Of a stretch of 64,000 nt of DNA, positions 1 through 64,000 are shown piece after piece. The stretch is taken from positions 268,811 to 332,810 of the forward strand of contig JBFWWG010000002.1 of NCBI GenBank assembly GCA_050246315.1, written 5' to 3'. Source of the DNA: Nitrospiraceae bacterium (GTDB lineage: Bacteria; Nitrospirota; Nitrospiria; Nitrospirales; Nitrospiraceae). Position 1 is the first letter of the stretch; every line of letters begins with the position of its first letter. The notes below the pieces were generated by a model. It was not told the origin of the DNA and did no database searches. It saw only the letters and a program-made list of their open reading frames with translations. The position numbers and the translations under genes were made by a program.

Positions 1-231
1 TTAGTTCATTGAGCAAGCGCCTGGACCACGCGGATCCCCGCAACTGCCGCAACCCCCGCCGGCACCGCCACCGGATGACGGAGCCCATCCCGTCGCGCCG
101 ACCGCAAACGCCGAGATCTGTTTCTCCAGCCGTTCACTTCGACAGGATGGACAGGCCGGGGTCACGGATCCGTTCACGATCAACTCGAACTGATGTTGAC
201 ATTGCGTACAACGGTACTCGAACAACGGCAT
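1..231 (-). CDS. FmdB-family zinc-ribbon protein
   Basis: MPLFEYRCxxC...CPSC...LEKQIS pattern typical of the FmdB CxxC_CxxC_SSSS family. Confidence 0.85.
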   Translation of the reverse strand: MPLFEYRCTQCQHQFELIVNGSVTPACPSCRSERLEKQISAFAVGATGWAPSSGGGAGGGCGSCGDPRGPGACSMN

Positions 232-328
232 GGATCACTCCCTTTCGCCTTGGATGATCGGTCGCTTATTATAGGGTGTCGGTCCTTTCGTCCGCAATGA
301 TCGGCCGCTAGCATCAGAGGAGTCCATC

Positions 329-589
329 ATGTTTCAGGAAGAACGATCGTTCGTCCTTCGGTTTAGCATCGAGGCGCAGTTTCCCGACGACTACGAGGGG
401 CATGAAGAGGAGTACCATTGGCTCCGTGACTGGGAAGGGCGTGTGAAGCCGGAGGTGCTGAAGACCCTGTTTGAAACACTACGCCGGTTTCCCGAATGGT
501 CCGTGCACGTCCGTAATCGTGGCCACTCCCCGCTCGATCAAGTCGAAGTTGTCGTGCAGAAGGATTTTACTAAACGTTTGAGTCTGTAG
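329..589 (+). CDS. hypothetical protein
   Basis: 86 aa ORF with GAGGAG RBS, directly upstream of hemW. Confidence 0.7.
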   Translation: MFQEERSFVLRFSIEAQFPDDYEGHEEEYHWLRDWEGRVKPEVLKTLFETLRRFPEWSVHVRNRGHSPLDQVEVVVQKDFTKRLSL

Positions 590-590
590 C

Positions 591-1769
591 ATGCCCATAG
601 AAGCCGGAAGGCGACAACATTCGACGCTACCCGATATCCTCAGATCGTTAGGCCTCTATGTGCATATTCCCTTCTGTCGAACTCGCTGCGCCTTCTGCAG
701 CTTCTATCTCCAGGTCTGGCGGCCGGACCGAGTCGAGGGCTTTCTGGCCGCTCTCCAGAAGGAATTCTCTCTCTACGCTAGGCGGCCTGAGCTGTCAGGC
801 CGGCCGCTCAGCAGTATCTACTTGGGCGGCGGCACACCGACTGTGTTGAGCGCCGATCAACTTTGCGACCTTCTGACGACGATCCGGCAGGTCTTCACGT
901 GCCGTCCCGATGCCGAGATCACCGTCGAGGCCCATCCGGACACAGTCTCCGATGAGATGTTGACCAGGCTCAGGGAAGCCGGCGCGAGCCGTGTGAGCCT
1001 GGGCGCGGAAAGCTTGAACGATGCCGAGTTGATTCGTATCGGCCGTCCATCGCCGGCTGCCAACGTGGTGCGCGCGGTGGAATGGGTCAGGACAGCGGGC
1101 TTCGACCACCTGAATCTCGACCTGATGTATGGCTTGCCCGGCCAATCAATGGGGAGTTGGGAGGAGTCGCTCGCCGGCGTGATCGCGCTTCGACCGGATC
1201 ACGTCTCCTGCTACGCCCTGACGATCGAACCGGAGACCGCCCTCGCTCAGGCGATTGAGGCAGGATCAGTCCAACAGCCTGACCCCGAAATGCAAACGGC
1301 CATGGAACAGGAGGCAGAACGGGTGTTGGAGCGAGCCGGTTACGACCACTATGAGATTTCGAACTATGCCAAGCCCGGCCACCTGTGCCGGCACAACCTG
1401 CTCTACTGGCAAGCGGGCGACTACCTCGGCCTTGGTCCCAGCGCCCAGTCCTATGTGGATGGCTGGCGCTTTGGAAATATCGCCGACCTGGCTCAGTATG
1501 AAGCACGCTTGACCGACGGCTTACTTCCCCTGGACCATCGTGAATTCCTCACCCCCGGCCAGCGAAACCGCGAAGCGCTGGTCTTTGGCTTACGGCAACT
1601 TGCCGGGTCGGATGACCGTTGGCTTGATTCTCTCTGCGCTGATCCCCAGTGGCATCGACGACTGACCACCCTGCTGGATGAGCAGCTCCTCGAACGGAAG
1701 GGGGGGCGCATCCGCCTGACGGCGGCAGGACGGCAGGTGGCGGATTCCGTCGCGCTCCAATTGATCTGA
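591..1769 (+). CDS. hemW: radical SAM heme chaperone HemW (HemN-like)
   Basis: YVHIPFCxxxCxxCxF, GGGTPT, YEISN and HNxxYW motifs. Confidence 0.9.
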   Translation: MPIEAGRRQHSTLPDILRSLGLYVHIPFCRTRCAFCSFYLQVWRPDRVEGFLAALQKEFSLYARRPELSGRPLSSIYLGGGTPTVLSADQLCDLLTTIRQVFTCRPDAEITVEAHPDTVSDEMLTRLREAGASRVSLGAESLNDAELIRIGRPSPAANVVRAVEWVRTAGFDHLNLDLMYGLPGQSMGSWEESLAGVIALRPDHVSCYALTIEPETALAQAIEAGSVQQPDPEMQTAMEQEAERVLERAGYDHYEISNYAKPGHLCRHNLLYWQAGDYLGLGPSAQSYVDGWRFGNIADLAQYEARLTDGLLPLDHREFLTPGQRNREALVFGLRQLAGSDDRWLDSLCADPQWHRRLTTLLDEQLLERKGGRIRLTAAGRQVADSVALQLI

Positions 1770-1805
1770 AGGCGGACAGGGCAATGCCGTACGGTCACGG
1801 CAACG

Positions 1806-2159
1806 CTACCGTAGGATATAATGCAGCGCGGTGTCGGCGAGGATGCCGGCCAAGGCCCCGCCGTTGAGCCAAAGCAGGCGCCGGTCGCGATGTTTCCAGG
1901 CCATCAGAATGGCCACGACGATACAGACCTGCGCCAGGAAACTGAACGGGCGATGCAGGTTCACCGACGCACGGCCCCCCTCACTCGCGATCGCCGTGAC
2001 CGCGGCCAGGAGGTAGCAGGCAAAGGCGCCGACTTGAAGCCATCGGGCCGGCGGCGCTTTTCGTCCGCGGACAGCCACCACCAGCGCCCAGGTGAGACAG
2101 ATGATCACGATGAGCAGCAACAACGGAAAGAGCGGCCACAGCACCTTGGCACTCAACAT
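1806..2159 (-). CDS. small membrane protein (about 4 TM)
   Basis: Four hydrophobic segments; fills an intergenic gap. Confidence 0.7.
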   Translation of the reverse strand: MLSAKVLWPLFPLLLLIVIICLTWALVVAVRGRKAPPARWLQVGAFACYLLAAVTAIASEGGRASVNLHRPFSFLAQVCIVVAILMAWKHRDRRLLWLNGGALAGILADTALHYILR

Positions 2160-2339
2160 CTCACGCTCATCGAATGAGGTTGCTACCTGGCGACTACCGG
2201 ACTATCCGACACGCCGACGCGGACTCTAACAATCCATCCAGACCCAGTCAACGTCCCGACGCGCCGAGCACCGGCTTGACAGGCCCTTTGCAGGCGGTTT
2301 AGGAATAACCAGAAGGGCTCGACCTGAGAGAGACTCACC

Positions 2340-2534
2340 ATGCCGGTCAACATGATTCCCAACAAGAAGCGGTCCAATCCTGCAACCGAGGCGTCTCCGC
2401 AGATATTGCCCCCTGCCGCGGAAACGCAGGACCCGACACAGGAAACGAAGGAAGACCGGGAAAAAGCGTTGGCCGATGCGGAAGCCAAAAATCTATGGGA
2501 CGCGACCGAAGTGATCGACATGGATAAGTGGTAA
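2340..2534 (+). CDS. hypothetical protein
   Basis: 64 aa ORF after a purine-rich RBS-like stretch. Confidence 0.5.
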   Translation: MPVNMIPNKKRSNPATEASPQILPPAAETQDPTQETKEDREKALADAEAKNLWDATEVIDMDKW

Positions 2535-2564
2535 CGGCAGAACACCGCTCCCCACACGGCATGA

Positions 2565-3242
2565 ATGTCCGCAACTCCCCTGCCAGACGCCTTGTACTAC
2601 CCGTTCCACCTGTGTCATCCCGCGACGCTGGAACTGATGCTCGCACGGTACGCGAGCGTGCACTTTCGCGATTACATGGCCATTCAGCTCACGCCGTTGA
2701 CCGGCACCACGGCCTATCAGGACCGCATGGGGGACCAGTTCCCCGATTTGGTCCGAGCGGGACGAATCGTGCAGGGATACCAGGTGAGCGGTCCGCTGGC
2801 CGGACCGCTCGCCGAAGAGATCGATCGAGACCTGTCCGACTCCACCTGGCGGACGATGTTCCATGGGGCGTTGCGCGAGGATCGTCGATTTCAGCGCGGG
2901 CTGTTTGATGTCGCTCACGGTATGGCGGTCGGCCGACGACTCGTGCCCGGCCCTGCCGCCCTGCTCACGCTGCTTGATCCTCGGTGGGTCAACCATGTCC
3001 TGACGCTTCAGACTGTGCGGCATCTTTCGCGCTCGGCCGGCACATCCGAAGAGGGCTATACGTATGAATATGGGTTGGCCTTGGTGAAGACCTCCGCCGC
3101 CCTCCGCGTCACATCCCGTCTCGCGCAGCAGCATCACCTGCGTCCCGCCACCGATTCCCGCTCTCACCACGACCTCTTCACCCGCATCGTGACCAGAGAG
3201 CAACTCCCGCAGGCACACGACTTCCTGGCCCCCACCGTCTAA
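2565..3242 (+). CDS. hypothetical protein
   Basis: 225 aa ORF with globular composition; no family recognised. Confidence 0.7.
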   Translation: MSATPLPDALYYPFHLCHPATLELMLARYASVHFRDYMAIQLTPLTGTTAYQDRMGDQFPDLVRAGRIVQGYQVSGPLAGPLAEEIDRDLSDSTWRTMFHGALREDRRFQRGLFDVAHGMAVGRRLVPGPAALLTLLDPRWVNHVLTLQTVRHLSRSAGTSEEGYTYEYGLALVKTSAALRVTSRLAQQHHLRPATDSRSHHDLFTRIVTREQLPQAHDFLAPTV

Positions 3243-3283
3243 GCCGCGTTGGCACCGCCGGAGCTATTTGCTAGAATCCTTCG

Positions 3284-3580
3284 ATGCCGGCTCCCTCCAC
3301 ACCTCTGGCAATCCCGGGAACCACCGAACAGATCTCGACCAGGGCAGGCAACGAGACCGAAGCACGGGTGATCGTCCACAACTGCGACTGCCACACCTAC
3401 CAGCAGGTCATTCAGATCTTCTGCGCGACCATTCCGGGCATGACGCCGAAAAAGGCGTTCGAACTCGCCTATCAGATCGATCACGAGGGACAGGCGGTGG
3501 TCTTTAGAGGCGAATGGAGGGAGGCGGAAGCCATCGCCAAGAAGATTGCCGACGGAGGCCTGAAGGTCGAGGTGCAATGA
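3284..3580 (+). CDS. clpS: ATP-dependent Clp protease adaptor ClpS
   Basis: VIVHNxDxHT...AxxIDHEGQAVV core of the ClpS fold. Confidence 0.85.
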   Translation: MPAPSTPLAIPGTTEQISTRAGNETEARVIVHNCDCHTYQQVIQIFCATIPGMTPKKAFELAYQIDHEGQAVVFRGEWREAEAIAKKIADGGLKVEVQ

Positions 3581-3600
3581 TCGGCGGACGGCCCGCAGAC

Positions 3601-3972
3601 TTATTTTTTCGCGTGCGCCCCTGCAGGTCGTGAAGATTTGCCATGGGCTGCCTTCGACGAGGTGCCGGCCTTTGCCGGCCGAGGCGCCTTCTTCTCAGAT
3701 GCCTTGGCCGCCGCTTTTGCCTGGGCCTTGGCTTGAGCTTTCGCAGCGGCATCGCGGCGGCGCTGCGCCTTCTTCTCCTCTTCTGCGACACCGGGCCAGA
3801 CAGGCAGCTTGCCGGCCTTTTTCAGATTGTCGCCGCTGAAGACGCGAACCTGGTAGAGCTCAAACAGCTTGTTGATCGCCTTCTGGTCGCCCCGGCGCGC
3901 CAACCCCAGGAGACGGCGACGTTGATTCATTTCCTCTTCTTCGGTATGGGAGGGAGCCCGTTTCTCCATCAT
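3601..3972 (-). CDS. hypothetical protein with Lys/Ala-rich C-terminal tail
   Basis: Start MMEKRAP at 3972 with GGAAGG RBS; AKAQAKAAAK-type tail. Confidence 0.7.
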   Translation of the reverse strand: MMEKRAPSHTEEEEMNQRRRLLGLARRGDQKAINKLFELYQVRVFSGDNLKKAGKLPVWPGVAEEEKKAQRRRDAAAKAQAKAQAKAAAKASEKKAPRPAKAGTSSKAAHGKSSRPAGAHAKK

Positions 3973-4524
3973 CGGCCCTTCCGTTGACTTAATCGCGTAA
4001 ATGCACGTATACGCACGCGTTATCCACGCGGAAGTATAGAGAAGTTTTCTAACTTTTGCCAGTCTTTCTCTCAGAGCCTGGCCGACATGGCCGATCCTGA
4101 CAAGGCGAAGCAGGCGCTGGCAGATACCAGGCGGCAGTCCGCGAAGTACCGGGGCGTATTCGCTGGAATCGGGACCCATTGCAATCCCGGAGCAATGGAT
4201 ACCTCGGATAATTCGGGGTCGAGAACAGAGCGGATGCCGGTGCATTCTTCGCCGCAGCAGAACGGTCCATATCGGGCAGGCCCCTACTCAGGTGCGTGAT
4301 GCTCCCCGACATCCCATCGGCGCATCCGGCGGATGCCGGCTCTTGTTTCCGGAGAGGCCTGCCATCCCTCCCGCAATTCGTAGCCAGGAACGTCCCCGGT
4401 CCCTGCGATGGCCGGGAGCGATGAGCACAGAGCTGAATATTCCTTTCGGGCAGCCTTGTTCCGGTCGAAGCGCGGATTCTATAATCACAAGATCGTTTCA
4501 CCAGACACGACCAGGAGACCACAC

Positions 4525-5205
4525 ATGACGATGCAGCAGCACGAGCCGCAACCATCTACGGTCCAGGACAATCCGCAAGCACGGGCCTTGCTCAAACAGG
4601 CCTTCGAACGGACGGCCCGCTGGCAGTCGGACTTCAAAGGGTTCACCGCCGATCTCACCGTCAACATCAACGGCAGGGAGACGAGCGGATCGGTCACGGT
4701 CAAGAGCCCTCGGGAGGTTTCAGTGCAACTCTCGGACCTCGACGTGCAGAAATGGGCGCAGGAGCAGATCTCCATGATCGCCGTCCACCGAGGCCCGCGC
4801 AGCTTCGAGGAATCGGACGGAAAATACTCGCTCACACAGGAGGAGGACGGCCATCCCCTGGGCACCAAGCTCATCATCCATGGGTCCAACTCGTTCTACC
4901 GCTTGAAGAATAGCCGAATCACTCAGATCAATCGCAAGATGGCGCACCCGGGTATGCCTCCCTTCGGCTTCACCATCAATGTGGAAGAGGCGGCGACCAC
5001 CCAGGACGGAACTTTTCTCACGACGCGATACACCGTCTATTACTATCAGCCGCAGGACGGCAAGCTTACCAACGTCGAGAGTTTCACGGACAGCCACACG
5101 CGCGTCGGCCGTTCCGATCTCCCGGCCACCCGCCGGATCATCTCCTATGAAAACGGCGAGGTCACGGTGAAGAGCCTCACCTTCTCGAACCATCGGATGC
5201 TGTGA
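4525..5205 (+). CDS. DUF3386-family protein
   Basis: ARxLLxxAFExxARWxxDFxGFTA and HR..R.FEE motifs; AGGAG RBS before ATG 4525. Confidence 0.8.
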   Translation: MTMQQHEPQPSTVQDNPQARALLKQAFERTARWQSDFKGFTADLTVNINGRETSGSVTVKSPREVSVQLSDLDVQKWAQEQISMIAVHRGPRSFEESDGKYSLTQEEDGHPLGTKLIIHGSNSFYRLKNSRITQINRKMAHPGMPPFGFTINVEEAATTQDGTFLTTRYTVYYYQPQDGKLTNVESFTDSHTRVGRSDLPATRRIISYENGEVTVKSLTFSNHRML

Positions 5206-5657
5206 CACCACGCCTGGTGGATCTGCGCACCGGCTACCCGCGAAGCCTGCACGAGCGGCTCGGGGGATATGTGCACCTTGCACGAATGATCGACAAGTGC
5301 CGCGCAAAACTGTCCGGCACGATCGGTGAATATCTCTACCCCTGCCCCCTGGATCAACGCATGCTGGAGTTTGCCGGCATCGATCCCGATCAGTTTCTGG
5401 ATCAGGTGCGACAGCATTCGGATGAGGCCATCGTCCACTGGTGGACCGTCACGGCCAAGCCGCATAGTGACGACGAACGGGAAGCCTGGAACCAGGCAAT
5501 GGAGACACGCAGTCCGGATACTGAGGAGAAGTGGGCCTATTTCCGCAGGGTCCGCGACAAACTCGATCCGACTCGATCCGACATCGTTACATGGGCCGAC
5601 CTCTTGGATCTGGAGGAAGGCCGCACGGTACCGCGTCGGACACCCGCCGACGGCTGA
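5202..5657 (+). CDS. DUF5069-family protein
   Basis: PRS...LGGYVHLARMIDKCRA...EYxYPCPLD. Confidence 0.8.
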   Translation: MTPRLVDLRTGYPRSLHERLGGYVHLARMIDKCRAKLSGTIGEYLYPCPLDQRMLEFAGIDPDQFLDQVRQHSDEAIVHWWTVTAKPHSDDEREAWNQAMETRSPDTEEKWAYFRRVRDKLDPTRSDIVTWADLLDLEEGRTVPRRTPADG

Positions 5658-5799
5658 TGCCGCACAGTTTCCAATCGTCACCACCCTCACCAATTCGCCT
5701 TTTCCGATCCCTCCCTCTCAAGCCGGCCGGAGGACAGCCGATAAAGGAGGCCGGAGGACCCTTACGCGGACAGAGCTCTCCGGCATCGGACGATTTCCC

Positions 5800-7107
5800 A
5801 TGAGCAGCAAGCGGGTCGCCATCTCCGAGGTGCGGGTCGGCATGTATGTGAGTGGATTCGACCGCTCCTGGTTTCGGACTCCGTTTCTCCGGCACCACTT
5901 TCTGATTACCTCTCCTCAGCAGATCGACAAGCTGCGATCCTCCGGCATCCGAGAAGTCACGATCGACCCGGATAAGAGCGTGCTTCCTGTTCGAGAACAT
6001 CATTCGAGCAACGGACCGCCCTTGCCTGAGGCACCATCCTCCCTCGCCTCAACGACCGCCTCTCAACCGGCAGGACAGGAGACGACGCCGTCTCGTCACC
6101 CAACCCCTAAATCACTCGATATGTTGAATCAGGAGTTCGCCTTGGCAAAGGAAGCGAGGGAACGACTGGCCAAAACGGTTCATCGGTTGTTCGAGCGGTA
6201 CGAGTCGGAAGGGATCACGCCCGCGGAAGAGGCGATGGAGGCCGCCAAGGAGATCACAATTGTGACCAATACCCTCACGAACCCGGCGGTCTTCATGGCC
6301 ATGAGTCAAGCCCGCGGTTGTGATCGCGCCTTGAGCAACCATGCCCTCGTGAGCTGCACCCTGTCGCTCTTATTGGGACAGGCCGCGAAACTCGACCTGC
6401 TTCAACTGCACAATTTGGCGATAGGAGCATTGCTCCACGATATCGGTCTGCTGCGGCTCCCGCGCCATGTGACCGACGGACTCCGGAACACCTCGCGTCC
6501 GCTAAGTCCTCACGACCAAGACTTGTACGAAAGCCACCCCCGGCTGGGAGCGGTGTATCTGGAACAGGAAGGGAACTTTCCACTGGAGGTGAGACGGATC
6601 GTTGCTGAGCACCATGCGACCGGGGACGGGAAGGGCTTTCCTCGCGAAACCAATCCGGCATGGACGGAAGCCACCAGCCGAATCCTGATGATCGCGGACC
6701 GCTACGACGAGCTCTTGTCGGGGTTCGGGGGAGCGACCCCTCTCCAGCCGCATCAGGCGTTACAACGCCTCTACCGCGATGCACATGACCGGATGCTGGA
6801 CGCCGATCTCGCGTCGTTGTTTATCAAGCGCGTCGGCGTCTTTCCCATCCATAGCGCAGTGGAACTCAACACCGGCGAGCGGGCCGTTGTCACCGACATC
6901 AATCCCGACGCGCTGCACCTCCCGGTTGTCCATATCACCCATGAAGCCTCCGGCCGTGTGTTGATCGCTCCCGCCAGAATCGATCTGGCCCGTCAAGCCA
7001 AAGGGGAGACCTCCCGCTCCATTTCCCGCGTGATCGACTCGGCAAGTACGCCCGTACGTCTCGGTTTGGCCGAAACAATCTCCGATTCCAGCGTAACCTC
7101 CTGCTAA
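5800..7107 (+). CDS. HD-GYP domain protein with N-terminal DUF3391 (c-di-GMP phosphodiesterase family)
   Basis: VGMYV...W..TPF (DUF3391); LLHDIG, EHH..DGKGFP and IADRYD motifs. Confidence 0.85.
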   Translation: MSSKRVAISEVRVGMYVSGFDRSWFRTPFLRHHFLITSPQQIDKLRSSGIREVTIDPDKSVLPVREHHSSNGPPLPEAPSSLASTTASQPAGQETTPSRHPTPKSLDMLNQEFALAKEARERLAKTVHRLFERYESEGITPAEEAMEAAKEITIVTNTLTNPAVFMAMSQARGCDRALSNHALVSCTLSLLLGQAAKLDLLQLHNLAIGALLHDIGLLRLPRHVTDGLRNTSRPLSPHDQDLYESHPRLGAVYLEQEGNFPLEVRRIVAEHHATGDGKGFPRETNPAWTEATSRILMIADRYDELLSGFGGATPLQPHQALQRLYRDAHDRMLDADLASLFIKRVGVFPIHSAVELNTGERAVVTDINPDALHLPVVHITHEASGRVLIAPARIDLARQAKGETSRSISRVIDSASTPVRLGLAETISDSSVTSC

Positions 7108-7382
7108 CCCAGCCGCCGCTCGACGCTCAAAAGATCGCCGCTCTTCGTGGGAAAGACCCGAAGGCAAGATGTAGGGCGAGGGCAAGGCCGGGACGAAACC
7201 CTACGAGGATAACGCAGCAGTTGAAGCTGCGGTGCACGGACGAGAGGATCTGAAAAGTCGAATGTCGGAGTTCTCGAATTCACATACCATGCCGTTCACC
7301 CATCCTTCGCCTAGCCGCCCTTGGCATCGCCGTGTGGAAACTCTATGCTGTGGTCACACTTGCAACCACATGGGCGGATCTC

Positions 7383-7658
7383 GTGAAATTCAGCAATATG
7401 CGCGAACTCGAGACCAAGACATCCAAGATGCTCAGAACAGCCGAACGAGGTAACACGGTCCTCGTCACGACGCACGGACGGCCGACCGCCATGCTCGTCC
7501 CCGTGACCAACGGCGACCTCGAAGGTGCCTTGCTGCCCTGAAGCCGAACCCTGCGCAAGAAGATCGAAGAAGGCCTGAAAGACTTCCGCTCGGGTCGGAC
7601 GATGCGGCTGTCTGACTATAAAGTGAAGCGTGGCAGGAAGAAGACCCGCACCGCGTGA
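7383..7658 (+). pseudogene. Phd/YefM antitoxin with premature TGA at 7539-7541
   Basis: GTG start, KFSNMREL...VLVTTHGRPTAMLVP; the same frame resumes after the TGA as SRTLRKKIEEGLKDFRSGRT; GTGA overlap with the toxin gene. Confidence 0.75.
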
Positions 7659-7879
7659 CCTGCCAGATCTTCCTGTCGGCGAAGACTCACCAGGACCTCG
7701 ACGCCTTCTCTGATAAGATTGCCCGCCAGATTCTCGCCGACTGCGCCCGCCTCGCGCACGATCCCATTCTGGACGGAAATCGAATTAAGAAGTTGCAGGG
7801 GTTCAAGGAAAGCCTGCACCGGCGGAGAGCCGGCGACTATCGCGTCATACTCAAACGGTCCAGCCCACACTATTCATGA
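7655..7879 (+). pseudogene. RelE/ParE toxin, 3' end truncated by a MITE
   Basis: IKKLQG...RRRAGDYRVI RelE motif; its stop codon lies inside the MITE left TIR. Confidence 0.7.
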
Positions 7880-8054
7880 CGGTTCGTCGCGAAATCGCGC
7901 AGTCGCCAAGCGAGACGGACGCCCGGAGCCGGGAGGAAGGGAGGCGTACTTGAAATAGTACGTTGACTGCCTGAGCGGCGAGCACGCACGCCGACAGGCT
8001 TGTCGTAGCAGCAAATCCGCGATTGCAGCAGGAGCGTTCATGAATAATGCGGGC
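7863..8054. mobile_element. MITE-like element, copy 1
   Basis: 17 bp TIRs GCCCACACTATTCATGA / TCATGAATAATGCGGGC (2 mismatches); internal similarity to 11811-12084. Confidence 0.7.
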
Positions 8055-8140
8055 AAAGACCCGCATCGACATCGTCCGCGTGTTGAGTAAGCCGGACTTT
8101 CAGAGGACGTACTGACCGACCATGTGTGATTGCAAGACCC

Positions 8141-8194
8141 GACCCTTTCTCTCTGATTCGCTTTCTCTCTGATTGACCCTTTCTCTCTGATTCG
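8141..8194. repeat. three copies of CTTTCTCTCTGATT
   Basis: Direct repeats read from the sequence. Confidence 0.7.
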
Positions 8195-8452
8195 TTGCTT
8201 CTTCTCCTGGAAGGGCGCTCGTGCTGGTTCGACTGCGCACATGGAGTGACCCCTAAAAATACTCCTTCAAAGCTTGCTAGTGCTCCCGTCCCTCCGCCGA
8301 GGAAGGACACCCTTACTGGTCCAACTGCGGCCGTCGAGGGAGCGCTTGCTGAAGCGCGGCCTTCGGGAGCACAGGACCGGTAGGGCTGTCCTTCCATCCC
8401 TTCTGATCGTGGGCGTCTCTGCGAGCAAGAAGGATCTCCCGCCTGCGCCCGT

Positions 8453-9199
8453 CTAGCCCAGGCCGTCCCCTCCCATCGTCCCGCCCAGGCCGCCGAAATT
8501 TCCCCCAAAGCCTCCCTGGCCGCTGCCCCAATATTCGCCTCGGCGGATCTTGCCATAGGGGTGGCGAAGATCGGGCCGGCTGATCCACCACAGCACAACG
8601 ACGGCGGCAACACCCGTCAGAACCGAGATGATGAAGCCTAAGCCCTTCATGTGGCTGCGAGGCGGCGGCCCGACGCGAACATCCTGCGCGGAGGTCGCAA
8701 GTCCGACGACGGTGCGATACAGACCTTCGCCAAAATGCCCCATGCGGAGCGGCTGGTCCATATACTCGGAGCCGACCTTCGCCACCACCTCGGGTGTAAA
8801 GATCGGGACCATCCGTTTCCCGACGGTGATCGCGGCCTGATGTTCGGCCACGGCCAGTAAAATCAGAGCCCCGTGTTCCTCTGAGGCGCTGCCGATCTTC
8901 CACTGTTGATAAAGCGCCTCGGCGTAGAGCTGTGCCGAGGCAAATGGCTTGACGGTCGGGACGGTCACCACCACCATCTCCACACCGGTCTTCCGCTCGA
9001 GATCCTGGCAGACGGACCGGATTCTCGCCTTCCAATCTCCATCGAGCGTTTGGGCATGGTCGCTCACGTATCCGAGCGGCTCAGGCAGGCGTGGCCGCTC
9101 ACCGGGGATCGCCAAAGCAGGGACGCTGGAACTGATCCAGCAAGCGAGAATCACCCACTGAAGGACGTGCATTGACACAATGTTCGGCCTCCGGCTCAT
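8453..9199 (-). CDS. TPM domain membrane protein
   Basis: GYVSDHAQTL...LERKTGVEMVVVTV...WKIG; signal peptide, one TM, Gly-rich GGGFGG tail. Confidence 0.85.
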   Translation of the reverse strand: MSRRPNIVSMHVLQWVILACWISSSVPALAIPGERPRLPEPLGYVSDHAQTLDGDWKARIRSVCQDLERKTGVEMVVVTVPTVKPFASAQLYAEALYQQWKIGSASEEHGALILLAVAEHQAAITVGKRMVPIFTPEVVAKVGSEYMDQPLRMGHFGEGLYRTVVGLATSAQDVRVGPPPRSHMKGLGFIISVLTGVAAVVVLWWISRPDLRHPYGKIRRGEYWGSGQGGFGGNFGGLGGTMGGDGLG

Positions 9200-9942
9200 A
9201 TGGGGGCGGTTTCGAAATGGTGGACCAGCCCTTCGACCGCGGTGAGGTATCGATCGAAGAGGCGCGGCATCTCTACCGGTCCAGGAGAGGTGCGACCGCA
9301 CCGGAGATCCCACGCCTCCAACAACGGCTTGGAATCGACCGTCAATCGCCGGCCGATCTCTTCGATCTGTTGTTCGGTCTTCGCGGGAACCGGAAGGTCC
9401 TTCAGCCGCAGCCACCCCCGAACACAAGGCACCAAGCCCGTCATAGAGAGGGACAAGAGGATCATGGCCGCCTCCCCGGTGGCTCCCCCCTCCACATACC
9501 GCTGGCGCAGGCGAAGGAGGTTGGCCTTGATTTCTCGCCTGATCAGGTCGGGCGTCACACCTCCATCGAGGCGGATCATCGGCAATAGGTCGCGGCCGGC
9601 CAATAATCGATGACCTTCCTTCAGTTCGCCGAACTCCAACGGAAAACTGCTCGCCCAGCGCTGCAATTCTCCCGGAGCAAAAAGTAGCGTCACGACCTGC
9701 TCACGCTTCCAACGGGCATGCAGCTTTGCCAGCTTACGTAAGGCCTCGCCATCGAGTGCGGCCATCACCAGCAGCAGATTTACATTCGATCGGCCGCGCA
9801 CGAACTCACCCCGCACCGTACTACCGTACAACACTAAAGATTCCAGCGCCGTGCCTAACGAAGGGACCGTCCGTTTAAGGTAGGTCCGCAGGAGAGGTTG
9901 GACTTCCTGAGGCAACCCCGCCAGCATTCGATCGCCGCTCAT
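9196..9942 (-). CDS. nucleotidyltransferase-like domain protein
   Basis: LVLYGSxxRGE...SNVNLLLV (DxD replaced by NxN); FPLEF motif. Confidence 0.75.
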   Translation of the reverse strand: MSGDRMLAGLPQEVQPLLRTYLKRTVPSLGTALESLVLYGSTVRGEFVRGRSNVNLLLVMAALDGEALRKLAKLHARWKREQVVTLLFAPGELQRWASSFPLEFGELKEGHRLLAGRDLLPMIRLDGGVTPDLIRREIKANLLRLRQRYVEGGATGEAAMILLSLSMTGLVPCVRGWLRLKDLPVPAKTEQQIEEIGRRLTVDSKPLLEAWDLRCGRTSPGPVEMPRLFDRYLTAVEGLVHHFETAPI

Positions 9943-11216
9943 GCTCCCACCTCCGGCGGGACTTCCTGGGCGCGCGGGTCCGGCAGCAGCCCCGCCGCTC
10001 TCAATCGATCCAACAATCCAAACGGCGGGGTCGTCCGCCATCCCGCCGTCGTGGCCAGCATGCGATAGCGCAGGCGGGCATTACGATCCAAGGTCTTGAA
10101 GACTCGGTCGCGGAGAATCGCCAGCACGGGATTCCCAGCATTCCAGAACAAAACTTGCTCATCGGCCAATCGTTGCAGCATGTCCACTTGCGGTCTACGC
10201 GCCCGTTCATAGGCGGCCAAATCCTCGGCAAGAAACCGGTCCTGCTTAAGGCAGGATTCAACCACCTGTGCCAGCGCCATGGCATCGGCCATCGCCTGCA
10301 TCCGCCCTTGGGACGCATGGGGATTCATCGCATGGGCCGCGTCGCCGATCAGCGCCGCCCCGTCTGCCACCCATCGAGGCGTCCGTACACGACCGGTGGG
10401 CAAATAGGCTGTCTGATTCCAGTCCTTCAATTGGCCAGTCAATGTCTCCAACATCGGATCGATGTCGCGCCATTGCTGCCTGAGTGATTCCAACCCCTGC
10501 TGCCTGATTCGATCGTAAGTCCCGGCGGGAATCATATAGAAGACATACACCTTGTTCCCGGCGGCGGGGAAGAGGCCCAGGATTTGATTCGTTCCTACGA
10601 AATAGCGCGCCTCCTCGATCGGCTCAGGACTGTCCAGAATGCTGATGAGATAGGCTTCGCGGTACAGATGCAGCTTCGCCGGAATTCCCAAAGCCTCCCT
10701 CACTTTCGAATAGGCTCCATCCGCCCCGACGACCAGCTTGGCTCCGATGGCCATGGTGCGTCCCTGCCAGTCGGCCTGCACGCCCGCGACGCGCGAGCCG
10801 TCTCTCAGAAGCGCTTTCACCTTAACCCCGTAGCGCAGCCCTCCGGGATTCCTTGCCTCCAGCTCATCCAAAATCGCATGGTGGGCGACATTGGGCAACG
10901 TCACCAGGGCGCGATTGTAGGGTGGCGGCAGCATCCCGTAATCGATCGTGCAGAGGCGCTCGCCGCCGGCTCGGAAGAAATGAAAGAGGCGCACGGGTTT
11001 CACAGCGGCGGCGGGCAACCGATGGAGCAAGCCCAGATGATCCAGTACCTGCTGGCCGTTCGGTTGCAGGATTTCCCCTCGAAGTCCGTGCGGCGGCCCG
11101 GATGCCTGTTCCAATACGATCGAGCTGATACCCTTTTGCGCCAGCGCCACACCCAGAACGGCGCCGCCCCCACCCGCGCCCACAATCACCACGTCGCTCC
11201 GCTCATCCGTCGTCAT
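9939..11216 (-). CDS. FAD-dependent monooxygenase
   Basis: GAGxGG Rossmann motif, VGADG, LIGDAAHAMNP. Confidence 0.9.
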   Translation of the reverse strand: MTTDERSDVVIVGAGGGGAVLGVALAQKGISSIVLEQASGPPHGLRGEILQPNGQQVLDHLGLLHRLPAAAVKPVRLFHFFRAGGERLCTIDYGMLPPPYNRALVTLPNVAHHAILDELEARNPGGLRYGVKVKALLRDGSRVAGVQADWQGRTMAIGAKLVVGADGAYSKVREALGIPAKLHLYREAYLISILDSPEPIEEARYFVGTNQILGLFPAAGNKVYVFYMIPAGTYDRIRQQGLESLRQQWRDIDPMLETLTGQLKDWNQTAYLPTGRVRTPRWVADGAALIGDAAHAMNPHASQGRMQAMADAMALAQVVESCLKQDRFLAEDLAAYERARRPQVDMLQRLADEQVLFWNAGNPVLAILRDRVFKTLDRNARLRYRMLATTAGWRTTPPFGLLDRLRAAGLLPDPRAQEVPPEVGA

Positions 11217-11818
11217 GGCTCGATTCCCAGCGGTCCTCCCGTCCAATCCGCATATCGCTCACGATCACGCCACATCGTCAAGAATTTGTGCTTGGCCTTC
11301 GCGGTTGAGGTCGCATCCATAATGATGTCGAGCCGCTCATCGTTGTAGCCGTTGCCGCTGGAGGTCTGGTTCATCGAGCCGTTGGTGTTGACTCGATCGT
11401 CCACGATCACTTCCTTGAGATGCATGAGATTGTCATGTCGATTGATTCGGATCGGCACGCCGGCCAACCGGAGCGCTTCAAGGGCAGCCATCTGCTTTTG
11501 ATCCTGCAATCGCCCACGGTCCGTGATGACCCGCACGTCCACCCCCCGCTTCTTGGCCGCTGCCAGCGCTCTGACGGCAGGCGGATAGGTGAAGGCGTAC
11601 ATGGCGACATAGATATAATGCTCTGCATCCCGATACAACCTGACGAGCCGATCGCCGGGTTCGTCCTCCGGCGCGTAGTAGGTCTCAAGATTGGGCCAGC
11701 CTTGGTACGGCCAGATCCCGGCGATCGCGAGGAGGAGCCAGAGGATTGGGTGGACGAATCGAGCGCGGCGCGGCGGGTGAGACGGCCGCCGCGCCGCCCC
11801 GCATCGCCTAGCCCACAT
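11213..11818 (-). CDS. phospholipase D-like (Nuc-type) protein
   Basis: Single HxK(x4)D (HLKEVIVD) and GSMN motifs; N-terminal hydrophobic anchor; start codon uncertain. Confidence 0.8.
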   Translation of the reverse strand: MWARRCGAARRPSHPPRRARFVHPILWLLLAIAGIWPYQGWPNLETYYAPEDEPGDRLVRLYRDAEHYIYVAMYAFTYPPAVRALAAAKKRGVDVRVITDRGRLQDQKQMAALEALRLAGVPIRINRHDNLMHLKEVIVDDRVNTNGSMNQTSSGNGYNDERLDIIMDATSTAKAKHKFLTMWRDRERYADWTGGPLGIEP

Positions 11819-12084
11819 TATCCATGACCGCTTCTACTGTAATCGTCGTGCGACCCGTTGCCACCCAGGAGCCACGGGTACTCCGGCTGTGACGAGCTTG
11901 CGAGCGAGTGTTCGGCTCCCAAGCGGGCAAACTCGCCCCTGCGGCCTCAACATACTGATTCAAGTATGCTTCGCCTCCTTGGAACTCCGCGTGGGGGCAC
12001 CCATTGCTCTTTCCCATGCACTGGGTCCAACGCCTAGCGTCTTGACGGCCTCGTCACGAACTATCATGAATGAATAACGTGGGC
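11811..12084. mobile_element. MITE-like element, copy 2, flanked by TA on both sides
   Basis: GCCCACATTATCCATGA ... ATGAATAACGTGGGC; TA at 11809-10 and 12085-86; inverted relative to copy 1. Confidence 0.7.
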
Positions 12085-12461
12085 TACCCGGGTTCAAACA
12101 GATCCCGAAACTGATCCTCCGCAGCATCCCAGGCCTGCGGCGAGTGCTGTCCGAGCCACCGCTTGATATAGACCTTTTGGCCAGGGGACAGCATCTGCTT
12201 GATCTGGTGGGAGCGGCCCTGAAGTGGTTGGAGAAATCCCGTTCGTTTGTCGACATCCAACGTCGCGGTCCGCACATAGACGTTGGTATAACAAACCGGC
12301 TGCTCATCTTCCCCTTCACCCTGCACCCAGACCGAGATGAACCGTTCCAATCGCATCCCGGCGCTGTCGAGCGCCGGGGCGGTATCGTGAAACAACTCGT
12401 TTTCTCCCTCGGCCATCGGTTGCTCGTCCGTTGCGCGAAACAAGAAGTTACGTTTCCACAT
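12084..12461 (-). CDS. hypothetical protein
   Basis: MWKRNFLFRA... globular ORF with GAGG RBS. Confidence 0.7.
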   Translation of the reverse strand: MWKRNFLFRATDEQPMAEGENELFHDTAPALDSAGMRLERFISVWVQGEGEDEQPVCYTNVYVRTATLDVDKRTGFLQPLQGRSHQIKQMLSPGQKVYIKRWLGQHSPQAWDAAEDQFRDLFEPG

Positions 12462-12563
12462 AGTTGGCCCTCGCGGAAGAATGCGCATACTGGTCGGGGA
12501 GGCTTCTGGTTGTCAAGTTGAGCCAATCGATCGTCTCAAGCAATCACGGGGCCGATGGTCGCC

Positions 12564-12593
12564 TTGACAATACGACTCCCTCTCTGATACGGT
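12564..12593 (+). promoter_or_regulatory. putative sigma70 promoter of the sulfur-carrier operon
   Basis: TTGACA-N18-TACGGT with TG extension, upstream of thiS. Confidence 0.35.
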
Positions 12594-12633
12594 CCTTTAA
12601 TTCTGTAGTTTTTCTGCCTAGTTCGGAGATTTC

Positions 12634-12834
12634 ATGCAGATAAAAATCAACGGGAAATCCGAAGAGATCCAGGCCGTCACGGTTCTCGATGTCCTGAAGG
12701 TCAAGAACATCGAACCTCGGATGGTGGCGGTGGAACTCAACGAGTCGATGGTCGATCGGGAAAGTCTCGATAGGACGCCGATCCGAGAGGGGGACCACCT
12801 GGAATTCCTGTTCTACATGGGAGGCGGACATTGA
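12634..12834 (+). CDS. thiS: ThiS-family sulfur carrier with C-terminal extension (..MGGGH)
   Basis: MQIKING...VAVELN...EGDxLE..MGGG; beta-grasp size. Confidence 0.85.
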   Translation: MQIKINGKSEEIQAVTVLDVLKVKNIEPRMVAVELNESMVDRESLDRTPIREGDHLEFLFYMGGGH

Positions 12835-13760
12835 TGAGTGGCACCTGCCCCGACATTACCGACCTCATCGGAAAAACTCCCCTCGTTCGCCTGAACCGCA
12901 TGTCCGAACCCGGTGCGGCAACGATTTATGCCAAGGTCGAGTCGTTCAATCCGGGCGGCAGCGTCAAGGACCGGATCTGCCTCAACATGATCAACGAGGC
13001 GGAACGCCAAGGGCGCCTCAAACCTGGCTCGACGATTCTTGAACCGACCAGCGGCAATACCGGTATCGGACTCGCGCTCGTTGCGGCGGTCAGAGGCTAC
13101 AAGCTCATTCTGGTCATGCCCGAAAGCATGAGTATGGAACGGGCCAGCCTGTTGTCGTCCTATGGGGCGCAGCTCGTACTCACGGCAGCCTGGGAAGGAA
13201 TGCGAGGATCGATCAAGGAAGCCGAGGCCATTTTGGCTCAGAATCCGTCCTATTTTATGCCGGATCAGTTTTCGAATCCGGCCAATCCGGCCATGCACCG
13301 GATGACCACGGCACCCGAGATCTGGGATGCGCTGGAGGGCCGCGTGGATGCGTTCGTGGCGGCGGTGGGAACCGGCGGCACCCTCACCGGGTGCGGAGAA
13401 GTGTTCAAAGAGCGAAACCCGCAGGTCAAGGTGGTGGCCGTCGAGCCGGCCGGCTCTCCGGTGCTCTCGGGCGGCGAGCCGGGGCCGCACAAGATTCAGG
13501 GCATTGGGGCTGGGTTCGTGCCCAAGGTGCTGAACCGCACCATTATCGACCGTGTGATTACCGTCACCGACGACGAGGCGTATCAGACCGCCAAAAGCTT
13601 GGCCAAGAAGGAAGGTCTCCTCGTGGGGATTTCCTCCGGGGCGAACGTCATTGCCGCACAAAAGGTCGCGCGCGAGGTGGGACGGGGCAAGAACGTCGTC
13701 ACGGTCCTCTGCGACACCGGCGAGCGATACATCAGCATCGAGAAGTATTTCAATATTTGA
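12831..13760 (+). CDS. cysK: cysteine synthase (CysK/CysM family)
   Basis: NPGGSVKDR (PLP Lys), EPTSGNTG, GTGGT, HKIQGIG. Confidence 0.95.
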   Translation: MMSGTCPDITDLIGKTPLVRLNRMSEPGAATIYAKVESFNPGGSVKDRICLNMINEAERQGRLKPGSTILEPTSGNTGIGLALVAAVRGYKLILVMPESMSMERASLLSSYGAQLVLTAAWEGMRGSIKEAEAILAQNPSYFMPDQFSNPANPAMHRMTTAPEIWDALEGRVDAFVAAVGTGGTLTGCGEVFKERNPQVKVVAVEPAGSPVLSGGEPGPHKIQGIGAGFVPKVLNRTIIDRVITVTDDEAYQTAKSLAKKEGLLVGISSGANVIAAQKVAREVGRGKNVVTVLCDTGERYISIEKYFNI

Positions 13761-13784
13761 CGTTCACCGTTCAGACCGACACCC

Positions 13785-14612
13785 ATGAGTTTCACGGACG
13801 AACAGATCACACGGTACAGCCGTCACATCCTTCTGCCGGAAGTCGGCGGCAAGGGCCAGAAGAAGATCGCCCAGGCTCGGATTCTCATCGTGGGGGCCGG
13901 CGGACTCGGCTCCCCGGCCGCTCTGTATCTGGCCGCAGCCGGCGTAGGCACGATCGGACTGATCGACAGCGACGTGGTGGACCTCTCGAACCTCCAGCGA
14001 CAGATCATTCATCACACCGCTGATGTGGGCCGGCCGAAGGTACTTTCAGCACAGGAGAAAATCGTTGCGCTCAACCCGGATGTGAAGGTGATCACTCATC
14101 AGGACCGGCTCGTGGCCCACAATGCACTGGCGATCCTGCGCGAGTATGATGTGGTCATCGACGGCGTCGATAATTTCGCCGGGAAGTTCCTGATCAACGA
14201 CGCCTGCTACTTCGCCGACAAGCCGTTGATCCATGGAGGCATTCTACGATTCGACGGGCGTGTCACCACCATCATCCCGAAGAAATCGGCCTGCTATCGT
14301 TGCGTGTTCAAGCATCCACCACCGCCCGGTTTCGTCCCGAGCTGTCAGGAGGCGGGCGTGATCGGCGTCCTGGCCGGCGTCATCGGGACACTCCAGGCTA
14401 CGGAAGCGCTGAAGGTTATTCTTGGGATTGGACGACCCTTGACGGACCGCATGCTGGACTACGACGCCAAGAAGAGTCAATTCCGAGAGATCCGCTGCAG
14501 GAAGAATCCCCGTTGTCCCCTCTGCGGAGAACAACCCACGATCACCGAGCTGTTCGACTACGAGCCGGAAACCTGCGAGTTGCGGACGCCCAGCGTCGCC
14601 TCGGCGCGGTAA
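13785..14612 (+). CDS. MoeB/ThiF E1-like adenylyltransferase 1
   Basis: RYSRH, GAGGLG, SNLQRQ, CYRC, CPLC; no rhodanese domain. Confidence 0.9.
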   Translation: MSFTDEQITRYSRHILLPEVGGKGQKKIAQARILIVGAGGLGSPAALYLAAAGVGTIGLIDSDVVDLSNLQRQIIHHTADVGRPKVLSAQEKIVALNPDVKVITHQDRLVAHNALAILREYDVVIDGVDNFAGKFLINDACYFADKPLIHGGILRFDGRVTTIIPKKSACYRCVFKHPPPPGFVPSCQEAGVIGVLAGVIGTLQATEALKVILGIGRPLTDRMLDYDAKKSQFREIRCRKNPRCPLCGEQPTITELFDYEPETCELRTPSVASAR

Positions 14613-14640
14613 GCCTGTCATCACGAGACGAGGGTCGCCC

Positions 14641-15888
14641 ATGGCCAAGATTCGATCATTAGTCTGCCGAGAGTGCGGAAGCGAGTATCCCGCCAAAGCC
14701 ATCCATGTCTGCGAGTTGTGCTTCGGACCCCTGGAGGTGAAGTACAACTATGACGAAATCAAACAGACGATCTCGCGCCGGTCCATCGAGGCGGGTCCGA
14801 AATCCATGTGGCGCTATATGGAGTTGCTGCCGGTCGAAGGGCCCCAGGTGGTGGGGCCGCACGCGGGTTTGACCCCAATGGTGCGGGCGAAAAATCTCGG
14901 TGCGTACTTAGGACTGGACGAGCTGTATATCAAGAACGACACTGTGAACCACCCGACGTTGTCGTTCAAGGACCGCGTGGTCGCGGTGGCCTTGACCAGA
15001 GCCAGAGAACTGGGCTTTGAAACCGTGGCCTGTGCCTCGACCGGCAACCTGGCCAACTCGGTCGCCGCCCATGCCGCCGCATCGAGCATGCAGTGCTATG
15101 TGTTCATCCCCGGCGACTTGGAAGCGGCTAAGGTGCTCGGCAACCTGATCTACCGCCCCAATGTTGTCGAGGTGGAAGGCAATTACGACGATGTGAATCG
15201 CCTCTGCTCCGAAATCGCCGGGGAGCACGGCTGGGCGTTCGTCAACATTAATATCCGCCCCTACTATGCTGAGGGCTCGAAAACCCTGGCCTACGAGACC
15301 GTGGAACAGCTTGGGTGGCGCGCGCCGGATCAGGTGGTGATCCCGATGGCGTCCGGCTCCCTCTTGACCAAGATTTGGAAAGGCCTCAATGAACTGAAAC
15401 ACGTGGGACTGATCGACTCCGTCGCCACGAAGATCAACGGGGCCCAAGCCGAAGGCTGTTCCCCCATTTCCACGGCTTTCAAGGAAGGTCGGGACTTCTT
15501 CAAGCCGGTGAAGCCCAAGACCATCGCCAAGTCCTTGGCCATCGGCAACCCGGCTGACGGCTACTATGCCCTCAAGACGACGTCGGAGAGTGGTGGCGCC
15601 ATGGACATGGTGTCGGATGAAGAAATCGTGGACAGCATCAAACTGCTGGCCCAGACCGAAGGCATTTTTGCGGAGACTGCCGGCGGCGTGACGATCGGCG
15701 TGTTGCGCAAGCTGGTCAAACAGGGCGTCATTAAGAAGCACGAGGTCACGGTGGCCTACATCACCGGCAACGGGCTGAAAACGCAGGAGGCCGTCCTTGA
15801 AGCCGTGGGCCGGCCGACGCGGATCCACCCCAGCCTGGTGAGTTTCGAGAAAACCTTCAAAGTCGGCAAACATGGTGGTGATGCATGA
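14641..15888 (+). CDS. thrC: threonine synthase-family PLP enzyme
   Basis: N-terminal CxxC..CxxC, PTLSFKDR, ASTGN, ITGNGLK. Confidence 0.9.
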   Translation: MAKIRSLVCRECGSEYPAKAIHVCELCFGPLEVKYNYDEIKQTISRRSIEAGPKSMWRYMELLPVEGPQVVGPHAGLTPMVRAKNLGAYLGLDELYIKNDTVNHPTLSFKDRVVAVALTRARELGFETVACASTGNLANSVAAHAAASSMQCYVFIPGDLEAAKVLGNLIYRPNVVEVEGNYDDVNRLCSEIAGEHGWAFVNINIRPYYAEGSKTLAYETVEQLGWRAPDQVVIPMASGSLLTKIWKGLNELKHVGLIDSVATKINGAQAEGCSPISTAFKEGRDFFKPVKPKTIAKSLAIGNPADGYYALKTTSESGGAMDMVSDEEIVDSIKLLAQTEGIFAETAGGVTIGVLRKLVKQGVIKKHEVTVAYITGNGLKTQEAVLEAVGRPTRIHPSLVSFEKTFKVGKHGGDA

Positions 15889-16157
15889 TCAAGGTACGAA
15901 TTCCCACTCCCCTTCGCCCCCTGACCAAGGGGCAAGGCGAGGTCGAAGCGCAGGCGACGACGATTTCAGAAATGATCGACAAGCTGAATTCCAATCACCC
16001 CGGCATCAAGGACCGGCTGTGCGACGACACCGGCGAATTGCGCCGCTTCGTCAACATTTACGTCAACGAAGAGGACATCCGGTTTCTGAACGGGAAGAAC
16101 ACCGTGCTCAAGGAGGGCGATGAAGTCTCCATCGTCCCCGCCATCGCGGGAGGATGA
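15885..16157 (+). CDS. MoaD/CysO-like sulfur carrier
   Basis: RRFVNIYVNEEDIRF...PAIAGG terminal GG. Confidence 0.9.
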   Translation: MIKVRIPTPLRPLTKGQGEVEAQATTISEMIDKLNSNHPGIKDRLCDDTGELRRFVNIYVNEEDIRFLNGKNTVLKEGDEVSIVPAIAGG

Positions 16158-16399
16158 CAATGGCTCATCTTCGATTTCACATACGATTCCCGCATGAAAA
16201 GATCAAGGAGCCGGTCATTTATCAAATCGGCCACGAATTCAACATCGTCACCAATGTGCGCCGCGCGGACGTGCGGGATACCACCGGCTGGATGGATCTC
16301 GAATTGACGGGCGAGGTCGAGGAAATTGAACGAGCGGTGGACGGGCTCAGACAAAAGGGTGTGCTCGTCGATCCGATCGAGCTGAACGTGGTGGAATAG
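16154..16399 (+). CDS. NIL domain protein
   Basis: EPVIY...NVRRADV...GWMDLELTG NIL pattern. Confidence 0.85.
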   Translation: MTMAHLRFHIRFPHEKIKEPVIYQIGHEFNIVTNVRRADVRDTTGWMDLELTGEVEEIERAVDGLRQKGVLVDPIELNVVE

Positions 16400-16406
16400 C
16401 GAGGAC

Positions 16407-16497
16407 AGTCATCGGTCACTTGTCATCAGTCATGAGGGAGGGACGGCTTGCGCTGCTCCGACCTTCACAGACGATCAACGACGATTGACCAATGACC
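16407..16497. repeat. degenerate heptamer repeats in inverted arrangement
   Basis: (GTCATC-like)n followed by (ATGACC-like)n. Confidence 0.45.
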
Positions 16498-17313
16498 GAA
16501 ACACTCACGATGGAATTCACTGAGGCACAGATTCAACGATACAGTCGCCACATCATTCTGCAGGATGTCGGCGGCAAGGGTCAGAGAAAGCTCACCCAAG
16601 CCAAGGTGCTCCTGATCGGAGCCGGAGGGTTGGGGTCTCCCGCCGCGCTCTATCTGGCCGCTGCCGGCATCGGCACCATCGGTTTGGTGGACGGCGACGT
16701 CGTGGACCTGTCGAACCTACAGCGGCAGATCCTACACTCCACCGCCACGATCGGGGTTTCCAAGGTCGAATCCGGCCGGAGAACCCTGTCGGCCATCAAT
16801 CCCGATATCACGATCAAGACCTATCAGCACCATGTCAACGCCGACAATATCCTGAGCTTACTCGCCGACTATGACATTGTCCTGGATGGGTCGGACAACT
16901 TCACCACCCGGTTCCTCGTCAACGACGCCTGCTTCTTCGCCAAGAAAACTCTGATCTCCGCGAGCATGTTCCGGTTCGAAGGTCAGCTCACGACGATCAA
17001 GCCACACGCCGGCCATCCTTGCTACCGCTGCTTGTACCCGGAGCCACCACCTGCCGGGTTGGTCCCGAACTGCCAGGAAGCCGGCGTGCTGGGCGTCCTC
17101 GCCGGCACCATGGGCATCCTGCAGGCGACGGAGGCGATCAAGGAACTCCTCGGCCTCGGAGACACGCTCGCCGACAAGCTCCTGATCTACGATGCCTTGG
17201 ACATGAAATTTCGCAAGGTGTCCCGTCCGAAGGACCCATCCTGCCGCCTTTGCGGTCCGACCCCGGCCATTACGGACTTGAGCCTCGACTATCACGTCTC
17301 CTGCACGATTTGA
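16492..17313 (+). CDS. MoeB/ThiF E1-like adenylyltransferase 2
   Basis: RYSRH, GAGGLG, CYRC, CRLC; paralogue of 13785-14612. Confidence 0.9.
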   Translation: MTETLTMEFTEAQIQRYSRHIILQDVGGKGQRKLTQAKVLLIGAGGLGSPAALYLAAAGIGTIGLVDGDVVDLSNLQRQILHSTATIGVSKVESGRRTLSAINPDITIKTYQHHVNADNILSLLADYDIVLDGSDNFTTRFLVNDACFFAKKTLISASMFRFEGQLTTIKPHAGHPCYRCLYPEPPPAGLVPNCQEAGVLGVLAGTMGILQATEAIKELLGLGDTLADKLLIYDALDMKFRKVSRPKDPSCRLCGPTPAITDLSLDYHVSCTI

Positions 17314-17314
17314 C

Positions 17315-17842
17315 GTGACAAGACTCCAGATTCCTCAGAGCATTGCCGATGACCTGGTGGCGCACGCGCGCGCACTCGCCCCCCACGAATGTTGCGGTCT
17401 CCTGGCCGGCTGCGACCGGCGTGTGACCCAACTGTATCGCATCGCCAACGTGGTGGCGATCGACGGCGCCGACCGATTGGCCGTCTTCGACGACGCCAAA
17501 CTCTCTCATCTGTCGCAGCTCTCACCGGAAGAGCGGGCCGAGATCGCGTTTGTCATGGACGCGCAGGACCTCGCGCTGGCCCAACGAGACATGCGCAAGA
17601 AGGGACTCGACCTGCTGGTGATCTATCATTCGCACCCTCACGACCCCGCGCGCCCGTCTGTCACAGACATCAAAATCGCCACCGACTACGAGGACTATTG
17701 GCCGAAAATCAACCTTCCGTTGCCGCAGTATCTGCTGATCTCGCTGCAAATTCCTCAGCATCCCGACATCAAGCTGTACGACATCCGGCATGGTCGCGTC
17801 GCCCCGGCATCCTACGAAATCCTCTCCCCGGGTATGAACTGA
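17315..17842 (+). CDS. JAB/MPN (Mov34, Mec-like) metallopeptidase
   Basis: PHECCGLL and YHSHP(x6)S(x2)D JAMM motif. Confidence 0.9.
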   Translation: MTRLQIPQSIADDLVAHARALAPHECCGLLAGCDRRVTQLYRIANVVAIDGADRLAVFDDAKLSHLSQLSPEERAEIAFVMDAQDLALAQRDMRKKGLDLLVIYHSHPHDPARPSVTDIKIATDYEDYWPKINLPLPQYLLISLQIPQHPDIKLYDIRHGRVAPASYEILSPGMN

Positions 17843-17936
17843 GCGCCCGATCTGGTATCCTACGCGCCGCTGGACGGCATTGTGTGCGGCATCGCCGTTC
17901 ATCGCGCAGCTCACCTCAACACGCGGAGAGGCCATC

Positions 17937-18281
17937 ATGCGTCATGGGTCGGCCGTCAGAACATCCGTGCTCATTCTCTTCATCTCGCTGGGTCTGTCGA
18001 TGAACGCCTCCTATGCCGAGAACAAAACCAAGAGCTATTACAGTCCGATCATCCTCGTGAACAAGGAACAAGGCTATATCGTGATCTCGGACAGCGGGGC
18101 CGTCTTCGGTGTGGAGGTGCCGCCCGAAGCGAAACCGAACCTGGACAAGCTGCCGCCCTCCGGCCTGATCGACCTGGTCGTCGAAATTCGGCCGGGGCAG
18201 GCTCCCTTGGTCAAGAAGTGGACGGTCATGAGCGGAGAAACGGACTGTCGGGTGTTCGACGGGAAAGAATGCCGCCCCTAA
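17937..18281 (+). CDS. exported hypothetical protein
   Basis: Signal peptide ending ASYA; GGAGAG RBS. Confidence 0.7.
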   Translation: MRHGSAVRTSVLILFISLGLSMNASYAENKTKSYYSPIILVNKEQGYIVISDSGAVFGVEVPPEAKPNLDKLPPSGLIDLVVEIRPGQAPLVKKWTVMSGETDCRVFDGKECRP

Positions 18282-18676
18282 GGCAGGTTGTTGAAAGAGC
18301 CAGTCAGGCTGGTAATCGCAACGCTCGGAGTCTCAATATCCCGGACGGTCTCTACTCGTTTCCTCCCTGGCCGCGTCCGCGCCCATGGAGAGGCGCCTCT
18401 GCGCACATCGGGCTTGGATAGGTATGAAGGACAACCTTTCTGACCATCCCCCCGGTCATTTACTCCAGAGCCTCTCCTACCTTCGCCCAGATCATTCGTG
18501 ATCGCTTCTGTTGTAGGCGCCGTGAGACTCCTTGCGCCTCCCCATTCAATGGGTCCGACGCGTGCCGTCCTCGGGTAGCCATGGCTCCGGGAATGCAAGG
18601 GGTGAACCACCACAACCCGTCATGAATGATGCAGGCTGGGAACTTGGACGCTCTGCGAGAGGGGACCGCGGACGGC

Positions 18677-18838
18677 TTATTCGGAGCTGCCGACCATGTC
18701 GTCGATGAGCGGGCGATTGATGTCCATGCAGCCGGGGCAAATGGCGTCGAACAGCAAATCGAAATCGGACACAAAATTGCGCGGGTCCACCAGATGATCG
18801 GCTACGACCTGTTCATGACAGGTATCGCACAGCATCAT
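18677..18838 (-). CDS. small Cys-rich (zinc-finger-like) protein
   Basis: Two CxxC motifs. Confidence 0.5.
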   Translation of the reverse strand: MMLCDTCHEQVVADHLVDPRNFVSDFDLLFDAICPGCMDINRPLIDDMVGSSE

Positions 18839-18893
18839 CAGCCCCCGTTGGACTGAGACGGTCTTGCGTCCGACGCTCCCCGCCATCGCCCCG

Positions 18894-19088
18894 TTACACC
18901 GATCCTTTCATCTGAGCATGCCAAAAATCATCAGTCTCCAACTCGATGCCGCATCGTGGGCATTCGTAGGGACGGTCGGCCGGCGGCACGCTCAGCGCTT
19001 CACGGTTGATGCGGCCCAGGCACACATGATACCAATGCCCTCCCGCATGCTCATGATCGAGCGGCTCATTTTCATAGATCAGCACCAT
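18894..19088 (-). CDS. small zinc-ribbon-like protein
   Basis: HxxHxC and CPRC motifs. Confidence 0.55.
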   Translation of the reverse strand: MVLIYENEPLDHEHAGGHWYHVCLGRINREALSVPPADRPYECPRCGIELETDDFWHAQMKGSV

Positions 19089-19206
19089 CTTGATCTTGGA
19101 CTCATCTAGAGCGGTGTCACCGGCGTACTGTCGTTACGGTCCCCGAGTGAACCCTCTCGCCCAGGCAATGGAGTGGAAAGGCTTTGGCCCGATCGCACAA
19201 AGACGT

Positions 19207-19740
19207 TCAGATCACCGCCGTGGGTTCCTTCTGCCAGTACTCGACAAATTCATCGAGCTGGGTGAGCGAAGACAGATCTGCCATACGGTCCAAGAACACT
19301 TTCCCGACCAGATGATCCATCTCGTGTTGGATGCAGACCGCATAGAGCCCGCTCGCTTCGAAGTCGAGCGGACACCCTTGCCGATCCAAGGCCTGGACGC
19401 GAACGATGGACGGCCTCGTCACCTTTCCTCGAAGTCCGTCCACGCTGAGACACCCTTCCCAATGTTCAGTCTGTTGAGGACCGTAGAACACGATCTTCGG
19501 ATTCACGAGCACCGTTTCAGGAAACCCGCCTTCGCCGGGGCAGGCCATCACGATCAATTGGACGGACCTGGCGACCTGCGGCGCAGCCAAGCCGATCCCG
19601 CTGGCCTCGTACATAGTTTCGAACATATCGTCGATCAGACGCTGATAAGCGAGGCTCTTCAAGTCTCCGATCTCCACCGGAGTCGCCGGCCTTCTCAACA
19701 CCGGATTGCCCAACTTGGCGATAGACAGAAGTGCCATCAT
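19207..19740 (-). CDS. def: peptide deformylase
   Basis: GIGLAAPQ, EGCLS, HEMDH. Confidence 0.95.
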   Translation of the reverse strand: MMALLSIAKLGNPVLRRPATPVEIGDLKSLAYQRLIDDMFETMYEASGIGLAAPQVARSVQLIVMACPGEGGFPETVLVNPKIVFYGPQQTEHWEGCLSVDGLRGKVTRPSIVRVQALDRQGCPLDFEASGLYAVCIQHEMDHLVGKVFLDRMADLSSLTQLDEFVEYWQKEPTAVI

Positions 19741-19837
19741 CCGCTCACTGACCCGTTCTCCGGATCTTGTACCAAGGACGAAACGCTGAGCTGTTGATAT
19801 AACATAGCAATTTTCAAGTCCGCAAGGACCGCCTCCA

Positions 19838-20674
19838 TCACCCTTGCCTCGCTGGAGACTGAGTGCGCGGCTGTCGGGGGGGCGGCATCTCAAACGTGCC
19901 TTTCTCCTGCCTCCACCAATCACTCCACTCCTGAGACCACTCTTCCCGTTGCTGCCTCGTCGAGGATTCCCAATCGTGCATTTCCGTTTCGTGGTGGGTC
20001 AGAATCCAGAGGGAATGCAGGGCCGAGATCGACACGAACCGTTCATCATCCACCAGAAGGCCGATCAGGACATCGACCACGCCCTTTTCTCCGACGTACC
20101 GAGATTCGAAGGCCGCGGACTTTCGAACAGAGGAGTTCATGTCCTTGGCCATCACCGCTATCGCCTCGACCGTCTGCGACGGGTCGAGGCGAACTGAAAC
20201 GCGGAGGGCATGTTCCCTGATTCGCGGTAGCTCGTTAGGCTGCTTGGCCGTCGTGAGCAGCGCCGGTACGGCCGAGGCCGCTTTCAAAATCGAGAGCGTC
20301 TCGATAGCATTATAGCGAATCCGAGGCCCTGGCATGCCCAGCGCCTTCACCAGCACCGGCACCACCGGAAGGCCAAGGTGGACAAACTCCCCGATCGCCC
20401 AATACTCCTGCTTGCCTTCAAGCAGCGGCAACAGCGCCTCCGCGCGTTTGAGCTCCTCCTCCGACAACACCTGCGTATTCTGAGGGACCGAGGTATCGGG
20501 AGCCTTCTGGGTTCCGGGCGGCCGCTCGAAGTCGTACGGCGTCGCGGCCTCTCCGCCACCCTCTCCCAAGGACTGCGCCCCACCCAGATTCCCCCATCCG
20601 GCCCATACCAACCCGGCCGTCACAACCACTGTACCGACTGTCATCCATCTGGCCATCATGCCAATACTCCTCAC
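19838..20674 (-). CDS. exported HEAT-repeat protein
   Basis: N-terminal signal/TM; repeated VPxLxxxL...R..A..AL units. Confidence 0.8.
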   Translation of the reverse strand: MRSIGMMARWMTVGTVVVTAGLVWAGWGNLGGAQSLGEGGGEAATPYDFERPPGTQKAPDTSVPQNTQVLSEEELKRAEALLPLLEGKQEYWAIGEFVHLGLPVVPVLVKALGMPGPRIRYNAIETLSILKAASAVPALLTTAKQPNELPRIREHALRVSVRLDPSQTVEAIAVMAKDMNSSVRKSAAFESRYVGEKGVVDVLIGLLVDDERFVSISALHSLWILTHHETEMHDWESSTRQQREEWSQEWSDWWRQEKGTFEMPPPRQPRTQSPARQG

Positions 20675-23600
20675 GATTCAGGTCCTCCGCTTACCTCGAT
20701 TTGGTGCTGACGTGCTTGGACACGCCGCCGCAGCCGTCTCCCCGCAATCTGATGCACCAGCAGATACAGCACCGGGAGCACGATCAAGATCAACACCGCC
20801 GCCGTCAACATCCCTCCCACGACGACCCGGGCCAGCGGTTTCTGGGCCTGCGCACCGATGCCTGTGGCGATCGCCGCAGGGAACAGACCGATGGCGGCGC
20901 CGAGCGTGGCCATCAGAATGGGACGAAGCTGCGAATCAGCCCCTTTGCGGACGGCCGCTTCCAAGGATTCGCCCATCTGCCGCAGGTCCTCGATCCGCGA
21001 GATCAGCAAGACGCCTCCCAAGATGGCGACGCCGAGGGTCGAGATGACGCCGACGGCGGCCGAAATGCTAAAGTTGGTCCCGGTCGCGACCAGAGTCAAG
21101 ACCCCTCCGATCAGCGCAAAGGGGACCGTCACCAGCACCAACAGCGCGTTCGTCAAGGAATTGAACGCGGTAAACAGCAGGAAGAGAATGACCAACAAAC
21201 TGATCGGGACGACCACCGCCAGTCGTTGCTGCTCGCTCTTCAACTGATCATACTGTCCCGCCCACTCCAAATGATAGCGGTCCGGCAGCGTAATCTCGCG
21301 CGCGAGTCGCGCCTGAGCTTCCTCCACCGTGCTTGCCAGATCCCGGTCTCGGACGCTGAACTTGATCGGAATGTACCGTTGGTTGTTTTCGCGGTAAATG
21401 ATGAAGGCGCCGGTTTCCGTCGAGATATTCGCAATCTGTTTGAGCGGAATGCGCGCCCCGTCCGGGGTGCTCACGAGGATGTTACTGATGGTCTCCATAT
21501 CCCGTCGGAACTCCGACGAAAAGCGCACGACCAAATCGAACAGGCGCTCGCCCTCGTAGACCTGTGTCACCGCCTGGCCGCCGACTGCGGCCTGCACGAC
21601 GGCGTTGACGTCCGCCACCTGTAAGCCGTAGCGGGCGCTGGCCTGGCGGTCTACTTGGATCAGCAAGTTTGGCTGCCCCATCAGCCGGAAGATTCCCAAA
21701 TCCTTGACCCCCGGCACCGTGCGCATCACCCGCTCGATTTGCACGGCCTTTTCCTCCATGACCTTCAAATCGGACCCGAACAGCTTGATCGAGTTCTCCC
21801 CCTTCACGCCGGACATGGCTTCTTCCACATTATCCTGAATGACCTGGGAAAAATTCAGCACGATTCCGGGAATTCCTTGTAGTCGTGCTTCGATCTCGGC
21901 GATCAGCCCCTCCTTGGTCAGGTTGGGTCGCCATTCCTTTTGGGGGCGCAGGTTGGCGAGGAACTCGCTATTGAAGAAACTCGTCGGGTCCGTCCCGTCG
22001 TCCGGCCGCCCCAACTGCGACACCACGGTCGTCACCTCCGGCGATTCACGGAAGGCGCGCCGCATATCCCCGCTGATACGAGCGGCTTGTTCAAACGAAA
22101 TATCCACGGGCATGGTGGCTCGGACCCACAGGTTGCCCTCTTCCAGGGACGGCATGAATTCCCCGCCCATGAACTGCAGGACCACCAGGGAGACCAGCAT
22201 GAGGCCCCCTACGCCCGCGGTGACGACGAACTCGTGCGTCAGGGCCCAATCCAGAACCCGGGCATAGAGCCATCGCACCCCGCGCACCAGCCGCGTGTCT
22301 TCTTCTTTCACGGCGCTGCTCAGCAGGATGGAGCAGAGGACAGGCGCCAAGGTGAAGGCCATCAGCAGAGCGCCCAATAGGGCGAAGCCGTAGGTGATGG
22401 ACATCGGGGCAAAAATTCTTCCCGGGACGCCCTGCATGGTGAACAACGGAATGAACGCCACCACGATAATCGCCGTCGAATAGAAGATCGGGCGGCCGAC
22501 CTGCTTCGCGGCTCGGACGACGTGGTGCGGCACGGTCAGTCCCGGATGGTGAAAGTGCGCCAGATGGAAGAAGACGCTTTCCACCATAATCAACGTGGCA
22601 TCGACGATGATGCCGAAGTCAATGGCGCCCAAGGAGATCAGGTTGGCCGACTGCCCCATCACGACCATCATGCTGAACGTGAACAGCAAGGCCAGAGGAA
22701 TCGTCAAGGCCACGATCAGAGCGGCGCGAAGGTTGCCGAGAAACACGTAGAGCAGCACGAACACCAACGCCATACCGCTCAACAGAATGTCCGTCACGGT
22801 TTCGATGGTCGTATGGATCAGCGCCGTGCGATCGTAGAACGTTTCGATCTTCACTCCAGGGGGCAGTTTCAACAGGTTCAGTTCCTCGACTTTCTGCCTC
22901 ACGTCGTCCAACACCGATAGCGCCTTATACCCGCGCTGCAACAGCACCACACCTTCGACGACATCGTCGTTCTCGTCGATCCCCACCTTCCCCAGCCGCA
23001 CCCGGTGCCCCGTACTCACGTTGGCGAGACTTCTGACGAAGATCGGCGTCCCGTCCTTCTGCGCCACCACGACGTTCTCGATGTCGTCCAGACTGTCGAT
23101 CAAGCCCACCCCGCGAACGTTGAAGTTCTGCCCTCCAACCGTGAGGTAGTTTCCCCCGACATTCGCATTACTGTTGGTCAAGGCCGTCATGACCTGCGAC
23201 AGGTTCACCCCGTACCCGATCAATTTTCCGGGATCGACATCGACGTGATATTCCTTCGTCGTCCCGCCGAAGGCGGTCACATCGATCACCCCCGGCACTC
23301 GGCGGAACTCACGGCGCAACACCCAATCTTGGATCGTCTTGAGATCGGTCAACGACGTCTGTTCGTCGCCGACCAGTTGATACCGATAGATCTCGGCGAT
23401 GGCCCACCAAGGCGAGAGTGTCGGCTGGGCGCCGGAAGGCAAGGTCACCGTCGCCAATCGGTTCAGCACTTCCTGGCGGTCGAAGAAGTACTCCGTCTGA
23501 AAATCGAAATAGATCTTGATGTCGCTGAGCCCGAAGATGGAGAGCGAGCGGATATCGGTCAGCCCGGGCATCCCATTGAGGGCCACCTCGATCGGCACCG

Positions 23601-23796
23601 TAATCTGCCGTTCCATTTCCTGTGCCGACCATCCCTGATATTGGGTGATGACCTCGACCATCGGCGGAGACGGATCGGGATAGGCCACCACGTCCAGCGT
23701 ATGGAACGCGTGCAGCCCCCCGAAAAAGAGCGCGAATCCGATGGCGCAGAGCAGAACCCGTTGAGACAGCGACAGCTCAACGACTCGTGCAATCAT
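20671..23796 (-). CDS. CusA/CzcA heavy-metal efflux RND permease
   Basis: 1041 aa; GAIDFGIIVD, AQKPLARVVVGG. Confidence 0.95.
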   Translation of the reverse strand: MIARVVELSLSQRVLLCAIGFALFFGGLHAFHTLDVVAYPDPSPPMVEVITQYQGWSAQEMERQITVPIEVALNGMPGLTDIRSLSIFGLSDIKIYFDFQTEYFFDRQEVLNRLATVTLPSGAQPTLSPWWAIAEIYRYQLVGDEQTSLTDLKTIQDWVLRREFRRVPGVIDVTAFGGTTKEYHVDVDPGKLIGYGVNLSQVMTALTNSNANVGGNYLTVGGQNFNVRGVGLIDSLDDIENVVVAQKDGTPIFVRSLANVSTGHRVRLGKVGIDENDDVVEGVVLLQRGYKALSVLDDVRQKVEELNLLKLPPGVKIETFYDRTALIHTTIETVTDILLSGMALVFVLLYVFLGNLRAALIVALTIPLALLFTFSMMVVMGQSANLISLGAIDFGIIVDATLIMVESVFFHLAHFHHPGLTVPHHVVRAAKQVGRPIFYSTAIIVVAFIPLFTMQGVPGRIFAPMSITYGFALLGALLMAFTLAPVLCSILLSSAVKEEDTRLVRGVRWLYARVLDWALTHEFVVTAGVGGLMLVSLVVLQFMGGEFMPSLEEGNLWVRATMPVDISFEQAARISGDMRRAFRESPEVTTVVSQLGRPDDGTDPTSFFNSEFLANLRPQKEWRPNLTKEGLIAEIEARLQGIPGIVLNFSQVIQDNVEEAMSGVKGENSIKLFGSDLKVMEEKAVQIERVMRTVPGVKDLGIFRLMGQPNLLIQVDRQASARYGLQVADVNAVVQAAVGGQAVTQVYEGERLFDLVVRFSSEFRRDMETISNILVSTPDGARIPLKQIANISTETGAFIIYRENNQRYIPIKFSVRDRDLASTVEEAQARLAREITLPDRYHLEWAGQYDQLKSEQQRLAVVVPISLLVILFLLFTAFNSLTNALLVLVTVPFALIGGVLTLVATGTNFSISAAVGVISTLGVAILGGVLLISRIEDLRQMGESLEAAVRKGADSQLRPILMATLGAAIGLFPAAIATGIGAQAQKPLARVVVGGMLTAAVLILIVLPVLYLLVHQIAGRRLRRRVQARQHQIEVSGGPES

Positions 23797-23857
23797 GGAG
23801 CGAAGTCAACGATGGGGGATCGATGGAGAGAGGGATCGCTTCGCGCATCACGAACAC

Positions 23858-25006
23858 TTATCCTTTGAGTTCCTGGCCCTTGATCAAGACCGCTCCTTTC
23901 ACGACGATACGCTGTCCTTGAGAGAGGCCTTCCAGCACGCGCACCTGATCTCCGGAGAGGTTCGATACCTTGACCTCATGCCGCTGATATCCGGCGTCGC
24001 CGGTCAGCAGATAGACATAGTGCTTGCCGTCCACTTCGATGACCGCCTCTCGTGGAATCGTCAAGAACACATGGGCGTCGGCCACATCAATGTTGAGTCG
24101 TGCGAACATCTCTGGCTTGAGTTTGTGGTCCTCGTTGTTCACCCAAGCGCGCACCTTGATCGTCCGGCTGCTGGGATCGACCGTGTCTCCGATCGCCGCC
24201 ACGACGGCGGGGAAGTCTTCGCCCGGATAGGCCTCCACGTTGACGCGCGCCACCTGGCTCACTTTGACCAACGAGAGATCCCGTTCGTAGACATCGGCAA
24301 TGACTTGAAGCTTGCCGAGATCGGCGACCGTGAAAAGCACTTGATCCGGATCTCCTCCGACGGATTGGCCAGGAGTGACCGCGCGATCCACGACCGTGCC
24401 CGCCAGCGGGCTCTTTAATTCAAACCGCGAGGTGATGCGCTGCTGCGCGAGCGGCTTTTCCAACTCCGCGGCCGGTACCCGCAGCGACAACAGCCGCTCC
24501 TTCGCCCTCCGAAACTCGGCCCGCGCCTTGATCAGATCATTTTCGGCCTGCTTGAGATCCTTCTGCGGCAGAGCTTTGGTCTCATAGAGATCCTTCGCCA
24601 GCTCATAGGCCCGCGTCGCGTATTCCATCTCGCTGGCCTCTTTCACATAGTCCGAATAGACGGCGGTGATCTCGGGGCTGTCAATGACCAGGAGGACATC
24701 CCCGGGTTTGACATAATCTCCCAGCCTGGCCCGGACTTCCAGGATGCGGCCTTGCAGAGGCGAGGAAATTTTTGAGTAGCGGTCGTCGCCGTAGGCGACC
24801 TTGCCCGACAGCACCAGGGCGGGGTGCGACGTGGTATACCCGACCTCGGCAATCTCAATCCGTGTCTTGAAGTCGGAGGACTCAGATTGCGGCGCAGAGG
24901 CGGCTCGTTGCGACGCCTGCGGCCCGACCGCGGGGCTGTCATTGCCGCTGCAGGATGCGAGAACAATCACGCCTGCCATCGCCGCACAGAGCCAGACGGA
25001 TTTCAT
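23858..25006 (-). CDS. RND periplasmic adaptor (CzcB-like)
   Basis: Lipobox LASC; lipoyl halves, LKPEMFA. Confidence 0.9.
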   Translation of the reverse strand: MKSVWLCAAMAGVIVLASCSGNDSPAVGPQASQRAASAPQSESSDFKTRIEIAEVGYTTSHPALVLSGKVAYGDDRYSKISSPLQGRILEVRARLGDYVKPGDVLLVIDSPEITAVYSDYVKEASEMEYATRAYELAKDLYETKALPQKDLKQAENDLIKARAEFRRAKERLLSLRVPAAELEKPLAQQRITSRFELKSPLAGTVVDRAVTPGQSVGGDPDQVLFTVADLGKLQVIADVYERDLSLVKVSQVARVNVEAYPGEDFPAVVAAIGDTVDPSSRTIKVRAWVNNEDHKLKPEMFARLNIDVADAHVFLTIPREAVIEVDGKHYVYLLTGDAGYQRHEVKVSNLSGDQVRVLEGLSQGQRIVVKGAVLIKGQELKG

Positions 25007-26310
25007 GTCGAGATCTCCCGGCCGACGGCACTTTCCAATTGCAAGACGTTCCGCTGGTAATTGAATAGCGACTCCAAATAGCTCAATTGAATCGAGCGGG
25101 CGGTCCGCGCGGCGTCCAGCAATTCCAGAATCGTCGCTCCGCCGCGCTCGTAGGCCCGTTCCACGATCGTCAAGGTCTGACGGGCATCCTCCAGGACGCC
25201 CTTCTGATACGCCTCCACCAGATTGCGGCTCTGGATCAAGTTGCGGTGGGCGATATCGACTTGGTTCTCAACCTCGACGAGCGTCTTTCTGAGATCGGCC
25301 TCCGCGACCTGCACATTGACCTCGCCCTGCGCGATCCCGCCTTGATTGCGGTTGAACAGCGGGAGCGGAACCCCGACGCTGAGCCCGAGCTGTTGGGGAT
25401 TGTCAGGTCCTTGAGCTCCCTGTACGGCGTAGCCTCCCCCGATCGTCACGTCGGGATAGCGGTACGACTGCGCCAACTTCAGATCGGCGGACCGTTGCGC
25501 GCGCGCAATGCGCTTGACGCGAATATCGGGCCGGCCGTCCAACGCCAGTTGCTGCATCGCCCGCACATCGGGATCGAGCCGTCGATATTCCATGTCCGTC
25601 GTTAATTCCACCTTCGTGGTCGCCGGCAACTGGAGAAGCACCCGGAGATCCGCCCGCGCCGACTCGGTGTCCTGTAGAGCTGTGATGACCTGCGAGTGAA
25701 AGTCCACGACTTGCAGGCGGATGCGGATCAGATCGACTTCCGCAATGAATCCCTTCTTGAAGCGAACCGTGTTGATCTCAAGGATGCGGGCGAACCGATC
25801 GCGGTTCTCTTCCGCCAGGCTAAGGCGTCTCAGCCCGAGCTGCACTCGGTAATAGGTCTCCTTGAGCGTGAAACTCAACTGGCGGATGGCGTCTTCGAAC
25901 GCCGCCTCCGCCCCTTGAATGCCATAGGCCGCGCTTTCAATGCGATACCCGCGTTTGCCCGCCATTTCGAAGAGCTGCTGGACTTGGGGATAGATTTGCC
26001 CGCTATTGGACAACGTGCGGCCCTGCGTCCACGATCCCAGCGCGCCGACGGAAAGCACCGGGTTGGGAAACAGCCGGGCCGTGATCGCCTGGCCTTGCGC
26101 GGAATCGATTCCGTACTTGGCGATGATCAGGTCGAGGTTCTGGCGCAGAAACAGCGCCAGCGCTTCCTCCAACGACAGCCGGACAATGGCCGCGGGGCGA
26201 GGCTGCGGAGAGGTGGACATTTCCACCGCGACAGCATCGGCAAAGAGCAGGGCGACGCAGCCGCCAAGGATTGCGAGAAACAGCAGACAGGTCTCTCTCG
26301 CACCTCTCAT
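25003..26310 (-). CDS. TolC/CzcC outer-membrane efflux protein
   Basis: LSLEEAL...PNP, PLPLFNRNQG motifs; start codon uncertain. Confidence 0.9.
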   Translation of the reverse strand: MRGARETCLLFLAILGGCVALLFADAVAVEMSTSPQPRPAAIVRLSLEEALALFLRQNLDLIIAKYGIDSAQGQAITARLFPNPVLSVGALGSWTQGRTLSNSGQIYPQVQQLFEMAGKRGYRIESAAYGIQGAEAAFEDAIRQLSFTLKETYYRVQLGLRRLSLAEENRDRFARILEINTVRFKKGFIAEVDLIRIRLQVVDFHSQVITALQDTESARADLRVLLQLPATTKVELTTDMEYRRLDPDVRAMQQLALDGRPDIRVKRIARAQRSADLKLAQSYRYPDVTIGGGYAVQGAQGPDNPQQLGLSVGVPLPLFNRNQGGIAQGEVNVQVAEADLRKTLVEVENQVDIAHRNLIQSRNLVEAYQKGVLEDARQTLTIVERAYERGGATILELLDAARTARSIQLSYLESLFNYQRNVLQLESAVGREIST

Positions 26311-26475
26311 TGAAGGGCGGGATCGAATGCCTGAATGATCACACGAAGGAGTGATCTTCACAGAATTTTTCGTCGAGGGCTCTACCGATTTGAGGAGACT
26401 GGCCTAACACATTGAAAATCGGATCATTATACCGTTTTTGCGCAGCCAGGGAAATAGAAACACCAGGCCCGCCGG

Positions 26476-27552
26476 TCAGGTCATTTTGAGTTCGGTCCAG
26501 GCCCGGTCGTACAAGCGGATCGCCAGGCCGACGTCCCTCATCCATTCCAGCCCGCGGAGGAGAGAGAGATCCGGAAAGATCCCGGTATCATTCCTCAGAT
26601 CCGGACGCACCCGTTCCTTGGCCAGCCGGTTGGCCGGCGCGAAAAACAGCCGCTCCGCCGTCATCGCCGACACTCTGGTCTCAAGGAGGAAATTGATGAA
26701 TCGAGAGGCCAAGTCCCGCTGCCGGGATGACTTGAGAACCACCAAACAATCAGCCCAGATCGTGCCGCCCTCCCTCGGCACGGTATAGCGGATCGATGGA
26801 CGCTCGGCCCTTACCCGGACCATGGGACCCACCCAGCCGTGGGCCAAGACCACTTCTCCCGACGCCAACATCTGGTCGTAATGGTCGCTGGTATAGGCCT
26901 TCACCAGCGGTTTTTGCAAGATCAACCGGTCTTTGGCCCGTTCGATTGCGACGGGATCGACCTGATTCAAGGAGACGCCCATCAGCCGGAAGACCGCGCC
27001 GAAGACTTCACGTTGGTCATTGAGCATGCTGATCCGCCCGCGATAACGACTATCCCACAGGACAGCCCACGAGTCCGGAGGAGTCGGGAACAAGGCCGCA
27101 TCATAGCCGATGCCCACGGTGCCCCAGAGATAAGGAACTGAATAGTGATTCTCGGGATCGAAGGCAAGGTCCTGCAAGTGCGGTTCGACCAGATCCAGAT
27201 TGGGCAGCCGATCCCGAGAGAGCTCGGCCAGCAATCCCAGTCGGATCATGATGGCGACCATAAAATCAGACGGCACCGCGACATCGTACCCGCTCGCTCC
27301 AGTCTGCAATTTGGCAAGGAGTTCTTCGTTGCTGCTGAACGTATCCACGACGACCTGCACCCCTTCCTGGCGTTCGAACTCGGCAATCAGGTCCTGACTG
27401 ACGTAATCGGACCAGGTAAAATAGTGCAGGACTCTCGGCGAGGGTCCGGTCCCCTGCTCCTCTTGACCAATGAACGGGCATCCTCCCAGCGCAAAGGCCG
27501 ATCCGATCAAGAGGACCGCCCCTCCGACGAAGGCCGGGCTATCCGACATCAT
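26476..27552 (-). CDS. potD: spermidine/putrescine ABC substrate-binding protein
   Basis: WSDY, SNEELLAK, PYLWGTVGIGY. Confidence 0.9.
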   Translation of the reverse strand: MMSDSPAFVGGAVLLIGSAFALGGCPFIGQEEQGTGPSPRVLHYFTWSDYVSQDLIAEFERQEGVQVVVDTFSSNEELLAKLQTGASGYDVAVPSDFMVAIMIRLGLLAELSRDRLPNLDLVEPHLQDLAFDPENHYSVPYLWGTVGIGYDAALFPTPPDSWAVLWDSRYRGRISMLNDQREVFGAVFRLMGVSLNQVDPVAIERAKDRLILQKPLVKAYTSDHYDQMLASGEVVLAHGWVGPMVRVRAERPSIRYTVPREGGTIWADCLVVLKSSRQRDLASRFINFLLETRVSAMTAERLFFAPANRLAKERVRPDLRNDTGIFPDLSLLRGLEWMRDVGLAIRLYDRAWTELKMT

Positions 27553-28325
27553 CGCACCGTCTCTCGGCGTTGCTGGGACAGCGCAGCGGCAACCAAGGTG
27601 ATCGAGATCAGCACCAGCAGGCTCGACAACGCGTTGATCTCCGGGGTCACGCCGGATCGAATCATGGAATAGACCCGCATCGGAAGCGTGGTGCCTCCGG
27701 GACCGGTCGTGAAAAAGGTTACGAGGAAATCGTCGATGGAAATGGTGAAGGCCAGTAACGCGCCACTGACGATCCCGGGCATGAGGAGTGGCAATGTAAT
27801 CCTACAGAACGATTGCCAGACGGAAGCGCCCAAATCGAGGGCGGCCTCGTCGAGCACCGGGTCCAGCCGACGTAACCGAGACCGGACCACGATCATGACC
27901 ACCGGGGCATTGAATGCCGTATGGGCCAAGGTGACCGTGATGATTCCCAGCGGCAACTTGACGACGACGAACAGGAGCATGAAGGCGATTCCCATCATCA
28001 CCTCCGGAATCACCAGCGGGAGCACCAGCAGGAGTTCGAGCCAGGGATGCCTGCCTCGTTCGAGTGCAACCGCCCCCATCACGCCGAGAACCGTTGCCAT
28101 TGCCGTCGAAGCCAGTGCCACCTTCAACGTCACCACGGCGGCGTCCCACAGCGCGCGGTCTTGCATCAGGGCCGCGTACCATTTGATCGTCCATCCGTGC
28201 CAGGACGACACCGTGCGCCCGTCATTGAAGGAAAACAGAATCAGCACGACGATCGGCGCGTAAAGAAATCCCAGCACCAGCGAGCCGAGTGCCGAGGCCC
28301 ATAGTCGTTTCGAAGCGACGGCCAT
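27549..28325 (-). CDS. potC: polyamine ABC permease
   Basis: FLYAPI, EAA-DLGA loop, TPEINA. Confidence 0.9.
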   Translation of the reverse strand: MAVASKRLWASALGSLVLGFLYAPIVVLILFSFNDGRTVSSWHGWTIKWYAALMQDRALWDAAVVTLKVALASTAMATVLGVMGAVALERGRHPWLELLLVLPLVIPEVMMGIAFMLLFVVVKLPLGIITVTLAHTAFNAPVVMIVVRSRLRRLDPVLDEAALDLGASVWQSFCRITLPLLMPGIVSGALLAFTISIDDFLVTFFTTGPGGTTLPMRVYSMIRSGVTPEINALSSLLVLISITLVAAALSQQRRETVR

Positions 28326-28333
28326 GCCCGTTC

Positions 28334-29200
28334 CTATCGAAGAAACTCCTGCGAGCCGGTGACAGGGGCTACCCGTCTGAAGGCCCACAGTGCCAGCAGC
28401 ACCAACACAAGGAGGACCACGCTGAAGGCCGACCCCAACGGCCAGTCGCGGACCACCAAAAACTCGTGTTGCAGCAGGTTGCCCATCATCATCGTCCTGG
28501 CGCCGCCCAACAGGTCCGGGGTTAGGTAGGCGCCGAGCGAGGCCACAAACACGAGGACCGACCCCGCGATGATGCCGGGCAAGCTCAACGGCACAAGCAC
28601 CCGAAGGAGCACCTGCCACCCGGGGGCGTAGAGATCTCTGGCTGCCTCCTCCAGCACGGGATTGACCTGCTCCAGCGACGAGTAGATCGGCAGGATCATG
28701 AACGGCAGGTATCCGTACACCAATCCCAGCACCACGGCCGACGGCGTATACAGCAGGGTCATCGGCTCACTGGTCAGGGCCCACTTCATCAACCATGTAT
28801 TCAGGAGACCGTCGGTCCTCAGGATGAGAATCCAGGCATAAGTCCGAACCAGGAAATTGGCCCAGAGGGGGATCAACACCATGACCAACCAGAACGATTG
28901 CCACCGAGCCGACGAGCGCGCAATCAGGTACGCGAATGGAAATCCAACAAGGAGACAGATTCCCGTGACGGCAGCCGCGAGGGCGCAGGACCGCCAGACG
29001 ATCGTGAAATACAGCGGGTGCAGGAGGTCGCGATAGTTGGCAAGACTGAAGTCCCAGCGTATCCACCCATAGGTTTCACGGGTGCTGAGGCTGATCACCA
29101 GAACGATCACCAATGGCCCCCCGATCGCCAAGAGGGCCCAGAGCAGCGACCCGATATAGCACCAACGGCTCGCTTCCGAGGAACGGTCGTCTCGTCTCAT
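28334..29200 (-). CDS. potB: polyamine ABC permease
   Basis: LVRTYAW, YLPFMILPIY, EAA motif. Confidence 0.9.
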   Translation of the reverse strand: MRRDDRSSEASRWCYIGSLLWALLAIGGPLVIVLVISLSTRETYGWIRWDFSLANYRDLLHPLYFTIVWRSCALAAAVTGICLLVGFPFAYLIARSSARWQSFWLVMVLIPLWANFLVRTYAWILILRTDGLLNTWLMKWALTSEPMTLLYTPSAVVLGLVYGYLPFMILPIYSSLEQVNPVLEEAARDLYAPGWQVLLRVLVPLSLPGIIAGSVLVFVASLGAYLTPDLLGGARTMMMGNLLQHEFLVVRDWPLGSAFSVVLLVLVLLALWAFRRVAPVTGSQEFLR

Positions 29201-29219
29201 CCTTGAGTCGAATCACCCG

Positions 29220-30305
29220 TCACGAAGGAAGCAGGTACCCGTCGTCGCGATGCCACCAGGCGTAGGCATGGTCACCCACCGACCATGTCTTGCACCCGTT
29301 TCCGTTCGGGACCATGACATGCCAGAACAGTCCCTCATCGAGCCGCAGACGATAGCGCCGATGGGTGCCGGCATAGTCCACCTGATCGACTACCACCGGA
29401 ATGTTGGCCTCATCTCCCGATTCAAGCCCTTCACGTCGGACCGACACCAGTTCGGACCGAAGCACCAACGTGGCCTCCTGACCCTCCGAGAGTTTGACAA
29501 GTTCGCGGCTTGGAAGGTTCACCTTCAGATTCAACCGCGGCACGATCAGTTCTCCACGGTCCGGAGCAATCAGTCGAACGCGACCGGACAACAGATTGGA
29601 CCGGCCGAGAAACTCGGCGACGAAGCGGCAGGCCGGAGCTTCATAGACCTCCGACGGCGTGCCGACCTGGACAACCCGTCCCCGCTCCATCACGGCAAGC
29701 CGGTCGGACAGGGCGAGCGCTTCCGCCTGATGATGGGTCACGCAGACGAAGGTGATGCCGACTCGCTGCTGGATACGCTTGAGTTCGGCCGTCATACTCT
29801 GCCGGAGCAGTTCATCCAACGCCGCCATCGGCTCGTCCAGGAGGAGCACGGCCGGCCGATTCACCAGCGCACGCGCGATCGCAACCCGCTGCTGCTCCCC
29901 GCCGGAGAGCTGTGCCGGTCGGCGATCCCGTAGTGTTTCCAGACGCAGGATATCCGCAAGTCCGTCGAGGCGCCGGCGCCGCTCGTCCTTCGGCAGGCCC
30001 TGCATGAGCGGACCGAAGTCGATGTTCTCCTCGACGGTCATGTGAGGAAACAGCGCATATGACTGGAAGACGGTATTGACGGGTCGACGGCTGGGAGGCA
30101 CACCGGCCATCGGGCGACCTTGCAGCAGGATCTCACCGCGATCCGGTTGTTCGAACCCCGCGAGCAGGCGAAGCAGTGTGGTTTTCCCTGCGCCGCTCGG
30201 TCCGAGAATCGAGAAGAACTCTCCTTCGTGCACCGCAAGCGACACGCCGTGCACGACAGGCGGGCCCCCGTAGGATTTCTCCACCGCCCGCATCTCTAAG
30301 ATCAC
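29220..30305 (-). CDS. potA: polyamine ABC ATPase
   Basis: GPSGAGKT, LSGGEQQR, LLLDEP, TOBE tail. Confidence 0.9.
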   Translation of the reverse strand: MILEMRAVEKSYGGPPVVHGVSLAVHEGEFFSILGPSGAGKTTLLRLLAGFEQPDRGEILLQGRPMAGVPPSRRPVNTVFQSYALFPHMTVEENIDFGPLMQGLPKDERRRRLDGLADILRLETLRDRRPAQLSGGEQQRVAIARALVNRPAVLLLDEPMAALDELLRQSMTAELKRIQQRVGITFVCVTHHQAEALALSDRLAVMERGRVVQVGTPSEVYEAPACRFVAEFLGRSNLLSGRVRLIAPDRGELIVPRLNLKVNLPSRELVKLSEGQEATLVLRSELVSVRREGLESGDEANIPVVVDQVDYAGTHRRYRLRLDEGLFWHVMVPNGNGCKTWSVGDHAYAWWHRDDGYLLPS

Positions 30306-30451
30306 GACGTGATCCTTGGCCGACCCCGGACCCAGGAGAGGAAGGGACGCACGACTGCATACAACACTGAGAGGAAGGGATCCCCCACACTCCTGATCTC
30401 ACCGGCGTCAATCTCACGAACCGGCCGGTGCCGGCGGCTGGCGAGCCGCCC

Positions 30452-30739
30452 TCAGTGGTCCAACCCGAGCTTGGCCGGCACACGGCGCAGGAAGTCGCGT
30501 GCGCGTAACTGGGCTTGGTGACGCCGCAGCAGCTCGCGCCGAATGAGGTTCCGATCCTCCGCCACGATCCGCACCAATCGATCGGCGTCCTCGGCATGCT
30601 CGCGGATCAACTCCGAGAGGCGATGCATCTGCTGCTCCAAACGATTCAACCGCCGCAGCACATCGTCCGATTGTTTGATCGGCCGCGCGCCGTCCGTTCT
30701 CTCCCGCCGAGACTGGGTTGGAGTCCGTCGTTTAGCCAT
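30452..30739 (-). CDS. hypothetical coiled-coil protein
   Basis: GGAGG RBS; 95 aa helical ORF. Confidence 0.65.
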   Translation of the reverse strand: MAKRRTPTQSRRERTDGARPIKQSDDVLRRLNRLEQQMHRLSELIREHAEDADRLVRIVAEDRNLIRRELLRRHQAQLRARDFLRRVPAKLGLDH

Positions 30740-30870
30740 GGGCCTCCATGCAACTGGATGTAGGAGTCAGGCCCGTAGTATTCCCAGACCGGCCGAGCTT
30801 GTCAACCGGCGCCTGCTTTCCATTTCACACGGCTTTCTATTTCAGAGGCGCCCTGCTAGAATTTCGCCCG

Positions 30871-32109
30871 ATGCGGGACCTGTTCACGATGATCCTCGCC
30901 GGAGGCAAGGGCGAGCGGCTCCATCCGCTGACCGACCAACGAGCCAAACCGGCGGTCCCCTTCGGTGGGAAATACCGGATCATCGACATCACGCTGAGTA
31001 ACTGCATCAACTCCGGTCTGCGCAAAATCGCCGTCCTGATCCAGTATAAATCTCATTCGCTTGACCGCCACATCCGCATGGGGTGGAACATCTTCAACAC
31101 CGAACTCGGCGAGTACATCATCTCGGTCCCGCCGCAACAACGGATCAGCGAGGATTGGTACAAGGGCACCGCGGATGCGGTCTATCAGAACCTGTTTCTC
31201 CTGGACACCGAAGAGTCCCCGTACCTGCTCATTCTGGCCGGGGACCACATCTACAAGATGAACTACGCGGACATGTACCAATTCATGCGCGAGAAGGCAG
31301 CGGACGCGGTCGTCGGCGCCATCGAATGCCCCGTGGCCGAGGCGACCCGTTTCGGTGTGATCGGCGTCGACGAAGAATACCGGATCCAGCGTTTCGATGA
31401 GAAGCCCAAGGCCCCCATGCACATCCCGGGCGACCCCGCACAGGCGTTCATTTCCATGGGTATTTACCTGTTCAAGACCGACGTGCTCCAAGCGCATCTC
31501 CTTGAGGACGCGCAAACGGGAACCGCCCACGATTTCGGCAAGAACATCATTCCCCGCATGATCGCCAATCAACGCGTGTTCGCCTTCAAGTTTCAGGATC
31601 GGAACAAGAAGTCGGTGCATTACTGGCGGGACATCGGCACCCTGGATGCCTATTGGGAAGCCAACATGGATCTCGTTTCGGTCGATCCCCTGTTCAATCT
31701 CTACGATCAGCGGTGGCCGATCCGCACGTACCAGGGCCAATACCCCCCAGCCAAATTTGTCTTCGCCCAAGATTTCCAAGGCGGCCGCATGGGGGTCGCG
31801 CTCGATTCCGTCGTCTCAGGCGGCTGCATCATCTCAGGGGCGAGGGTGCAGAACTGTGTCCTCTCTCCGGACGTGCGTGTGCAAGACCATGCGGATCTCC
31901 GCGAATCGGTGGTGATGGAAAATGTGGTGATCGGGCAACATGCCAAAATCCGGCGCGCGATCATCGACAAGGATGTGACCATCCCCCCTCATACGGAAAT
32001 CGGTTATGATCGTGAGACCGATCGGCAACGATTCACTATCACGGAATCGGGGTTGGTGGTCATCTCCAAAGGAATGAAGGTGCATGGCCCCGTCGATTCA
32101 TCCGGCTGA
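30871..32109 (+). CDS. glgC: glucose-1-phosphate adenylyltransferase
   Basis: [32 protein letters not shown]. Confidence 0.95.
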
Positions 32110-33946
32110 CCTGCTCTCAACCCTCCGGCACAAGCATCTGACGCCTGCCATCGTCTTTCTAACCTCGCGACGCGCGTGCGACGACGCCATGCAGGCTTTG
32201 GCGCAGATACCCTCGCCCGTTCCACCCGAACGACAGGACGCCATCGCGCGGGTCCTCGACGGTGTGACGGCTGAATTTCCCAGCATCGCCGAGCACCCAC
32301 TGCGCGACACGGTCCAACGAACCGGCGTCGCCGCGCACCATGCCGGCCATCTGCCGTCCTGGAAGATCGCGGTCGAAGAGTTGATGCGCCGAGGCTGCCT
32401 CGACGCGGTGTTCGCGACCACCACCCTGGCGGCCGGCGTCGATTTCCCCGCCCGCACCGTCGTGATCACGCAGTCGAGCGTCCGGAAGGCCCGCGATTTT
32501 ACCGATCTGACCGCGAGCGAGATCCAACAACTGTCCGGACGCGCGGGACGGCGTGGGAAGGATCTGGTGGGGTTCGCCGTCGTGACCCCTTCCCCCTACA
32601 TCGACCTTCGCCATATCGCCAAGGGCCTCACGGGGCATCCGGAACCGATCGACAGCCAATTCGTAATCACCTATCCGATGGTCCTCAACCTCCTGAAGGC
32701 CCATCCGCTCGATCATATCCAGGCCATCCTCGCCAAAAGTTTTGCGCAGTTTCAACTCGATCAACGGGCCGAGCGGCTCCAGGAAAAACTCGATACGTTG
32801 GAAGCGCAGATGGCCCCCTACGGACCGCGAGAGTGCACCGACTGGATCACCCAATGGAACCACTTCGACCTGGCCCGGCGCCGGAAGCCCCACAGGCCCT
32901 CCGTCCATCGGCAAGATCCGCCCGAGATCGCGGCGCGCCTCTCGTTTGTCACACCCGGCCGTCTGGTAAGTCTCGGGAAAACCCGCGCGATCGTGCTGCG
33001 CGAGTATCGCAGCCGAGGACAACGCAGCCCCATGCTCACCGTGTTGCGGAACGAAGGCTCCATTACCGAGATCCCGGTCACCTTTGTCACCGAGGTGCTC
33101 GATCGAACCTTCGAGGTCAAGGAGACACGCGCCTTTCCCTGGACCACCCCCGAGTCCCTGCACCGACTGGTCGAGGAACTCACGGAGTTGCCTGCCCGCG
33201 TGCCGGCGCTGCCGATCCTCGTCACCGAGCAAAGAGATCAGATTCCCGATGAATTGATCGCACAAACGTTGGATGATTTCCCCTGCCCAACCTGTCCGTC
33301 CCGCCAGGCCTGCCAGAAGGATCAACCGGCGGCGCTCAAGCAGCGGCAAGAGATCGGTAGGACGACCAAGGCCATTCAAGCGCTCCGCACGAGCCTCTGG
33401 CACCGATTCCAAGAAAAGGTGGAGGTGCTCCAGCAGTTGGGATATCTATCGGCGACGGCGCAATTGACCGCCGACGGCGAATGGGCGCGATTGATCAGGA
33501 TCGATCACTCCCTCTTGATCACCGAGCTGATCCGAGCCGAGGCCTTCTCCGCCATCGAGCCGGCCTTGCTCGCGGCGGTCATGGCCAGCATCGCCCACGA
33601 TGACGACCGACCCGGCGCTTTTCCTCGCGCTACGGCGGGACTCAGCACCGTGCTGAATCAGGTTCGGCGACTGGCGCATGAATTGGCCGCCTTCGACGAA
33701 CCGCCGCTGCTCCGAGGCGATATCGCGGCACTGACGGAACGGTGGGTGGGCGACTCGGCCCTCACCTGGATCGGCCTTTGCCGCACGACCACCATGGCAG
33801 AAGGAGACATGTATCGACTCTTTGCGCGCACCTTGGAATATCTGTCTCAGATCGAGAGCCTGCGGTCATCTCACCCAAGCCTGGCTGATACAGCAGCCCG
33901 AGCCATTACCAACCTCCGGCGCGGCGTGCTCGAGGAACTACCTTGA
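32084..33946 (+). CDS. Ski2/HelY-like helicase, C-terminal half (RecA2 plus C-terminal helical domains)
   Basis: PAIVF (IV), HHAG, FATTTLAAGVDFPA (V), QLSGRAGRRG (VI); no Walker A/B. Confidence 0.85.
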   Translation: MAPSIHPADLLSTLRHKHLTPAIVFLTSRRACDDAMQALAQIPSPVPPERQDAIARVLDGVTAEFPSIAEHPLRDTVQRTGVAAHHAGHLPSWKIAVEELMRRGCLDAVFATTTLAAGVDFPARTVVITQSSVRKARDFTDLTASEIQQLSGRAGRRGKDLVGFAVVTPSPYIDLRHIAKGLTGHPEPIDSQFVITYPMVLNLLKAHPLDHIQAILAKSFAQFQLDQRAERLQEKLDTLEAQMAPYGPRECTDWITQWNHFDLARRRKPHRPSVHRQDPPEIAARLSFVTPGRLVSLGKTRAIVLREYRSRGQRSPMLTVLRNEGSITEIPVTFVTEVLDRTFEVKETRAFPWTTPESLHRLVEELTELPARVPALPILVTEQRDQIPDELIAQTLDDFPCPTCPSRQACQKDQPAALKQRQEIGRTTKAIQALRTSLWHRFQEKVEVLQQLGYLSATAQLTADGEWARLIRIDHSLLITELIRAEAFSAIEPALLAAVMASIAHDDDRPGAFPRATAGLSTVLNQVRRLAHELAAFDEPPLLRGDIAALTERWVGDSALTWIGLCRTTTMAEGDMYRLFARTLEYLSQIESLRSSHPSLADTAARAITNLRRGVLEELP

Positions 33947-33953
33947 GCTGCCA

Positions 33954-34023
33954 AGGACTGAGGACTGCGGACTCGGGACCGAGCGGGGTCCTCTCTCGGT
34001 CCTCAGCACTCAGCACTCAGCAC
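33954..34023. repeat. heptamer repeats AGGACTG / TCAGCAC in inverted arrangement
   Basis: Read directly between the two helicase genes. Confidence 0.6.
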
Positions 34024-34031
34024 CTCCAACC

Positions 34032-35096
34032 ATGACAACCGAGGAACTCGAACAACTCATGGTGCAGCAACCGTTGGGCTTGTTGCATCGCCTGGCCCGT
34101 GGACGGGTTCCCCGCCATTTCCGCATGGGCAAGCGACGGCTAATCGAAATCCTCCTCAGACAGTCGGCAGACAATCGGCTCGGGTTCGAATCGGACCTGC
34201 TGGCCCTCATCGGCGACCGCGCCCAACGGGACCGGCAATCACATCCCGGCCCGCCCCATGCACGGCCGGCCGCGCCGACGTACCCAGGGCGAGCGGCAGA
34301 ATCGAAAACCCAAGGCCACGATCCCGAGCCGCGCGAGCCTGGCGTGTCGCTCGCTGCGTTTTTGGACGGAATCGGGGTTCCGGAGCCGGGTCCCTTCGTG
34401 CCGGATCCTTGGCAACTGGAGGCGCTGGACGCGCTGGTCCAGACCGACGTCATCGTCAGCGTCCCCACCGGAAGCGGCAAGACCTATGTGGCGGTCGAAG
34501 CCGCGCGTCGCGCGATCGAGGCCAACCGCACGGTCATCTACACCTCGCCGCTGAAGGCGCTCTCAAACACGAAGTTTACGGAGTTTTCCAGAATTTTTGG
34601 GCCGGACCAGGTCGGGATCCTGACAGGAGATCGGCGGGACAATGCGCAGGCCCCGCTGCTTATCATGACGACGGAAATCCTACGGAACCTGCTCTACGAT
34701 GCGGCCGGCGGGGAGATCGATCTTCGTCTCGACCAACTGGGCCTGGTGATCCTCGACGAGTCACAGTACCTGGCCGATCCTGAGCGAGGCGTCGTGTGGG
34801 AAGAAACCATCATCTTCTGTCCGGCACAAGCCAGATTGCTGTTGCTCTCGGCCTCGATCGGCAATCCGCAGGACATCGCCGATTGGCTGACGCACATTCG
34901 CCCGTCGCCTTGCCGACTGGTGAAGCATGCGCGCCGGTCCGTCCCCTTGCGCGCCGGCTATCTCCACCCCAACGGCAAATTGACCCCGTTGTTCCGCACC
35001 GTGGGGATTCCTCCGGGACACGGCCATCACCTGCACCCCGAGACCCTTCGCCTATTCCAACAGTACGAACAGGAGACGATCGGACATCGCGGTTGA
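34032..35096 (+). CDS. Ski2/HelY-like helicase, N-terminal half (RecA1)
   Basis: PDPWQ, PTGSGKT, PLKALSN, TTEILRN, DESQ, LSAS; stops after RxVPL. Confidence 0.85.
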   Translation: MTTEELEQLMVQQPLGLLHRLARGRVPRHFRMGKRRLIEILLRQSADNRLGFESDLLALIGDRAQRDRQSHPGPPHARPAAPTYPGRAAESKTQGHDPEPREPGVSLAAFLDGIGVPEPGPFVPDPWQLEALDALVQTDVIVSVPTGSGKTYVAVEAARRAIEANRTVIYTSPLKALSNTKFTEFSRIFGPDQVGILTGDRRDNAQAPLLIMTTEILRNLLYDAAGGEIDLRLDQLGLVILDESQYLADPERGVVWEETIIFCPAQARLLLLSASIGNPQDIADWLTHIRPSPCRLVKHARRSVPLRAGYLHPNGKLTPLFRTVGIPPGHGHHLHPETLRLFQQYEQETIGHRG

Positions 35097-35232
35097 GCGT
35101 CACTTCGTCGAACGGCAAGCGTCAATCGTCAGAGCATAGGTCGTCCGCGCTGCTCACATCTTCGGTTCCTCAAACCCTCGACGGATGACGCCTGACGACA
35201 ATTCGAAGCGGCCCGGCTCTTTCACCGGCCGG

Positions 35233-36267
35233 CTAGAATAGGTAGCGCAGGCCGAACGTCACGCCCTGACGGCTGGTTCGGAATTGCGTCAAGGGAACGG
35301 TGACGCCGCCACCGCCGACCGGAAAATTCTCCCACTCGCCGTCCAGAGTTCGGTTCCACCAAAATCGATACCCCACGTCGAAGAACAACCGTGAGAGGAG
35401 TTGTACGCTGGCGCCGCCTTCGAGCTGCGCACCGATCCCCCACCCGGTCATGCGGAAGCTGGGGTTCTGCTGAAGATCCGTCCGCAACTGATGCACGTCT
35501 TCGTCGGTCAGCCAGGTGATGGGCAAGAAGGCCGCACGCCCCGTCACGCTTACCCGCCGATGCAGTCGGATCTCCGTGTCGAGCCCGAGTTCAATCGATC
35601 GCCAGATCTGTGTGTTCGTGATCACGGTCTCGCCGGCATTCGACACGGTGCCGGCCGGATTGCATTGAATCGGAGACGGCGCCAGCGCCGTGCATTCAAG
35701 CTGCGTGACTCCGGTCGCCTGGTGCCGTTGCGTCCAATATTGAAAGCCGGCGAACAGATCCAGTCGGCCACGACGTCTGGGAAAGGTCCAGGCCCGGCCA
35801 CCGACCTCACCCTGCACGTACCAACTCTGGCTCCCTTCCACGTTGCTGAATGTGCGTGAAAATCGATGCGCCCCGGACACGGTCGTGCCGAACGATGCCG
35901 CTCCTTCTGCGCTCACGAAATCGTCATCCACCAGCCTCCCACCGCCGATGTCGGCGAATCCGAACGCCGCTCTCGCGAACCACCGCTCTCGCAGGGTGGC
36001 CTTGGCGGACAGCTCGACGAAGTTCGCAGCGACATCCTTATAGTCGAGCGTGGACGAGGGATTGCCGAGCGCGGAACTGACGCCTGAGGCATTGTGACTC
36101 CAAGTCGTGTTGCCGGTCGTGATCCAGGCTGACAAGCCGACATCGAACCGGAGCGGGCGAGTTGGTGTTCCGTTGCCCGGCGGAGCAGCAGCATGCGCCT
36201 GAAGCCCATGAAGCACCAAGAGGCAGGCGACCGTGGCAACTGTGTGTAGCAGCCTTTGCATCGCCAT
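35233..36267 (-). CDS. outer-membrane beta-barrel protein (omptin-like)
   Basis: Signal peptide ending AHA; amphipathic strands; terminal LRYLF. Confidence 0.7.
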   Translation of the reverse strand: MAMQRLLHTVATVACLLVLHGLQAHAAAPPGNGTPTRPLRFDVGLSAWITTGNTTWSHNASGVSSALGNPSSTLDYKDVAANFVELSAKATLRERWFARAAFGFADIGGGRLVDDDFVSAEGAASFGTTVSGAHRFSRTFSNVEGSQSWYVQGEVGGRAWTFPRRRGRLDLFAGFQYWTQRHQATGVTQLECTALAPSPIQCNPAGTVSNAGETVITNTQIWRSIELGLDTEIRLHRRVSVTGRAAFLPITWLTDEDVHQLRTDLQQNPSFRMTGWGIGAQLEGGASVQLLSRLFFDVGYRFWWNRTLDGEWENFPVGGGGVTVPLTQFRTSRQGVTFGLRYLF

Positions 36268-36293
36268 GGGTGTCAGGCAACAACTTTTCCCAA

Positions 36294-36350
36294 CCCGCAT
36301 GATTCATGAATGCTCTGCCTGCAACCGCCGCGCGACCCGTTGCAGAACGG
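36294..36350. mobile_element. partial MITE, copy 3
   Basis: CCCGCATGATTCATGAATGCTC...GCGACCCGTTGC matches the ends of copies 1 and 2; second TIR not seen. Confidence 0.5.
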
Positions 36351-36531
36351 AGCAATCGGTCCGGCGATCGACACCCTAAGGTCCTCGTTGCTCGGAGTAT
36401 GCGGCGGGTGAAACGTCACACAGTGTCGTGAGCCATACGGACTTCGGACACACACTCGATGGGAAGAAACTGCGGAGGAATGGCCGCACCGTCGCGCACC
36501 GATCGACTTCAATCGAATCGTCCGGAGGCCC

Positions 36532-36828
36532 TCATCTGACTCCACCGCGTTGGATGATCACGGTATCGGCGCAGCGTTCCATGTTATCCGGCATGATGCG
36601 TGCGCAGGCCGCTCGAATGTCCTTCATCATCCTGTCGTGGTCCAGATACTGCGCAAACCAGACCAGCCACGTTCCTGCGGCCGTCAGCACCAGAAGCGCG
36701 AGTCCTGCATAGGTCAATCGCGCCAGGCTGCATGCCGATCCCCGCATCGGAACCGATCCGGCATCCTCAGCGCTCCTGCCCTCATTCGGTCCGTCTTGTC
36801 GAACGATTGGCATCACGGGTCTCACCAT
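36532..36828 (-). CDS. hypothetical single-TM protein
   Basis: GGAG RBS, one TM segment, two Cys in the C-terminal part. Confidence 0.55.
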   Translation of the reverse strand: MVRPVMPIVRQDGPNEGRSAEDAGSVPMRGSACSLARLTYAGLALLVLTAAGTWLVWFAQYLDHDRMMKDIRAACARIMPDNMERCADTVIIQRGGVR

Positions 36829-37180
36829 TTGCGTTCTCCGGTCGATCCTACCTCACAATGAGGAGTTCCCCTACCATCTCTCATTTTCAGACAGACTCAC
36901 CTCCCTTCGCTCCTTGCTCTTCACTCATCCTTGCTCTCCATTCAATGGATCTACTGTCACAGTTTTGACGACAGTCATTGAAGGGCGATCACTACATTTC
37001 TACAGCCGATGTACAAACGTATCGATTGAGGTCGAATCGAAATACTCCAATAACTCAGTGAGTCCTGTGAAAATTGGAACGCACATCGATTGAATATGAC
37101 TGGCATGTGAATTGCTGTCCATCACGCAGCACTTACCGCATATCACTCACAGCCAGTTTCACTCTACAAGAGGTCCCATC

Positions 37181-38920
37181 ATGGACTGGGGTCGATTTGA
37201 CCGGACAAACATGCTGCTTGAGGCTCAATGGTCCTATGAAGGTTGGCGCCGGTTGCTCCTACTCTTCTCGGTAGCATTCGGAACTCAGATCTTGGTCATA
37301 CCAGAGAGCTTCGCCTTATCGGTGAATCCCTCCCAAATGACATTTACGGCCACAGCGGGAGCCGGTGCGCCGGCCAATCAGACTCTCTCGCTGACCAATT
37401 CGAGTTCCGGCGAATATCAATGTGAATCAAGCGCATCATGGTTGACGCTCTCTACCAATTACGGGACGTTCTCGGGGGGATCCGCTCAAATATCTGTATC
37501 TGCCAACACGTCTGGGATGTCGGCGGGGATTTACACCGCGACGGTTCAATTTTGGATCTGGGGCGGAAGCGATCCGAACACCTATACGCCCGCCGTGACC
37601 GTCACGCTGAACCTGACGACAGGCGGCGGAGGTGGCGGTGGCGGCGGAGGTGGCGGTGGAACCGGCCCCAGCATTGCGCTCTCACCCACGTCCCTGTCTT
37701 TCGCTGGAACAGCCGGGGGAAGCAATCCGGCGGCTAAGACGGTTTCTCTCACCAATCCAGGAGGCAGCACGTTATCAACGACCTGGGCCTCAAGCGATGG
37801 ATGGCTCGTGCTGAACAGATCGACACATTCGACCAGAACGGAAACCGATACGGTGACGGTGACTGCGAACATATCTGGCCTAGGAGCTGGTACGTATCAG
37901 TCAATCATTACGATATCCGGAAATGCCTCGAACAGCCCACAGCAGATCCCCGTGACGCTCACGGTGGCTCAGCCAGGAGGAGGAGGCGGCGGCTCCAACC
38001 CGGTCTTGAGCGTCAATCCCTCAAGCCTGACCATCAATGTGCCGGCCTGGTCATTGGACCAGGTGACTCAGTACATCAATATCTCGAACACAGGCGGCGG
38101 GACGCTCAATTGGAGTGTCTCTGATCCGGTGGATTGGCTATGGAAAGATGTCGACAGTGGGAACGGCAACTATGCGCTTAAGATCGACGTGTTCCCGGAC
38201 TATTTCGGCGGCGCGCCCGGCACCTATACTACGTCCGTGACCGTCACCTCGTCCGGCGCTTCCGGTTCACCCAAAACCATCCCGGTGACGCTGAATATCG
38301 GATCAACCTCTGGAGGAGGTGGCGGCGGAGGTGGTGGAGGTGGTGGCTCCAGCCCGGTTTTGAGCGTCAGTCCCTCAAGCCTGACGTTCAATCTCCCGGA
38401 ATGGTCCTGGGACTCGGCCACGCAATACATCAACATCTCGAATACCGGCGGCGGGACCCTCACCTGGACGGCGAGCGATCCGGTCGATTGGTTGATTAAG
38501 AGCGTCGATGGCGGGACCGGAAATGGGAGCCTGCAGATCGATGTGTACCCCGGCTATTTCGAGGGAGTGCCAGGCACCTACAAGACCAACGTCACGATCA
38601 GCGCCTCCGGCGCCTCCGGTTCGCCGAAAACGATTCCGGTCACCATGAATATCGGAGGAGGTTCGGGAGGTGGTGGAGGAGGCGGGTCTGCCAGCGTGAC
38701 CTTGACCTGGAATGCCAACGGTGAATCCGACCTGCAAGGGTACAGAGTTTACTATGGAACCTCTTCGAGGAACTACAGCACGAACACGGACGTCGGGAAG
38801 GTGACGTCCTACACCGTCAGCGGGCTCTCCACCGGAGCCACCTACTACTTCGCGATTACGGCGTTGGATACGTCCGGCAACGAAAGCAGCTTTTCGAGCG
38901 AAGTCTCGGCCTCCCGCTAG
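37181..38920 (+). CDS. exported protein with four BACON-like Ig domains, poly-Gly linkers and C-terminal FN3
   Basis: Repeated SV.PSSL.F...WL...GTY...IPVT; FN3 LTW...GYRVYYG...YYFAITALD.SGNES; start codon uncertain. Confidence 0.85.
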   Translation: MDWGRFDRTNMLLEAQWSYEGWRRLLLLFSVAFGTQILVIPESFALSVNPSQMTFTATAGAGAPANQTLSLTNSSSGEYQCESSASWLTLSTNYGTFSGGSAQISVSANTSGMSAGIYTATVQFWIWGGSDPNTYTPAVTVTLNLTTGGGGGGGGGGGGGTGPSIALSPTSLSFAGTAGGSNPAAKTVSLTNPGGSTLSTTWASSDGWLVLNRSTHSTRTETDTVTVTANISGLGAGTYQSIITISGNASNSPQQIPVTLTVAQPGGGGGGSNPVLSVNPSSLTINVPAWSLDQVTQYINISNTGGGTLNWSVSDPVDWLWKDVDSGNGNYALKIDVFPDYFGGAPGTYTTSVTVTSSGASGSPKTIPVTLNIGSTSGGGGGGGGGGGGSSPVLSVSPSSLTFNLPEWSWDSATQYINISNTGGGTLTWTASDPVDWLIKSVDGGTGNGSLQIDVYPGYFEGVPGTYKTNVTISASGASGSPKTIPVTMNIGGGSGGGGGGGSASVTLTWNANGESDLQGYRVYYGTSSRNYSTNTDVGKVTSYTVSGLSTGATYYFAITALDTSGNESSFSSEVSASR

Positions 38921-38931
38921 TGCGGTGCCCT

Positions 38932-38963
38932 CGGAGGGTGAGAACAGCCGTTCTCACCCTCCG
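38932..38963. terminator. 14 bp stem-loop after the BACON gene
   Basis: CGGAGGGTGAGAAC-AGCC-GTTCTCACCCTCCG. Confidence 0.6.
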
Positions 38964-39191
38964 TTCAAGCGCTCACGCTTATCCATGCGCCCTGTCCGAC
39001 CGTGCCTTCAGCGTGATCTGCTCAGGAACAAATTCTGGTGCCGCCTCGCTCACACCCCAGCCTGACAGCTCGAACACACGGAGGCCTGGTACTGCCCTCG
39101 CTGTCAGATGCACCGATACCAGTAGGCAAGCGGATACGGTGTCCACGCTTGACCCTCTCTCCCTCAGCACTGTATAAGAAACGGCTCTGCT

Positions 39192-39267
39192 GCGCCCGTA
39201 GCTCAATGGATAGAGCACCAGACTACGGATCTGGGGGTTGGGGGTTCAAGTCCCTCCGGGCGCGCCA
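39192..39267 (+). tRNA. tRNA-Arg(ACG)
   Basis: GCGCCCG/CGGGCGC acceptor stem, CCAGA-CTACGGA-TCTGG anticodon arm, TTCAAG loop, CCA end. Confidence 0.97.
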
Positions 39268-39270
39268 CTC

Positions 39271-39305
39271 AGCCTCGCCGCTTCTGTCGCGGGGCTTTCT
39301 TATTT
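39271..39305 (+). terminator. putative intrinsic terminator after the tRNA
   Basis: AGCCTCGC...GCGGGGCT followed by a T-rich tail. Confidence 0.45.
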
Positions 39306-39602
39306 CCCGTTCTTCCATGCGGTCTTTGATGAAGCAGCCTAGTCATAGCTCAGTGCTGGCGAGTGCTGCCCAGTCATGCTGACTTGTGCCAAAATCGGGT
39401 GGCCGAACACACAGATTACACACGCTCCCGTCGTTAAGGGCATCTCGCACCGCATCCGGACAGTTCGGATATACTTTCCAAAGACCAAGGGTCTCGGGAT
39501 CCATCACATGAGGCAATCTTTTGGTGCAGCCGATACCGGATGAGCCCCAAGCAGACCTTCGAAAGAAGCTCAACATCGGCTTAATCAGTCTGTGGGTCTG
39601 AG

Positions 39603-39658
39603 AGAGCAGCGGATTCCTAAACCGCGGGTCGCACGTTCAATTCGTGTCGGGGGCACCA
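39603..39658 (+). pseudogene. 3' fragment of tRNA-Arg(CCT) (att-site scar)
   Basis: AGAGCA-GCGGA-TTCCTAA-ACCGC-GGGTC-GCACG-TTCAATT-CGTGT-CGGGGGC-ACCA; 5' acceptor strand and most of the D arm absent. Confidence 0.75.
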
Positions 39659-39863
39659 ATCTTGTCCTCTCTCTGAACGCGTCAATCGCCGCTCTGGAGG
39701 CTCCAATCACGCATTGATCCCCATCCGCACTCTGCCCTCGCAGCTCCGATCATTACCGACACCAACTGACCTCAGCCGACCGCACGGTGGACGATCGGTG
39801 GACACCCCCCTAGCTAGCTCGATCAGGATTCATAGTGGTCGAACCCACTTTGTGCAAATCAGG

Positions 39864-40031
39864 AGAGCACAGCCCTGAAGAGTCCTTCCGTCACTTTGTT
39901 ATTCTCGTTCTCTCCTTCCTTAGCCCTTTCAATTCATTCGTACTTTCCGCAAACGATCTGATCCCTGTCCTCCGTCTGTTTGGGACTTTTTCTGTGGATA
40001 AGTGGGAACTGGTTGCACTTTTGTTGGCACT
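39864..40031 (+). repeat. ~168 bp direct repeat, copy A (tRNA-Phe fragment plus att-like arm)
   Basis: Aligns by eye with 58937-59105; contains TGTGGATAA and tandem GCACT motifs. Confidence 0.85.
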
Positions 40032-40078
40032 TTCCAAGATAGGACTTTCGTCTTCGTTAAGGTACGATGGCTCGGGAA

Positions 40079-40705
40079 TCATTTCTTTTCGTGCCGTTCA
40101 TCACCTCTCATCCCGGGCTGCCAGGAGGATGAATCGGTCTTCAGAAGAGTCGAGTTACTCTTAGGGCTCCACACCTGCCCGGAGAATTGTGCATCGAGCG
40201 GAGTCTTCGCAACGTGATTCACGTAGTTGCTCATGATTTTCAGGGCCAGAAGAGTAATGATTTCCAAGATATGTCGCTCGCGATACCCTACCCTGGCGTA
40301 ATGCTCAAGATCTTCCTTCGGCACCCAACCACGATGATACAATATCGACAACACGAGTCCCCGCAGGGCATTCAGTCTCTTGTCTGACAGAGGCTTCTGT
40401 TGCCGCAATTCCTTGAGAATGTGGTCCGGCATCCCGGCCATTTCTGCCAGGGTTGAATGGTCCGCGACGCAATAGGCACAGTCGGTCGTGACGCTGATAG
40501 TCAAGGCCACCACCTGACGTTCGATCGGCGACAACACACTGTCCTGAAGCGCGTCACTCACACCTGTGTAGGCACGGAGGGCCACCGGTGACTCGGATAA
40601 GACGGCGAAGTAATTCGGCACGAAGCCGTATTTCCGCTCGACCTCCTCAAGAATCGGCCGCGAGGCCTGGGGCGCAGTGGAGCTGGTATGAATCCTGAAT
40701 TTCAT
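40079..40705 (-). CDS. carboxymuconolactone decarboxylase/AhpD-family protein
   Basis: YGFVPN, CAYCxxxH, SNYVNH. Confidence 0.85.
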   Translation of the reverse strand: MKFRIHTSSTAPQASRPILEEVERKYGFVPNYFAVLSESPVALRAYTGVSDALQDSVLSPIERQVVALTISVTTDCAYCVADHSTLAEMAGMPDHILKELRQQKPLSDKRLNALRGLVLSILYHRGWVPKEDLEHYARVGYRERHILEIITLLALKIMSNYVNHVAKTPLDAQFSGQVWSPKSNSTLLKTDSSSWQPGMRGDERHEKK

Positions 40706-40829
40706 GTCAGGTCCTTTCGTGAATCAGGAAAAAGAATCGGACTGTCCTCGCTTTCCGCAAGATCCTCCGTTGGGTCCCATCAAAAGCTGATGGTGGCCTC
40801 CTTGCCGGATCGCGGTTTGAACCCGGCCG

Positions 40830-41471
40830 TTAGGTGACTGACCCACAGGGCTGAACTGGTGCCGCCGTTCCCCGTTTGAGCACCCTATTTTCCTCTTCAA
40901 GATCGGCAATGCGGTTCTGGAGCGACGCAACAGTCGCCCTGATGTCTTCCTCGGCAAATCGCCGCTTGATATGTTGCCGGCAATTCATATCCCAGGCTTC
41001 CACTCGGAACCAGACGACCCGCTCTGGGCGTCCAGAGTAGGACGGGTCAGCGAGAGACTTCAGTAGGGCGGGGTCCTTCTCGACGACCTCAGCAGTGCCC
41101 CAGATCTTGATACGTGTTTGCGTGCCGTAATCCATAAGAAATATGAAGGCCTTGTTGTTTTCTGCGAGATTCCCGACGGTGATGTACTGTCGGTTCCCGC
41201 TGAAGTCGGCAAGAGCGAGCGTCCGTTCATCAAGCACCTTGAGAAATCCTCTGGGTCCGCCTCGGTGCTGAATATAGGGCTGTCCGTTGCGACCCGCGGT
41301 CGCAAGATAGAATGAATCGCGCTCCGCAATGAAGTCGGCCAGATCGTCCGTGATCAGGGCTTGCCACCCACCTCGTTGCTCCATGCGGGCGTAATGCTTG
41401 CGCGACCCCATCCGTTCTTGCACGGCTTTGACCGACGGCGTAAAGGCAATGTCGCTGATGGGCGGTGTCAT
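40830..41471 (-). CDS. pyridoxamine 5'-phosphate oxidase-family FMN-binding protein
   Basis: FYLAT...PYIQHRGGPRGF, DFSGNRQY, WDxNC. Confidence 0.9.
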   Translation of the reverse strand: MTPPISDIAFTPSVKAVQERMGSRKHYARMEQRGGWQALITDDLADFIAERDSFYLATAGRNGQPYIQHRGGPRGFLKVLDERTLALADFSGNRQYITVGNLAENNKAFIFLMDYGTQTRIKIWGTAEVVEKDPALLKSLADPSYSGRPERVVWFRVEAWDMNCRQHIKRRFAEEDIRATVASLQNRIADLEEENRVLKRGTAAPVQPCGSVT

Positions 41472-41683
41472 CGTCCCTCCTCCCGGCTAAGAGCCTTTGC
41501 TCCCCTTCGGCTTTGCAGCCAACAGGGAGCTCGGTTTGGTTCATTCCTTTGAGTGAGGGTCCTCCCATTCGTCGAGCACATCAGTTCACGCATCGTGCTC
41601 CGGCAGGGACTGCCGGAGCACGGCGACCCGCCGAGACATCGAGTGTCTGAGGCAACACGAGCCGGCCTCCTGTTCATTCTGAC

Positions 41684-42706
41684 TCACTGCACGGACACCA
41701 CTCGTTTATCGAAGAACCGGCGGATGTGGTCCGCGATCACGTCTCCATCTTCCTCCAACGCGAAGTGTCCCGTGTCCAACAGATGGAAGTCGAGGTTCTT
41801 CAGATCCCGCTTATAGGGATGCGCGCCGTCCGCCGGAAAGATCTCATCGTTCTCTCCCCACACGAGCAGCGTCGGGGGCTGATGGTCGCGCAGGTACGCT
41901 TGCCACATAGGATAGAGCGGCGGGTTAGAACCGTAGCTGTAGAACAATTGCAGTTGAATCTCGTCGTTGCCCGGACGATCCAGCAAGTACTGATCTACGA
42001 GCCAGTTATCGGGACTGATCGACTGCACGTTGCGCACCCCGTGGGTGTATTGCCGTTTGGTGGCGCCAATATTGAGGAAGCCCTTCAACGGCTCGGCATT
42101 CGACGCAGTCCGCTGTTTCCAATACGTGCGGAACGGCTTCCAGAACTCTGTGAGTCCTTCTTCATAGGCATTGCCGTTCTGCACGATAAGGGACTCGACT
42201 CGTTCGGGATGGGCGACGGCGAGCCGGAATCCTATCGGCGCCCCGTAATCCATCAAGTAGAGGCTGTACTTCGTGAGCCCGACCGTCTCCGTGAAGTGAT
42301 CGATGATCCTCGCGAGGTTCTCGAAGCTGTAGTCAAATTCATCCACCGTTGGCATGGAGCTGTTGCCATATCCCGGGTAGTCCGGAGCAACCAGGTGAAA
42401 TCGGTCCGACAGAGCGGGAATCAAGTTACGAAACATGTGAGACGAGGTCGGGAATCCGTGGAGCAGCAGAATCGTCGGCGCATCCTCAGGACCTGCCTCA
42501 CGATAGAAGATGTCGAGCCCGTCGACTTTAACGGTTTTGTGGAACGTGGGGTAAGCGGCCTTCACCGAACTTCCTTGGCCCAGAGGCGGTTCTGACTGTG
42601 TAGGTTTCGAGGCGACGGTTCCAACCATGATGGTGGCAATCAGACTAAACGGCACGACGGCCATGATGGGAAGGATCAATTTCAAGATGCGCGTGAGATC
42701 TTTCAT
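41684..42706 (-). CDS. alpha/beta hydrolase (epoxide hydrolase/dehalogenase type) with N-terminal signal or TM
   Basis: HGFP, DYGAP nucleophile elbow, QNGN, TGHFALE. Confidence 0.9.
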
Positions 42707-42743
42707 GCTGGGGCCCTCCGTTCGGTTAGAGTCGTGGGTTGCT

Positions 42744-43871
42744 CTATTCGGCCCAGGGCAGCAGCACGAAGTTGCCTTTCACTTGATTGGTGGCGATGAG
42801 GCGGTGGGCGTCGGTCGCCTGACTGAGCGGAAACGTCCGATCCAGGGCCGGCTTGATCCGCCCGAGCCTAACCTGCTCCAGTCCCCATCTCAGATCTTCA
42901 GGGTCGGCGAATATGGTGCCCCGCATCTGTTTCTGCGTGAAAAAGAACTCCCGCACGTCAAACCTTCCCTCAACACCGCCCATAAAGCCATAGACCACGA
43001 TGGTCCCTAAGGGACGAACGGCTTCGACAGTCTGGGCTAGGTCGCCCCCACCCACGTTGTCAATGGCCACATCAGCGCCTCGTCCTCCGGTCCAATCCTT
43101 CACTCGTTCGACCACGTCTTCTGTTTTCGTGTTGATCACCAGGTCGGCTCCCTGTGCCTTCACGAATTCGCCTTTGTCATCGCTCCGAACCGTTGCGGCC
43201 ACCTTGGCGCCCAACGCTTTGGCAACTTGGATATGCATGTGGCCCGAACCGGACGCCCCCGCCGTGACGAGGACCGTGTCGCCTGCTTTGACTTCGCCGA
43301 CTTGCTTGACGGCACGAACGGAGGTTCCCAACACAACTGGGAGCGTGGCGACTTCGGCCGGAGCCAGTTGCGTCTCGTCCTTCAACACCCATCGAGCCGG
43401 GACCTCCATGTACTGAGCATAGGACCCCCAGACATGCACTCCTGGCACGACAAAGCTGGGGGAGGTGGCGAGGGGCCGATTGGAATCGTCTTCTTCCCGG
43501 AGCGTAAAACCCGCGGCGGGGATGACGCGCTCACCGATTCGCACGCCTGTCACTCCATCACCCAACCCAACAACTTCCCCGACCGCATCAACCCCTAAAA
43601 TGTGCGGGAGTGGGAGATTCGGCATGACCGACCCCTCACGCAGGTAATGATCCAATCGATTCATCCCGGCAGCCAACACCTTGATGAGCACGTAGCCTGG
43701 CTTGGGGCTTGGCGTAGGAATCTCTTCATAACTCAGGACCTCGGGCCCACCGAATCTCCGAAGCATCACGGCTTTCATGCTTTTCGCCGGTCGGCTCCGA
43801 TCGGCATGTTCAGTAGCAGTGATATCCAACGTGAGGATGCTCATGGTCATGCTCCTTTCCCGTCGTTCCAA
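42744..43871 (-). CDS. MDR-family zinc-binding dehydrogenase / quinone oxidoreductase
   Basis: MKAV...GGPEVL, PHILG, GASGSG; start codon uncertain. Confidence 0.9.
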
Positions 43872-43904
43872 AGTGGCTAAGGCGCCCCTGGAGGTAAACT
43901 TCCG

Positions 43905-44273
43905 TTAGGGGTTGTGATAGAAGCGCTCGTGGACGATTTTGCCATCTTGCCATTTCGCGACGACCGCCTGCTCGATACGAACAGGGGTGCCGTCCTTGGC
44001 AACCCAGTCCATCACCACTTCGTAGAACGTCACGTTGTCGCCCGCGCCCTGAGCGGTGACTTCGAACCCTCGCCAGTCCTTCACGGTGCTGAGAAACTGT
44101 CGTTCACGTTCGAGGTTGGCCTGCCGTCCTCTCGTGGGCGGCGCGCTGTTCTCCTGCATCACCACATCTTCGGCATAGAACTCATTGATCGCGTCAAGGA
44201 TGCGCCCGGCTCGGATATAGGCGAAGAGTTCAGGGAGCCTGTGATGGGGGGTGACTACCGTTCCTGCAGTCAT
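43905..44273 (-). CDS. SnoaL-like (NTF2) protein
   Basis: FYAEDVVMQEN...W.DGKIVHERFY; AAAGGAG RBS. Confidence 0.85.
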   Translation of the reverse strand: MTAGTVVTPHHRLPELFAYIRAGRILDAINEFYAEDVVMQENSAPPTRGRQANLERERQFLSTVKDWRGFEVTAQGAGDNVTFYEVVMDWVAKDGTPVRIEQAVVAKWQDGKIVHERFYHNP

Positions 44274-44346
44274 GGCATTTCTCCTTTCAGGTTGCGGATC
44301 AACAGTATGGCTGCCAAGCGCTTCTTGGCGGCGATATCTCCGCTCT

Positions 44347-44482
44347 CACAAGATGTGTGCCGGAGTCGCCGATACAGGAATCTTGAAGAATGTTGGAGGT
44401 TTCGAACGAGAGAGCTAAAACGCCGCCACAACGATAGTTCGTTGCCAACGAAGCCTCGTTGGTCCACGATGAGGAATCGCCC
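44347..44482 (-). promoter_or_regulatory. sigma54-type promoter 1 with three upstream CGA-N4-TCG boxes
   Basis: CGGCACACATCTTGT (44348-62, minus strand); boxes at 44429-44, 44446-61, 44467-82. Confidence 0.65.
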
Positions 44483-44612
44483 TCAACCTGAATAAACAGT
44501 TTCAGTGAAGACCAGCCTGAGGCTTCTCGGACCTCAACGGCTTCTCAGACCTGGGAGCTATCCGAGCGGGAGCCCCAGGGACAGGGCTCTCGACCGCATG
44601 ATGAGCCTTGCC

Positions 44613-45536
44613 CTATGGGCCTGCAAAGGGACCGCGAGTAGTGGGAATGGAGGTATCGAGTGGTGGCCCCAAAAGCGTCTGGTTGAATCCCAGATACAAT
44701 CGATACAGCCCATCTCCCCGTTTCCATTCCTGAGCTGAGCTATCGACAATGAGATAGTAGGTCCCCGGGGCCAACTCAGAGGGAAACAATGCTGTGACCC
44801 CCGCTCGCAGGACATATCCTTGCTGCAATTGAGTTCCATCCGAGGAGAGAAGATAGAGGGCCGGCTGCCAGGCAGATTGGACCAAGCCGACGACTCCCGA
44901 CCACATGGCCCGGTTGGCGGCCACAGCCGCTTCAATTCTGCTACATTCCGTGAGGACGAAGCGGTACATTTGATCCGGGCCGTTCAACCCGTCGGGATGG
45001 CCGTAGTTATCTTTCGCCTGCGCCAATGTCGCCGTTAGCACGACACTGTCCGTGATCCGGTCCGCATGGGCCAGGTCTTCCCCACCGCGGAATTCTGCAC
45101 CAGTCAAGGGTCTGGTCCCACACGTCGCCCAGGTCACGGGACGATCATGTCGGCTAGCAACTGAAGAACAGCCTCCCTCATCGGGACAAGCCATGGTGTC
45201 ACGGTTAGACAGTGGCTGGCGTTCGTATCCGTACCGTGGAGAAACTGGAGCCACGACGTGAGGCAAGGAAGGACGGTCATGGTCCCGCTCTTCTTCTATC
45301 TCCAGCACATTTGCTCCCGCCAGCAGGCAATTCACGAGGGCCGTGAACTCCGCTTCCCCTTCTAAACGGTTCCATGAGCACTGTGCAGATCCCCCCACAC
45401 AGGGGGTCATCGATCGATATTCGACAACATGCACAAACGGCTTGGGCCTGATCTCGCAACCCAGGATCGCGAGACAGCCAAGAAGTACTCCGGCCGAGAC
45501 CACTTTTGAACTGAACACGTTCAGCCCCTTGATCAC
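44613..45536 (-). CDS. Cys-rich lipoprotein with PPC-like C-terminal domain
   Basis: Lipobox ILGC; GPD..Y.F...PGTYYLIVDS...G.Y.L pattern; GTGA overlap with the upstream gene. Confidence 0.65.
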   Translation of the reverse strand: MIKGLNVFSSKVVSAGVLLGCLAILGCEIRPKPFVHVVEYRSMTPCVGGSAQCSWNRLEGEAEFTALVNCLLAGANVLEIEEERDHDRPSLPHVVAPVSPRYGYERQPLSNRDTMACPDEGGCSSVASRHDRPVTWATCGTRPLTGAEFRGGEDLAHADRITDSVVLTATLAQAKDNYGHPDGLNGPDQMYRFVLTECSRIEAAVAANRAMWSGVVGLVQSAWQPALYLLSSDGTQLQQGYVLRAGVTALFPSELAPGTYYLIVDSSAQEWKRGDGLYRLYLGFNQTLLGPPLDTSIPTTRGPFAGP

Positions 45537-47293
45537 GTTTCCCGATCAAGCCCGACGAGATGAAACCGCCCGGTCATAGGATCGAATCCGAGATAGACGA
45601 TCATCCGCGGACTCCATTGCTTCCCACCGTCGTAACTGGTCTGGATATGCAGGGTTGTGACAGGAACATCTGTCGAGAGTTCCTGTTGGTCTGCCATGTG
45701 AATTGTTCTAGGAATCGTGATCCTCGACTGTGTCACGATTTGTTGTGGAATCACTTCCGAATCGACACCGAATCTCACACGCCGCTTCAGGGTATAGCGA
45801 TAGGTTGCAGTAGGGCCCGGGGCATAACCCCGTGACAGCGCCAGGTTCTCGAAGATCAGGAATGGCTCTCGCCCGTCAAGTTCCACCAGCCGAAAATGAT
45901 CGAGGGGATTGACGACCTTGAAATAATAGCGACCGATTTTGTCGCGACGCGCTTTCAAGACCGCCGCCACGTACCGTCCTGCTCGCGGATCAGTGAACCC
46001 GCCGGTATGCACGATCGTGTCGATGTCATCATCGGTGAACGAAGTGACGATCTTGGCTCCCCAATAGGCGTCTCGCAGCGTGGTCCGGAGAAATGCCGGA
46101 TTCGGGTACGTTGGGCGCCATCGCTCCGGATCGAAATAGTCCGCCTCAAAGTACCCGACGGCCGGGAACTCCATGCGGAGAGGAACCTCCCATGGCTTCA
46201 CGTAAAACCCTGCCTCTATCATCGACCGGCCGACGGTTCCGAAGTCGAGAAAATACTCGTTCCCAAATCGAGAGAGTTGCGGATCAGCATTATCCGCTCC
46301 CAACGTCGAGGAGAAGTCGATGAGGTAATGCGACAGATACTTCGCTTCGGGATCGTACATGTCGAGCGCGTTGGCCGCCTTGGTGTCGGTATGGTTCAGA
46401 AAGGCCGCTAGAATCCGAAGTCCTCGCAATTCACGCCTGTTTTCATGACGGATGCGGTCGTTCGGATCGTCAGACCGTTGCCCGACATAGAGAAACGGAC
46501 CTTTGGGAATTCCAGGCAGGAACTTGCTGGCCATTGCCCGAATCGTTCCATCGGGCCGATGGGGGACGCGCTCTAAAATGGCTTTGATGTCATCATCGGT
46601 CATGGGCCGTGGGACATGGTATCGGCCACGGAACTTGGCCGTTGGGCCGACCACGATTCGGCCGGGATCGACGTCGACAAGATAATGTTCCGGGACATGG
46701 TATCCGGCCGCGTACAGGAAGCGCGAAGAGATCATTTCCGATGCGGTCGTCATTTCAGGGTGTAACGGCGGGTCGAATTTCAAGAGATACACGTCGTTCT
46801 TTTCATCGCGAATGACGAAGCCCGGCGTGGAGCCCAGACTTTGTTTCGCGCTGATCGCCGTCCAGACCCCTCTGGGACTCGGCCCTTGCCCGATCCCTGC
46901 GCCACGAGACAAGTCGGCTTGCGAGAGTCGTGCAACGGCGTGGCGGTTTGTGAACCAGGTGGAATCGGGAACCTCGTCGAAGGTGTTCACGTTCTGAGCC
47001 TCCACCGGACCGGCGAGGCCGACCCATGTTCCAACCGTTCGGACAGAACGACCGAGGTTGAAGAGTTGCCCAATGCGGTAGAAGATCATCTTGTCGGTGC
47101 CATCCCAGAGAGCCCACTGGCCATCCATTTCCTCCTGCGGTTCAGGAATAGGTCTTCGGTCGTCTACTCGCTGGAAGTGAGGCCGTTCCAGAGCCGGCGC
47201 ACTGTAGCAACCAGCCGTCGCCGTGAGGAGAAGCGCCCAAACTGTCAGCACGCGTGAGTGTCGGATTACCCTGGCGGATGGTCGTATGTTCAT
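45533..47293 (-). CDS. putative lipoprotein kinase (HipA/PI4K-like atypical kinase fold)
   Basis: Lipobox TAGC29; LGSTPG loop, K172, E186, H301TDTKAAN308, ID326F. Confidence 0.7.
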   Translation of the reverse strand: MNIRPSARVIRHSRVLTVWALLLTATAGCYSAPALERPHFQRVDDRRPIPEPQEEMDGQWALWDGTDKMIFYRIGQLFNLGRSVRTVGTWVGLAGPVEAQNVNTFDEVPDSTWFTNRHAVARLSQADLSRGAGIGQGPSPRGVWTAISAKQSLGSTPGFVIRDEKNDVYLLKFDPPLHPEMTTASEMISSRFLYAAGYHVPEHYLVDVDPGRIVVGPTAKFRGRYHVPRPMTDDDIKAILERVPHRPDGTIRAMASKFLPGIPKGPFLYVGQRSDDPNDRIRHENRRELRGLRILAAFLNHTDTKAANALDMYDPEAKYLSHYLIDFSSTLGADNADPQLSRFGNEYFLDFGTVGRSMIEAGFYVKPWEVPLRMEFPAVGYFEADYFDPERWRPTYPNPAFLRTTLRDAYWGAKIVTSFTDDDIDTIVHTGGFTDPRAGRYVAAVLKARRDKIGRYYFKVVNPLDHFRLVELDGREPFLIFENLALSRGYAPGPTATYRYTLKRRVRFGVDSEVIPQQIVTQSRITIPRTIHMADQQELSTDVPVTTLHIQTSYDGGKQWSPRMIVYLGFDPMTGRFHLVGLDRET

Positions 47294-47305
47294 GGGAGCA
47301 CCTGA

Positions 47306-48682
47306 TCAAAAACCCAGCGTGGCGGCTCGTCGCCTGATGAAATCCAGGTCTCCTCGGATCAGGGTCAAGACCCCGTCCTCGCTCCCCGCCACTTGAATCC
47401 GGAAGCTGAACTTCCTGTTGGAGACGAAACGCAATCCTGCCCCGGCGGAGTACCGGAATTGTTTCAGCCCGATGTCTCTGTAGTTGTTGAACACCTGCCC
47501 TTCGTCGAGAAAGATATCCCCTTCGACATCCTGCCAGACGGGAAAGCGCCATTCGGCGTTGAAGAGCAGGGCGCCTTCATCTTGCCACCGCCCGCGGTCG
47601 AAACCGCGCAAACCGTTGTTGAGATCCAAAAGGTTCAGCTCGTAAAAGGGGATCGACCCGTTACCCAGGCTGTCCTGTTTCGCGAGATACCCCCTCAGCA
47701 GAAGCACTCGGTTGCCATGGAAGACAGGGATGTACCGTTGGACCTCCAAGCGGTAGCCGATGTAGCGAAACTGATCGCGATTCACCTGGTCGGTGTAGGT
47801 GAACGATCCCTCTGCGAACCAGCCCATGGTCGGCCGGAAGGGATTGTCCCGTGAGTCGTACCGAAGGCTGGGTTCGATGGCTAACGCTGTCATGGAACTG
47901 TTGTTGCCTGCGACGGTCGCCGGCGTGGCCGGCAGCCGGCTGGATGGTTTGGCATCGGCGATCAACAGCCGTCCGGTGAGCGCTGCACTGAGATCACCAG
48001 CCAGCCGACGACCCAGTGTGGTATCCCAGGCCAGTTCTTTCAGCTCGAAATTCGTCTCGTCCTGCTCCCGCGCCCGATTCCCACCGGGATAGAAATGGCT
48101 TTCGTCGAAATTCAACCAGAACGTGTTCGTCTCAAAAGACCAGGCAGAACCGAGGAGGGACGGGTCGCGAAAAGATAGCTCGCCGACTTGATTGTCCCGG
48201 GTTGCCACGAGGTAGGACAGCCGCGCTTCTTTGCCCTTTCTGAAGACATTGTTGTTGAACGCGGTGAACCCAATCCCGCTGCTGAGGGTGCCGCCTACCG
48301 ATAATCTTGGATAGATTCCTGCAGTGCGCTCGTCGTTCAGAAAGACATCCAAGGCGCGATTGAGCAGATCGTGCCGCTCGTACACGATCGCGAGCTGCTT
48401 GAATGGATACGTGAACCCCGCCCAGGCATATTCCGGCACCGCCAGCAGCCGGTTGGCCCATGTATTTTCTTCATCCTCCGGCGGCTGGCTCGTGGGCCGG
48501 TCGTCGCGCGGTGGCGTGGGTTCTTCCCGCGGCGATTCGGCGGACGCGGCTTGGCGAGGGGCTTCCGGTGGTGGGACGACAGGGGGCTGCTTGGTCGCAC
48601 AGGCCATCTGGAGAAGCAGCGTGAGGACCAATAGAGTCCAAACGAGCAGGCAGGTGACGGAGCGTGTCGCACCAACCGTCAT
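47306..48682 (-). CDS. Omp85 (BamA/TamA-family) barrel protein, predicted lipoprotein
   Basis: YDSRDN, LRGF loop-6 motif, AEWRFP, GAGLRF; QMAC lipobox-like site. Confidence 0.85.
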   Translation of the reverse strand: MTVGATRSVTCLLVWTLLVLTLLLQMACATKQPPVVPPPEAPRQAASAESPREEPTPPRDDRPTSQPPEDEENTWANRLLAVPEYAWAGFTYPFKQLAIVYERHDLLNRALDVFLNDERTAGIYPRLSVGGTLSSGIGFTAFNNNVFRKGKEARLSYLVATRDNQVGELSFRDPSLLGSAWSFETNTFWLNFDESHFYPGGNRAREQDETNFELKELAWDTTLGRRLAGDLSAALTGRLLIADAKPSSRLPATPATVAGNNSSMTALAIEPSLRYDSRDNPFRPTMGWFAEGSFTYTDQVNRDQFRYIGYRLEVQRYIPVFHGNRVLLLRGYLAKQDSLGNGSIPFYELNLLDLNNGLRGFDRGRWQDEGALLFNAEWRFPVWQDVEGDIFLDEGQVFNNYRDIGLKQFRYSAGAGLRFVSNRKFSFRIQVAGSEDGVLTLIRGDLDFIRRRAATLGF

Positions 48683-48737
48683 GGCGTTGGACTTTCCTTC
48701 TACTCGCCGGCTTCCCTAAGAACTGCCGGGCTTCGAC

Positions 48738-49733
48738 TCAAAACCGATATTCGACGGTGAGGCCCAATCCTCCCCGTGCGTCCGGCACAAAAGGCAGGAC
48801 GCTCCAGCCGCGGAGTGCGTCCGGATGCTGATGCCGCCAGCTCAGGGCCTTCCCGATGGCGAAGCCGAGTGCCGCGCCGGCAAAGACATCGGAGGCGAAA
48901 TGCTCGTTCAGATAAATCCGCGACAGGGAAATTAACGCCGCGCCGGTGTAGACGAGGAAGGGGATCGGTTGCGGGTACGCGTCTGCGAAGACCGCGGCGA
49001 CGGCAAAGGTGCGGGCTGCATGGCTCGACGGGAACGACTTGTCGAATCCCTCGAACGGGTCGTACGATTGTGTGCCTTCCCCCGCATCTGGCCGGGCCCG
49101 GCCCACGGCAAACTTGGTCAGGCCGACCAAGGGTTCGGTGAACAGTTGCGCTTCTAGACTGACCAGGGCCGTCCGCGTGAGTTTGTTCCCCGCTTCGTGT
49201 TCTCGCAAGAGCCACCCCGCGCCGATCAAGCCGACATTTGCCATCAACACGTTCCTCCCGAATCCGATCTCCTCCAAGGTGTCCGCGATCTCGTCGTTCG
49301 TGTCGGTGCGATTCTCTTGAAAGGCCCGTTGAATCGATTTGTCTACAACCATCAATCCACCGATCGTGAGTCCGACTCCCCCGGCAACGAGGGCACTTTT
49401 CCGGTCCATTCTCAGAGGCGAAGTGATTACATATTCGATATCGTTCAGGACCTCCTGCCCAACTGAATGCAACGTTGCGAACGCTTCGCCCCCACTCACC
49501 CGTTCCGGTGTCGGTCGCGGCCCGATCAGTTCCTCCCCTCGATGCTCTCTCCTCGGACTCGAGTCACCCGCCTCCTGCCCTCCGGCAGTGGTACAGCACA
49601 GCCAAGAGAACGACACCACCAGCAGCAGGACGACAACTGCGCCTTGCCTTGCCATAGTTACCCATGCCATCCCCGAAATGAGACACACGCTCGTGGGTCT
49701 CGGGACCACGCGCCGATGCGAACACCGAATCAA
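48738..49733 (-). CDS. PAP2-family phosphatase
   Basis: K(x6)RP, PSSH, SR(x5)H(x3)D; start codon uncertain. Confidence 0.85.
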   Translation of the reverse strand: MIRCSHRRVVPRPTSVCLISGMAWVTMARQGAVVVLLLVVSFSWLCCTTAGGQEAGDSSPRREHRGEELIGPRPTPERVSGGEAFATLHSVGQEVLNDIEYVITSPLRMDRKSALVAGGVGLTIGGLMVVDKSIQRAFQENRTDTNDEIADTLEEIGFGRNVLMANVGLIGAGWLLREHEAGNKLTRTALVSLEAQLFTEPLVGLTKFAVGRARPDAGEGTQSYDPFEGFDKSFPSSHAARTFAVAAVFADAYPQPIPFLVYTGAALISLSRIYLNEHFASDVFAGAALGFAIGKALSWRHQHPDALRGWSVLPFVPDARGGLGLTVEYRF

Positions 49734-49854
49734 TCAGCGATGGCCTGGCGAAGAGACCATGATGATGCTTCGTCGCCGAGAGGACTTGGCCAGGCAAGCT
49801 CCGGGTATCCTCCCCGAGTGCGTCAGAAAGATCTTGCGGTTCACGATTCGCCAT

Positions 49855-50103
49855 TCAGGTTTTCTTCCTGTGCCATCGGGTGATCAGACATCGTTCATAC
49901 TCCCTCGGATTCCGGAAACGATGCGTGACAGGATTCTGGCGCGCTCCCCAGGATGCGACACCAGTTTCTTCGATCAACACCCCGGTCGTCCGTGGATCCA
50001 GATGGAGGACTTCCTTGACCATAGCCGTTGACCGCGCGACCAAGGCATTCTTCTGCTCCTGCGTGACAGATCCGTCTGTGAGCTGGATGGTAACGATCAA
50101 CAT
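49855..50103 (-). CDS. 4-oxalocrotonate tautomerase-like protein lacking Pro1
   Basis: VTxEQKxxLV...VLIEE...WG; begins ML instead of MP; AGGAGG RBS. Confidence 0.65.
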   Translation of the reverse strand: MLIVTIQLTDGSVTQEQKNALVARSTAMVKEVLHLDPRTTGVLIEETGVASWGARQNPVTHRFRNPREYERCLITRWHRKKT

Positions 50104-50113
50104 GAGGACCCTC

Positions 50114-50479
50114 CTACTGTGACGATGTTGAATTCGCCGAAGCCGCCACAAGCCCTTTCATGTGGGGGTGAAACTCACAGAAGTACGGATACGTTCCGCC
50201 TTCTTCGATGATCAGCTCCCACGACTCTCCTTCCGCGAGCGTTTTCGGTGCCCACAAGCCCTGCTCCGCCGTGACGGTGTGGGGAACAATGTCGCGATTC
50301 ACCCATCGGATCGTATCGCCGGGAGCCACGACCGCCTGTTGAGGCATGAAACTGAACGCGTGAATTTCGATCAGATGCCGACCGGAGCGGGAGGCCATGC
50401 CCTGCTCCGAGGCAGCGCCGGCCTCCCCGATGGCAACCAAGCTCAGGACCGCGAGAACGATCACTCGAGACATGGTCAC
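50114..50479 (-). CDS. plastocyanin/amicyanin-like cupredoxin
   Basis: Signal peptide; PHTV and CEFHPHM type-1 Cu ligands. Confidence 0.9.
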   Translation of the reverse strand: MTMSRVIVLAVLSLVAIGEAGAASEQGMASRSGRHLIEIHAFSFMPQQAVVAPGDTIRWVNRDIVPHTVTAEQGLWAPKTLAEGESWELIIEEGGTYPYFCEFHPHMKGLVAASANSTSSQ

Positions 50480-50491
50480 ATCCTTCCCCGA

Positions 50492-51043
50492 TTACATGAC
50501 CTTCTGATTCATCGACGACGCATGACCTTCGTGCACCTTGAAGGTTTGGAGCGCCGACGTGAGGAGCGCCTTCAGCTCGGCATTCTTCGCATTGGGAATG
50601 AAGGCGTTCTCGACCGTGTTGTTCACGAACTTGTGGTATTCGAGTTCGTTGGCCGCGTAGCGCTTGTCGAACGCCTCGCCGCGGAGCTGGGAAAGTTCGT
50701 TTCGAATCTCACCCGCCCGCTTCGACAACTGCTGACTCGTCGGGTTGTCCTGCGGCGTAATCTGGAGCTTGTTGACCAAGGCGAGAGCCTTGTTGTTCAC
50801 CGCCGTATGGTCACGGACCATCAGTTCCGCAAATTGCCGGACCTGCGGGTTTTCTGAAATCGCCAAGGCCAGGTGGGCGTAGCGAATGTCGATGTTGCCC
50901 GCCGTGTAGGCGATGTGGGCGATCTCCAGATCGTTCGGCGCCTTGTCCGGCTCTGCCGTCGCCGGGTTGCTGGCCGTCACACAGCCCACCAGCACGGCGC
51001 TCGCCAGAGTGAGACAGCCTAAAGACTTCGTGATCGTTCTCAT
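50492..51043 (-). CDS. DUF4142 (ferritin-like) lipoprotein
   Basis: Lipobox LVGC; VRQFAELMVRDH, FDxxY..NE..YH. Confidence 0.85.
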   Translation of the reverse strand: MRTITKSLGCLTLASAVLVGCVTASNPATAEPDKAPNDLEIAHIAYTAGNIDIRYAHLALAISENPQVRQFAELMVRDHTAVNNKALALVNKLQITPQDNPTSQQLSKRAGEIRNELSQLRGEAFDKRYAANELEYHKFVNNTVENAFIPNAKNAELKALLTSALQTFKVHEGHASSMNQKVM

Positions 51044-51180
51044 GATGCCACTCCTTTCTAGAATGAAGTGATTGAGTTGCTCTCGGCCGTCACCATCGAC
51101 GTCTGAGAGAGTCCTGGTGCCCGTCGGCACCTTTCATCAAGCAAGCATCATGGCTTGCCGTACCGTCCCTGGTAGGTGGA

Positions 51181-51582
51181 CTACGCCCATTGCGGAACGG
51201 CTTGCTGTTTGGAAGCGGCGACTGCCCCGATTAACATGGCTATCGCCAAACCAAGATGGAGCCAGCGGTCGGCTTCGTTGATGTGGACCAACCCCAACAG
51301 CATGTTGCCGCTCGTCATGAACCCGAGCAGCGCTATGCCGGAGTATGCGGCCGTGATGGCCTTCAACGCCGTGCGTTCCCTGCCTTCCATCGCCAGTCCG
51401 CCAAAGAGAAAGGCGGAACCGGTCAACAGATGCACGAGGTTGTGCAGGACGTTCGTCTCAAAGAAACCGTCCGCTGAGACAATCGGGTTCGGGAAGAACC
51501 CGAGGAATCCAACCAGAACGAAGATCGAACCGAATGCGAGACAGATGTTCTTGCTCGTCAGCATGACTATCACCTCCTTCAA
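51181..51582 (-). CDS. DUF4383 membrane protein
   Basis: HNLVHLLTG and AD.WLHL in a 4-TM protein. Confidence 0.85.
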   Translation of the reverse strand: MKEVIVMLTSKNICLAFGSIFVLVGFLGFFPNPIVSADGFFETNVLHNLVHLLTGSAFLFGGLAMEGRERTALKAITAAYSGIALLGFMTSGNMLLGLVHINEADRWLHLGLAIAMLIGAVAASKQQAVPQWA

Positions 51583-51589
51583 TTACTAT

Positions 51590-52216
51590 TCAGGATGCCG
51601 GCGACTTCTTTTGCAGCACCGGATAGCCGAATGAATAAATCCACTTGTCCGCATCGACCGCGTTGCGCGGAGCAAGCTCCCTTGCCGGCGTGTGACAGGG
51701 AATGCAATCCGTCTTGTAGTTTTTTGAGACCGTGTGCCTGGGATCGTCGGCATTGAAGAGCGACCAGGCCCACCCATCCCCCCACAGGCTGGATTCCTTG
51801 TAGCGACCCTGGGTGTCCCTGACCAACACGAACCATCCTTTGATGGTCGTCGCGTGGCCGACTGCCGGCCCGGTCGTCATCGCCATGGTCTTGGCGTCCA
51901 GGAGTTCTTTGACCAGCACCGCCCCATCAGGAAATCGCCTATACTGTTGGTAGTAGGCGATCGTCTCCGGCTGGGTGTAGACCACGTGATACTCGTGGAC
52001 GCCGGGCCCCATCTTTTCCAACTTCTCTCCCGTGTGCGCATGGGTCCACGTTCCGAGCGTGGGCCACTCGGTGTAGTTCTCGGGGACTCGAATCGCGCCG
52101 GTTGCCGGTTCGACATTTGGAGCAAAGGGCTTCTCGCCTTCGCCCATCATCGTCCCCATCAAAAAAGGGATGGCAACTAACGCCAACATCACCATGTAGA
52201 ACGTCTGCTTCTTCAT
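51590..52216 (-). CDS. cytochrome P460-family protein
   Basis: Signal peptide; FPDGAVLVKE; C-terminal CIPCH. Confidence 0.85.
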   Translation of the reverse strand: MKKQTFYMVMLALVAIPFLMGTMMGEGEKPFAPNVEPATGAIRVPENYTEWPTLGTWTHAHTGEKLEKMGPGVHEYHVVYTQPETIAYYQQYRRFPDGAVLVKELLDAKTMAMTTGPAVGHATTIKGWFVLVRDTQGRYKESSLWGDGWAWSLFNADDPRHTVSKNYKTDCIPCHTPARELAPRNAVDADKWIYSFGYPVLQKKSPAS

Positions 52217-52296
52217 ATCGCTCTTCCTTCCTTGTGCTGCTGAACCGGGGTAGGCGGCCCGCCGCTGCTCATGCGGCGGGCCTTTCCCAATGGTCC

Positions 52297-52758
52297 TCAC
52301 AGATCACCGGGAGCCTTGTCCTTAATGGCGGACCAGTTTTTCTCCGCCTTCTTGATGTTCCCTGGGATATCTTTTTCCCACTTGACTTGGATCCCCTTGT
52401 CCAGGTTCAAGTAGAGCGTGCCGTCGACGATCTTCCAGACCTCCGGATCGGCCACGAACTTCTTCGCCACCGACACGCCATAGGCGCAGTATCCGCCGTA
52501 CGCCGGCAGATACTTCGTCGGGTTCGCCACGAACAGCTTCTTGTGTTCTTCCGAGGTGAAGGCGTAGGTCACGCCGTCGTGATCGGCGACGTGGTAGCCT
52601 GACCCTCGCATTGCCTTCCCATCGGTAAAGTACGCCACGACGTCATAGCCGGCGGCGCCCGGCGTGCTATGGGTGTAATCCAGCGCGAATGCCGGCGCCG
52701 CGACGGCCGTGGCCACCAGTGCCACGATGCCCAGGAAGCATTGCTTCATCGAGTTCAT
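52297..52758 (-). CDS. exported YHS-domain protein
   Basis: GYDVVAYF, P.KYLPAYGGYCAYG, IVDG.LYLN. Confidence 0.9.
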   Translation of the reverse strand: MNSMKQCFLGIVALVATAVAAPAFALDYTHSTPGAAGYDVVAYFTDGKAMRGSGYHVADHDGVTYAFTSEEHKKLFVANPTKYLPAYGGYCAYGVSVAKKFVADPEVWKIVDGTLYLNLDKGIQVKWEKDIPGNIKKAEKNWSAIKDKAPGDL

Positions 52759-52801
52759 GAGAAACCTCCTTGTGAGATGAAAGGGTTAACGCACTGACAC
52801 A

Positions 52802-53353
52802 CTACGCGGCGCGGGTTTCCCCGACGTCCACGACCGGGAAATCCACCTCTGTCCCGGCGACGAGGTTGAAGTAGTTGGTGAACACATTGATGGCGATGTT
52901 CGCAATCACCTCCACGATCTCTCCGTCCGACAATCCTGCAGCGCGGACCTGTGCCAGATCCGCATCTGACACCTCGCCACGAGACGTCAGGACGCGGTTG
53001 ACGAATGTCAGGATCGCTTGTGTCTGTGGGTTTTCGGACTTCCCGTTGAGATTGCGGCCCAATTCCCGCGTATCGAGACCGGCTTGTTTCGCGATGGCCG
53101 TATGGGCCGACGCGCAGTATCCGCACCGGTTGGCCCCGGCGACGGCAAGCGCAATTTGTTCCCGCAACGCCGTGGACAGCTTCCCGGACCCAAGCGACTT
53201 GGTGAAGTTGAGATAGCCCCCGAGCACAGACGGGGCATGGGCCAAAGTCTTGAAGAGGTTGGGCACGACTCCGAATTGGCGCTGAATCGCGGTCAGCAAT
53301 TCAGCAGCCTTCGGGTGTGCGGCCCCTGGCTCCAGCGGTTGAATGCGTGGCAT
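52802..53353 (-). CDS. AhpD/CMD-family peroxidase-related protein
   Basis: VPNLF, CGYCASAH, TNYFN...VDFP. Confidence 0.9.
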   Translation of the reverse strand: MPRIQPLEPGAAHPKAAELLTAIQRQFGVVPNLFKTLAHAPSVLGGYLNFTKSLGSGKLSTALREQIALAVAGANRCGYCASAHTAIAKQAGLDTRELGRNLNGKSENPQTQAILTFVNRVLTSRGEVSDADLAQVRAAGLSDGEIVEVIANIAINVFTNYFNLVAGTEVDFPVVDVGETRAA

Positions 53354-53458
53354 GTCGGTCCTCCTGCGAGTTAAAGGTTATGAGGTCATCGCGTCCGCCG
53401 ATCGATGGATGAGTGCTCCCACCGAATCCTCGAACGGCCCGCTCGTGGTCACCACTAT

Positions 53459-53596
53459 GTCAAGCCGCGTGCCACGTTGACGTTTGATACGAACGCGTTG
53501 AAATTACGATGAAGAGCCGCTGGTTGACCTCTTCATGAGCGATCACGACAATTCGTGACTAACAAGGAATCGTTGTGTCGCCACGAGTTCTCGTTT
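53459..53596 (-). promoter_or_regulatory. sigma54-type promoter 2 with three upstream boxes
   Basis: TGGCACGCGGCTTGAC (53459-74, minus strand); boxes at 53543-58, 53560-75, 53581-96. Confidence 0.7.
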
Positions 53597-53673
53597 AAGT
53601 TAGTCAGCGATTCGACCACGGCCTAGCGAAGCAAGTCTGTGGAGCCAGCGAACTCGCCGAGTTATTGGTGAAC

Positions 53674-54336
53674 ATGAACCGCGGAGATCCTTCTCGTTCT
53701 CTGGGGGAATTGTCTGAAGCTGAGTGGCGGCACCACTGTCCCTCGTTCTCTGTGGTGACGTTGGGCGACAAGGCGGTCATTCATCGCCAAGGAGACGTAA
53801 GCGATGTCGCGTTCATCATTGCGAGGGGGCGGGTGAAGCTCTCACGGCTGAATCGCGATGGAGATCAGTTCACGATGGCCGTGTTAACCGAGGGACAGAT
53901 GTTCGGCGCTCCACTGGCTGACCAATCGAGCACCACACTTACGGACACCGCAGAAGCCAAAGGTCGCACCGCCCTCTATCGGGTGCAGGTGAAGGAGCTG
54001 AGGGAACTATTGAAGTCTCAGCCGCTCCTGGCGTGGGACACCATTGAAAGCCTTTCCAAAGGACAGCGGCTCCTCGAACGGAAACTGGAGCTGATGATGT
54101 TCCATGACGCCCGATCGAGACTCGCGGAGACATTGCGCGACTTGGCCGGCACCCAGGGGGGGCATTGTCAGCATGGGTTCGAGCTGGACATCAAGCTGAC
54201 CCAGCAAGAACTCGCGGACCTCGTCGGAGCGACCAGGCCTGTCGTCAGTACGATCCTCAACGAATTCAAAGGTCGAGGTATCCTCGACTACCACCGCACG
54301 CTGATTTGCATTCAGAACCTCAGGGCTCTCGAATAG
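53674..54336 (+). CDS. Crp/Fnr-family transcriptional regulator
   Basis: cNMP-like beta-roll (GRVKL, G..FG) and LTQQELADLVGATR HTH. Confidence 0.9.
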   Translation: MNRGDPSRSLGELSEAEWRHHCPSFSVVTLGDKAVIHRQGDVSDVAFIIARGRVKLSRLNRDGDQFTMAVLTEGQMFGAPLADQSSTTLTDTAEAKGRTALYRVQVKELRELLKSQPLLAWDTIESLSKGQRLLERKLELMMFHDARSRLAETLRDLAGTQGGHCQHGFELDIKLTQQELADLVGATRPVVSTILNEFKGRGILDYHRTLICIQNLRALE

Positions 54337-54628
54337 TCTTCCGGTAACCATCCACATGCAGCGTGAGCGGACGTGACTAGGGGAACCACATGTGTAAGGA
54401 TCGGTCACGTACGGCGACTCATAATCTGTCCATTGTGGCGGATTAACTGGCAGTTCTGAATCGACACCGAAGCAAGAGGTGATGCGAGCTCTCATGCGGC
54501 CAAACGGTGAATCGATTTTGAGGGACTGTTATCCAGCGAACAGACAGATTTCCTGACTCGCGACATGCTCCCTTGCGAAAAGACGACAAAGCTTTGCCCA
54601 GGCTAACGGGTTCAGTGGGAATCGACTT

Positions 54629-55702
54629 ATGTCAACCGACCACGCAGCCTATGCAGAGACGCCCCGGGTCATGCCTTGGGACGAGCGAGAACGCCTTCTC
54701 CAATCGGAGCGGGGGTCCGAGGACAGTTTTGGTAACCTCGTCGGACGGAGTGCCGCCTTGCGTGCGATGGTCCAGCAAATTGACCTCGTCGCGCCCACGG
54801 ATGCCACCGTCCTCATTCTTGGCGAATCCGGAACCGGCAAGGAATTGGTGGCGCGCGAAATTCACGAACGAAGCCGCCGTCGAAGCCGGGCACTCGTCCG
54901 CGTGAATTGTGCCTCGATTCCGAGAGAACTTTACGAAAGCGAATTTTTCGGTCACGTGAAAGGGGCCTTCACCGGAGCCTTGAAAGATCGAGCCGGCCGA
55001 TTTGAGTCGGCCAATGGCGGCACACTGTTCCTCGACGAAGTCGGAGAGATCCCGTTGGAACTGCAGAGCAAGCTATTGCGTGTGCTGCAGGAAGGGGAAT
55101 ACGAACGGGTGGGAGAGGAAACAACCCGAACGGTCAATGTCCGGATCGTCGCTGCCACCAATCGAGACCTCACCAGGGATGTCCAGGCGGGACGATTCCG
55201 ACAAGACCTCTATTATCGGCTGAACGTCTATCCCATTCCTGTCGTGCCTCTCCGCCATCGGAAGGAAGACATTCCATTGTTGGCCGCGTACTTCGTCGAG
55301 CAGGCTGCCGAACGGCTCCATTGTCCCCGACCCGATATGGCGGAGGCTCAGGTAAGGCAGCTACAATTCTATGATTGGCCTGGGAATGTGCGAGAGCTCC
55401 AGAACGTGATTGAGCGAGCCGTCATTGCGTCACAAGGTCGTGCGCTTGAATTCGAATTGCCTCACGGAACCCATGAAGAACAGCCGGTGACGCGCCCGAT
55501 ACGCACTGCCGCACGATCAAGCGAAGGAGAGGTACTGACCGAAGCCGAGATGCGGCAATGGGAACGCGACAACTTGTTGGCCGCGTTGCATCTGAGTCAT
55601 TGGCGCATTTACGGACCGGGCGGCGCAGCAGAGCGATTGGGAGTCAAGCCCACAACCTTGGTGTCACGCATCAAGAAGCTGGGAATCAAGAAACCGGATT
55701 AA
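54629..55702 (+). CDS. sigma54-dependent activator (AAA+ plus Fis HTH) without a sensory domain
   Basis: [34 protein letters not shown] domain starts about 33 aa from the N-terminus. Confidence 0.92.
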
Positions 55703-55783
55703 CACATCTGCGCTCGTGGATCACATCTTCCACAGGAATCGGGACGCTCTGCCTCCGAGTGACCGCTCTTTTTCTTTCCTCGT

Positions 55784-55987
55784 TCAGGCTGCCGCAAGAT
55801 CAGAATGCCGGGGGCTGGTCTTGATGATGTAAGTCAAGCGGTCCCGCCGTTGTCCGTTGGAAAGAATGACAGGATCCAGGATGTCTCCACACGACACGCA
55901 TCGCCAGGCCCGACCGCCAGTTTCCGATCCAAGCAAGTCCACGATGTAGTACCCAACCATCAGTCCATGACAACGACCACATTCCAT
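55784..55987 (-). CDS. small zinc-finger protein
   Basis: CGRCHGLMV...WRCVSCGDILDPVI; AGGAGG RBS. Confidence 0.7.
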   Translation of the reverse strand: MECGRCHGLMVGYYIVDLLGSETGGRAWRCVSCGDILDPVILSNGQRRDRLTYIIKTSPRHSDLAAA

Positions 55988-56048
55988 GTTGCCCTCCTGT
56001 GTTTCTCATCACCATGACACCCATGCCGATTGCATGCGAATCAACCGA

Positions 56049-56888
56049 TCACTCTCGAATCGCTCTCGTGCGTGCTTGCGCGTAGGCATTCCGAGCAGCG
56101 CTATAGAGATCCAGCGTGCTTTGTTCGAGACCGTCCAACAGTTCCAAGTTCCGAGACCGGTCATTGACCGTCTCACCCGCCCGCGAGACGATCTGAGGTG
56201 CGAGGGGCAGGAACAGTGTCAGAGGATCAAAGACGAGATCGCCTAGGAATCCGACTCCATCCCGAACGGTTGTTGGGGACAGCAACGGTAACACCAGATA
56301 GGGACCAGGCTCGACGCCGTAGACGGCAAGTGTCTGCCCAGCATCTTCACCCGCCGGTGAGCCGAGCCCGAACCATTGGTCAGCAACATCGAACAGGCCG
56401 GCCACTCCGATCGTGCTATTGATGGCGAACCGACCGAGTTCCCTTCCGGTCGCTTGCCATTTCCCCTGAAAGAGATTATTGAGCACCCGCGGCACGAAGC
56501 GAACGTTGTGAAATGCCCGCCCAATTGCGCGTTCAACCGGGTCTGGAACGATCCAGTCATAACCGGTCGCAAGTGGTTTGATGGCATATCGGTCGACTGA
56601 CTGATTGAACGCAAACATGGTCGAATTGAATCCTTCCCACGGATCGTCAATGGACTCCAGACTGTTCTCGCTGAACGGATCGGCGGCATGATTGCTATCG
56701 ACCTCGTGTGACGCGCAACACTCGTTCCCTTCAACCTCCATCTCGGCTGCCATGACGTCGAGATGGCAACTCCCCAGCGAGCCAGTCAGGAGTACGAGAA
56801 GGCAAGCGGCTCGAAGGCACACAGTGGTCAGATGGTGCGAAGGTACGACCACGTGGGTCGTAGAGTGAAGAGCGTTCACGTGCAGCAT
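56049..56888 (-). CDS. mlaA: VacJ/MlaA-family lipoprotein
   Basis: DPWEGFN..MF.FN, INSTIG..GLFD, ED.GQTL, GPYLVLP. Confidence 0.9.
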   Translation of the reverse strand: MLHVNALHSTTHVVVPSHHLTTVCLRAACLLVLLTGSLGSCHLDVMAAEMEVEGNECCASHEVDSNHAADPFSENSLESIDDPWEGFNSTMFAFNQSVDRYAIKPLATGYDWIVPDPVERAIGRAFHNVRFVPRVLNNLFQGKWQATGRELGRFAINSTIGVAGLFDVADQWFGLGSPAGEDAGQTLAVYGVEPGPYLVLPLLSPTTVRDGVGFLGDLVFDPLTLFLPLAPQIVSRAGETVNDRSRNLELLDGLEQSTLDLYSAARNAYAQARTRAIRE

Positions 56889-56917
56889 CCTTTCGATCCT
56901 CTTCCCTTAACGTTCCA

Positions 56918-58291
56918 TTAGGCACTGGCGGCCAACACGTGATTGCTCTCCGACCTGCCGGCCGCTGAGACGTGCTTCGTCCGCGGTACCATAGTCGATT
57001 TGTTGACTGCCTCGCCGAAGCGCCGGCTCGCCTTGAGACTCAACACCACCATGACGACCATCGCCCCAATGGTGATCAGGCTCAAGTACTGTGCAGAAAG
57101 CCCGACGGATCCCAGCGCCAGAACCGCGAGGATACTGAGCCCCTTGGCGCCGCGTTGCACGAAGATGGAAATAAACGCGCGGGCCTTATATTTCTCGTCA
57201 GCCGATGTCGCGACATACAACGATTCTCGACCCGTCTGCTGGATCGAATAGTTCAGGCCGTTATCCAGAATGACCAAGAGGCTGACCGCGGCCAACGTCG
57301 GCATTGCGAGAAACCCCAGAGAGCCTGCCGTGATGGCCACAGGAAGGGCCAAGAGCGTCACGCGCGGGCCAAACCGCTTCATCATCATGCCGACCAGGAA
57401 CAACTGTGCGAAGACGGAGAGCAGATTCGAGTAGAGATAAATGTCCGTGAGGAACGCTTGCGTGGCTCGCACACCGGACATGCCCTGAGCCGTGAGCTTG
57501 AACTGGTAGTCCACCAGTTGTGAAGCAATTTCATAGCACCCCATGATGCCGGCTATGCTCACGAGGTACGGTGACCGCACGACTAACCTCGCTCCTTCGA
57601 TCATGTCAGGCATTCTCCCGAGGGCACGTTCCTGATCGTTCGGTACAGTGTGAAGGAGCGGGACCGGTTTAAAAATCGAGGATCTCAGAACCAGGGATTC
57701 TGTGACTGCAGTAGCCAGAAGGACGCCCCCCATGAGTCCGGCGGCAATCACGAGCAGTCCTTGAGTTCCCACGCTCGAAAGAAGAAGCTTCGCAAGGGCG
57801 CTTCCTGCCCAACCGCCGAGGACTCCGCCCGCTCCGATCGGACCGAAGAAGCGCTGCGCATCCGGTCCGCGAGCCAGATCCGTCAAGTAGGCCCAAAACG
57901 CCGTCGCCATGACTGTGACTTCGAGATCGCCCAGGAAATAGAGGGTCCAGATTGGTAGAGACCGTTCGTCATCCTGAAGGAGAAAGGCAAGCCCGAGGAA
58001 CGCCACAGCGAAGGCCCCGCTTAGCACTGAGAGGAAGCAGCGCCTCGACAACCTGTTGTACAGGCCTGTAAAGATGCCGACTGCCATCCCGGCGAGGAGC
58101 ACAGTGGCCAACTTGGCATAGAGCTCCACCTGAGCCCCATAATGCTCGACAAACAAACCACTCTTCAGGGGCTTGAGAATTTGAAAGACCGCAATTACGA
58201 GAAAGAAAAACGAGAAGAGGAGTCCCGCAATGTACAGATCGTGCGTTGGGCTGTGCTTCCATATCCGACGATTCATGATCGCTCCGTTCAT
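56918..58291 (-). CDS. Npt1/Npt2 (TLC, ATP/ADP translocase-like) nucleotide transporter
   Basis: About 12 TM; ILKPLK..LF, FW...D, RFFG, E.LY...EKYKARAFI..FV.R. Confidence 0.75.
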   Translation of the reverse strand: MNGAIMNRRIWKHSPTHDLYIAGLLFSFFFLVIAVFQILKPLKSGLFVEHYGAQVELYAKLATVLLAGMAVGIFTGLYNRLSRRCFLSVLSGAFAVAFLGLAFLLQDDERSLPIWTLYFLGDLEVTVMATAFWAYLTDLARGPDAQRFFGPIGAGGVLGGWAGSALAKLLLSSVGTQGLLVIAAGLMGGVLLATAVTESLVLRSSIFKPVPLLHTVPNDQERALGRMPDMIEGARLVVRSPYLVSIAGIMGCYEIASQLVDYQFKLTAQGMSGVRATQAFLTDIYLYSNLLSVFAQLFLVGMMMKRFGPRVTLLALPVAITAGSLGFLAMPTLAAVSLLVILDNGLNYSIQQTGRESLYVATSADEKYKARAFISIFVQRGAKGLSILAVLALGSVGLSAQYLSLITIGAMVVMVVLSLKASRRFGEAVNKSTMVPRTKHVSAAGRSESNHVLAASA

Positions 58292-58333
58292 CTCACAAGT
58301 GACCCGTTATTAATCCGATGGTCCCTTGCCTAG

Positions 58334-58469
58334 TCCAATCATCGTGCCACGCTCCGCTCGTGAATAAGATCAGAATTCTCTGAGACTTGTACCGTTCCTT
58401 TTCTTGCGGTCGTTCGTCGAGTTTTCGTCGCACCACGAAGACTCGCTGTGCAGAAACGATTAGTTGTGA
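58334..58469 (-). promoter_or_regulatory. sigma54-type promoter 3 with three upstream boxes
   Basis: TGGCACGATGATTGGA (58334-49, minus strand); boxes at 58415-30, 58433-48, 58454-69. Confidence 0.7.
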
Positions 58470-58916
58470 AGCGGAAGGAATAGGAGAGCAGCTCAATTCC
58501 GTCGTAATCGCGTTTCCTCGGTTCTCAAGAATGTGCTTCCCTCAAGTGAGTGCCGATGGGGATTCGCCTTCCGACTCCATTCCCCAATGACTCATGCTTC
58601 TCGACTGTATGCGGCTCCACGACTCCCATGAGCTCACGGGGACCTACATCGGCCCCCTCAATGTTGGACTTAATCGTTGCTAGCGCGGGTCCGGTAAATG
58701 GGACTTATCTAGGAGAAATCAGTGGAGAGCTTCGACGTGATAGAGTCGGCGAAAAACGGTCAGTCCAGTAGAAATAAATCGTCTTGAGTCTGCGCTTGCA
58801 ATTTTGAGTAGGGCTATCGTGAGTACGCCCAGTGGCCAACTTCGTGACCTCTGACCTTGAGAGAGCAGTGCCCTACAACACTTTGGTGAGCCATCGCATA
58901 AGTCATTGAAACACGT

Positions 58917-58954
58917 GCCGAGGTAGCTCAGTTGGCAGAGCACAGCCCTGAAAA
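58917..58954 (+). pseudogene. 5' half of tRNA-Phe(GAA), ending at the anticodon loop
   Basis: GCCGAGG-TA-GCTC-AGTTGGCA-GAGC-A-CAGCC-CTGAAAA, then no T arm or 3' acceptor strand. Confidence 0.8.
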
Positions 58955-59105
58955 GTCCTTCGCCACTTCGTCAGTTTAATTCTCTCCTTCTCGATCCATT
59001 TCAATTTCTTCTCAATTTTCGTCAAACGACCTGATCCTCGTTTACCGTCTATTTGGGGCTTTTTCTGTGGATAAGTGGGAGCTGGTTGGCACTTTTGTTG
59101 GCACT
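58937..59105 (+). repeat. ~169 bp direct repeat, copy B
   Basis: Homologous to 39864-40031; ends GTTGGCACT-TTT-GTTGGCACT. Confidence 0.85.
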
Positions 59106-59197
59106 CTCAATGATGGGACGTTCACCGCCAATGGGTTTCATGACCGGCCAAGATCATTTCTCTTGTTCCGTGGCCTAAGCCCCTTATACACGAACTA

Positions 59198-59222
59198 ATA
59201 GACCAGCGGACTCATAAGCCGC
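59198..59222 (+). other. possible tRNA(CAT) anticodon-arm remnant
   Basis: TAGACCA-GCGGA-CTCATAA-GCCGC; TGGTGAACA x2 about 125 bp downstream. Confidence 0.4.
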
Positions 59223-59440
59223 ATCTCGTTTCTCCCCTTCTCCCGTAAACCTCCACATTCCTCAATAGAATCGCGGCTGCCACTGCGCAATCCCGTTTCG
59301 TGACATCCGATGTGTTCCCTCCCAAACCGACCAGTTCCGGCCTATTGGTGAACATCTGGTGAACACTTAAGGAAGGAGGGTTTGGCCTGTTACATGGCCC
59401 TCCCTGGCATTAGCGGCCACAGGTCAGACAGTCGTTATTG

Positions 59441-60550
59441 TCAGCGCATGATCACTTTTCCGGTCTGGCTCCAATAATAGTAAATGGAGAAGTTCGGATA
59501 GATCGCATCAAGGGTATTCTGTCCTGCAACCGTGAATAAACAGCCGACGGCTCCTACCCAATGTTCTCCGAGCCGATACTGGATCGTCGGTTGAACCCCG
59601 AGCGAATTGAACCCGTGACGCCCGCCGACATTAATATCATTGCCATCAGCCCGCCAAGGGAGTCCATGGAATCCCACGAACTCAAGGTTGTAGCCTAAGC
59701 CCCGCTTGTCGTCGAGGATGTGTTCGACGATCAGGCGCGTGTTGACGATATCGGCTGGATAGGTCGTCTGCCCCGCATCGCTGCCGGGAAAGTGGTACGA
59801 ATAGAAGACGCCTCCGCTCACGCGAAACGGTTGCAGGTTCTTCCGAAACATCACCCCTTCCGTCCACGTTAGCGATCCGAAACGGGAGGCCGGAAGTCGC
59901 CCCAGCGGTGCAAATCCGCCTGGGGGACTTTCACTCCCTGTCACCCAACGACTGGTCGGTAACACAATCATGTTGAATGTCGTAATGGAGGGACGCCACC
60001 CATCTGGATCCTGAATAATCGGTCGGTATTTCAAGTACACCTGCGTATCGCCAAGGCCGGAATCTGTCGTCCACGGTCCCCCTTTCCCCTGATTAAACTG
60101 CGCGCTGGAATTCGCCCACCAGAATGAGCCCGAGAGACCGACATTGAGTTCTAAGTGGCTCGTCAGGCCATAGGCCATCGTGACGACTGGTGCTATCTGA
60201 TACGAGTGGACGGGTGACGGAGTGCTCTTGGTAGTCAGATCGTTTCCAAATCGTTTCTCACTGATCTGAGAAAATAAGAATGGATGGAAGGTGAACTGTC
60301 CCTTCGGATGGATGTCAACGCCACTAATAAAGATCGGCCCGTTCGAGAGCGGATTCCAGCTTTTCCGGTACTTTTGCATCTCTTGATCGGTGGGCACCCA
60401 ATCCAGCGCATGTGCCACCGCTACTCCCGTTAGCTCGAGACAAAGTATGATCCAGAGGATACACGCCACCTTGGGAAAGCATGTCCGGAGGACGAGGTCC
60501 TGTGGTGTCCGGGTGTGCAGACCTCTCCATCCATAAGGCTGTTGCTTCAT
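59441..60550 (-). CDS. exported protein, probable outer-membrane beta-barrel channel
   Basis: Signal peptide ending AHA; GLGD...LKYR motif; aromatic-rich amphipathic strands. Confidence 0.6.
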   Translation of the reverse strand: MKQQPYGWRGLHTRTPQDLVLRTCFPKVACILWIILCLELTGVAVAHALDWVPTDQEMQKYRKSWNPLSNGPIFISGVDIHPKGQFTFHPFLFSQISEKRFGNDLTTKSTPSPVHSYQIAPVVTMAYGLTSHLELNVGLSGSFWWANSSAQFNQGKGGPWTTDSGLGDTQVYLKYRPIIQDPDGWRPSITTFNMIVLPTSRWVTGSESPPGGFAPLGRLPASRFGSLTWTEGVMFRKNLQPFRVSGGVFYSYHFPGSDAGQTTYPADIVNTRLIVEHILDDKRGLGYNLEFVGFHGLPWRADGNDINVGGRHGFNSLGVQPTIQYRLGEHWVGAVGCLFTVAGQNTLDAIYPNFSIYYYWSQTGKVIMR

Positions 60551-60663
60551 TCAATGCTCGCCTATGACATTGAGATATGTTGATGAGTCCATGATTTGAC
60601 CGCTATCAAACCCCGCCACGCGTGTCTCTACCACGCTACACCGTGACCAAACTGTAAGATCGC

Positions 60664-61797
60664 TTACACAAGCCTGCTGAGCAGATGATAGGCGAGTGCG
60701 GAAAGAAGTCCGGAAGCAGGAAGCGTGACGACCCACGCGAGGACCATGTCACGCACCGTGGGCCATCGAACGGCGCTGACGCCTTTCAACAATCCAATGC
60801 CAATGATCGCCGAACTGCTGACGTGGGTCGTAGAAACCGGCAACCCCATCACTGCGGAGACCATCACCAGCGAGGAGGTCGTGAGATTCGCAGATAACCC
60901 TTCATCGTGATCCATGCGTGTGACTTTCTCGGCAAGGACTTGGGTAACACGGAGTCCTGCTAGGTAGCTGCCGACGCCCATCGCCACCGCCACGCCGATG
61001 AGTACCGCACCTTGAGAGGCCGCGCTGGGCCAAGTCGCAACAGCGCTTCCAAGCAGCAACATTGCCGCGATCTTGGGGGCATCGTTCGTTCCACGAGCCA
61101 ACGAGGCCAATCCGCTTGAGCCCCAATGGATACTGTCCAACCCAACAACGAGCCCGCTCAGTCCTGCCCGGTCGCACTGAACCGGCACGGCCATCACGGG
61201 TTGTCCCAGAGCTGCGGTCTGAAACAGAGTACGCGTGGCCCCCTGTGCATCGATCATGACCAACGCCTTGGCCGTCGGCATCACACAAAGACAGGCTCCT
61301 TCCCATCGAGCCGCGAGCGTGCGGACAAGAGGATGCACCAGGACAGAAACCGTCAAGGCCAGCACGGGACTGAGGATGAGCGGCAAGACAATCTTCTTTC
61401 CAATCCCTTCCCACAGGAGCCCCTCACTTCCAAACGCGATAAGGCCGACCCCGACGATGGCGCCGGTCAAAGCATGGGTCGTGGAGACAGGCAGGCCGCT
61501 CCAGGAGGCGACCAGCACCCAAAGGACCGCGCCGGTGAGCACGGCGGCAGCCAGTATGGGCGATGCGGGGGTGCCGGGTGCCAGCAGTCCTTGACTGAAG
61601 GTCTTCACCATTGCGGTGGCTACCAGTCCCGAGAGCCCAGCGCCGATCACGGTCCAGACTGTCCCCCAGAGGATCGCGGTCCGGTAGTCGGTGACCCCGC
61701 TGCCGACGAGCGTGGCGATGGCTTTGGACACGTCGTTCGCACCGTTGGCGAAGGCCAATAACAACACAAGGACGAACGCGAGAATCGATAGGTCCAT
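60664..61797 (-). CDS. PiT-family inorganic phosphate transporter
   Basis: NGANDV, GLPVSTTH twice, GTNDAPK. Confidence 0.9.
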   Translation of the reverse strand: MDLSILAFVLVLLLAFANGANDVSKAIATLVGSGVTDYRTAILWGTVWTVIGAGLSGLVATAMVKTFSQGLLAPGTPASPILAAAVLTGAVLWVLVASWSGLPVSTTHALTGAIVGVGLIAFGSEGLLWEGIGKKIVLPLILSPVLALTVSVLVHPLVRTLAARWEGACLCVMPTAKALVMIDAQGATRTLFQTAALGQPVMAVPVQCDRAGLSGLVVGLDSIHWGSSGLASLARGTNDAPKIAAMLLLGSAVATWPSAASQGAVLIGVAVAMGVGSYLAGLRVTQVLAEKVTRMDHDEGLSANLTTSSLVMVSAVMGLPVSTTHVSSSAIIGIGLLKGVSAVRWPTVRDMVLAWVVTLPASGLLSALAYHLLSRLV

Positions 61798-61807
61798 CGT
61801 ATTCGGC

Positions 61808-62863
61808 CTACTCGCTCGGCCCTGCCGTTGTGACCGCTCCGCCGCAGGACGAGCCGGCACCAGCCGTACAGCCGTAACAGTGGTTCCCTGTCACAATCCT
61901 GCGGGTGCCCAGGCGGGTTGGATCGAAGTCACGAATATGCCGTGGCATCCCCTCGTCGAGCGGCAGATCGAGCATCTGATTGAAGTCGCAATCATACAGG
62001 GTGCCGTCCCATCCCACGGAAATCATCGACCGGCACATGACGCCGGCAGCAGCGGCCGGGTTGAACGCATTGGCCAGTCGTTCCATGTAAGCTTCGTAGT
62101 TGCCACTCTCGATAAGGAACTCCAGGAATCGACTGATGGGCATATTCGTGATGGTGTAGAGGTGGTTGAATTCGATCCCATGGCGAGTCCGGAGCTCTTT
62201 CCTGAACTGCGCTTCAATCGCCTCTTGCTTCGGCGGGAGAAAGGCACCCACTGGATTGTAGACAAGATTCAAATCGAGGCCGCTGCCAGGCCGCCCATAG
62301 CCGAGTCGGTTCAGGAGGCGTAATGCCTCGATCGACTTCTCGAAAATACCCTCGCCTCGCTGGGCGTCAGTCTGGCTGGCACGGTAGGAGGGAAGCGAGG
62401 CAATGATTTCGACGCGGTAGGTGGCTAGAAACTTGGCAAGATTCACCTGGGAGGGAAGGAGTAACACGGAGAGATTGCAGCGATCCACCACATGACGGCC
62501 AAGTCCACGAGCCTGTTCGACCAGCCAGGGAAAATTGGGGTTCAGCTCCGGCGCGCCGCCGGTGATATCGAGGGTTGCAATGTCGGTCCTGGCCAACGCT
62601 GCGATACAGAGTTCGGCGGTCTCCTTCGACATCGTTTCGGTGCGATCCGGCCCTGCATCGACGTGACAATGCCGGCAGGTCTGGTTGCAGAGCTTGCCGA
62701 CGTTGATCTGAAAGACTGCGAGCCCCGTGGCCTGGAGCGGGAACAAGCCGGCCTGATTGAGTCGCCTTTCAAATGGGGGACAACCGATCGTTCCTGTGAG
62801 CAACCTGAGCTGTTCAGCGGGAGTGGCAAGCGGATTGTGTCGTCCGAGCAAGGTCAGCGGCAT
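61808..62863 (-). CDS. arsS: arsenosugar biosynthesis radical SAM protein ArsS
   Basis: LCNQTCRHCHVDAGP, YDCDFNQ, HCYGCTAGAGSSCGG. Confidence 0.88.
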   Translation of the reverse strand: MPLTLLGRHNPLATPAEQLRLLTGTIGCPPFERRLNQAGLFPLQATGLAVFQINVGKLCNQTCRHCHVDAGPDRTETMSKETAELCIAALARTDIATLDITGGAPELNPNFPWLVEQARGLGRHVVDRCNLSVLLLPSQVNLAKFLATYRVEIIASLPSYRASQTDAQRGEGIFEKSIEALRLLNRLGYGRPGSGLDLNLVYNPVGAFLPPKQEAIEAQFRKELRTRHGIEFNHLYTITNMPISRFLEFLIESGNYEAYMERLANAFNPAAAAGVMCRSMISVGWDGTLYDCDFNQMLDLPLDEGMPRHIRDFDPTRLGTRRIVTGNHCYGCTAGAGSSCGGAVTTAGPSE

Positions 62864-62912
62864 CTCTCTCTCCGTGAGCAAGCGTGAAGCACCTCAGAAA
62901 CCCACCATGGCG

Positions 62913-63269
62913 TCAGCGGGTGTGCCCGATGCCGGCCAACACCGTTTCCGGAAATCGCAACTCGCAGCATCCGAAGTTGAGCGCCCGTCCTTGCCGATTG
63001 GCGAGCGCGCGTTGGACCCTCGGCAGGATGCGATAACAGACCTGCTTGCCGTCCCGATGTCCCTCAACCAATCCGGCATCCCGGAGAATCCGGAGATGAT
63101 GGGAGATGTGCGGTTGCGGACAGCGTAATTGCCGGACGAGGTCCGTCACGCATTTCTCCTCGACCAGTAACGACTCCAGGATACGCAGCCGGGTGTGGTC
63201 CGCCAGGGCCTTGAGCATCGTGGCGCATTGGTCCGCGGTGCGCATGTCGCCGGGTGAGACGGGCTTCAT
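62913..63269 (-). CDS. ArsR/SmtB-family repressor
   Basis: LKALAD.TRL.I, SHHLRILR.AGLV; C-terminal GCC; TGATG coupling to the upstream gene. Confidence 0.9.
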   Translation of the reverse strand: MKPVSPGDMRTADQCATMLKALADHTRLRILESLLVEEKCVTDLVRQLRCPQPHISHHLRILRDAGLVEGHRDGKQVCYRILPRVQRALANRQGRALNFGCCELRFPETVLAGIGHTR

Positions 63270-64000
63270 CAGCAGCAACCTCCATCGGGTGAACAGGTGA
63301 CCTCGCCGCCATTCACCCGCTGGCCCGTGCGGTTGATGATGGCGAAATGCGGAGCATATCCGTCGGTTGCCAATACCTTGAGGGTCTTGGAGCAGACTTC
63401 CAGCGGTTCGCCCCGTCGGTAGACGTGATGATCGTCATCAGCAGCTTCAAGAAATGGGCCCGCCAGCAGGGCAAAGTCTCCTTGCCACATGCAAGGGGCT
63501 TGCGTGGGCAACACCGCCCACCAGCGCGCATCCGCTCGGTCGAGCACGATCGGTTCATGCGACAGCACAAAATACGGGGCGAGCGGAGGCTGACTCAGCA
63601 GCAGAGCCGTGTCCGGCTCGATCGGTTGCGGAATACCTCGCTGATAGCTGGCTCCACGTTCATCCACCACAAGGCTAAACGGTCCGCGAAGTGTCGCATA
63701 GCGAACGGTGGCTCCCATGGAATGCGGTGGGAGTTTGTACCCGGTCAGGGTTACTGAGAAAAAGTGAATCCCATCGATGACTTGCCAGGGGGAGAAGCTG
63801 ACAAGATGGATACCGAGAAACCCCGCTTCCACCATGCCGGCGATATAGTCCGCCAGCGTCAACGCGCCAGAGAGACACGCACCCCATTTCTCAGCATCGT
63901 GCACCAGGTATTGCGGGACGGTTTGGTCTGACACGATATCGGAAATCGTAAAACGCCCACCCAGTTTCGTGACGCGGAACATCTCACGGAAGACCTTGCG
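63269..64000 (-). CDS. ArsM-like SAM methyltransferase, C-terminal part (5' end outside the window)
   Basis: EMFRV.K.GGRF.ISDIV, WG.CLSGAL, terminal GGCC; arsS context. Confidence 0.75.
   Translation of the reverse strand, partial: RKVFREMFRVTKLGGRFTISDIVSDQTVPQYLVHDAEKWGACLSGALTLADYIAGMVEAGFLGIHLVSFSPWQVIDGIHFFSVTLTGYKLPPHSMGATVRYATLRGPFSLVVDERGASYQRGIPQPIEPDTALLLSQPPLAPYFVLSHEPIVLDRADARWWAVLPTQAPCMWQGDFALLAGPFLEAADDDHHVYRRGEPLEVCSKTLKVLATDGYAPHFAIINRTGQRVNGGEVTCSPDGGCC

Follow-up and report, generated by a model that had tools for sequence, protein, structure and literature searches.

We analysed a 64-kb stretch of a Nitrospiraceae genome (contig JBFWWG010000002.1; all 64,000 nucleotides are called the window here), in which three minus-strand operons accompany two plus-strand regulator genes. 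The three operons hold 18 genes, one fewer than the approximately 19 of a preliminary description of this DNA. The features are given below; designations beginning with L refer to orthologous Nitrospira loci used for alignment.

40079..44273, minus strand: P1 operon of 5 genes (SnoaL-like, Zn-ADH/quinone oxidoreductase-like, alpha/beta hydrolase, PNPOx-like, CMD/AhpD-like)
44348..44362, minus strand: P1, sigma-54-type promoter CGGCAC-acatc-TTGT; GGCAC and TTG conserved in L012, L005 and L004
44432..44441: P1 box 1 (proximal), exact; conserved in orthologues
44449..44458: P1 box 2, exact, 17 bp from box 1; conserved in orthologues
44470..44479: P1 box 3 (distal), one mismatch (CGAttccTCA on the minus strand), 21 bp from box 2
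44613..53353, minus strand: P2 operon of 11 genes, among them AhpD-like CMD, YHS-like, cytochrome P460, DUF4383, DUF4142, cupredoxin, a small tautomerase-like ORF, PAP2 and Omp85-family
53460..53474, minus strand: P2, sigma-54-type promoter TGGCAC-gcggc-TTGA; conserved in L001-L003
53490..53504, minus strand: block ATTTCAACGCGTTCG between the boxes and P2; conserved in L001-L003
53524..53552, plus strand: sigma-70-like TTGACC-17-GACAAT, a consensus match only, overlapping P2 box 1
53546..53555: P2 box 1 (proximal), exact; conserved in L001-L003
53563..53572: P2 box 2, one mismatch (CGAttccTTG on the minus strand); imperfect form kept in L001-L003
53584..53593: P2 box 3 (distal), exact, 21 bp from box 2; conserved in L001-L003
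53665..54336, plus strand: Crp/Fnr-family regulator (cNMP-binding domain and HTH), upstream of the activator
54629..55702, plus strand: sigma-54 activator of 357 aa (AAA+ with GAFTGA, lid domain, Fis-type HTH)
56049..58291, minus strand: P3 operon of 2 genes (TLC/MFS-like transporter, MlaA lipoprotein)
58335..58349, minus strand: P3, sigma-54-type promoter TGGCAC-gatga-TTGG; conserved in L001, L002 and L003
58418..58427: P3 box 1 (proximal), exact; conserved in L001 and L002
58436..58445: P3 box 2, exact, 18 bp from box 1; conserved in L001 and L002
58457..58466: P3 box 3 (distal), one mismatch (CAActaaTCG on the minus strand), 21 bp from box 2

Two proteins of the P2 operon (586 and 307 aa) gave no family match. 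Pfam scans detected no rpoN gene within the window, and an Rfam scan returned one tRNA only, leaving the leader regions empty.

Sigma-54 promoters are recognised by GG at -24 and GC at -12 with ten bases between. A pattern search of the window located GGCAC-N5-TTG on the minus strand at 44349-44361, 53461-53473 and 58336-58348, each facing the first gene of a minus-strand operon, as had been described before. With flanks, the sequences are CGGCACACATCTTGT for P1, TGGCACGCGGCTTGA for P2 and TGGCACGATGATTGG for P3. Transcription is predicted to start near 44336 at P1, about 63 nt before the ATG at 44273, and near 53448 at P2, about 95 nt before the ATG at 53353. In L001-L003, GGCAC and TTGA of P2 are invariant and one base of the N5 spacer differs. 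By itself, GGCAC-N5-TTG is not enriched in the window (5 matches against 2.05 expected; at least 5 in 5 of 100 shuffles). Two sigma-54-like matches on the plus strand, at 39652 and 59088, were treated as chance because they have neither a box array nor a co-directional gene downstream. The -24 element, TGGCAC or CGGCAC, and the TTG are correctly spaced in P1-P3, but the C of the GC doublet is missing in all three (GT, GA, GG). The preliminary description had correctly seen this absence. The -12 position is also non-C in 34 of 36 promoters of the activator family described below (loci drawn from the best 80 of at least 575 candidates), and the proven pspA promoter of Escherichia coli, TTGGCAC-gcaaa-TTGT, likewise lacks the C. 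The non-C at -12 is thus a trait of the whole family and not a novelty of kind.

A promoter and terminator scan of the window was uninformative because it gave fewer matches than shuffled sequences, except for the sigma-70-like site at 53524-53552, which is weakly conserved in L001-L003 and is a candidate promoter of the Crp-like and activator gene pair. An element similar to the block at 53490..53504 occupies the same place in many related loci; the block loosely resembles the IHF consensus, WATCAANNNNTTR, and may be an IHF site.

Upstream of each promoter lie three CGA-N4-TCG dyads. Exact CGA-N4-TCG occurs 29 times in the 64 kb, including six boxes in the three upstream regions (starting at 44432, 44449, 53546, 53584, 58418 and 58436), and each of the remaining three, 44470-44479, 53563-53572 and 58457-58466, has one mismatch, so that 3/9 boxes are imperfect, in line with the few reported earlier. 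The geometry proposed for them proved exact: the centre of the proximal box lies 76 (P1), 78 (P2) and 75 bp (P3) from the first G of GGCAC, and the following spacings are 17, 17 and 18 bp, then 21 bp in all three. A strict search (three boxes spaced 21 then 17/18 bp, at most one mismatch each and two in total) found exactly three arrays in the window, those at P1, P2 and P3, as against a mean of 0.055 and a maximum of 2 in 200 first-order Markov shuffles. No box pairs at family spacings (17, 18, 21, 38 or 39, with at most one mismatch in total) were present elsewhere in the 64-kb window. A weight matrix derived from 38 boxes in 18 further loci, with the window left out, ranked 53546, 44432 and 53584 highest of all window positions, 53546 being the best, and placed 8/9 boxes among the top 24, with box 44470 outside the top 40. 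Single-box enrichment by this matrix was modest, with 5 matches of at least 12 bits in the window versus 1.7 expected. A strong single box at 344-353 and weaker matrix matches at 12057, 17204 and 45736 are isolated, having no partner at a family spacing, and were rejected.

An alternative is that the arrays arose by chance, that they are repeats without a function, or that they act as RNA hairpins or as terminators for the operon upstream. A short hairpin could form from each dyad, and a weak terminator-like site is found at 44421-44433. Nevertheless, transcription is predicted to start downstream of the boxes, three arrays stand against 0.055 expected, and their sequence, spacing and promoter distance recur across phyla, as described below. 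We give this explanation practically no credence.

The preliminary description had named orthologous loci as one place to check the motif. At P2, alignment with L001-L003 revealed conservation of the promoter and all three boxes. At P1 and P3, the promoter and the two proximal boxes form conserved islands amid otherwise diverged DNA, but the distal box fared differently: at P1 it is absent as a conserved element from the alignment of L012, L005 and L004, and at P3 it was not kept in L001 or L002. Conservation therefore extends to the promoters and proximal boxes of all three arrays and to the distal box of P2 only. The P2 operon is syntenic in L001/L012 and L002/L005; the transporter gene behind P3, though not the MlaA gene, is syntenic in L001 and L002.

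We extended the search to 80 loci with related activators, the best of at least 575 candidates. Strict triple arrays were found in 22 of these 80 loci, with a promoter-like site 74-79 bp away in 18 of the 22 arrays, and a relaxed search detected 33 promoter-plus-box composites in 30 of the 80. The family layout consists of ACGA-N4-TCGT boxes with the same spacings as in the window and 74-80 bp to the -24 GG. It occurs in Nitrospirota, Planctomycetota, Nitrospinota, Verrucomicrobiota and Deltaproteobacteria-labelled genomes, among others, and this recurrence in several other bacterial phyla argues that the gene circuit is real. Exact boxes are about sixfold denser upstream of the activator genes (2.64 per kb) than elsewhere (0.43 per kb). 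At least two exact upstream boxes accompany 23 of 30 activators with a K[PA]TTLxSR[IVLM]KK recognition helix versus 5 of 46 without it (Fisher p = 5.8e-9; like the counts, it is based on loci of related species, which are not independent samples). These observations support the conclusion that the boxes track the recognition helix of the activator and not its Crp-like neighbour.

The latter possibility, that the boxes serve the Crp/Fnr-like regulator encoded at 53665-54336 as its operators, was suggested by the position of its gene next to P2 and by the 5-N4-5 dyad form and half-site spacing of the boxes, which resemble those of FNR-type sites. Yet among the best 80 of at least 575 loci, a Crp-like homologue is encoded in only 3 (L001-L003, together with the short activator), whereas arrays are found in 30, most of them immediately adjacent to a GAF activator gene and without a Crp gene in the vicinity. 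We rejected the Crp-like regulator as the reader of the boxes, a role that we regard as very improbable. The recognition-helix co-occurrence favours the earlier proposal that the arrays are enhancer sites for the activator at 54629-55702, but the motif is not private to this protein: a broad family of GAF-AAA+-HTH activators, characterised by a four-cysteine GAF domain, probably uses it as operator. The window protein and its arrays fit the definition of this family, with the recognition helix and tandem boxes spaced 21 and 17/18 bp at 74-80 bp from the -24 GG.

The activator itself has the sequence features of a sigma-54 enhancer-binding protein. Its AAA+ domain matches PF00158 (E = 8.4e-73), and the Walker A motif, GAFTGA and the Walker B motif (DEVGE) are intact in translation and alignment. 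HTH_8 was not listed in the whole-protein scan and matched when the last 68 residues were scanned alone (E = 8.3e-5, 22.7 bits against a cut-off of 22); by alignment, the C-terminal recognition helix is of the family type. Both the domain scan and the alignment indicate the lack of an N-terminal sensor domain. The paralogues carry a GAF domain with an invariant C-x2-C-x5-C-x5-C-x-H. For one paralogue, a confident structural model of this domain (pLDDT 91.7) resembles GAF folds of a generic kind (PtsP, cAMP-binding Lcd1, free methionine-sulfoxide reductase). The window protein does not have this domain and begins about 36 residues before the AAA+ domain, with only a remnant of the linker helix in the alignment. 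We therefore regard it, from its sequence, as a natural GAF-less paralogue paired with a Crp/Fnr-like gene. A decaying, inactive remnant, whose promoters would be silent or served by other proteins only, might be suspected from the missing sensor and from the 36 N-terminal residues, which are poorly conserved in comparison with L001. We consider this very improbable, as all catalytic motifs are intact, and the 357-358-aa form is kept at 73% identity together with the Crp-like gene in L001-L003 and is represented in 13 further protein clusters within the best 120 matches.

The relatives raise a different question about P1. In L012/L001 and L005/L002, a GAF paralogue of 561-567 aa is encoded directly between a P1-type array and the end of the P2 operon, and its HTH and DNA-binding tail are nearly identical to those of the short activator. 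In the L004 genome, the GAF form appears to be accompanied by a 358-aa form (P0024). Since P1 stands beside its own GAF paralogue in these relatives and the DNA-binding tails are so alike, P1 may answer to a paralogue encoded outside the window: the GAF-less activator would drive P2 and P3, the paralogue would mainly drive P1, and the two would cross-talk through the same box. However, the paralogue is missing from the syntenic place in the window, which spans 383 bp as compared with 2,419 bp in L012, and no other enhancer-binding protein was found in the 64 kb. Such a division of labour is possible, if on the unlikely side. The layout common to P1-P3 is consistent with the earlier suggestion that the operons are linked in one response, but the control of P1 by the activator at 54629 is something we infer.

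The family architecture, as deduced from sequence comparisons, resembles those of NorR and PexR, whereas the box and the sensor differ. NorR of Escherichia coli is a nitric-oxide-sensing GAF-AAA+-HTH activator of norVW. It is the best NCBIfam match of the window protein and shares 45% identity with it over the AAA+ and C-terminal parts. Membership was nonetheless rejected, as the score of 375.2 bits is below the equivalog cut-off of 476 and the three boxes differ in sequence and dyad length from GT-N7-AC. According to one NorR study, three dyad sites in tandem serve as enhancers of a divergent sigma-54 promoter downstream of them, and all three are required (PMC2831303). As in the window, the NorR sites lie in the upstream region of the regulator's own gene. 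At norV of MG1655, we located three GTCA-N3-TGAC sites, an odd 11-bp dyad unlike the even 12-bp ACGA-N4-TCGT dyad of the window, with centres 21 and 24 bp apart instead of 21 and 17/18 bp, and with the proximal site 62 bp from the GG instead of 75-78 bp. The norV -12 element is the canonical CTGCA, in contrast to the non-C of P1-P3, and the NorR recognition helix differs from that of the window activator. The NorR GAF domain, reported to repress the AAA+ domain (PMC2941729), has no counterpart in the window protein. The GAF domain of the paralogue does not align with it in BLASTP and carries the four-cysteine insertion where NorR has a gap.

PexR of Myxococcus xanthus is an H2O2-sensing GAF activator of ahpC and katB (PMC12754779). 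Its likeness lies in the GAF-AAA+-HTH architecture and in a gene divergent from peroxide-defence genes including ahpD (PMC12754779). For PexR binding, three dyad repeats arranged in tandem ahead of a sigma-54 promoter are enough; because they overlap a housekeeping promoter, PexR both represses and activates, and PexR without its GAF domain is constitutively active (PMC12754779). The PexR box, CACCG-N6-CGGTG (PMC12754779), differs from the ACGA-N4-TCGT of the window and the family, and our search for it in the window and the 80 loci (best of at least 575) gave scattered matches but no array at the enhancer regions. The metal ligands reported for PexR, H102, H120, C122 and D140 (PMC12754779), also appear to differ from the family C-x2-C-x5-C-x5-C-x-H. 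Homologues of PexR in Nitrospirota and Planctomycetota are listed in supplementary Tables S5 and S6 of that study (PMC12754779), and the four-cysteine GAF family may overlap with them.

The closest parallel for the missing sensor is PspF, the phage-shock activator of E. coli, which naturally lacks an N-terminal sensor (325 aa versus 357 aa), is likewise encoded divergently from its target and shares 48% identity with the window activator over the AAA+ domain. PspF is held in check in trans by PspA, whereas the Pfam scan of window ORFs showed no PspA family, and a Crp/Fnr-like gene precedes the window activator instead. The PspF enhancer sites differ from the window boxes, and the window protein is below the cut-offs of both PspF models (278.6 versus 443.55 bits and 229.7 versus 529 bits).

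Taken together, we favour the reading, with a probability of roughly three in four, that P1-P3 are sigma-54 promoters driven from triple-dyad enhancers by an activator of the 54629-55702 type, as originally proposed. Under this model, each of the -24/-12 promoters would be served by an upstream enhancer of three ACGA-N4-TCGT dyads, and each dyad would bind one activator dimer through the C-terminal Fis-type HTH with its recognition helix KPTTLxSR[I/M]KK. Side by side, three such dimers would form the AAA+ hexamer, which would contact the closed sigma-54 polymerase complex about 75-78 bp downstream through DNA looping and open the promoter by ATP hydrolysis. Because it has no sensory GAF domain, the 357-aa activator is expected to be active whenever present. 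Control would then be exerted through its amount, probably both via the Crp/Fnr-like gene in front and, by autoregulation, via binding of the activator over the divergent promoter region at P2; alternatively, a partner could act in trans. The signal may be sought among the targets: AhpD-like, SnoaL-like, quinone-reductase-like, hydrolase, P460, cupredoxin and envelope genes, together with the family targets in other phyla, which also include thioredoxin, isochorismatase and DoxX, point to a response to redox, oxidant or electrophile stress. A stress-type gene circuit of this general kind is known, but the circuit itself is apparently undescribed. The open-access full-text literature yielded NorR, PexR, OrpR and general sigma-54 surveys, and in it we found no description of the box, the four-cysteine GAF activators or the regulon. 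The accessible part of PMC12316311 does not mention Nitrospira, and that of PMC6606698 mentions sigma-54 regulators only for nxr genes.

A wider reading, which we advance tentatively and with the odds somewhat against it, is that of an undescribed sigma-54 stress circuit in at least five phyla, of which a GAF-less, Crp-coupled copy has taken over envelope, P460 and copper-protein genes in one Nitrospira lineage. The four-cysteine GAF loop, possibly binding a metal or an iron-sulfur cluster, would sense oxidants or electrophiles, and the activator would bind a rigid triple-dyad enhancer at promoters systematically lacking the -12 C. This genome would have lost the neighbouring GAF copy, and the short activator may be the sole driver of the three operons. 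If so, what was a sensor-gated switch would have turned into a cascade gated by expression.

In soils, waters and treatment plants, nitrite is oxidised mainly by Nitrospira, and to our knowledge almost nothing is known about the regulation of their stress genes. The present analysis proposes a concrete regulon of 18 genes with a defined operator and a named activator. As Planctomycetota (including anammox relatives), Nitrospinota, Verrucomicrobiota and others share this conserved operator and its geometry, a single binding experiment would annotate many genomes. With this family, the NorR/PexR group of three-site enhancers gains a third type of box and a sensor domain of another kind. Both its fixed spacing of 21 and 17/18 bp and the almost universal non-C at -12 are relevant to the assembly of a hexamer from three dimers and to the tightness with which the closed complex is held. 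The GAF-less paralogue with its Crp-like partner would be a natural experiment in the rewiring of signal input.

Three predicted sigma-54-type promoters of the form GGCAC-N5-TTG (P1, P2 and P3) lie on the minus strand of the window, which has a G+C content of about 59%. Each is directed at the first gene of a minus-strand gene run, with a Shine-Dalgarno sequence ahead of the start codon of that gene.

Candidate promoters in the window, as pattern matches to GGCAC-N5-TTG
44349-44361, minus strand, P1
53461-53473, minus strand, P2
58336-58348, minus strand, P3

The promoter pattern alone was not enriched in the window (five occurrences where 2.05 were expected; 5 of 100 shuffles had at least five). 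We searched for arrays of three CGA-N4-TCG boxes, allowing at most one mismatch in each box and two in total, at spacings of 21 and then 17 or 18 bp. This strict search returned three arrays in the 64 kb, against a mean of 0.055 and a maximum of 2 in 200 first-order Markov shuffles, and they are the three arrays of the preliminary description, whose observation is confirmed. The geometry described there was also borne out, including the spacings and the distance from the centre of the proximal box to the first G of GGCAC (76, 78 and 75 bp for P1, P2 and P3, respectively). Of the nine boxes, six match exactly and the other three carry a single mismatch; no box pairs at the family spacings were found elsewhere within the 64-kb window.

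We compared the arrays with the best 80 of at least 575 candidate loci from a homologue scan using one genome per species. In the alignment of P2 with three Nitrospira loci (L001-L003), all three boxes were kept, the imperfect middle box in the same form, together with the promoter and the block ATTTCAACGYGTTCG between boxes and promoter. In the more diverged alignments of P1 and P3, the conserved islands were the two proximal boxes and GGCAC...TTG, a pattern typical of phylogenetic footprints. In these orthologue alignments, conservation did not extend to the distal third boxes of P1 and P3. Immediately upstream of activator genes, exact boxes reached about six times the density seen elsewhere (2.64 versus 0.43 per kb). 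Strict triple arrays occurred in 22 of the 80 loci, with a promoter-like site 74-79 bp away for 18 of the 22 arrays, and a relaxed search gave 33 promoter-plus-box composites in 30 of the 80 loci, all these counts coming from related genomes of several phyla that are not independent samples. The spacing of 21 plus 17/18 bp, for which conservation in orthologous loci had been proposed as a check, recurs in these 22 loci and does not differ between Nitrospirota and Planctomycetota (18 and 21 bp in L024, 17 and 21 bp in L072). Two Verrucomicrobiota-labelled loci (L066, 6388-6507; L071, 11291-11411) have another triple array, with GGCACAAGGATTGA as its promoter, on the plus strand downstream of the activator gene, so that the regulon there would have more than one target. 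Many Nitrospirales loci (L006-L017) share a conserved leader, aataccacgaaaacatgaatg, just downstream of the promoter, and the DNA from their boxes to the promoter is very rich in A+T and includes a conserved element, AAAACAAnnnnTTATGA, which could be an IHF-like site or intrinsically bent DNA.

The missing C at -12, noticed earlier for the three promoters, turned out to be a feature of the whole family. When any base was accepted at the consensus C position, C was found in just 2 of 36 family composites, one with TTGC and one with CTGC, against TTGT in 15, TTGA in 9, TTGG in 7 and CTGT in 3. The E. coli pspA promoter (TTGGCAC-gcaaa-TTGT) likewise has no C at -12, whereas the norV promoter reads CTGCA there.

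Two regulator genes lie between P2 and P3.

Regulator genes
53665-54336, plus strand, Crp/Fnr-family gene
54629-55702, plus strand, activator of 357 residues

The activator has a sigma-54 interaction domain (E = 8.4e-73) together with a lid domain, and scanning its tail alone revealed a Fis-type HTH (E = 8.3e-5, 22.7 bits). No other enhancer-binding protein was detected in the window. Its closest relatives among the best 80 of the at least 575 candidate loci are in Nitrospira genomes, and L001-L003 encode short-activator orthologues (73% identity) with the same Crp-like gene in front. The AAA+ domain starts after only about 36 residues, and in the alignment this N-terminus retains what is left of a GAF-AAA+ linker helix. 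By this alignment, the activator is a natural GAF-less form, derived by truncation from a GAF form. The Crp-like gene and the activator are separated by 293 bp in the window (54336-54629) but by only about 139 bp in L001; the interval in the window holds an inverted repeat, CGTGAC...GTCACG.

The preliminary description took the boxes for enhancer sites of this activator. At least two exact boxes lie upstream of 23 of 30 activators with a recognition helix of the type K[PA]TTLxSR[IVLM]KK, which the window activator also carries, versus 5 of 46 activators without it (Fisher p = 5.8e-9, kinship ignored). Altered recognition helices in related subfamilies go with altered dyads: two Nitrospina-related loci (L026, 9304-9336; L060, 9387-9418) combine ACGG-N4-CCGT dyads about 21 bp apart with the helix variant TLATR, and L026 has one ACGA-N4-TCGT dyad besides, a possible specificity switch within the activator family. 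We regard these associations as good, though indirect, evidence that the boxes serve the activator family as its operator. The proposed role as enhancer sites is supported, as the boxes track the activator family and its recognition helix, but the motif belongs to the family and is not private to the window. The Crp-like protein was rejected as the box reader, since a homologue occurs in only 3 of the 80 loci and the boxes track the activator.

Proposed target operons
40079-44273, minus strand, P1 operon, 5 genes (SnoaL-like, Zn-ADH, alpha/beta hydrolase, PNPOx-like, CMD/AhpD-like)
44613-53353, minus strand, P2 operon, 11 genes (named below)
56049-58291, minus strand, P3 operon, 2 genes (TLC/MFS-like transporter, MlaA)

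These operons hold 18 genes (5 + 11 + 2) rather than the roughly 19 first estimated. For the Zn-ADH of the P1 operon, the top NCBIfam match is a PIG3-type quinone oxidoreductase, with a score under the cut-off. The P2 operon encodes an AhpD-like "peroxidase-related enzyme", YHS-like, cytochrome P460, DUF4383, DUF4142, cupredoxin, PAP2 and Omp85-family proteins, a small tautomerase-like ORF and two proteins without a family match in Pfam or NCBIfam. The latter are its final two genes (44613-45536, 307 aa; 45533-47293, 586 aa), kept at the same place by the Omp85/PAP2 genes in L012 and L005 (tblastx 61-80%). L001 and L002 lack a counterpart to the MlaA lipoprotein gene of the P3 operon (56049-56888) and have an unrelated 180-aa ORF after the transporter gene instead. 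A tRNA gene (39192-39264, plus strand) lies just past the end of the P1 operon.

From about 36 kb onward (about 36000-60000), G+C is somewhat lower, at 0.53-0.60, than over the greater part of the preceding 36 kb (about 0.58-0.63). Elsewhere in the window, two overlapping plus-strand ORFs, 32084-33946 (Helicase_C and DSHCT) and 33822-35096 (DEAD), show helicase parts in an unusual order, which may reflect two separate genes, a frameshift or a wrongly called start codon. On the minus strand, 60664-63278 holds a PHO4 phosphate-transporter-family gene, a radical-SAM/DUF3641 gene and an ArsR-type regulator, a cluster that appears to be arsenic-related.

All three operons had been assigned to one response. 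We mapped synteny against two pairs of loci, each pair on one contig (L012 with L001, L005 with L002). In both genomes the end of the P2 operon is separated from the P1-type array by a GAF paralogue of 561-567 aa. The corresponding interval of the window (44276-44659) measures 383 bp, versus 2,419 bp in L012 (9180-11599); the GAF paralogue (about 1.7 kb) is absent from the window at this position, while the adjoining boxes and promoter are kept. P1 thus lacks its usual neighbour, presumably its cognate activator. P1 may now be served by the short activator, as the nearly identical HTH would allow, or a GAF copy may be encoded outside the window, which we consider less likely. The assignment of P1 to the window activator, and with it the single response, is uncertain.

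Among the long activators of the 80 loci, 55 of 73 have, early in the GAF domain, the motif C-x2-C-x(4-9)-C-x(4-7)-C-x-H. When 50 four-cysteine GAF domains were aligned, three cysteines and the histidine were invariant and the fourth cysteine was present in at least 90%. The structure predicted for one of these domains is confident (pLDDT 91.7) with a standard GAF fold, and the motif would lie in the loop between its first two strands. In other phyla the divergent operons encode AhpD-like, SnoaL-like, Zn-ADH, alpha/beta hydrolase, isochorismatase, PNPOx-like, thioredoxin, DoxX and tautomerase proteins. A natural, if speculative, reading is that the family responds to a redox, oxidant or electrophile signal.

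By analogy with the known activators NorR and PexR, each dyad would bind one activator dimer, and three adjacent dimers would nucleate an AAA+ hexamer that contacts the closed sigma-54 complex through looping. All three sites are reported to be essential for NorR (PMC2831303), and for PexR, a dimer forming higher oligomers, three repeats are enough for binding and the form without GAF is constitutively active (PMC12754779). A GAF-less activator should therefore be active once made, and control may have moved to activator synthesis or a trans-acting partner. The obvious candidate for the signal input is the Crp-like gene, always present with the short form (window, L001-L003). The P2 boxes precede this gene by 70-120 bp, and a sigma-70-like site (53524-53552; a weak promoter call) overlaps the P2 proximal box, which makes autoregulation plausible, as described for PexR at ahpC.

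NorR is the top model match for the window activator, yet under the cut-off (375 versus 476 bits), and has a different box and sensor, spacings of 21 plus 24 and a distance of 62 bp to GG; its GAF domain has a gap where the family has the four-cysteine motif. PexR (PMC12754779) follows the same logic of a three-site GAF-type sigma-54 enhancer, but its box (CACCG-N6-CGGTG) and reported metal ligands differ, and no CACCG-N6-CGGTG arrays were found at the enhancer regions of the window or the 80 loci. Some PexR homologues may overlap with the four-cysteine GAF family. The sensor-less architecture and the TTGT promoter are also those of PspF, whose model cut-off the window activator does not reach and whose PspA partner is not shared. 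We found no description of the box, the four-cysteine GAF activators or the regulon in open-access full text. The initial interpretation is largely right, with the provisos that the motif is that of a family, that the assignment of P1 is uncertain and that two of the nine boxes have no comparative support. The window arrays belong to a known kind of regulatory layout, the three-site GAF-type sigma-54 enhancers, in a system that is cleanly testable and widely conserved.

Follow-up and report, generated by a model that had tools for sequence, protein, structure and literature searches.

Several groups of atypical kinases resemble the protein described here. HipA-type kinases (Helicobacter pylori CtkA, PDB 3akj/3akk, HipT and HipA) have a lysine and a glutamate in the N-lobe and a catalytic loop in which an aspartate is followed by an asparagine; HipA and HipT act as toxins in the cytoplasm and are paired with antitoxins. 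The kinases Fam20C and Fam20B of the secretory pathway and the bacterial spore-coat kinase CotH are kinase-fold enzymes that lie outside the cytosol, and Fam20C and Fam20B are supplied by an ATP/ADP exchanger of the ER/Golgi. PI3/PI4-kinases carry the motifs DRHxxN and IDFG. In the textbook view, the periplasm contains no ATP, and envelope processes draw their energy from the inner membrane or from substrates activated beforehand. Two further families bear on this locus. Characterized transporters of the TLC/NTT family (NTTs) all import nucleotides, and the available text of Major et al. 2017 (PMC5381601) calls the function of NTT and NTT-HEAT(-cNBD) proteins in free-living bacteria unknown. 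In Leptospira, genes for Omp85 barrels that lack POTRA domains ('noNterm' Omp85) are followed by lipoprotein genes, as described in the accessible part of PMC11358297.

We analysed a 64,000-nucleotide stretch of DNA from a Nitrospiraceae bacterium (the window), in which a gene at 45533..47293 on the minus strand encodes a kinase-like lipoprotein. The list of open reading frames and the translation give it as a single 586-aa frame, and a paralogue check found it to be single-copy in the genome. At its N terminus, a basic n-region is followed by the hydrophobic stretch VLTVWALLLTATAG and then by C29. The earlier note on this DNA had read this region as a type II signal peptide (LLLTATAG-C29), and we found the signal at that site (residues 1–29, 47207..47293, minus strand), with Cys29 as the predicted lipidated first residue of the mature protein. 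It fits a PROSITE-type lipobox pattern and recurs in the family: a lipobox is present in 127 of 241 full-length relatives and a hydrophobic region at the N terminus in a further 99 (226/241 together), and most of the 15 relatives with neither look like truncated gene calls. By its lipobox with cysteine, the protein is a predicted bacterial lipoprotein of the Sec/SPII type, and we consider its export very probable.

A scripted check located every kinase motif proposed in the earlier note at its position in the 586-aa protein and in canonical kinase order: LGSTPG at residues 153–158, K172 in YLLKF, E186, AAGYHVPE at 195–202, HTDTKAAN at 301–308 (D303, K305, N308) and D326 in IDF. K172, E186, D303, N308 and D326, whose conservation had been put forward as a check, are all invariant in an alignment of 30 relatives (A1). 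In a broader alignment (A2) of 128 diverse representatives, none of which exceeds about 60% identity to the query, K172, D303 and N308 are each kept in 119/128, D326 in 122/128 and H322 in 126/128; position 186 is acidic in 117/128 (E in 97, D in 20) and position 305 is basic in 104/128 (R 62, K 42). About 7% of the relatives in A2 are without K172, D303 or N308 in the alignment. The conservation of the candidate kinase motifs in these alignments exceeds chance. Eight residues are strictly invariant (128/128): D276, D279, H283, R287, R290, G332, D408 and W411. None is a classical kinase residue, which suggests family-specific chemistry.

The kinase fold itself is almost certain. The AlphaFold model of the protein (pLDDT 83.7, pTM 0.87) shows a predicted bilobal kinase fold. 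In this model, the Gly loop lies between strands 144–149 and 158–162, K172 closes strand 168–173 and E186 lies within helix 181–196, so that K172 and E186 are modelled as the β3 lysine and αC glutamate of the protein-kinase-like superfamily. D303 to N308 follow helix 287–299, and D326 follows strand 319–324, which is preceded by strand 309–314; the predicted D-x-[KR]-x-x-N catalytic loop and metal-binding aspartate are thus those of the superfamily. The catalytic domain (residues about 135–467, 45893..46891, minus strand) holds the Gly loop, K172, E186, D303-x-K-x-x-N308 and D326-F, together with the family-invariant motifs D276/D279/H283/R287/R290 and D408/W411. It is preceded by a conserved N-terminal segment (residues 30–134, 46892..47206, minus strand) with helices 58–77 and 80–91 in the model and the family motif EVPxSxWFTNR around E107, S111, W113 and R117 (in A2, S111 and W113 in 120/128 and R117 in 127/128). 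It is followed by a fibronectin-III/Ig-like β-sandwich (residues about 460–574, 45572..45916, minus strand), which matches the FN3 domain of CD148 (7u08; Z 8.8, rmsd 2.5–2.6, 85 residues) and many FN3 domains of cytokine receptors (Z about 8), in both cases only moderately above background.

Structural comparison placed the protein among the atypical kinases. All eight Foldseek matches in the PDB at E ≤ 1e-3 were atypical kinases (Fam20A, CtkA and HipT), and a Foldseek-independent search of 48,161 chains ranked atypical kinases in positions 1–13, with Z of 10.3–13.5 over model residues of about 110–465. The relatives suggested in the earlier note, HipA (as CtkA, HipT and HipA), PI4KII, CotH and Fam20C, proved to be the best fold matches (Z 9.9–14.4, 220–265 aligned residues). 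CtkA came closest, with Z of 13.5–14.4 over 227–235 residues in VIA-align and the 48,161-chain search; for chain 3akk_D, VIA-align gave Z 14.4, rmsd 4.2 and 235 aligned residues over model range 135..467. Further VIA-align scores were 13.0 for Hydra Fam20, 12.7 for PI4KII-β, 12.5 for CotH, 11.2 for HipT and 10.2 for the Legionella lipid kinase MavQ. Across the comparisons, Z was 11.8–13.0 for Fam20, 12.4–12.5 for CotH, 12.5–12.7 for PI4KII and 10.2–10.3 for MavQ. The Fam20 alignments reach into the N-terminal segment, starting at model residue 33–39, and the D-x-[KR]-x-x-N loop followed by I-D-F resembles the paired PI3/PI4-kinase motifs. The N-lobe lysine and glutamate and the Asp-then-Asn loop are shared with the HipA-type kinases; identity to them is 10–14%. 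Features that set the protein apart from the cytoplasmic toxins HipA and HipT are its export signal, the conserved 105 residues of the N-terminal segment, the FN3-like domain at the C terminus and the pairing with Omp85.

By contrast, sequence searches identified no known family. No Pfam or NCBIfam model matched the protein; the only Pfam row at E ≤ 1 was GKAP (0.086), a chance match, and at that threshold there was no match to PF07804 (HipA_C, by hmmscan), PF06702 (Fam20C), PF08757 (CotH) or PF00454 (PI3_PI4_kinase). Searching PDB sequences with phmmer and with a 30-sequence profile returned nothing relevant. A local hhalign comparison of the family profile with 10 HipA sequences gave a weak match (E 1.6e-3, probability 16%) that pairs K172, E186 and D303 with the HipA lysine, glutamate and catalytic aspartate, and AAGYHVPE with the corresponding HipA helix end. 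Low-score leads in the ESM Atlas (0.80) pointed to Fam20C, HipA_2 and LepB_N clusters. As modelled, the protein thus resembles the HipA group in fold without belonging to it at the sequence level. The family is large, with 2770 matching clusters at 50% identity, and the expectation that a standard pipeline would call the protein hypothetical was borne out: besides the empty family scans, all 120 listed homologues are named 'hypothetical protein' at source. Our full-text search of open-access papers and bioRxiv turned up no account of the family. Seven longer relatives (1051–1173 aa) combine the kinase-like module with about 600 residues of unknown sequence, and none of the seven is fused to Omp85 or to an NTT.

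The gene belongs to an apparent four-gene operon on the minus strand, in the order PAP2, Omp85, kinase-like protein and a 307-aa putative lipoprotein. The Omp85 gene (47306..48682, minus strand, 458 aa) stops 12 nt ahead of the kinase-like start, and its product matches PF01103 at 2.2e-26 over residues 145–431. The AlphaFold model of this partner (pLDDT 85.9) has a signal helix at 6–28, a disordered Pro-rich linker at 29–69, short helices at 70–114 and then 16 strands at 121–446, and Foldseek matched it to BamA and TamA barrels (1.8e-14 to 5e-13; BamA 4k3c at 1.8e-14, TamA 4c00). The model is therefore that of a noNterm Omp85, a predicted 16-strand barrel without a POTRA arm. The pairing is widely conserved: of the 75 kinase-like loci that could be assessed, which come from over a dozen phyla, 69 have an Omp85 gene immediately upstream in the same orientation, and all-against-all BLAST clustering placed one in 74/79 loci; the upstream frame of locus L040 is a weak Omp85 match. 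PF01103 was matched by 48 of 51 Omp85 partners, and none of the 51 matched POTRA at E ≤ 0.01, in line with the model, in which only short helices precede the barrel.

A predicted complex of the kinase-like protein with its Omp85 partner reached an ipSAE of 0.60 (0.59–0.62 between runs), compared with 0.00 for the best of three controls; the runs share at least 96% of their contacts, with a partner pLDDT of at least 83. The prediction was graded as weak support. Of 157 solved complexes, 116 came up to the pass mark, as did 2 of 215 mismatched pairs; values of 0.60 or less were seen in only 18 of the 157 solved complexes and in both mismatches that passed. Solved BamA–lipoprotein complexes exist (6t1w, 7ojf), and resemblance to them may be part of the reason for the pass. 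The order of a POTRA-less barrel followed by a lipoprotein gene is that reported from Leptospira, but the Leptospira lipoproteins are Big/integrin-like or DUF1566 proteins in the accessible part of PMC11358297, unlike the kinase-like protein, and the word 'kinase' is absent from the main text of that paper. BamK was dropped as a comparator, being a BamA paralogue that can replace BamA according to the part of its description that was available.

The first gene of the apparent operon encodes a 331-aa PAP2-family phosphatase (48738..49733, minus strand; PF01569 at 5.4e-21) and stops 55 nt ahead of the Omp85 start. In NCBIfam, only models for undecaprenyl-diphosphatase and LpxE came up, weakly and in no case above their cut-offs. 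A PAP2 gene adjoins the module in the Nitrospira-type loci L001–L006 and also in L020. Exported phosphatase genes often adjoin the kinase-like module: metallophosphoesterase genes lie beside it in L013, L017, L020, L033, L036 and L042, and the phosphatases of L020, L021 and L023 have lipoprotein signals. The downstream gene (44613..45536, minus strand) has a GTG start that overlaps the kinase-like stop by 4 nt; its product, the 307-aa putative lipoprotein with the N terminus VVSAGVLLGCLAILGC, matched nothing in Pfam, NCBIfam or PADLOC and is conserved only in loci L001–L006. A sigma-70 promoter scan returned no site and terminator-like sites showed no enrichment, so these scans give no evidence on operon boundaries. 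Two contigs from RNA libraries, which at 90–95% identity come from a relative and not from this strain, bridge the genes: one (46176–49731) spans PAP2, Omp85 and the kinase-like gene and the other (44613–48201) the 307-aa gene, the kinase-like gene and Omp85. Contigs in RNA libraries do not prove transcription, so we draw nothing firm from them.

We found that the family is also associated with NTTs. The window encodes a 457-aa TLC/NTT-type membrane protein of the ATP/ADP-transporter family (56918..58291, minus strand; PF03219 at 6.4e-15), whose score of 55.4 bits against a cut-off of 21 places it in this family. It is the only open frame in the genome with a PF03219 match and lies 9.6 kb from the operon start, in a separate operon with MlaA. 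Elsewhere the linkage is closer: a TLC-like gene lies within the 6-kb flanks of 33 of 79 kinase-like loci, on the same strand in 29 and often directly downstream. Of 45 candidate TLC frames, 44 were checked and all 44 matched PF03219 at E ≤ 1e-3. All 35 further genomes carrying the family have a PF03219 match elsewhere in the genome, and none of 14 control genomes has a TLC gene. Among 81 Acidobacteriota genomes, TLC was present in 14/16 with the kinase-like family compared with 14/65 without it, in a sample that takes in one chosen centre genome (G078) and one unpublished genome (G142), each with both genes. The two exceptions, G122 and G138, carry the family but show no TLC, and half of the TLC-positive genomes in this sample are without the family. 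In 61 Nitrospirota genomes, the family occurred only in the window's own genome and TLC occurred without it in three, so this sample is uninformative on co-occurrence. Related genomes are not independent, and the linkage counts therefore overstate significance.

In a quick, unfinished tree, the NTT of the window groups, on a long branch, with 12 single-domain NTTs (SH-aLRT 98 for the clade) whose genes adjoin kinase-like genes in other phyla; the tree holds kinase-linked NTTs only and thus cannot show that these form a special clade. Among the linked transporters are single-domain NTTs and NTTs with HEAT repeats attached, some of which also have a cyclic-nucleotide-binding domain; these are both of the architectures described from free-living bacteria. 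In the available text of PMC5381601, however, an operon is mentioned only for the cNBD gene, and no kinase-like or Omp85 neighbour is given. Taken together, we regard a functional link between the kinase-like family and NTTs as likely. That ATP export is the purpose of this link is a more tentative proposal, to which we give a little less than an even chance.

Three other readings of the locus would change its meaning. One is a mis-called start: translation would begin at M56, the product would be a cytoplasmic HipA-like toxin kinase, and the 'signal peptide' would not be translated at all. M56 was the choice of at least one gene caller, since the ESM Atlas has the sequence only from residue 56. 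However, residues 38–64, upstream of this alternative start, are conserved across phyla in A1, which supports the long frame, and P38, D45, I49 and P52 vary little or not at all; the N-terminal lipobox or hydrophobic segment of the 226 relatives speaks against M56 as well. The gene is flanked by genes for an outer-membrane barrel and exported proteins, with no partner that resembles HipB or HipS, and PADLOC, which was run on five proteins, matched no defence or toxin–antitoxin system among them, the kinase-like protein included. We consider the M56 reading highly improbable. A kinase displayed at the cell surface, for which Omp85 would be the translocator (as in two-partner secretion or as a Slam-like flippase) and which would act on extracellular or neighbour-cell substrates with environmental ATP, is less far-fetched. 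CtkA, the best structural relative, is a secreted protein titled a 'proinflammatory kinase' of H. pylori, and FN3-like domains are typical of surface proteins. The tight order of barrel and lipoprotein mirrors both TpsB–TpsA and the Leptospira noNterm Omp85–lipoprotein genes, for which lipoprotein transport is discussed in the accessible part of PMC11358297. Two-partner secretion transporters have POTRA domains, however, whereas none was detected in the 51 partners or in the Omp85 model. Surface display would also offer no explanation for the strong link to a nucleotide transporter of the inner membrane or for the exported phosphatase lipoproteins, and ATP is scarce in the environment. We regard it as unlikely.

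The third reading concerns the chemistry. The protein might not be a phosphotransferase. It might catalyse other nucleotide-dependent reactions, such as AMPylation as SelO does or glutamylation as SidJ does, or might have no catalytic role and serve as a nucleotide-binding or scaffold subunit, for example in an envelope route in which nucleotides from outside are caught at the outer membrane and handed to an importing NTT. Fam20A, which is among the best fold matches, is a pseudokinase, so the fold can lose its activity and sharing it does not show function. The strictly invariant residues are family-specific and not the classical kinase set, the metallophosphoesterase lipoproteins could be nucleotidases of a scavenging route, and NTTs are importers wherever characterized, according to the available text of PMC5381601. 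A pure binder, however, needs no catalytic aspartate, and yet D303 (119/128) is kept about as often as the metal ligands N308 and D326. The residue two positions past it, which in Ser/Thr kinases is basic and contacts the γ-phosphate, is likewise basic in 104/128, and we know of no nucleotide-scavenging system of this kind. A role other than phosphotransfer seems improbable to us, at perhaps one chance in a handful, and activity as a phosphotransferase is reasonably probable. Towards the core claim as a whole, that the protein is an exported enzyme with a kinase fold and catalytic activity, acts together with the Omp85 barrel and has a functional tie to the NTT, we incline slightly.

On this preferred reading, the protein would be a Sec-exported, lipid-anchored enzyme of an atypical branch of the protein-kinase-like superfamily (HipA/CtkA, PI4KII, Fam20, CotH) with apparently intact ATP-binding and catalytic residues. 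Its most likely place would be the periplasmic side of the outer membrane, where it would dock to the POTRA-less Omp85 barrel and pass phosphate from ATP to an envelope substrate, which may be a protein, a lipid or a glycan; a lipid would be in keeping with the neighbouring PAP2 gene and with a place at the outer membrane. Because the periplasm is held to lack ATP, the genomically tied TLC/NTT exchanger of the inner membrane is the likely supplier, and it would exchange cytoplasmic ATP for ADP from the periplasm. Exported phosphatases, PAP2 here and metallophosphoesterase lipoproteins in other phyla, may reverse or process the product. Such a system would follow the logic of Fam20, in which a dedicated nucleotide carrier serves a non-cytosolic kinase. 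It would differ from Fam20 and CotH in its compartment, the periplasm or outer membrane of diderm bacteria, in its carrier family (TLC/NTT, PF03219), and in a lipid anchor and a barrel partner that have no counterpart there.

The Omp85 synteny, the NTT linkage and the phosphatases, which were absent from the first reading of this DNA, strengthen the case and shift the interesting question. It is conceivable, although we would not yet bet on it, that many diderm phyla have a dedicated extracytoplasmic phosphorylation system in which an NTT exports ATP in exchange for ADP, an Omp85-docked kinase-fold lipoprotein phosphorylates an outer-membrane or periplasmic substrate, and phosphatases reverse the reaction. 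These phyla would include Nitrospirota, Acidobacteriota, Latescibacterota, KSB1, Zixibacteria, Gemmatimonadota, Bacteroidota/Balneolota/Rhodothermota and others. If the proposal is true, the periplasm of these phyla would not be ATP-free, and the NTT genes of free-living bacteria would gain a first function. A large, unannotated exported family keeps a complete candidate kinase active site and is genomically tied to homologues of ATP/ADP exchangers. This pairing makes two questions experimental, namely the delivery of ATP to the periplasm and the role of POTRA-less Omp85 barrels. Even if ATP export fails, the family would be a new and widespread branch of the kinase superfamily with a conserved outer-membrane partner.

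A single long ORF lies at 45533..47293 on the minus strand of the window and encodes a 586-residue protein. A script located each motif at the residue assigned to it in the earlier note: a hydrophobic N-terminal stretch ending in the lipobox LLLTATAG-C29, a Gly loop (LGSTPG, residues 153–158), the β3 lysine K172 within YLLKF, the αC glutamate E186, a HipA-like segment (AAGYHVPE, residues 195–202), the catalytic loop H-T-D303-T-K305-A-A-N308 and the metal-binding motif I-D326-F. The N terminus matched the lipobox pattern, in line with the type II signal peptide proposed in that note. Among 241 full-length relatives, 127 had a lipobox, 99 had a hydrophobic N terminus without one and 15 had neither, most of the latter being visibly truncated gene calls. 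A mis-called start is an unlikely explanation for the signal peptide: although the ESM Atlas entry for this protein begins at M56, residues 38–64 are conserved across phyla, which argues that the long form, signal peptide included, is the true protein. AGGTG is found 5 nt upstream of its ATG. Tyr directly follows Cys29; the E. coli sorting rule would direct a lipoprotein with this residue to the outer membrane, but this rule may fail in Nitrospira.

An AlphaFold2 model built from a 30-sequence alignment (pLDDT 83.7, pTM 0.87) bore out the kinase relationship that the motifs had suggested, as all eight Foldseek matches in the PDB at E ≤ 1e-3 were atypical kinases (Fam20A, CtkA and HipT). When the matches were re-scored with VIA-align, CtkA ranked highest (Z 14.4, rmsd 4.2, 235 aligned residues, model residues 135..467), followed by Hydra Fam20 (Z 13.0), PI4KII-beta (Z 12.7), CotH (Z 12.5), HipT (Z 11.2), MavQ (Z 10.2) and HipA (Z 9.9). 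Because the best Z of unrelated models is typically 7–8, according to the search tool, these matches are clear of the background. A Foldseek-independent search of 48,161 chains returned only atypical kinases at ranks 1–13, including actin-fragmin kinase. The motifs occupy the elements of the model expected of a kinase: strands 1 and 2 flank the Gly loop, K172 closes strand 3 and E186 is within the next helix; D303..N308 follows helix 287–299 and D326 follows the subsequent strand pair. Profile–profile alignment against ten HipA sequences gave a weak match (E 1.6e-3, probability 16%) in which K172, E186 and D303 lined up with the equivalent HipA residues. Residues 460–574 were modelled as an FN3/Ig-like sandwich, at a Z (8–9) moderately above the background.

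No Pfam or NCBIfam model covers the family and 'hypothetical protein' was every source name among the matches listed, as the earlier note had expected of a standard pipeline. Neither the protein nor the 30-sequence family profile matched any PDB sequence. The family is nonetheless large, with at least 3652 matches among 8000 scored candidates; an exhaustive search yielded 2770 clusters (50% identity) at E ≤ 1e-3 and 764 at E ≤ 1e-30. Of the 605 candidate stretches from a genome scan, 571 proved to be family members, and we kept 79 loci, from Nitrospirota, Acidobacteriota, Latescibacterota, KSB1, Calditrichota, Zixibacteria, Ignavibacteria, Bacteroidota, Balneolaceae and Rhodothermales, Gemmatimonadota, Planctomycetota, Elusimicrobia, Marinimicrobia, Krumholzibacteriia and Eisenbacteria. 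The gene is single-copy in the genome of the window and was absent from the 60 other Nitrospirota genomes sampled; thus, the family is patchy within this phylum. Seven relatives (P0270–P0276; 1051–1173 residues) carry the whole kinase-like region at the N terminus plus about 600 extra residues, which matched no Pfam domain and showed no likeness to Omp85 or NTT.

K172, E186, D303, N308 and D326 were invariant in 30 relatives. In a larger alignment of 128 representatives (31–60% identity to the query), K172, D303 and N308 were each kept in 119, D326 in 122 and H322 in 126; position 186 was Glu in 97 and Asp in 20, and position 305 was Arg in 62 and Lys in 42. Complete invariance across the 128 was confined to G197, D276, D279, H283, R287, R290, G332, D408 and W411, a set that excludes the classical kinase residues. 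Most of these columns form two motifs: DDPND...H..RRELRG (residues 273–290, about 46424..46477), just N-terminal of the helix preceding the catalytic loop, and RDxxW in the C-lobe (residues 408–411, about 46060..46072). We know of no kinase feature that accounts for either motif.

The gene is part of a tight minus-strand string of four. A PAP2 phosphatase gene (48738..49733) is separated by 55 nt from an Omp85-family barrel gene (47306..48682), which is followed after 12 nt by the kinase-like gene. The latter overlaps by 4 nt, and is translationally coupled to, the last gene of the string (44613..45536), which encodes a Cys-rich, 307-residue putative lipoprotein that matched no Pfam or NCBIfam family and is kept only in Nitrospira-type loci. 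This lipoprotein may serve as a substrate or a regulator specific to the lineage.

Four of the 79 loci lacked upstream DNA. In 69 of the 75 assessable loci an Omp85 gene was immediately upstream on the same strand; it was 1.1–1.6 kb upstream in two, downstream in one and unmatched in three, one of which (L040) had a weak Omp85 ORF and another (L012) a transposase inserted upstream. Judged by this synteny, the barrel appears to be an obligate partner of the kinase-like gene. PF01103 was matched by 48 of 51 partners and a POTRA model by none of the 51. The window barrel was modelled (pLDDT 85.9) with 16 strands, preceded by a signal helix, a Pro-rich linker predicted to be disordered and a few short helices; its best structural matches were BamA and TamA barrels. 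In a Latescibacterota locus (L016:7568-12692), a PlpD-like patatin–Omp85 fusion (PF01734 and PF01103) comes after the kinase-like gene, and a second ORF, of 910 residues and with a weak Omp85 match, comes next.

Complex prediction weakly suggests that the two window proteins interact. The barrel (residues 72–458) and the lipoprotein (residues 30–586) gave an ipSAE of 0.60, whereas the best of three controls scored 0.00. Of the reference pairs, 116 of 157 solved complexes attained this level of support, as did 2 of 215 mismatches, and values of 0.60 or below were obtained for only 18 of those 157 and for both passing mismatches. The runs shared at least 96% of contacts, with partner pLDDT of at least 83. 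Since solved BamA–lipoprotein complexes exist, likeness to them may add to the score.

Clustering of the flanking ORFs followed by Pfam searches revealed a second association. Downstream of the kinase-like gene in many loci is a gene for an approximately 450-residue transporter of the TLC ATP/ADP-transporter family (PF03219), often followed by a TLC–HEAT fusion of 900–1265 residues, to which a cyclic-nucleotide-binding domain is added in some cases. By HMM search, 33 of 79 loci had TLC-type genes within their 6-kb flanks, 29 of them with the transporter and the kinase-like gene on one strand, and all 44 ORFs checked (of 45 candidates) matched PF03219 at E ≤ 1e-3. Each of 35 genomes whose locus had no transporter nearby had a PF03219 match elsewhere, whereas none of 14 control genomes matched. 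Among 81 sampled Acidobacteriota genomes, with the kinase-like family in 16 and TLC in 28, TLC was present in 14 of the 16 genomes with the family versus 14 of the 65 without it; these counts come from kin and are not independent, and the sample includes its centre, G078, which we chose, and the unpublished G142, both with both genes.

The sole TLC/NTT-type gene of the window's genome (56918..58291, minus strand) lies 9.6 kb from the operon. In a quick tree confined to linked transporters, its product, on a long branch, fell into one group (SH-aLRT 98) with 12 single-domain transporters linked to kinase-like genes. After 29 nt the transporter gene is followed by a gene for an MlaA lipoprotein (56049..56888, minus strand; PF04333 at 1.7e-64). 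MlaA is part of the outer-membrane lipid-asymmetry system, and this neighbour may be a clue to a transporter function related to outer-membrane lipids. NTT and NTT-HEAT(-cNBD) genes have been described in free-living bacteria, where their function was called unknown (Major et al. 2017, PMC5381601); the parts of that account considered here mention no kinase-like or Omp85 neighbour.

Phosphatase genes recur beside the module, that is, the pair of kinase-like and POTRA-less Omp85 genes: PAP2 in the window, L001–L006 and L020, and calcineurin-like metallophosphoesterases in L013, L017, L020, L033, L036 and L042. Lipoprotein signals begin the metallophosphoesterases of L020, L021 and L023. Hanks-type kinase (Pkinase) genes flanked the transporter genes in all six loci checked. 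At L001:8713-12682, L034:2691-6613 and similar loci, such a Ser/Thr kinase gene (PF00069), whose product is extended at the N terminus by 230–300 residues, is directly upstream of an approximately 760-residue TLC-type gene, on the strand opposite the module; this kinase might regulate the transporter from within the cytoplasm. In the window, genes for DUF4142, cytochrome P460, YHS-domain and CMD-family proteins, a Crp-type regulator and a sigma-54 activator lie between operon and transporter (50492..55702), and PHO4 phosphate transporter and radical-SAM/DUF3641 genes lie beyond it (60664..62881), none with an evident tie to the module. A 602-residue protein with BACON_2 and fibronectin-III domains (37112..38920, plus strand) is probably another surface or exported protein.

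One main rival is that the barrel exports the kinase, which would then be displayed on the surface. The near-constant barrel partner is compatible with this, as is a 2024 study of Leptospira, in which lipoprotein genes lie directly 3′ of noNterm Omp85 genes; that study weighs a transport role and leaves it unsettled, and its main text does not contain the word 'kinase' (PMC11358297). The other main rival, a non-phosphotransferase or nucleotide-binding role within a nucleotide-uptake route, would fit the linked transporters; the catalytic residues kept in most relatives favour phosphotransfer.

Full-text searches of open-access papers and bioRxiv turned up no account of either the family or the module. 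Specific to the window are the Nitrospira form, with PAP2 upstream and the lineage-specific lipoprotein downstream, and a transporter detached by 9.6 kb. In the arrangement that we favour, a lipid-anchored kinase-fold enzyme would be held at the POTRA-less Omp85 barrel, on the periplasmic side, and would phosphorylate a putative substrate; the NTT exchanger would supply ATP across the inner membrane, and exported phosphatases would act on the product. What the analysis shows directly is the predicted fold, the motifs, the export signals and the gene associations; enzyme activity, periplasmic placement, docking, transport direction and the substrate are inferred. In the eukaryotic secretory pathway, lumenal kinases such as Fam20C rely on an ATP/ADP exchanger, and the module may follow this same logic of a lumenal kinase plus a nucleotide exchanger.
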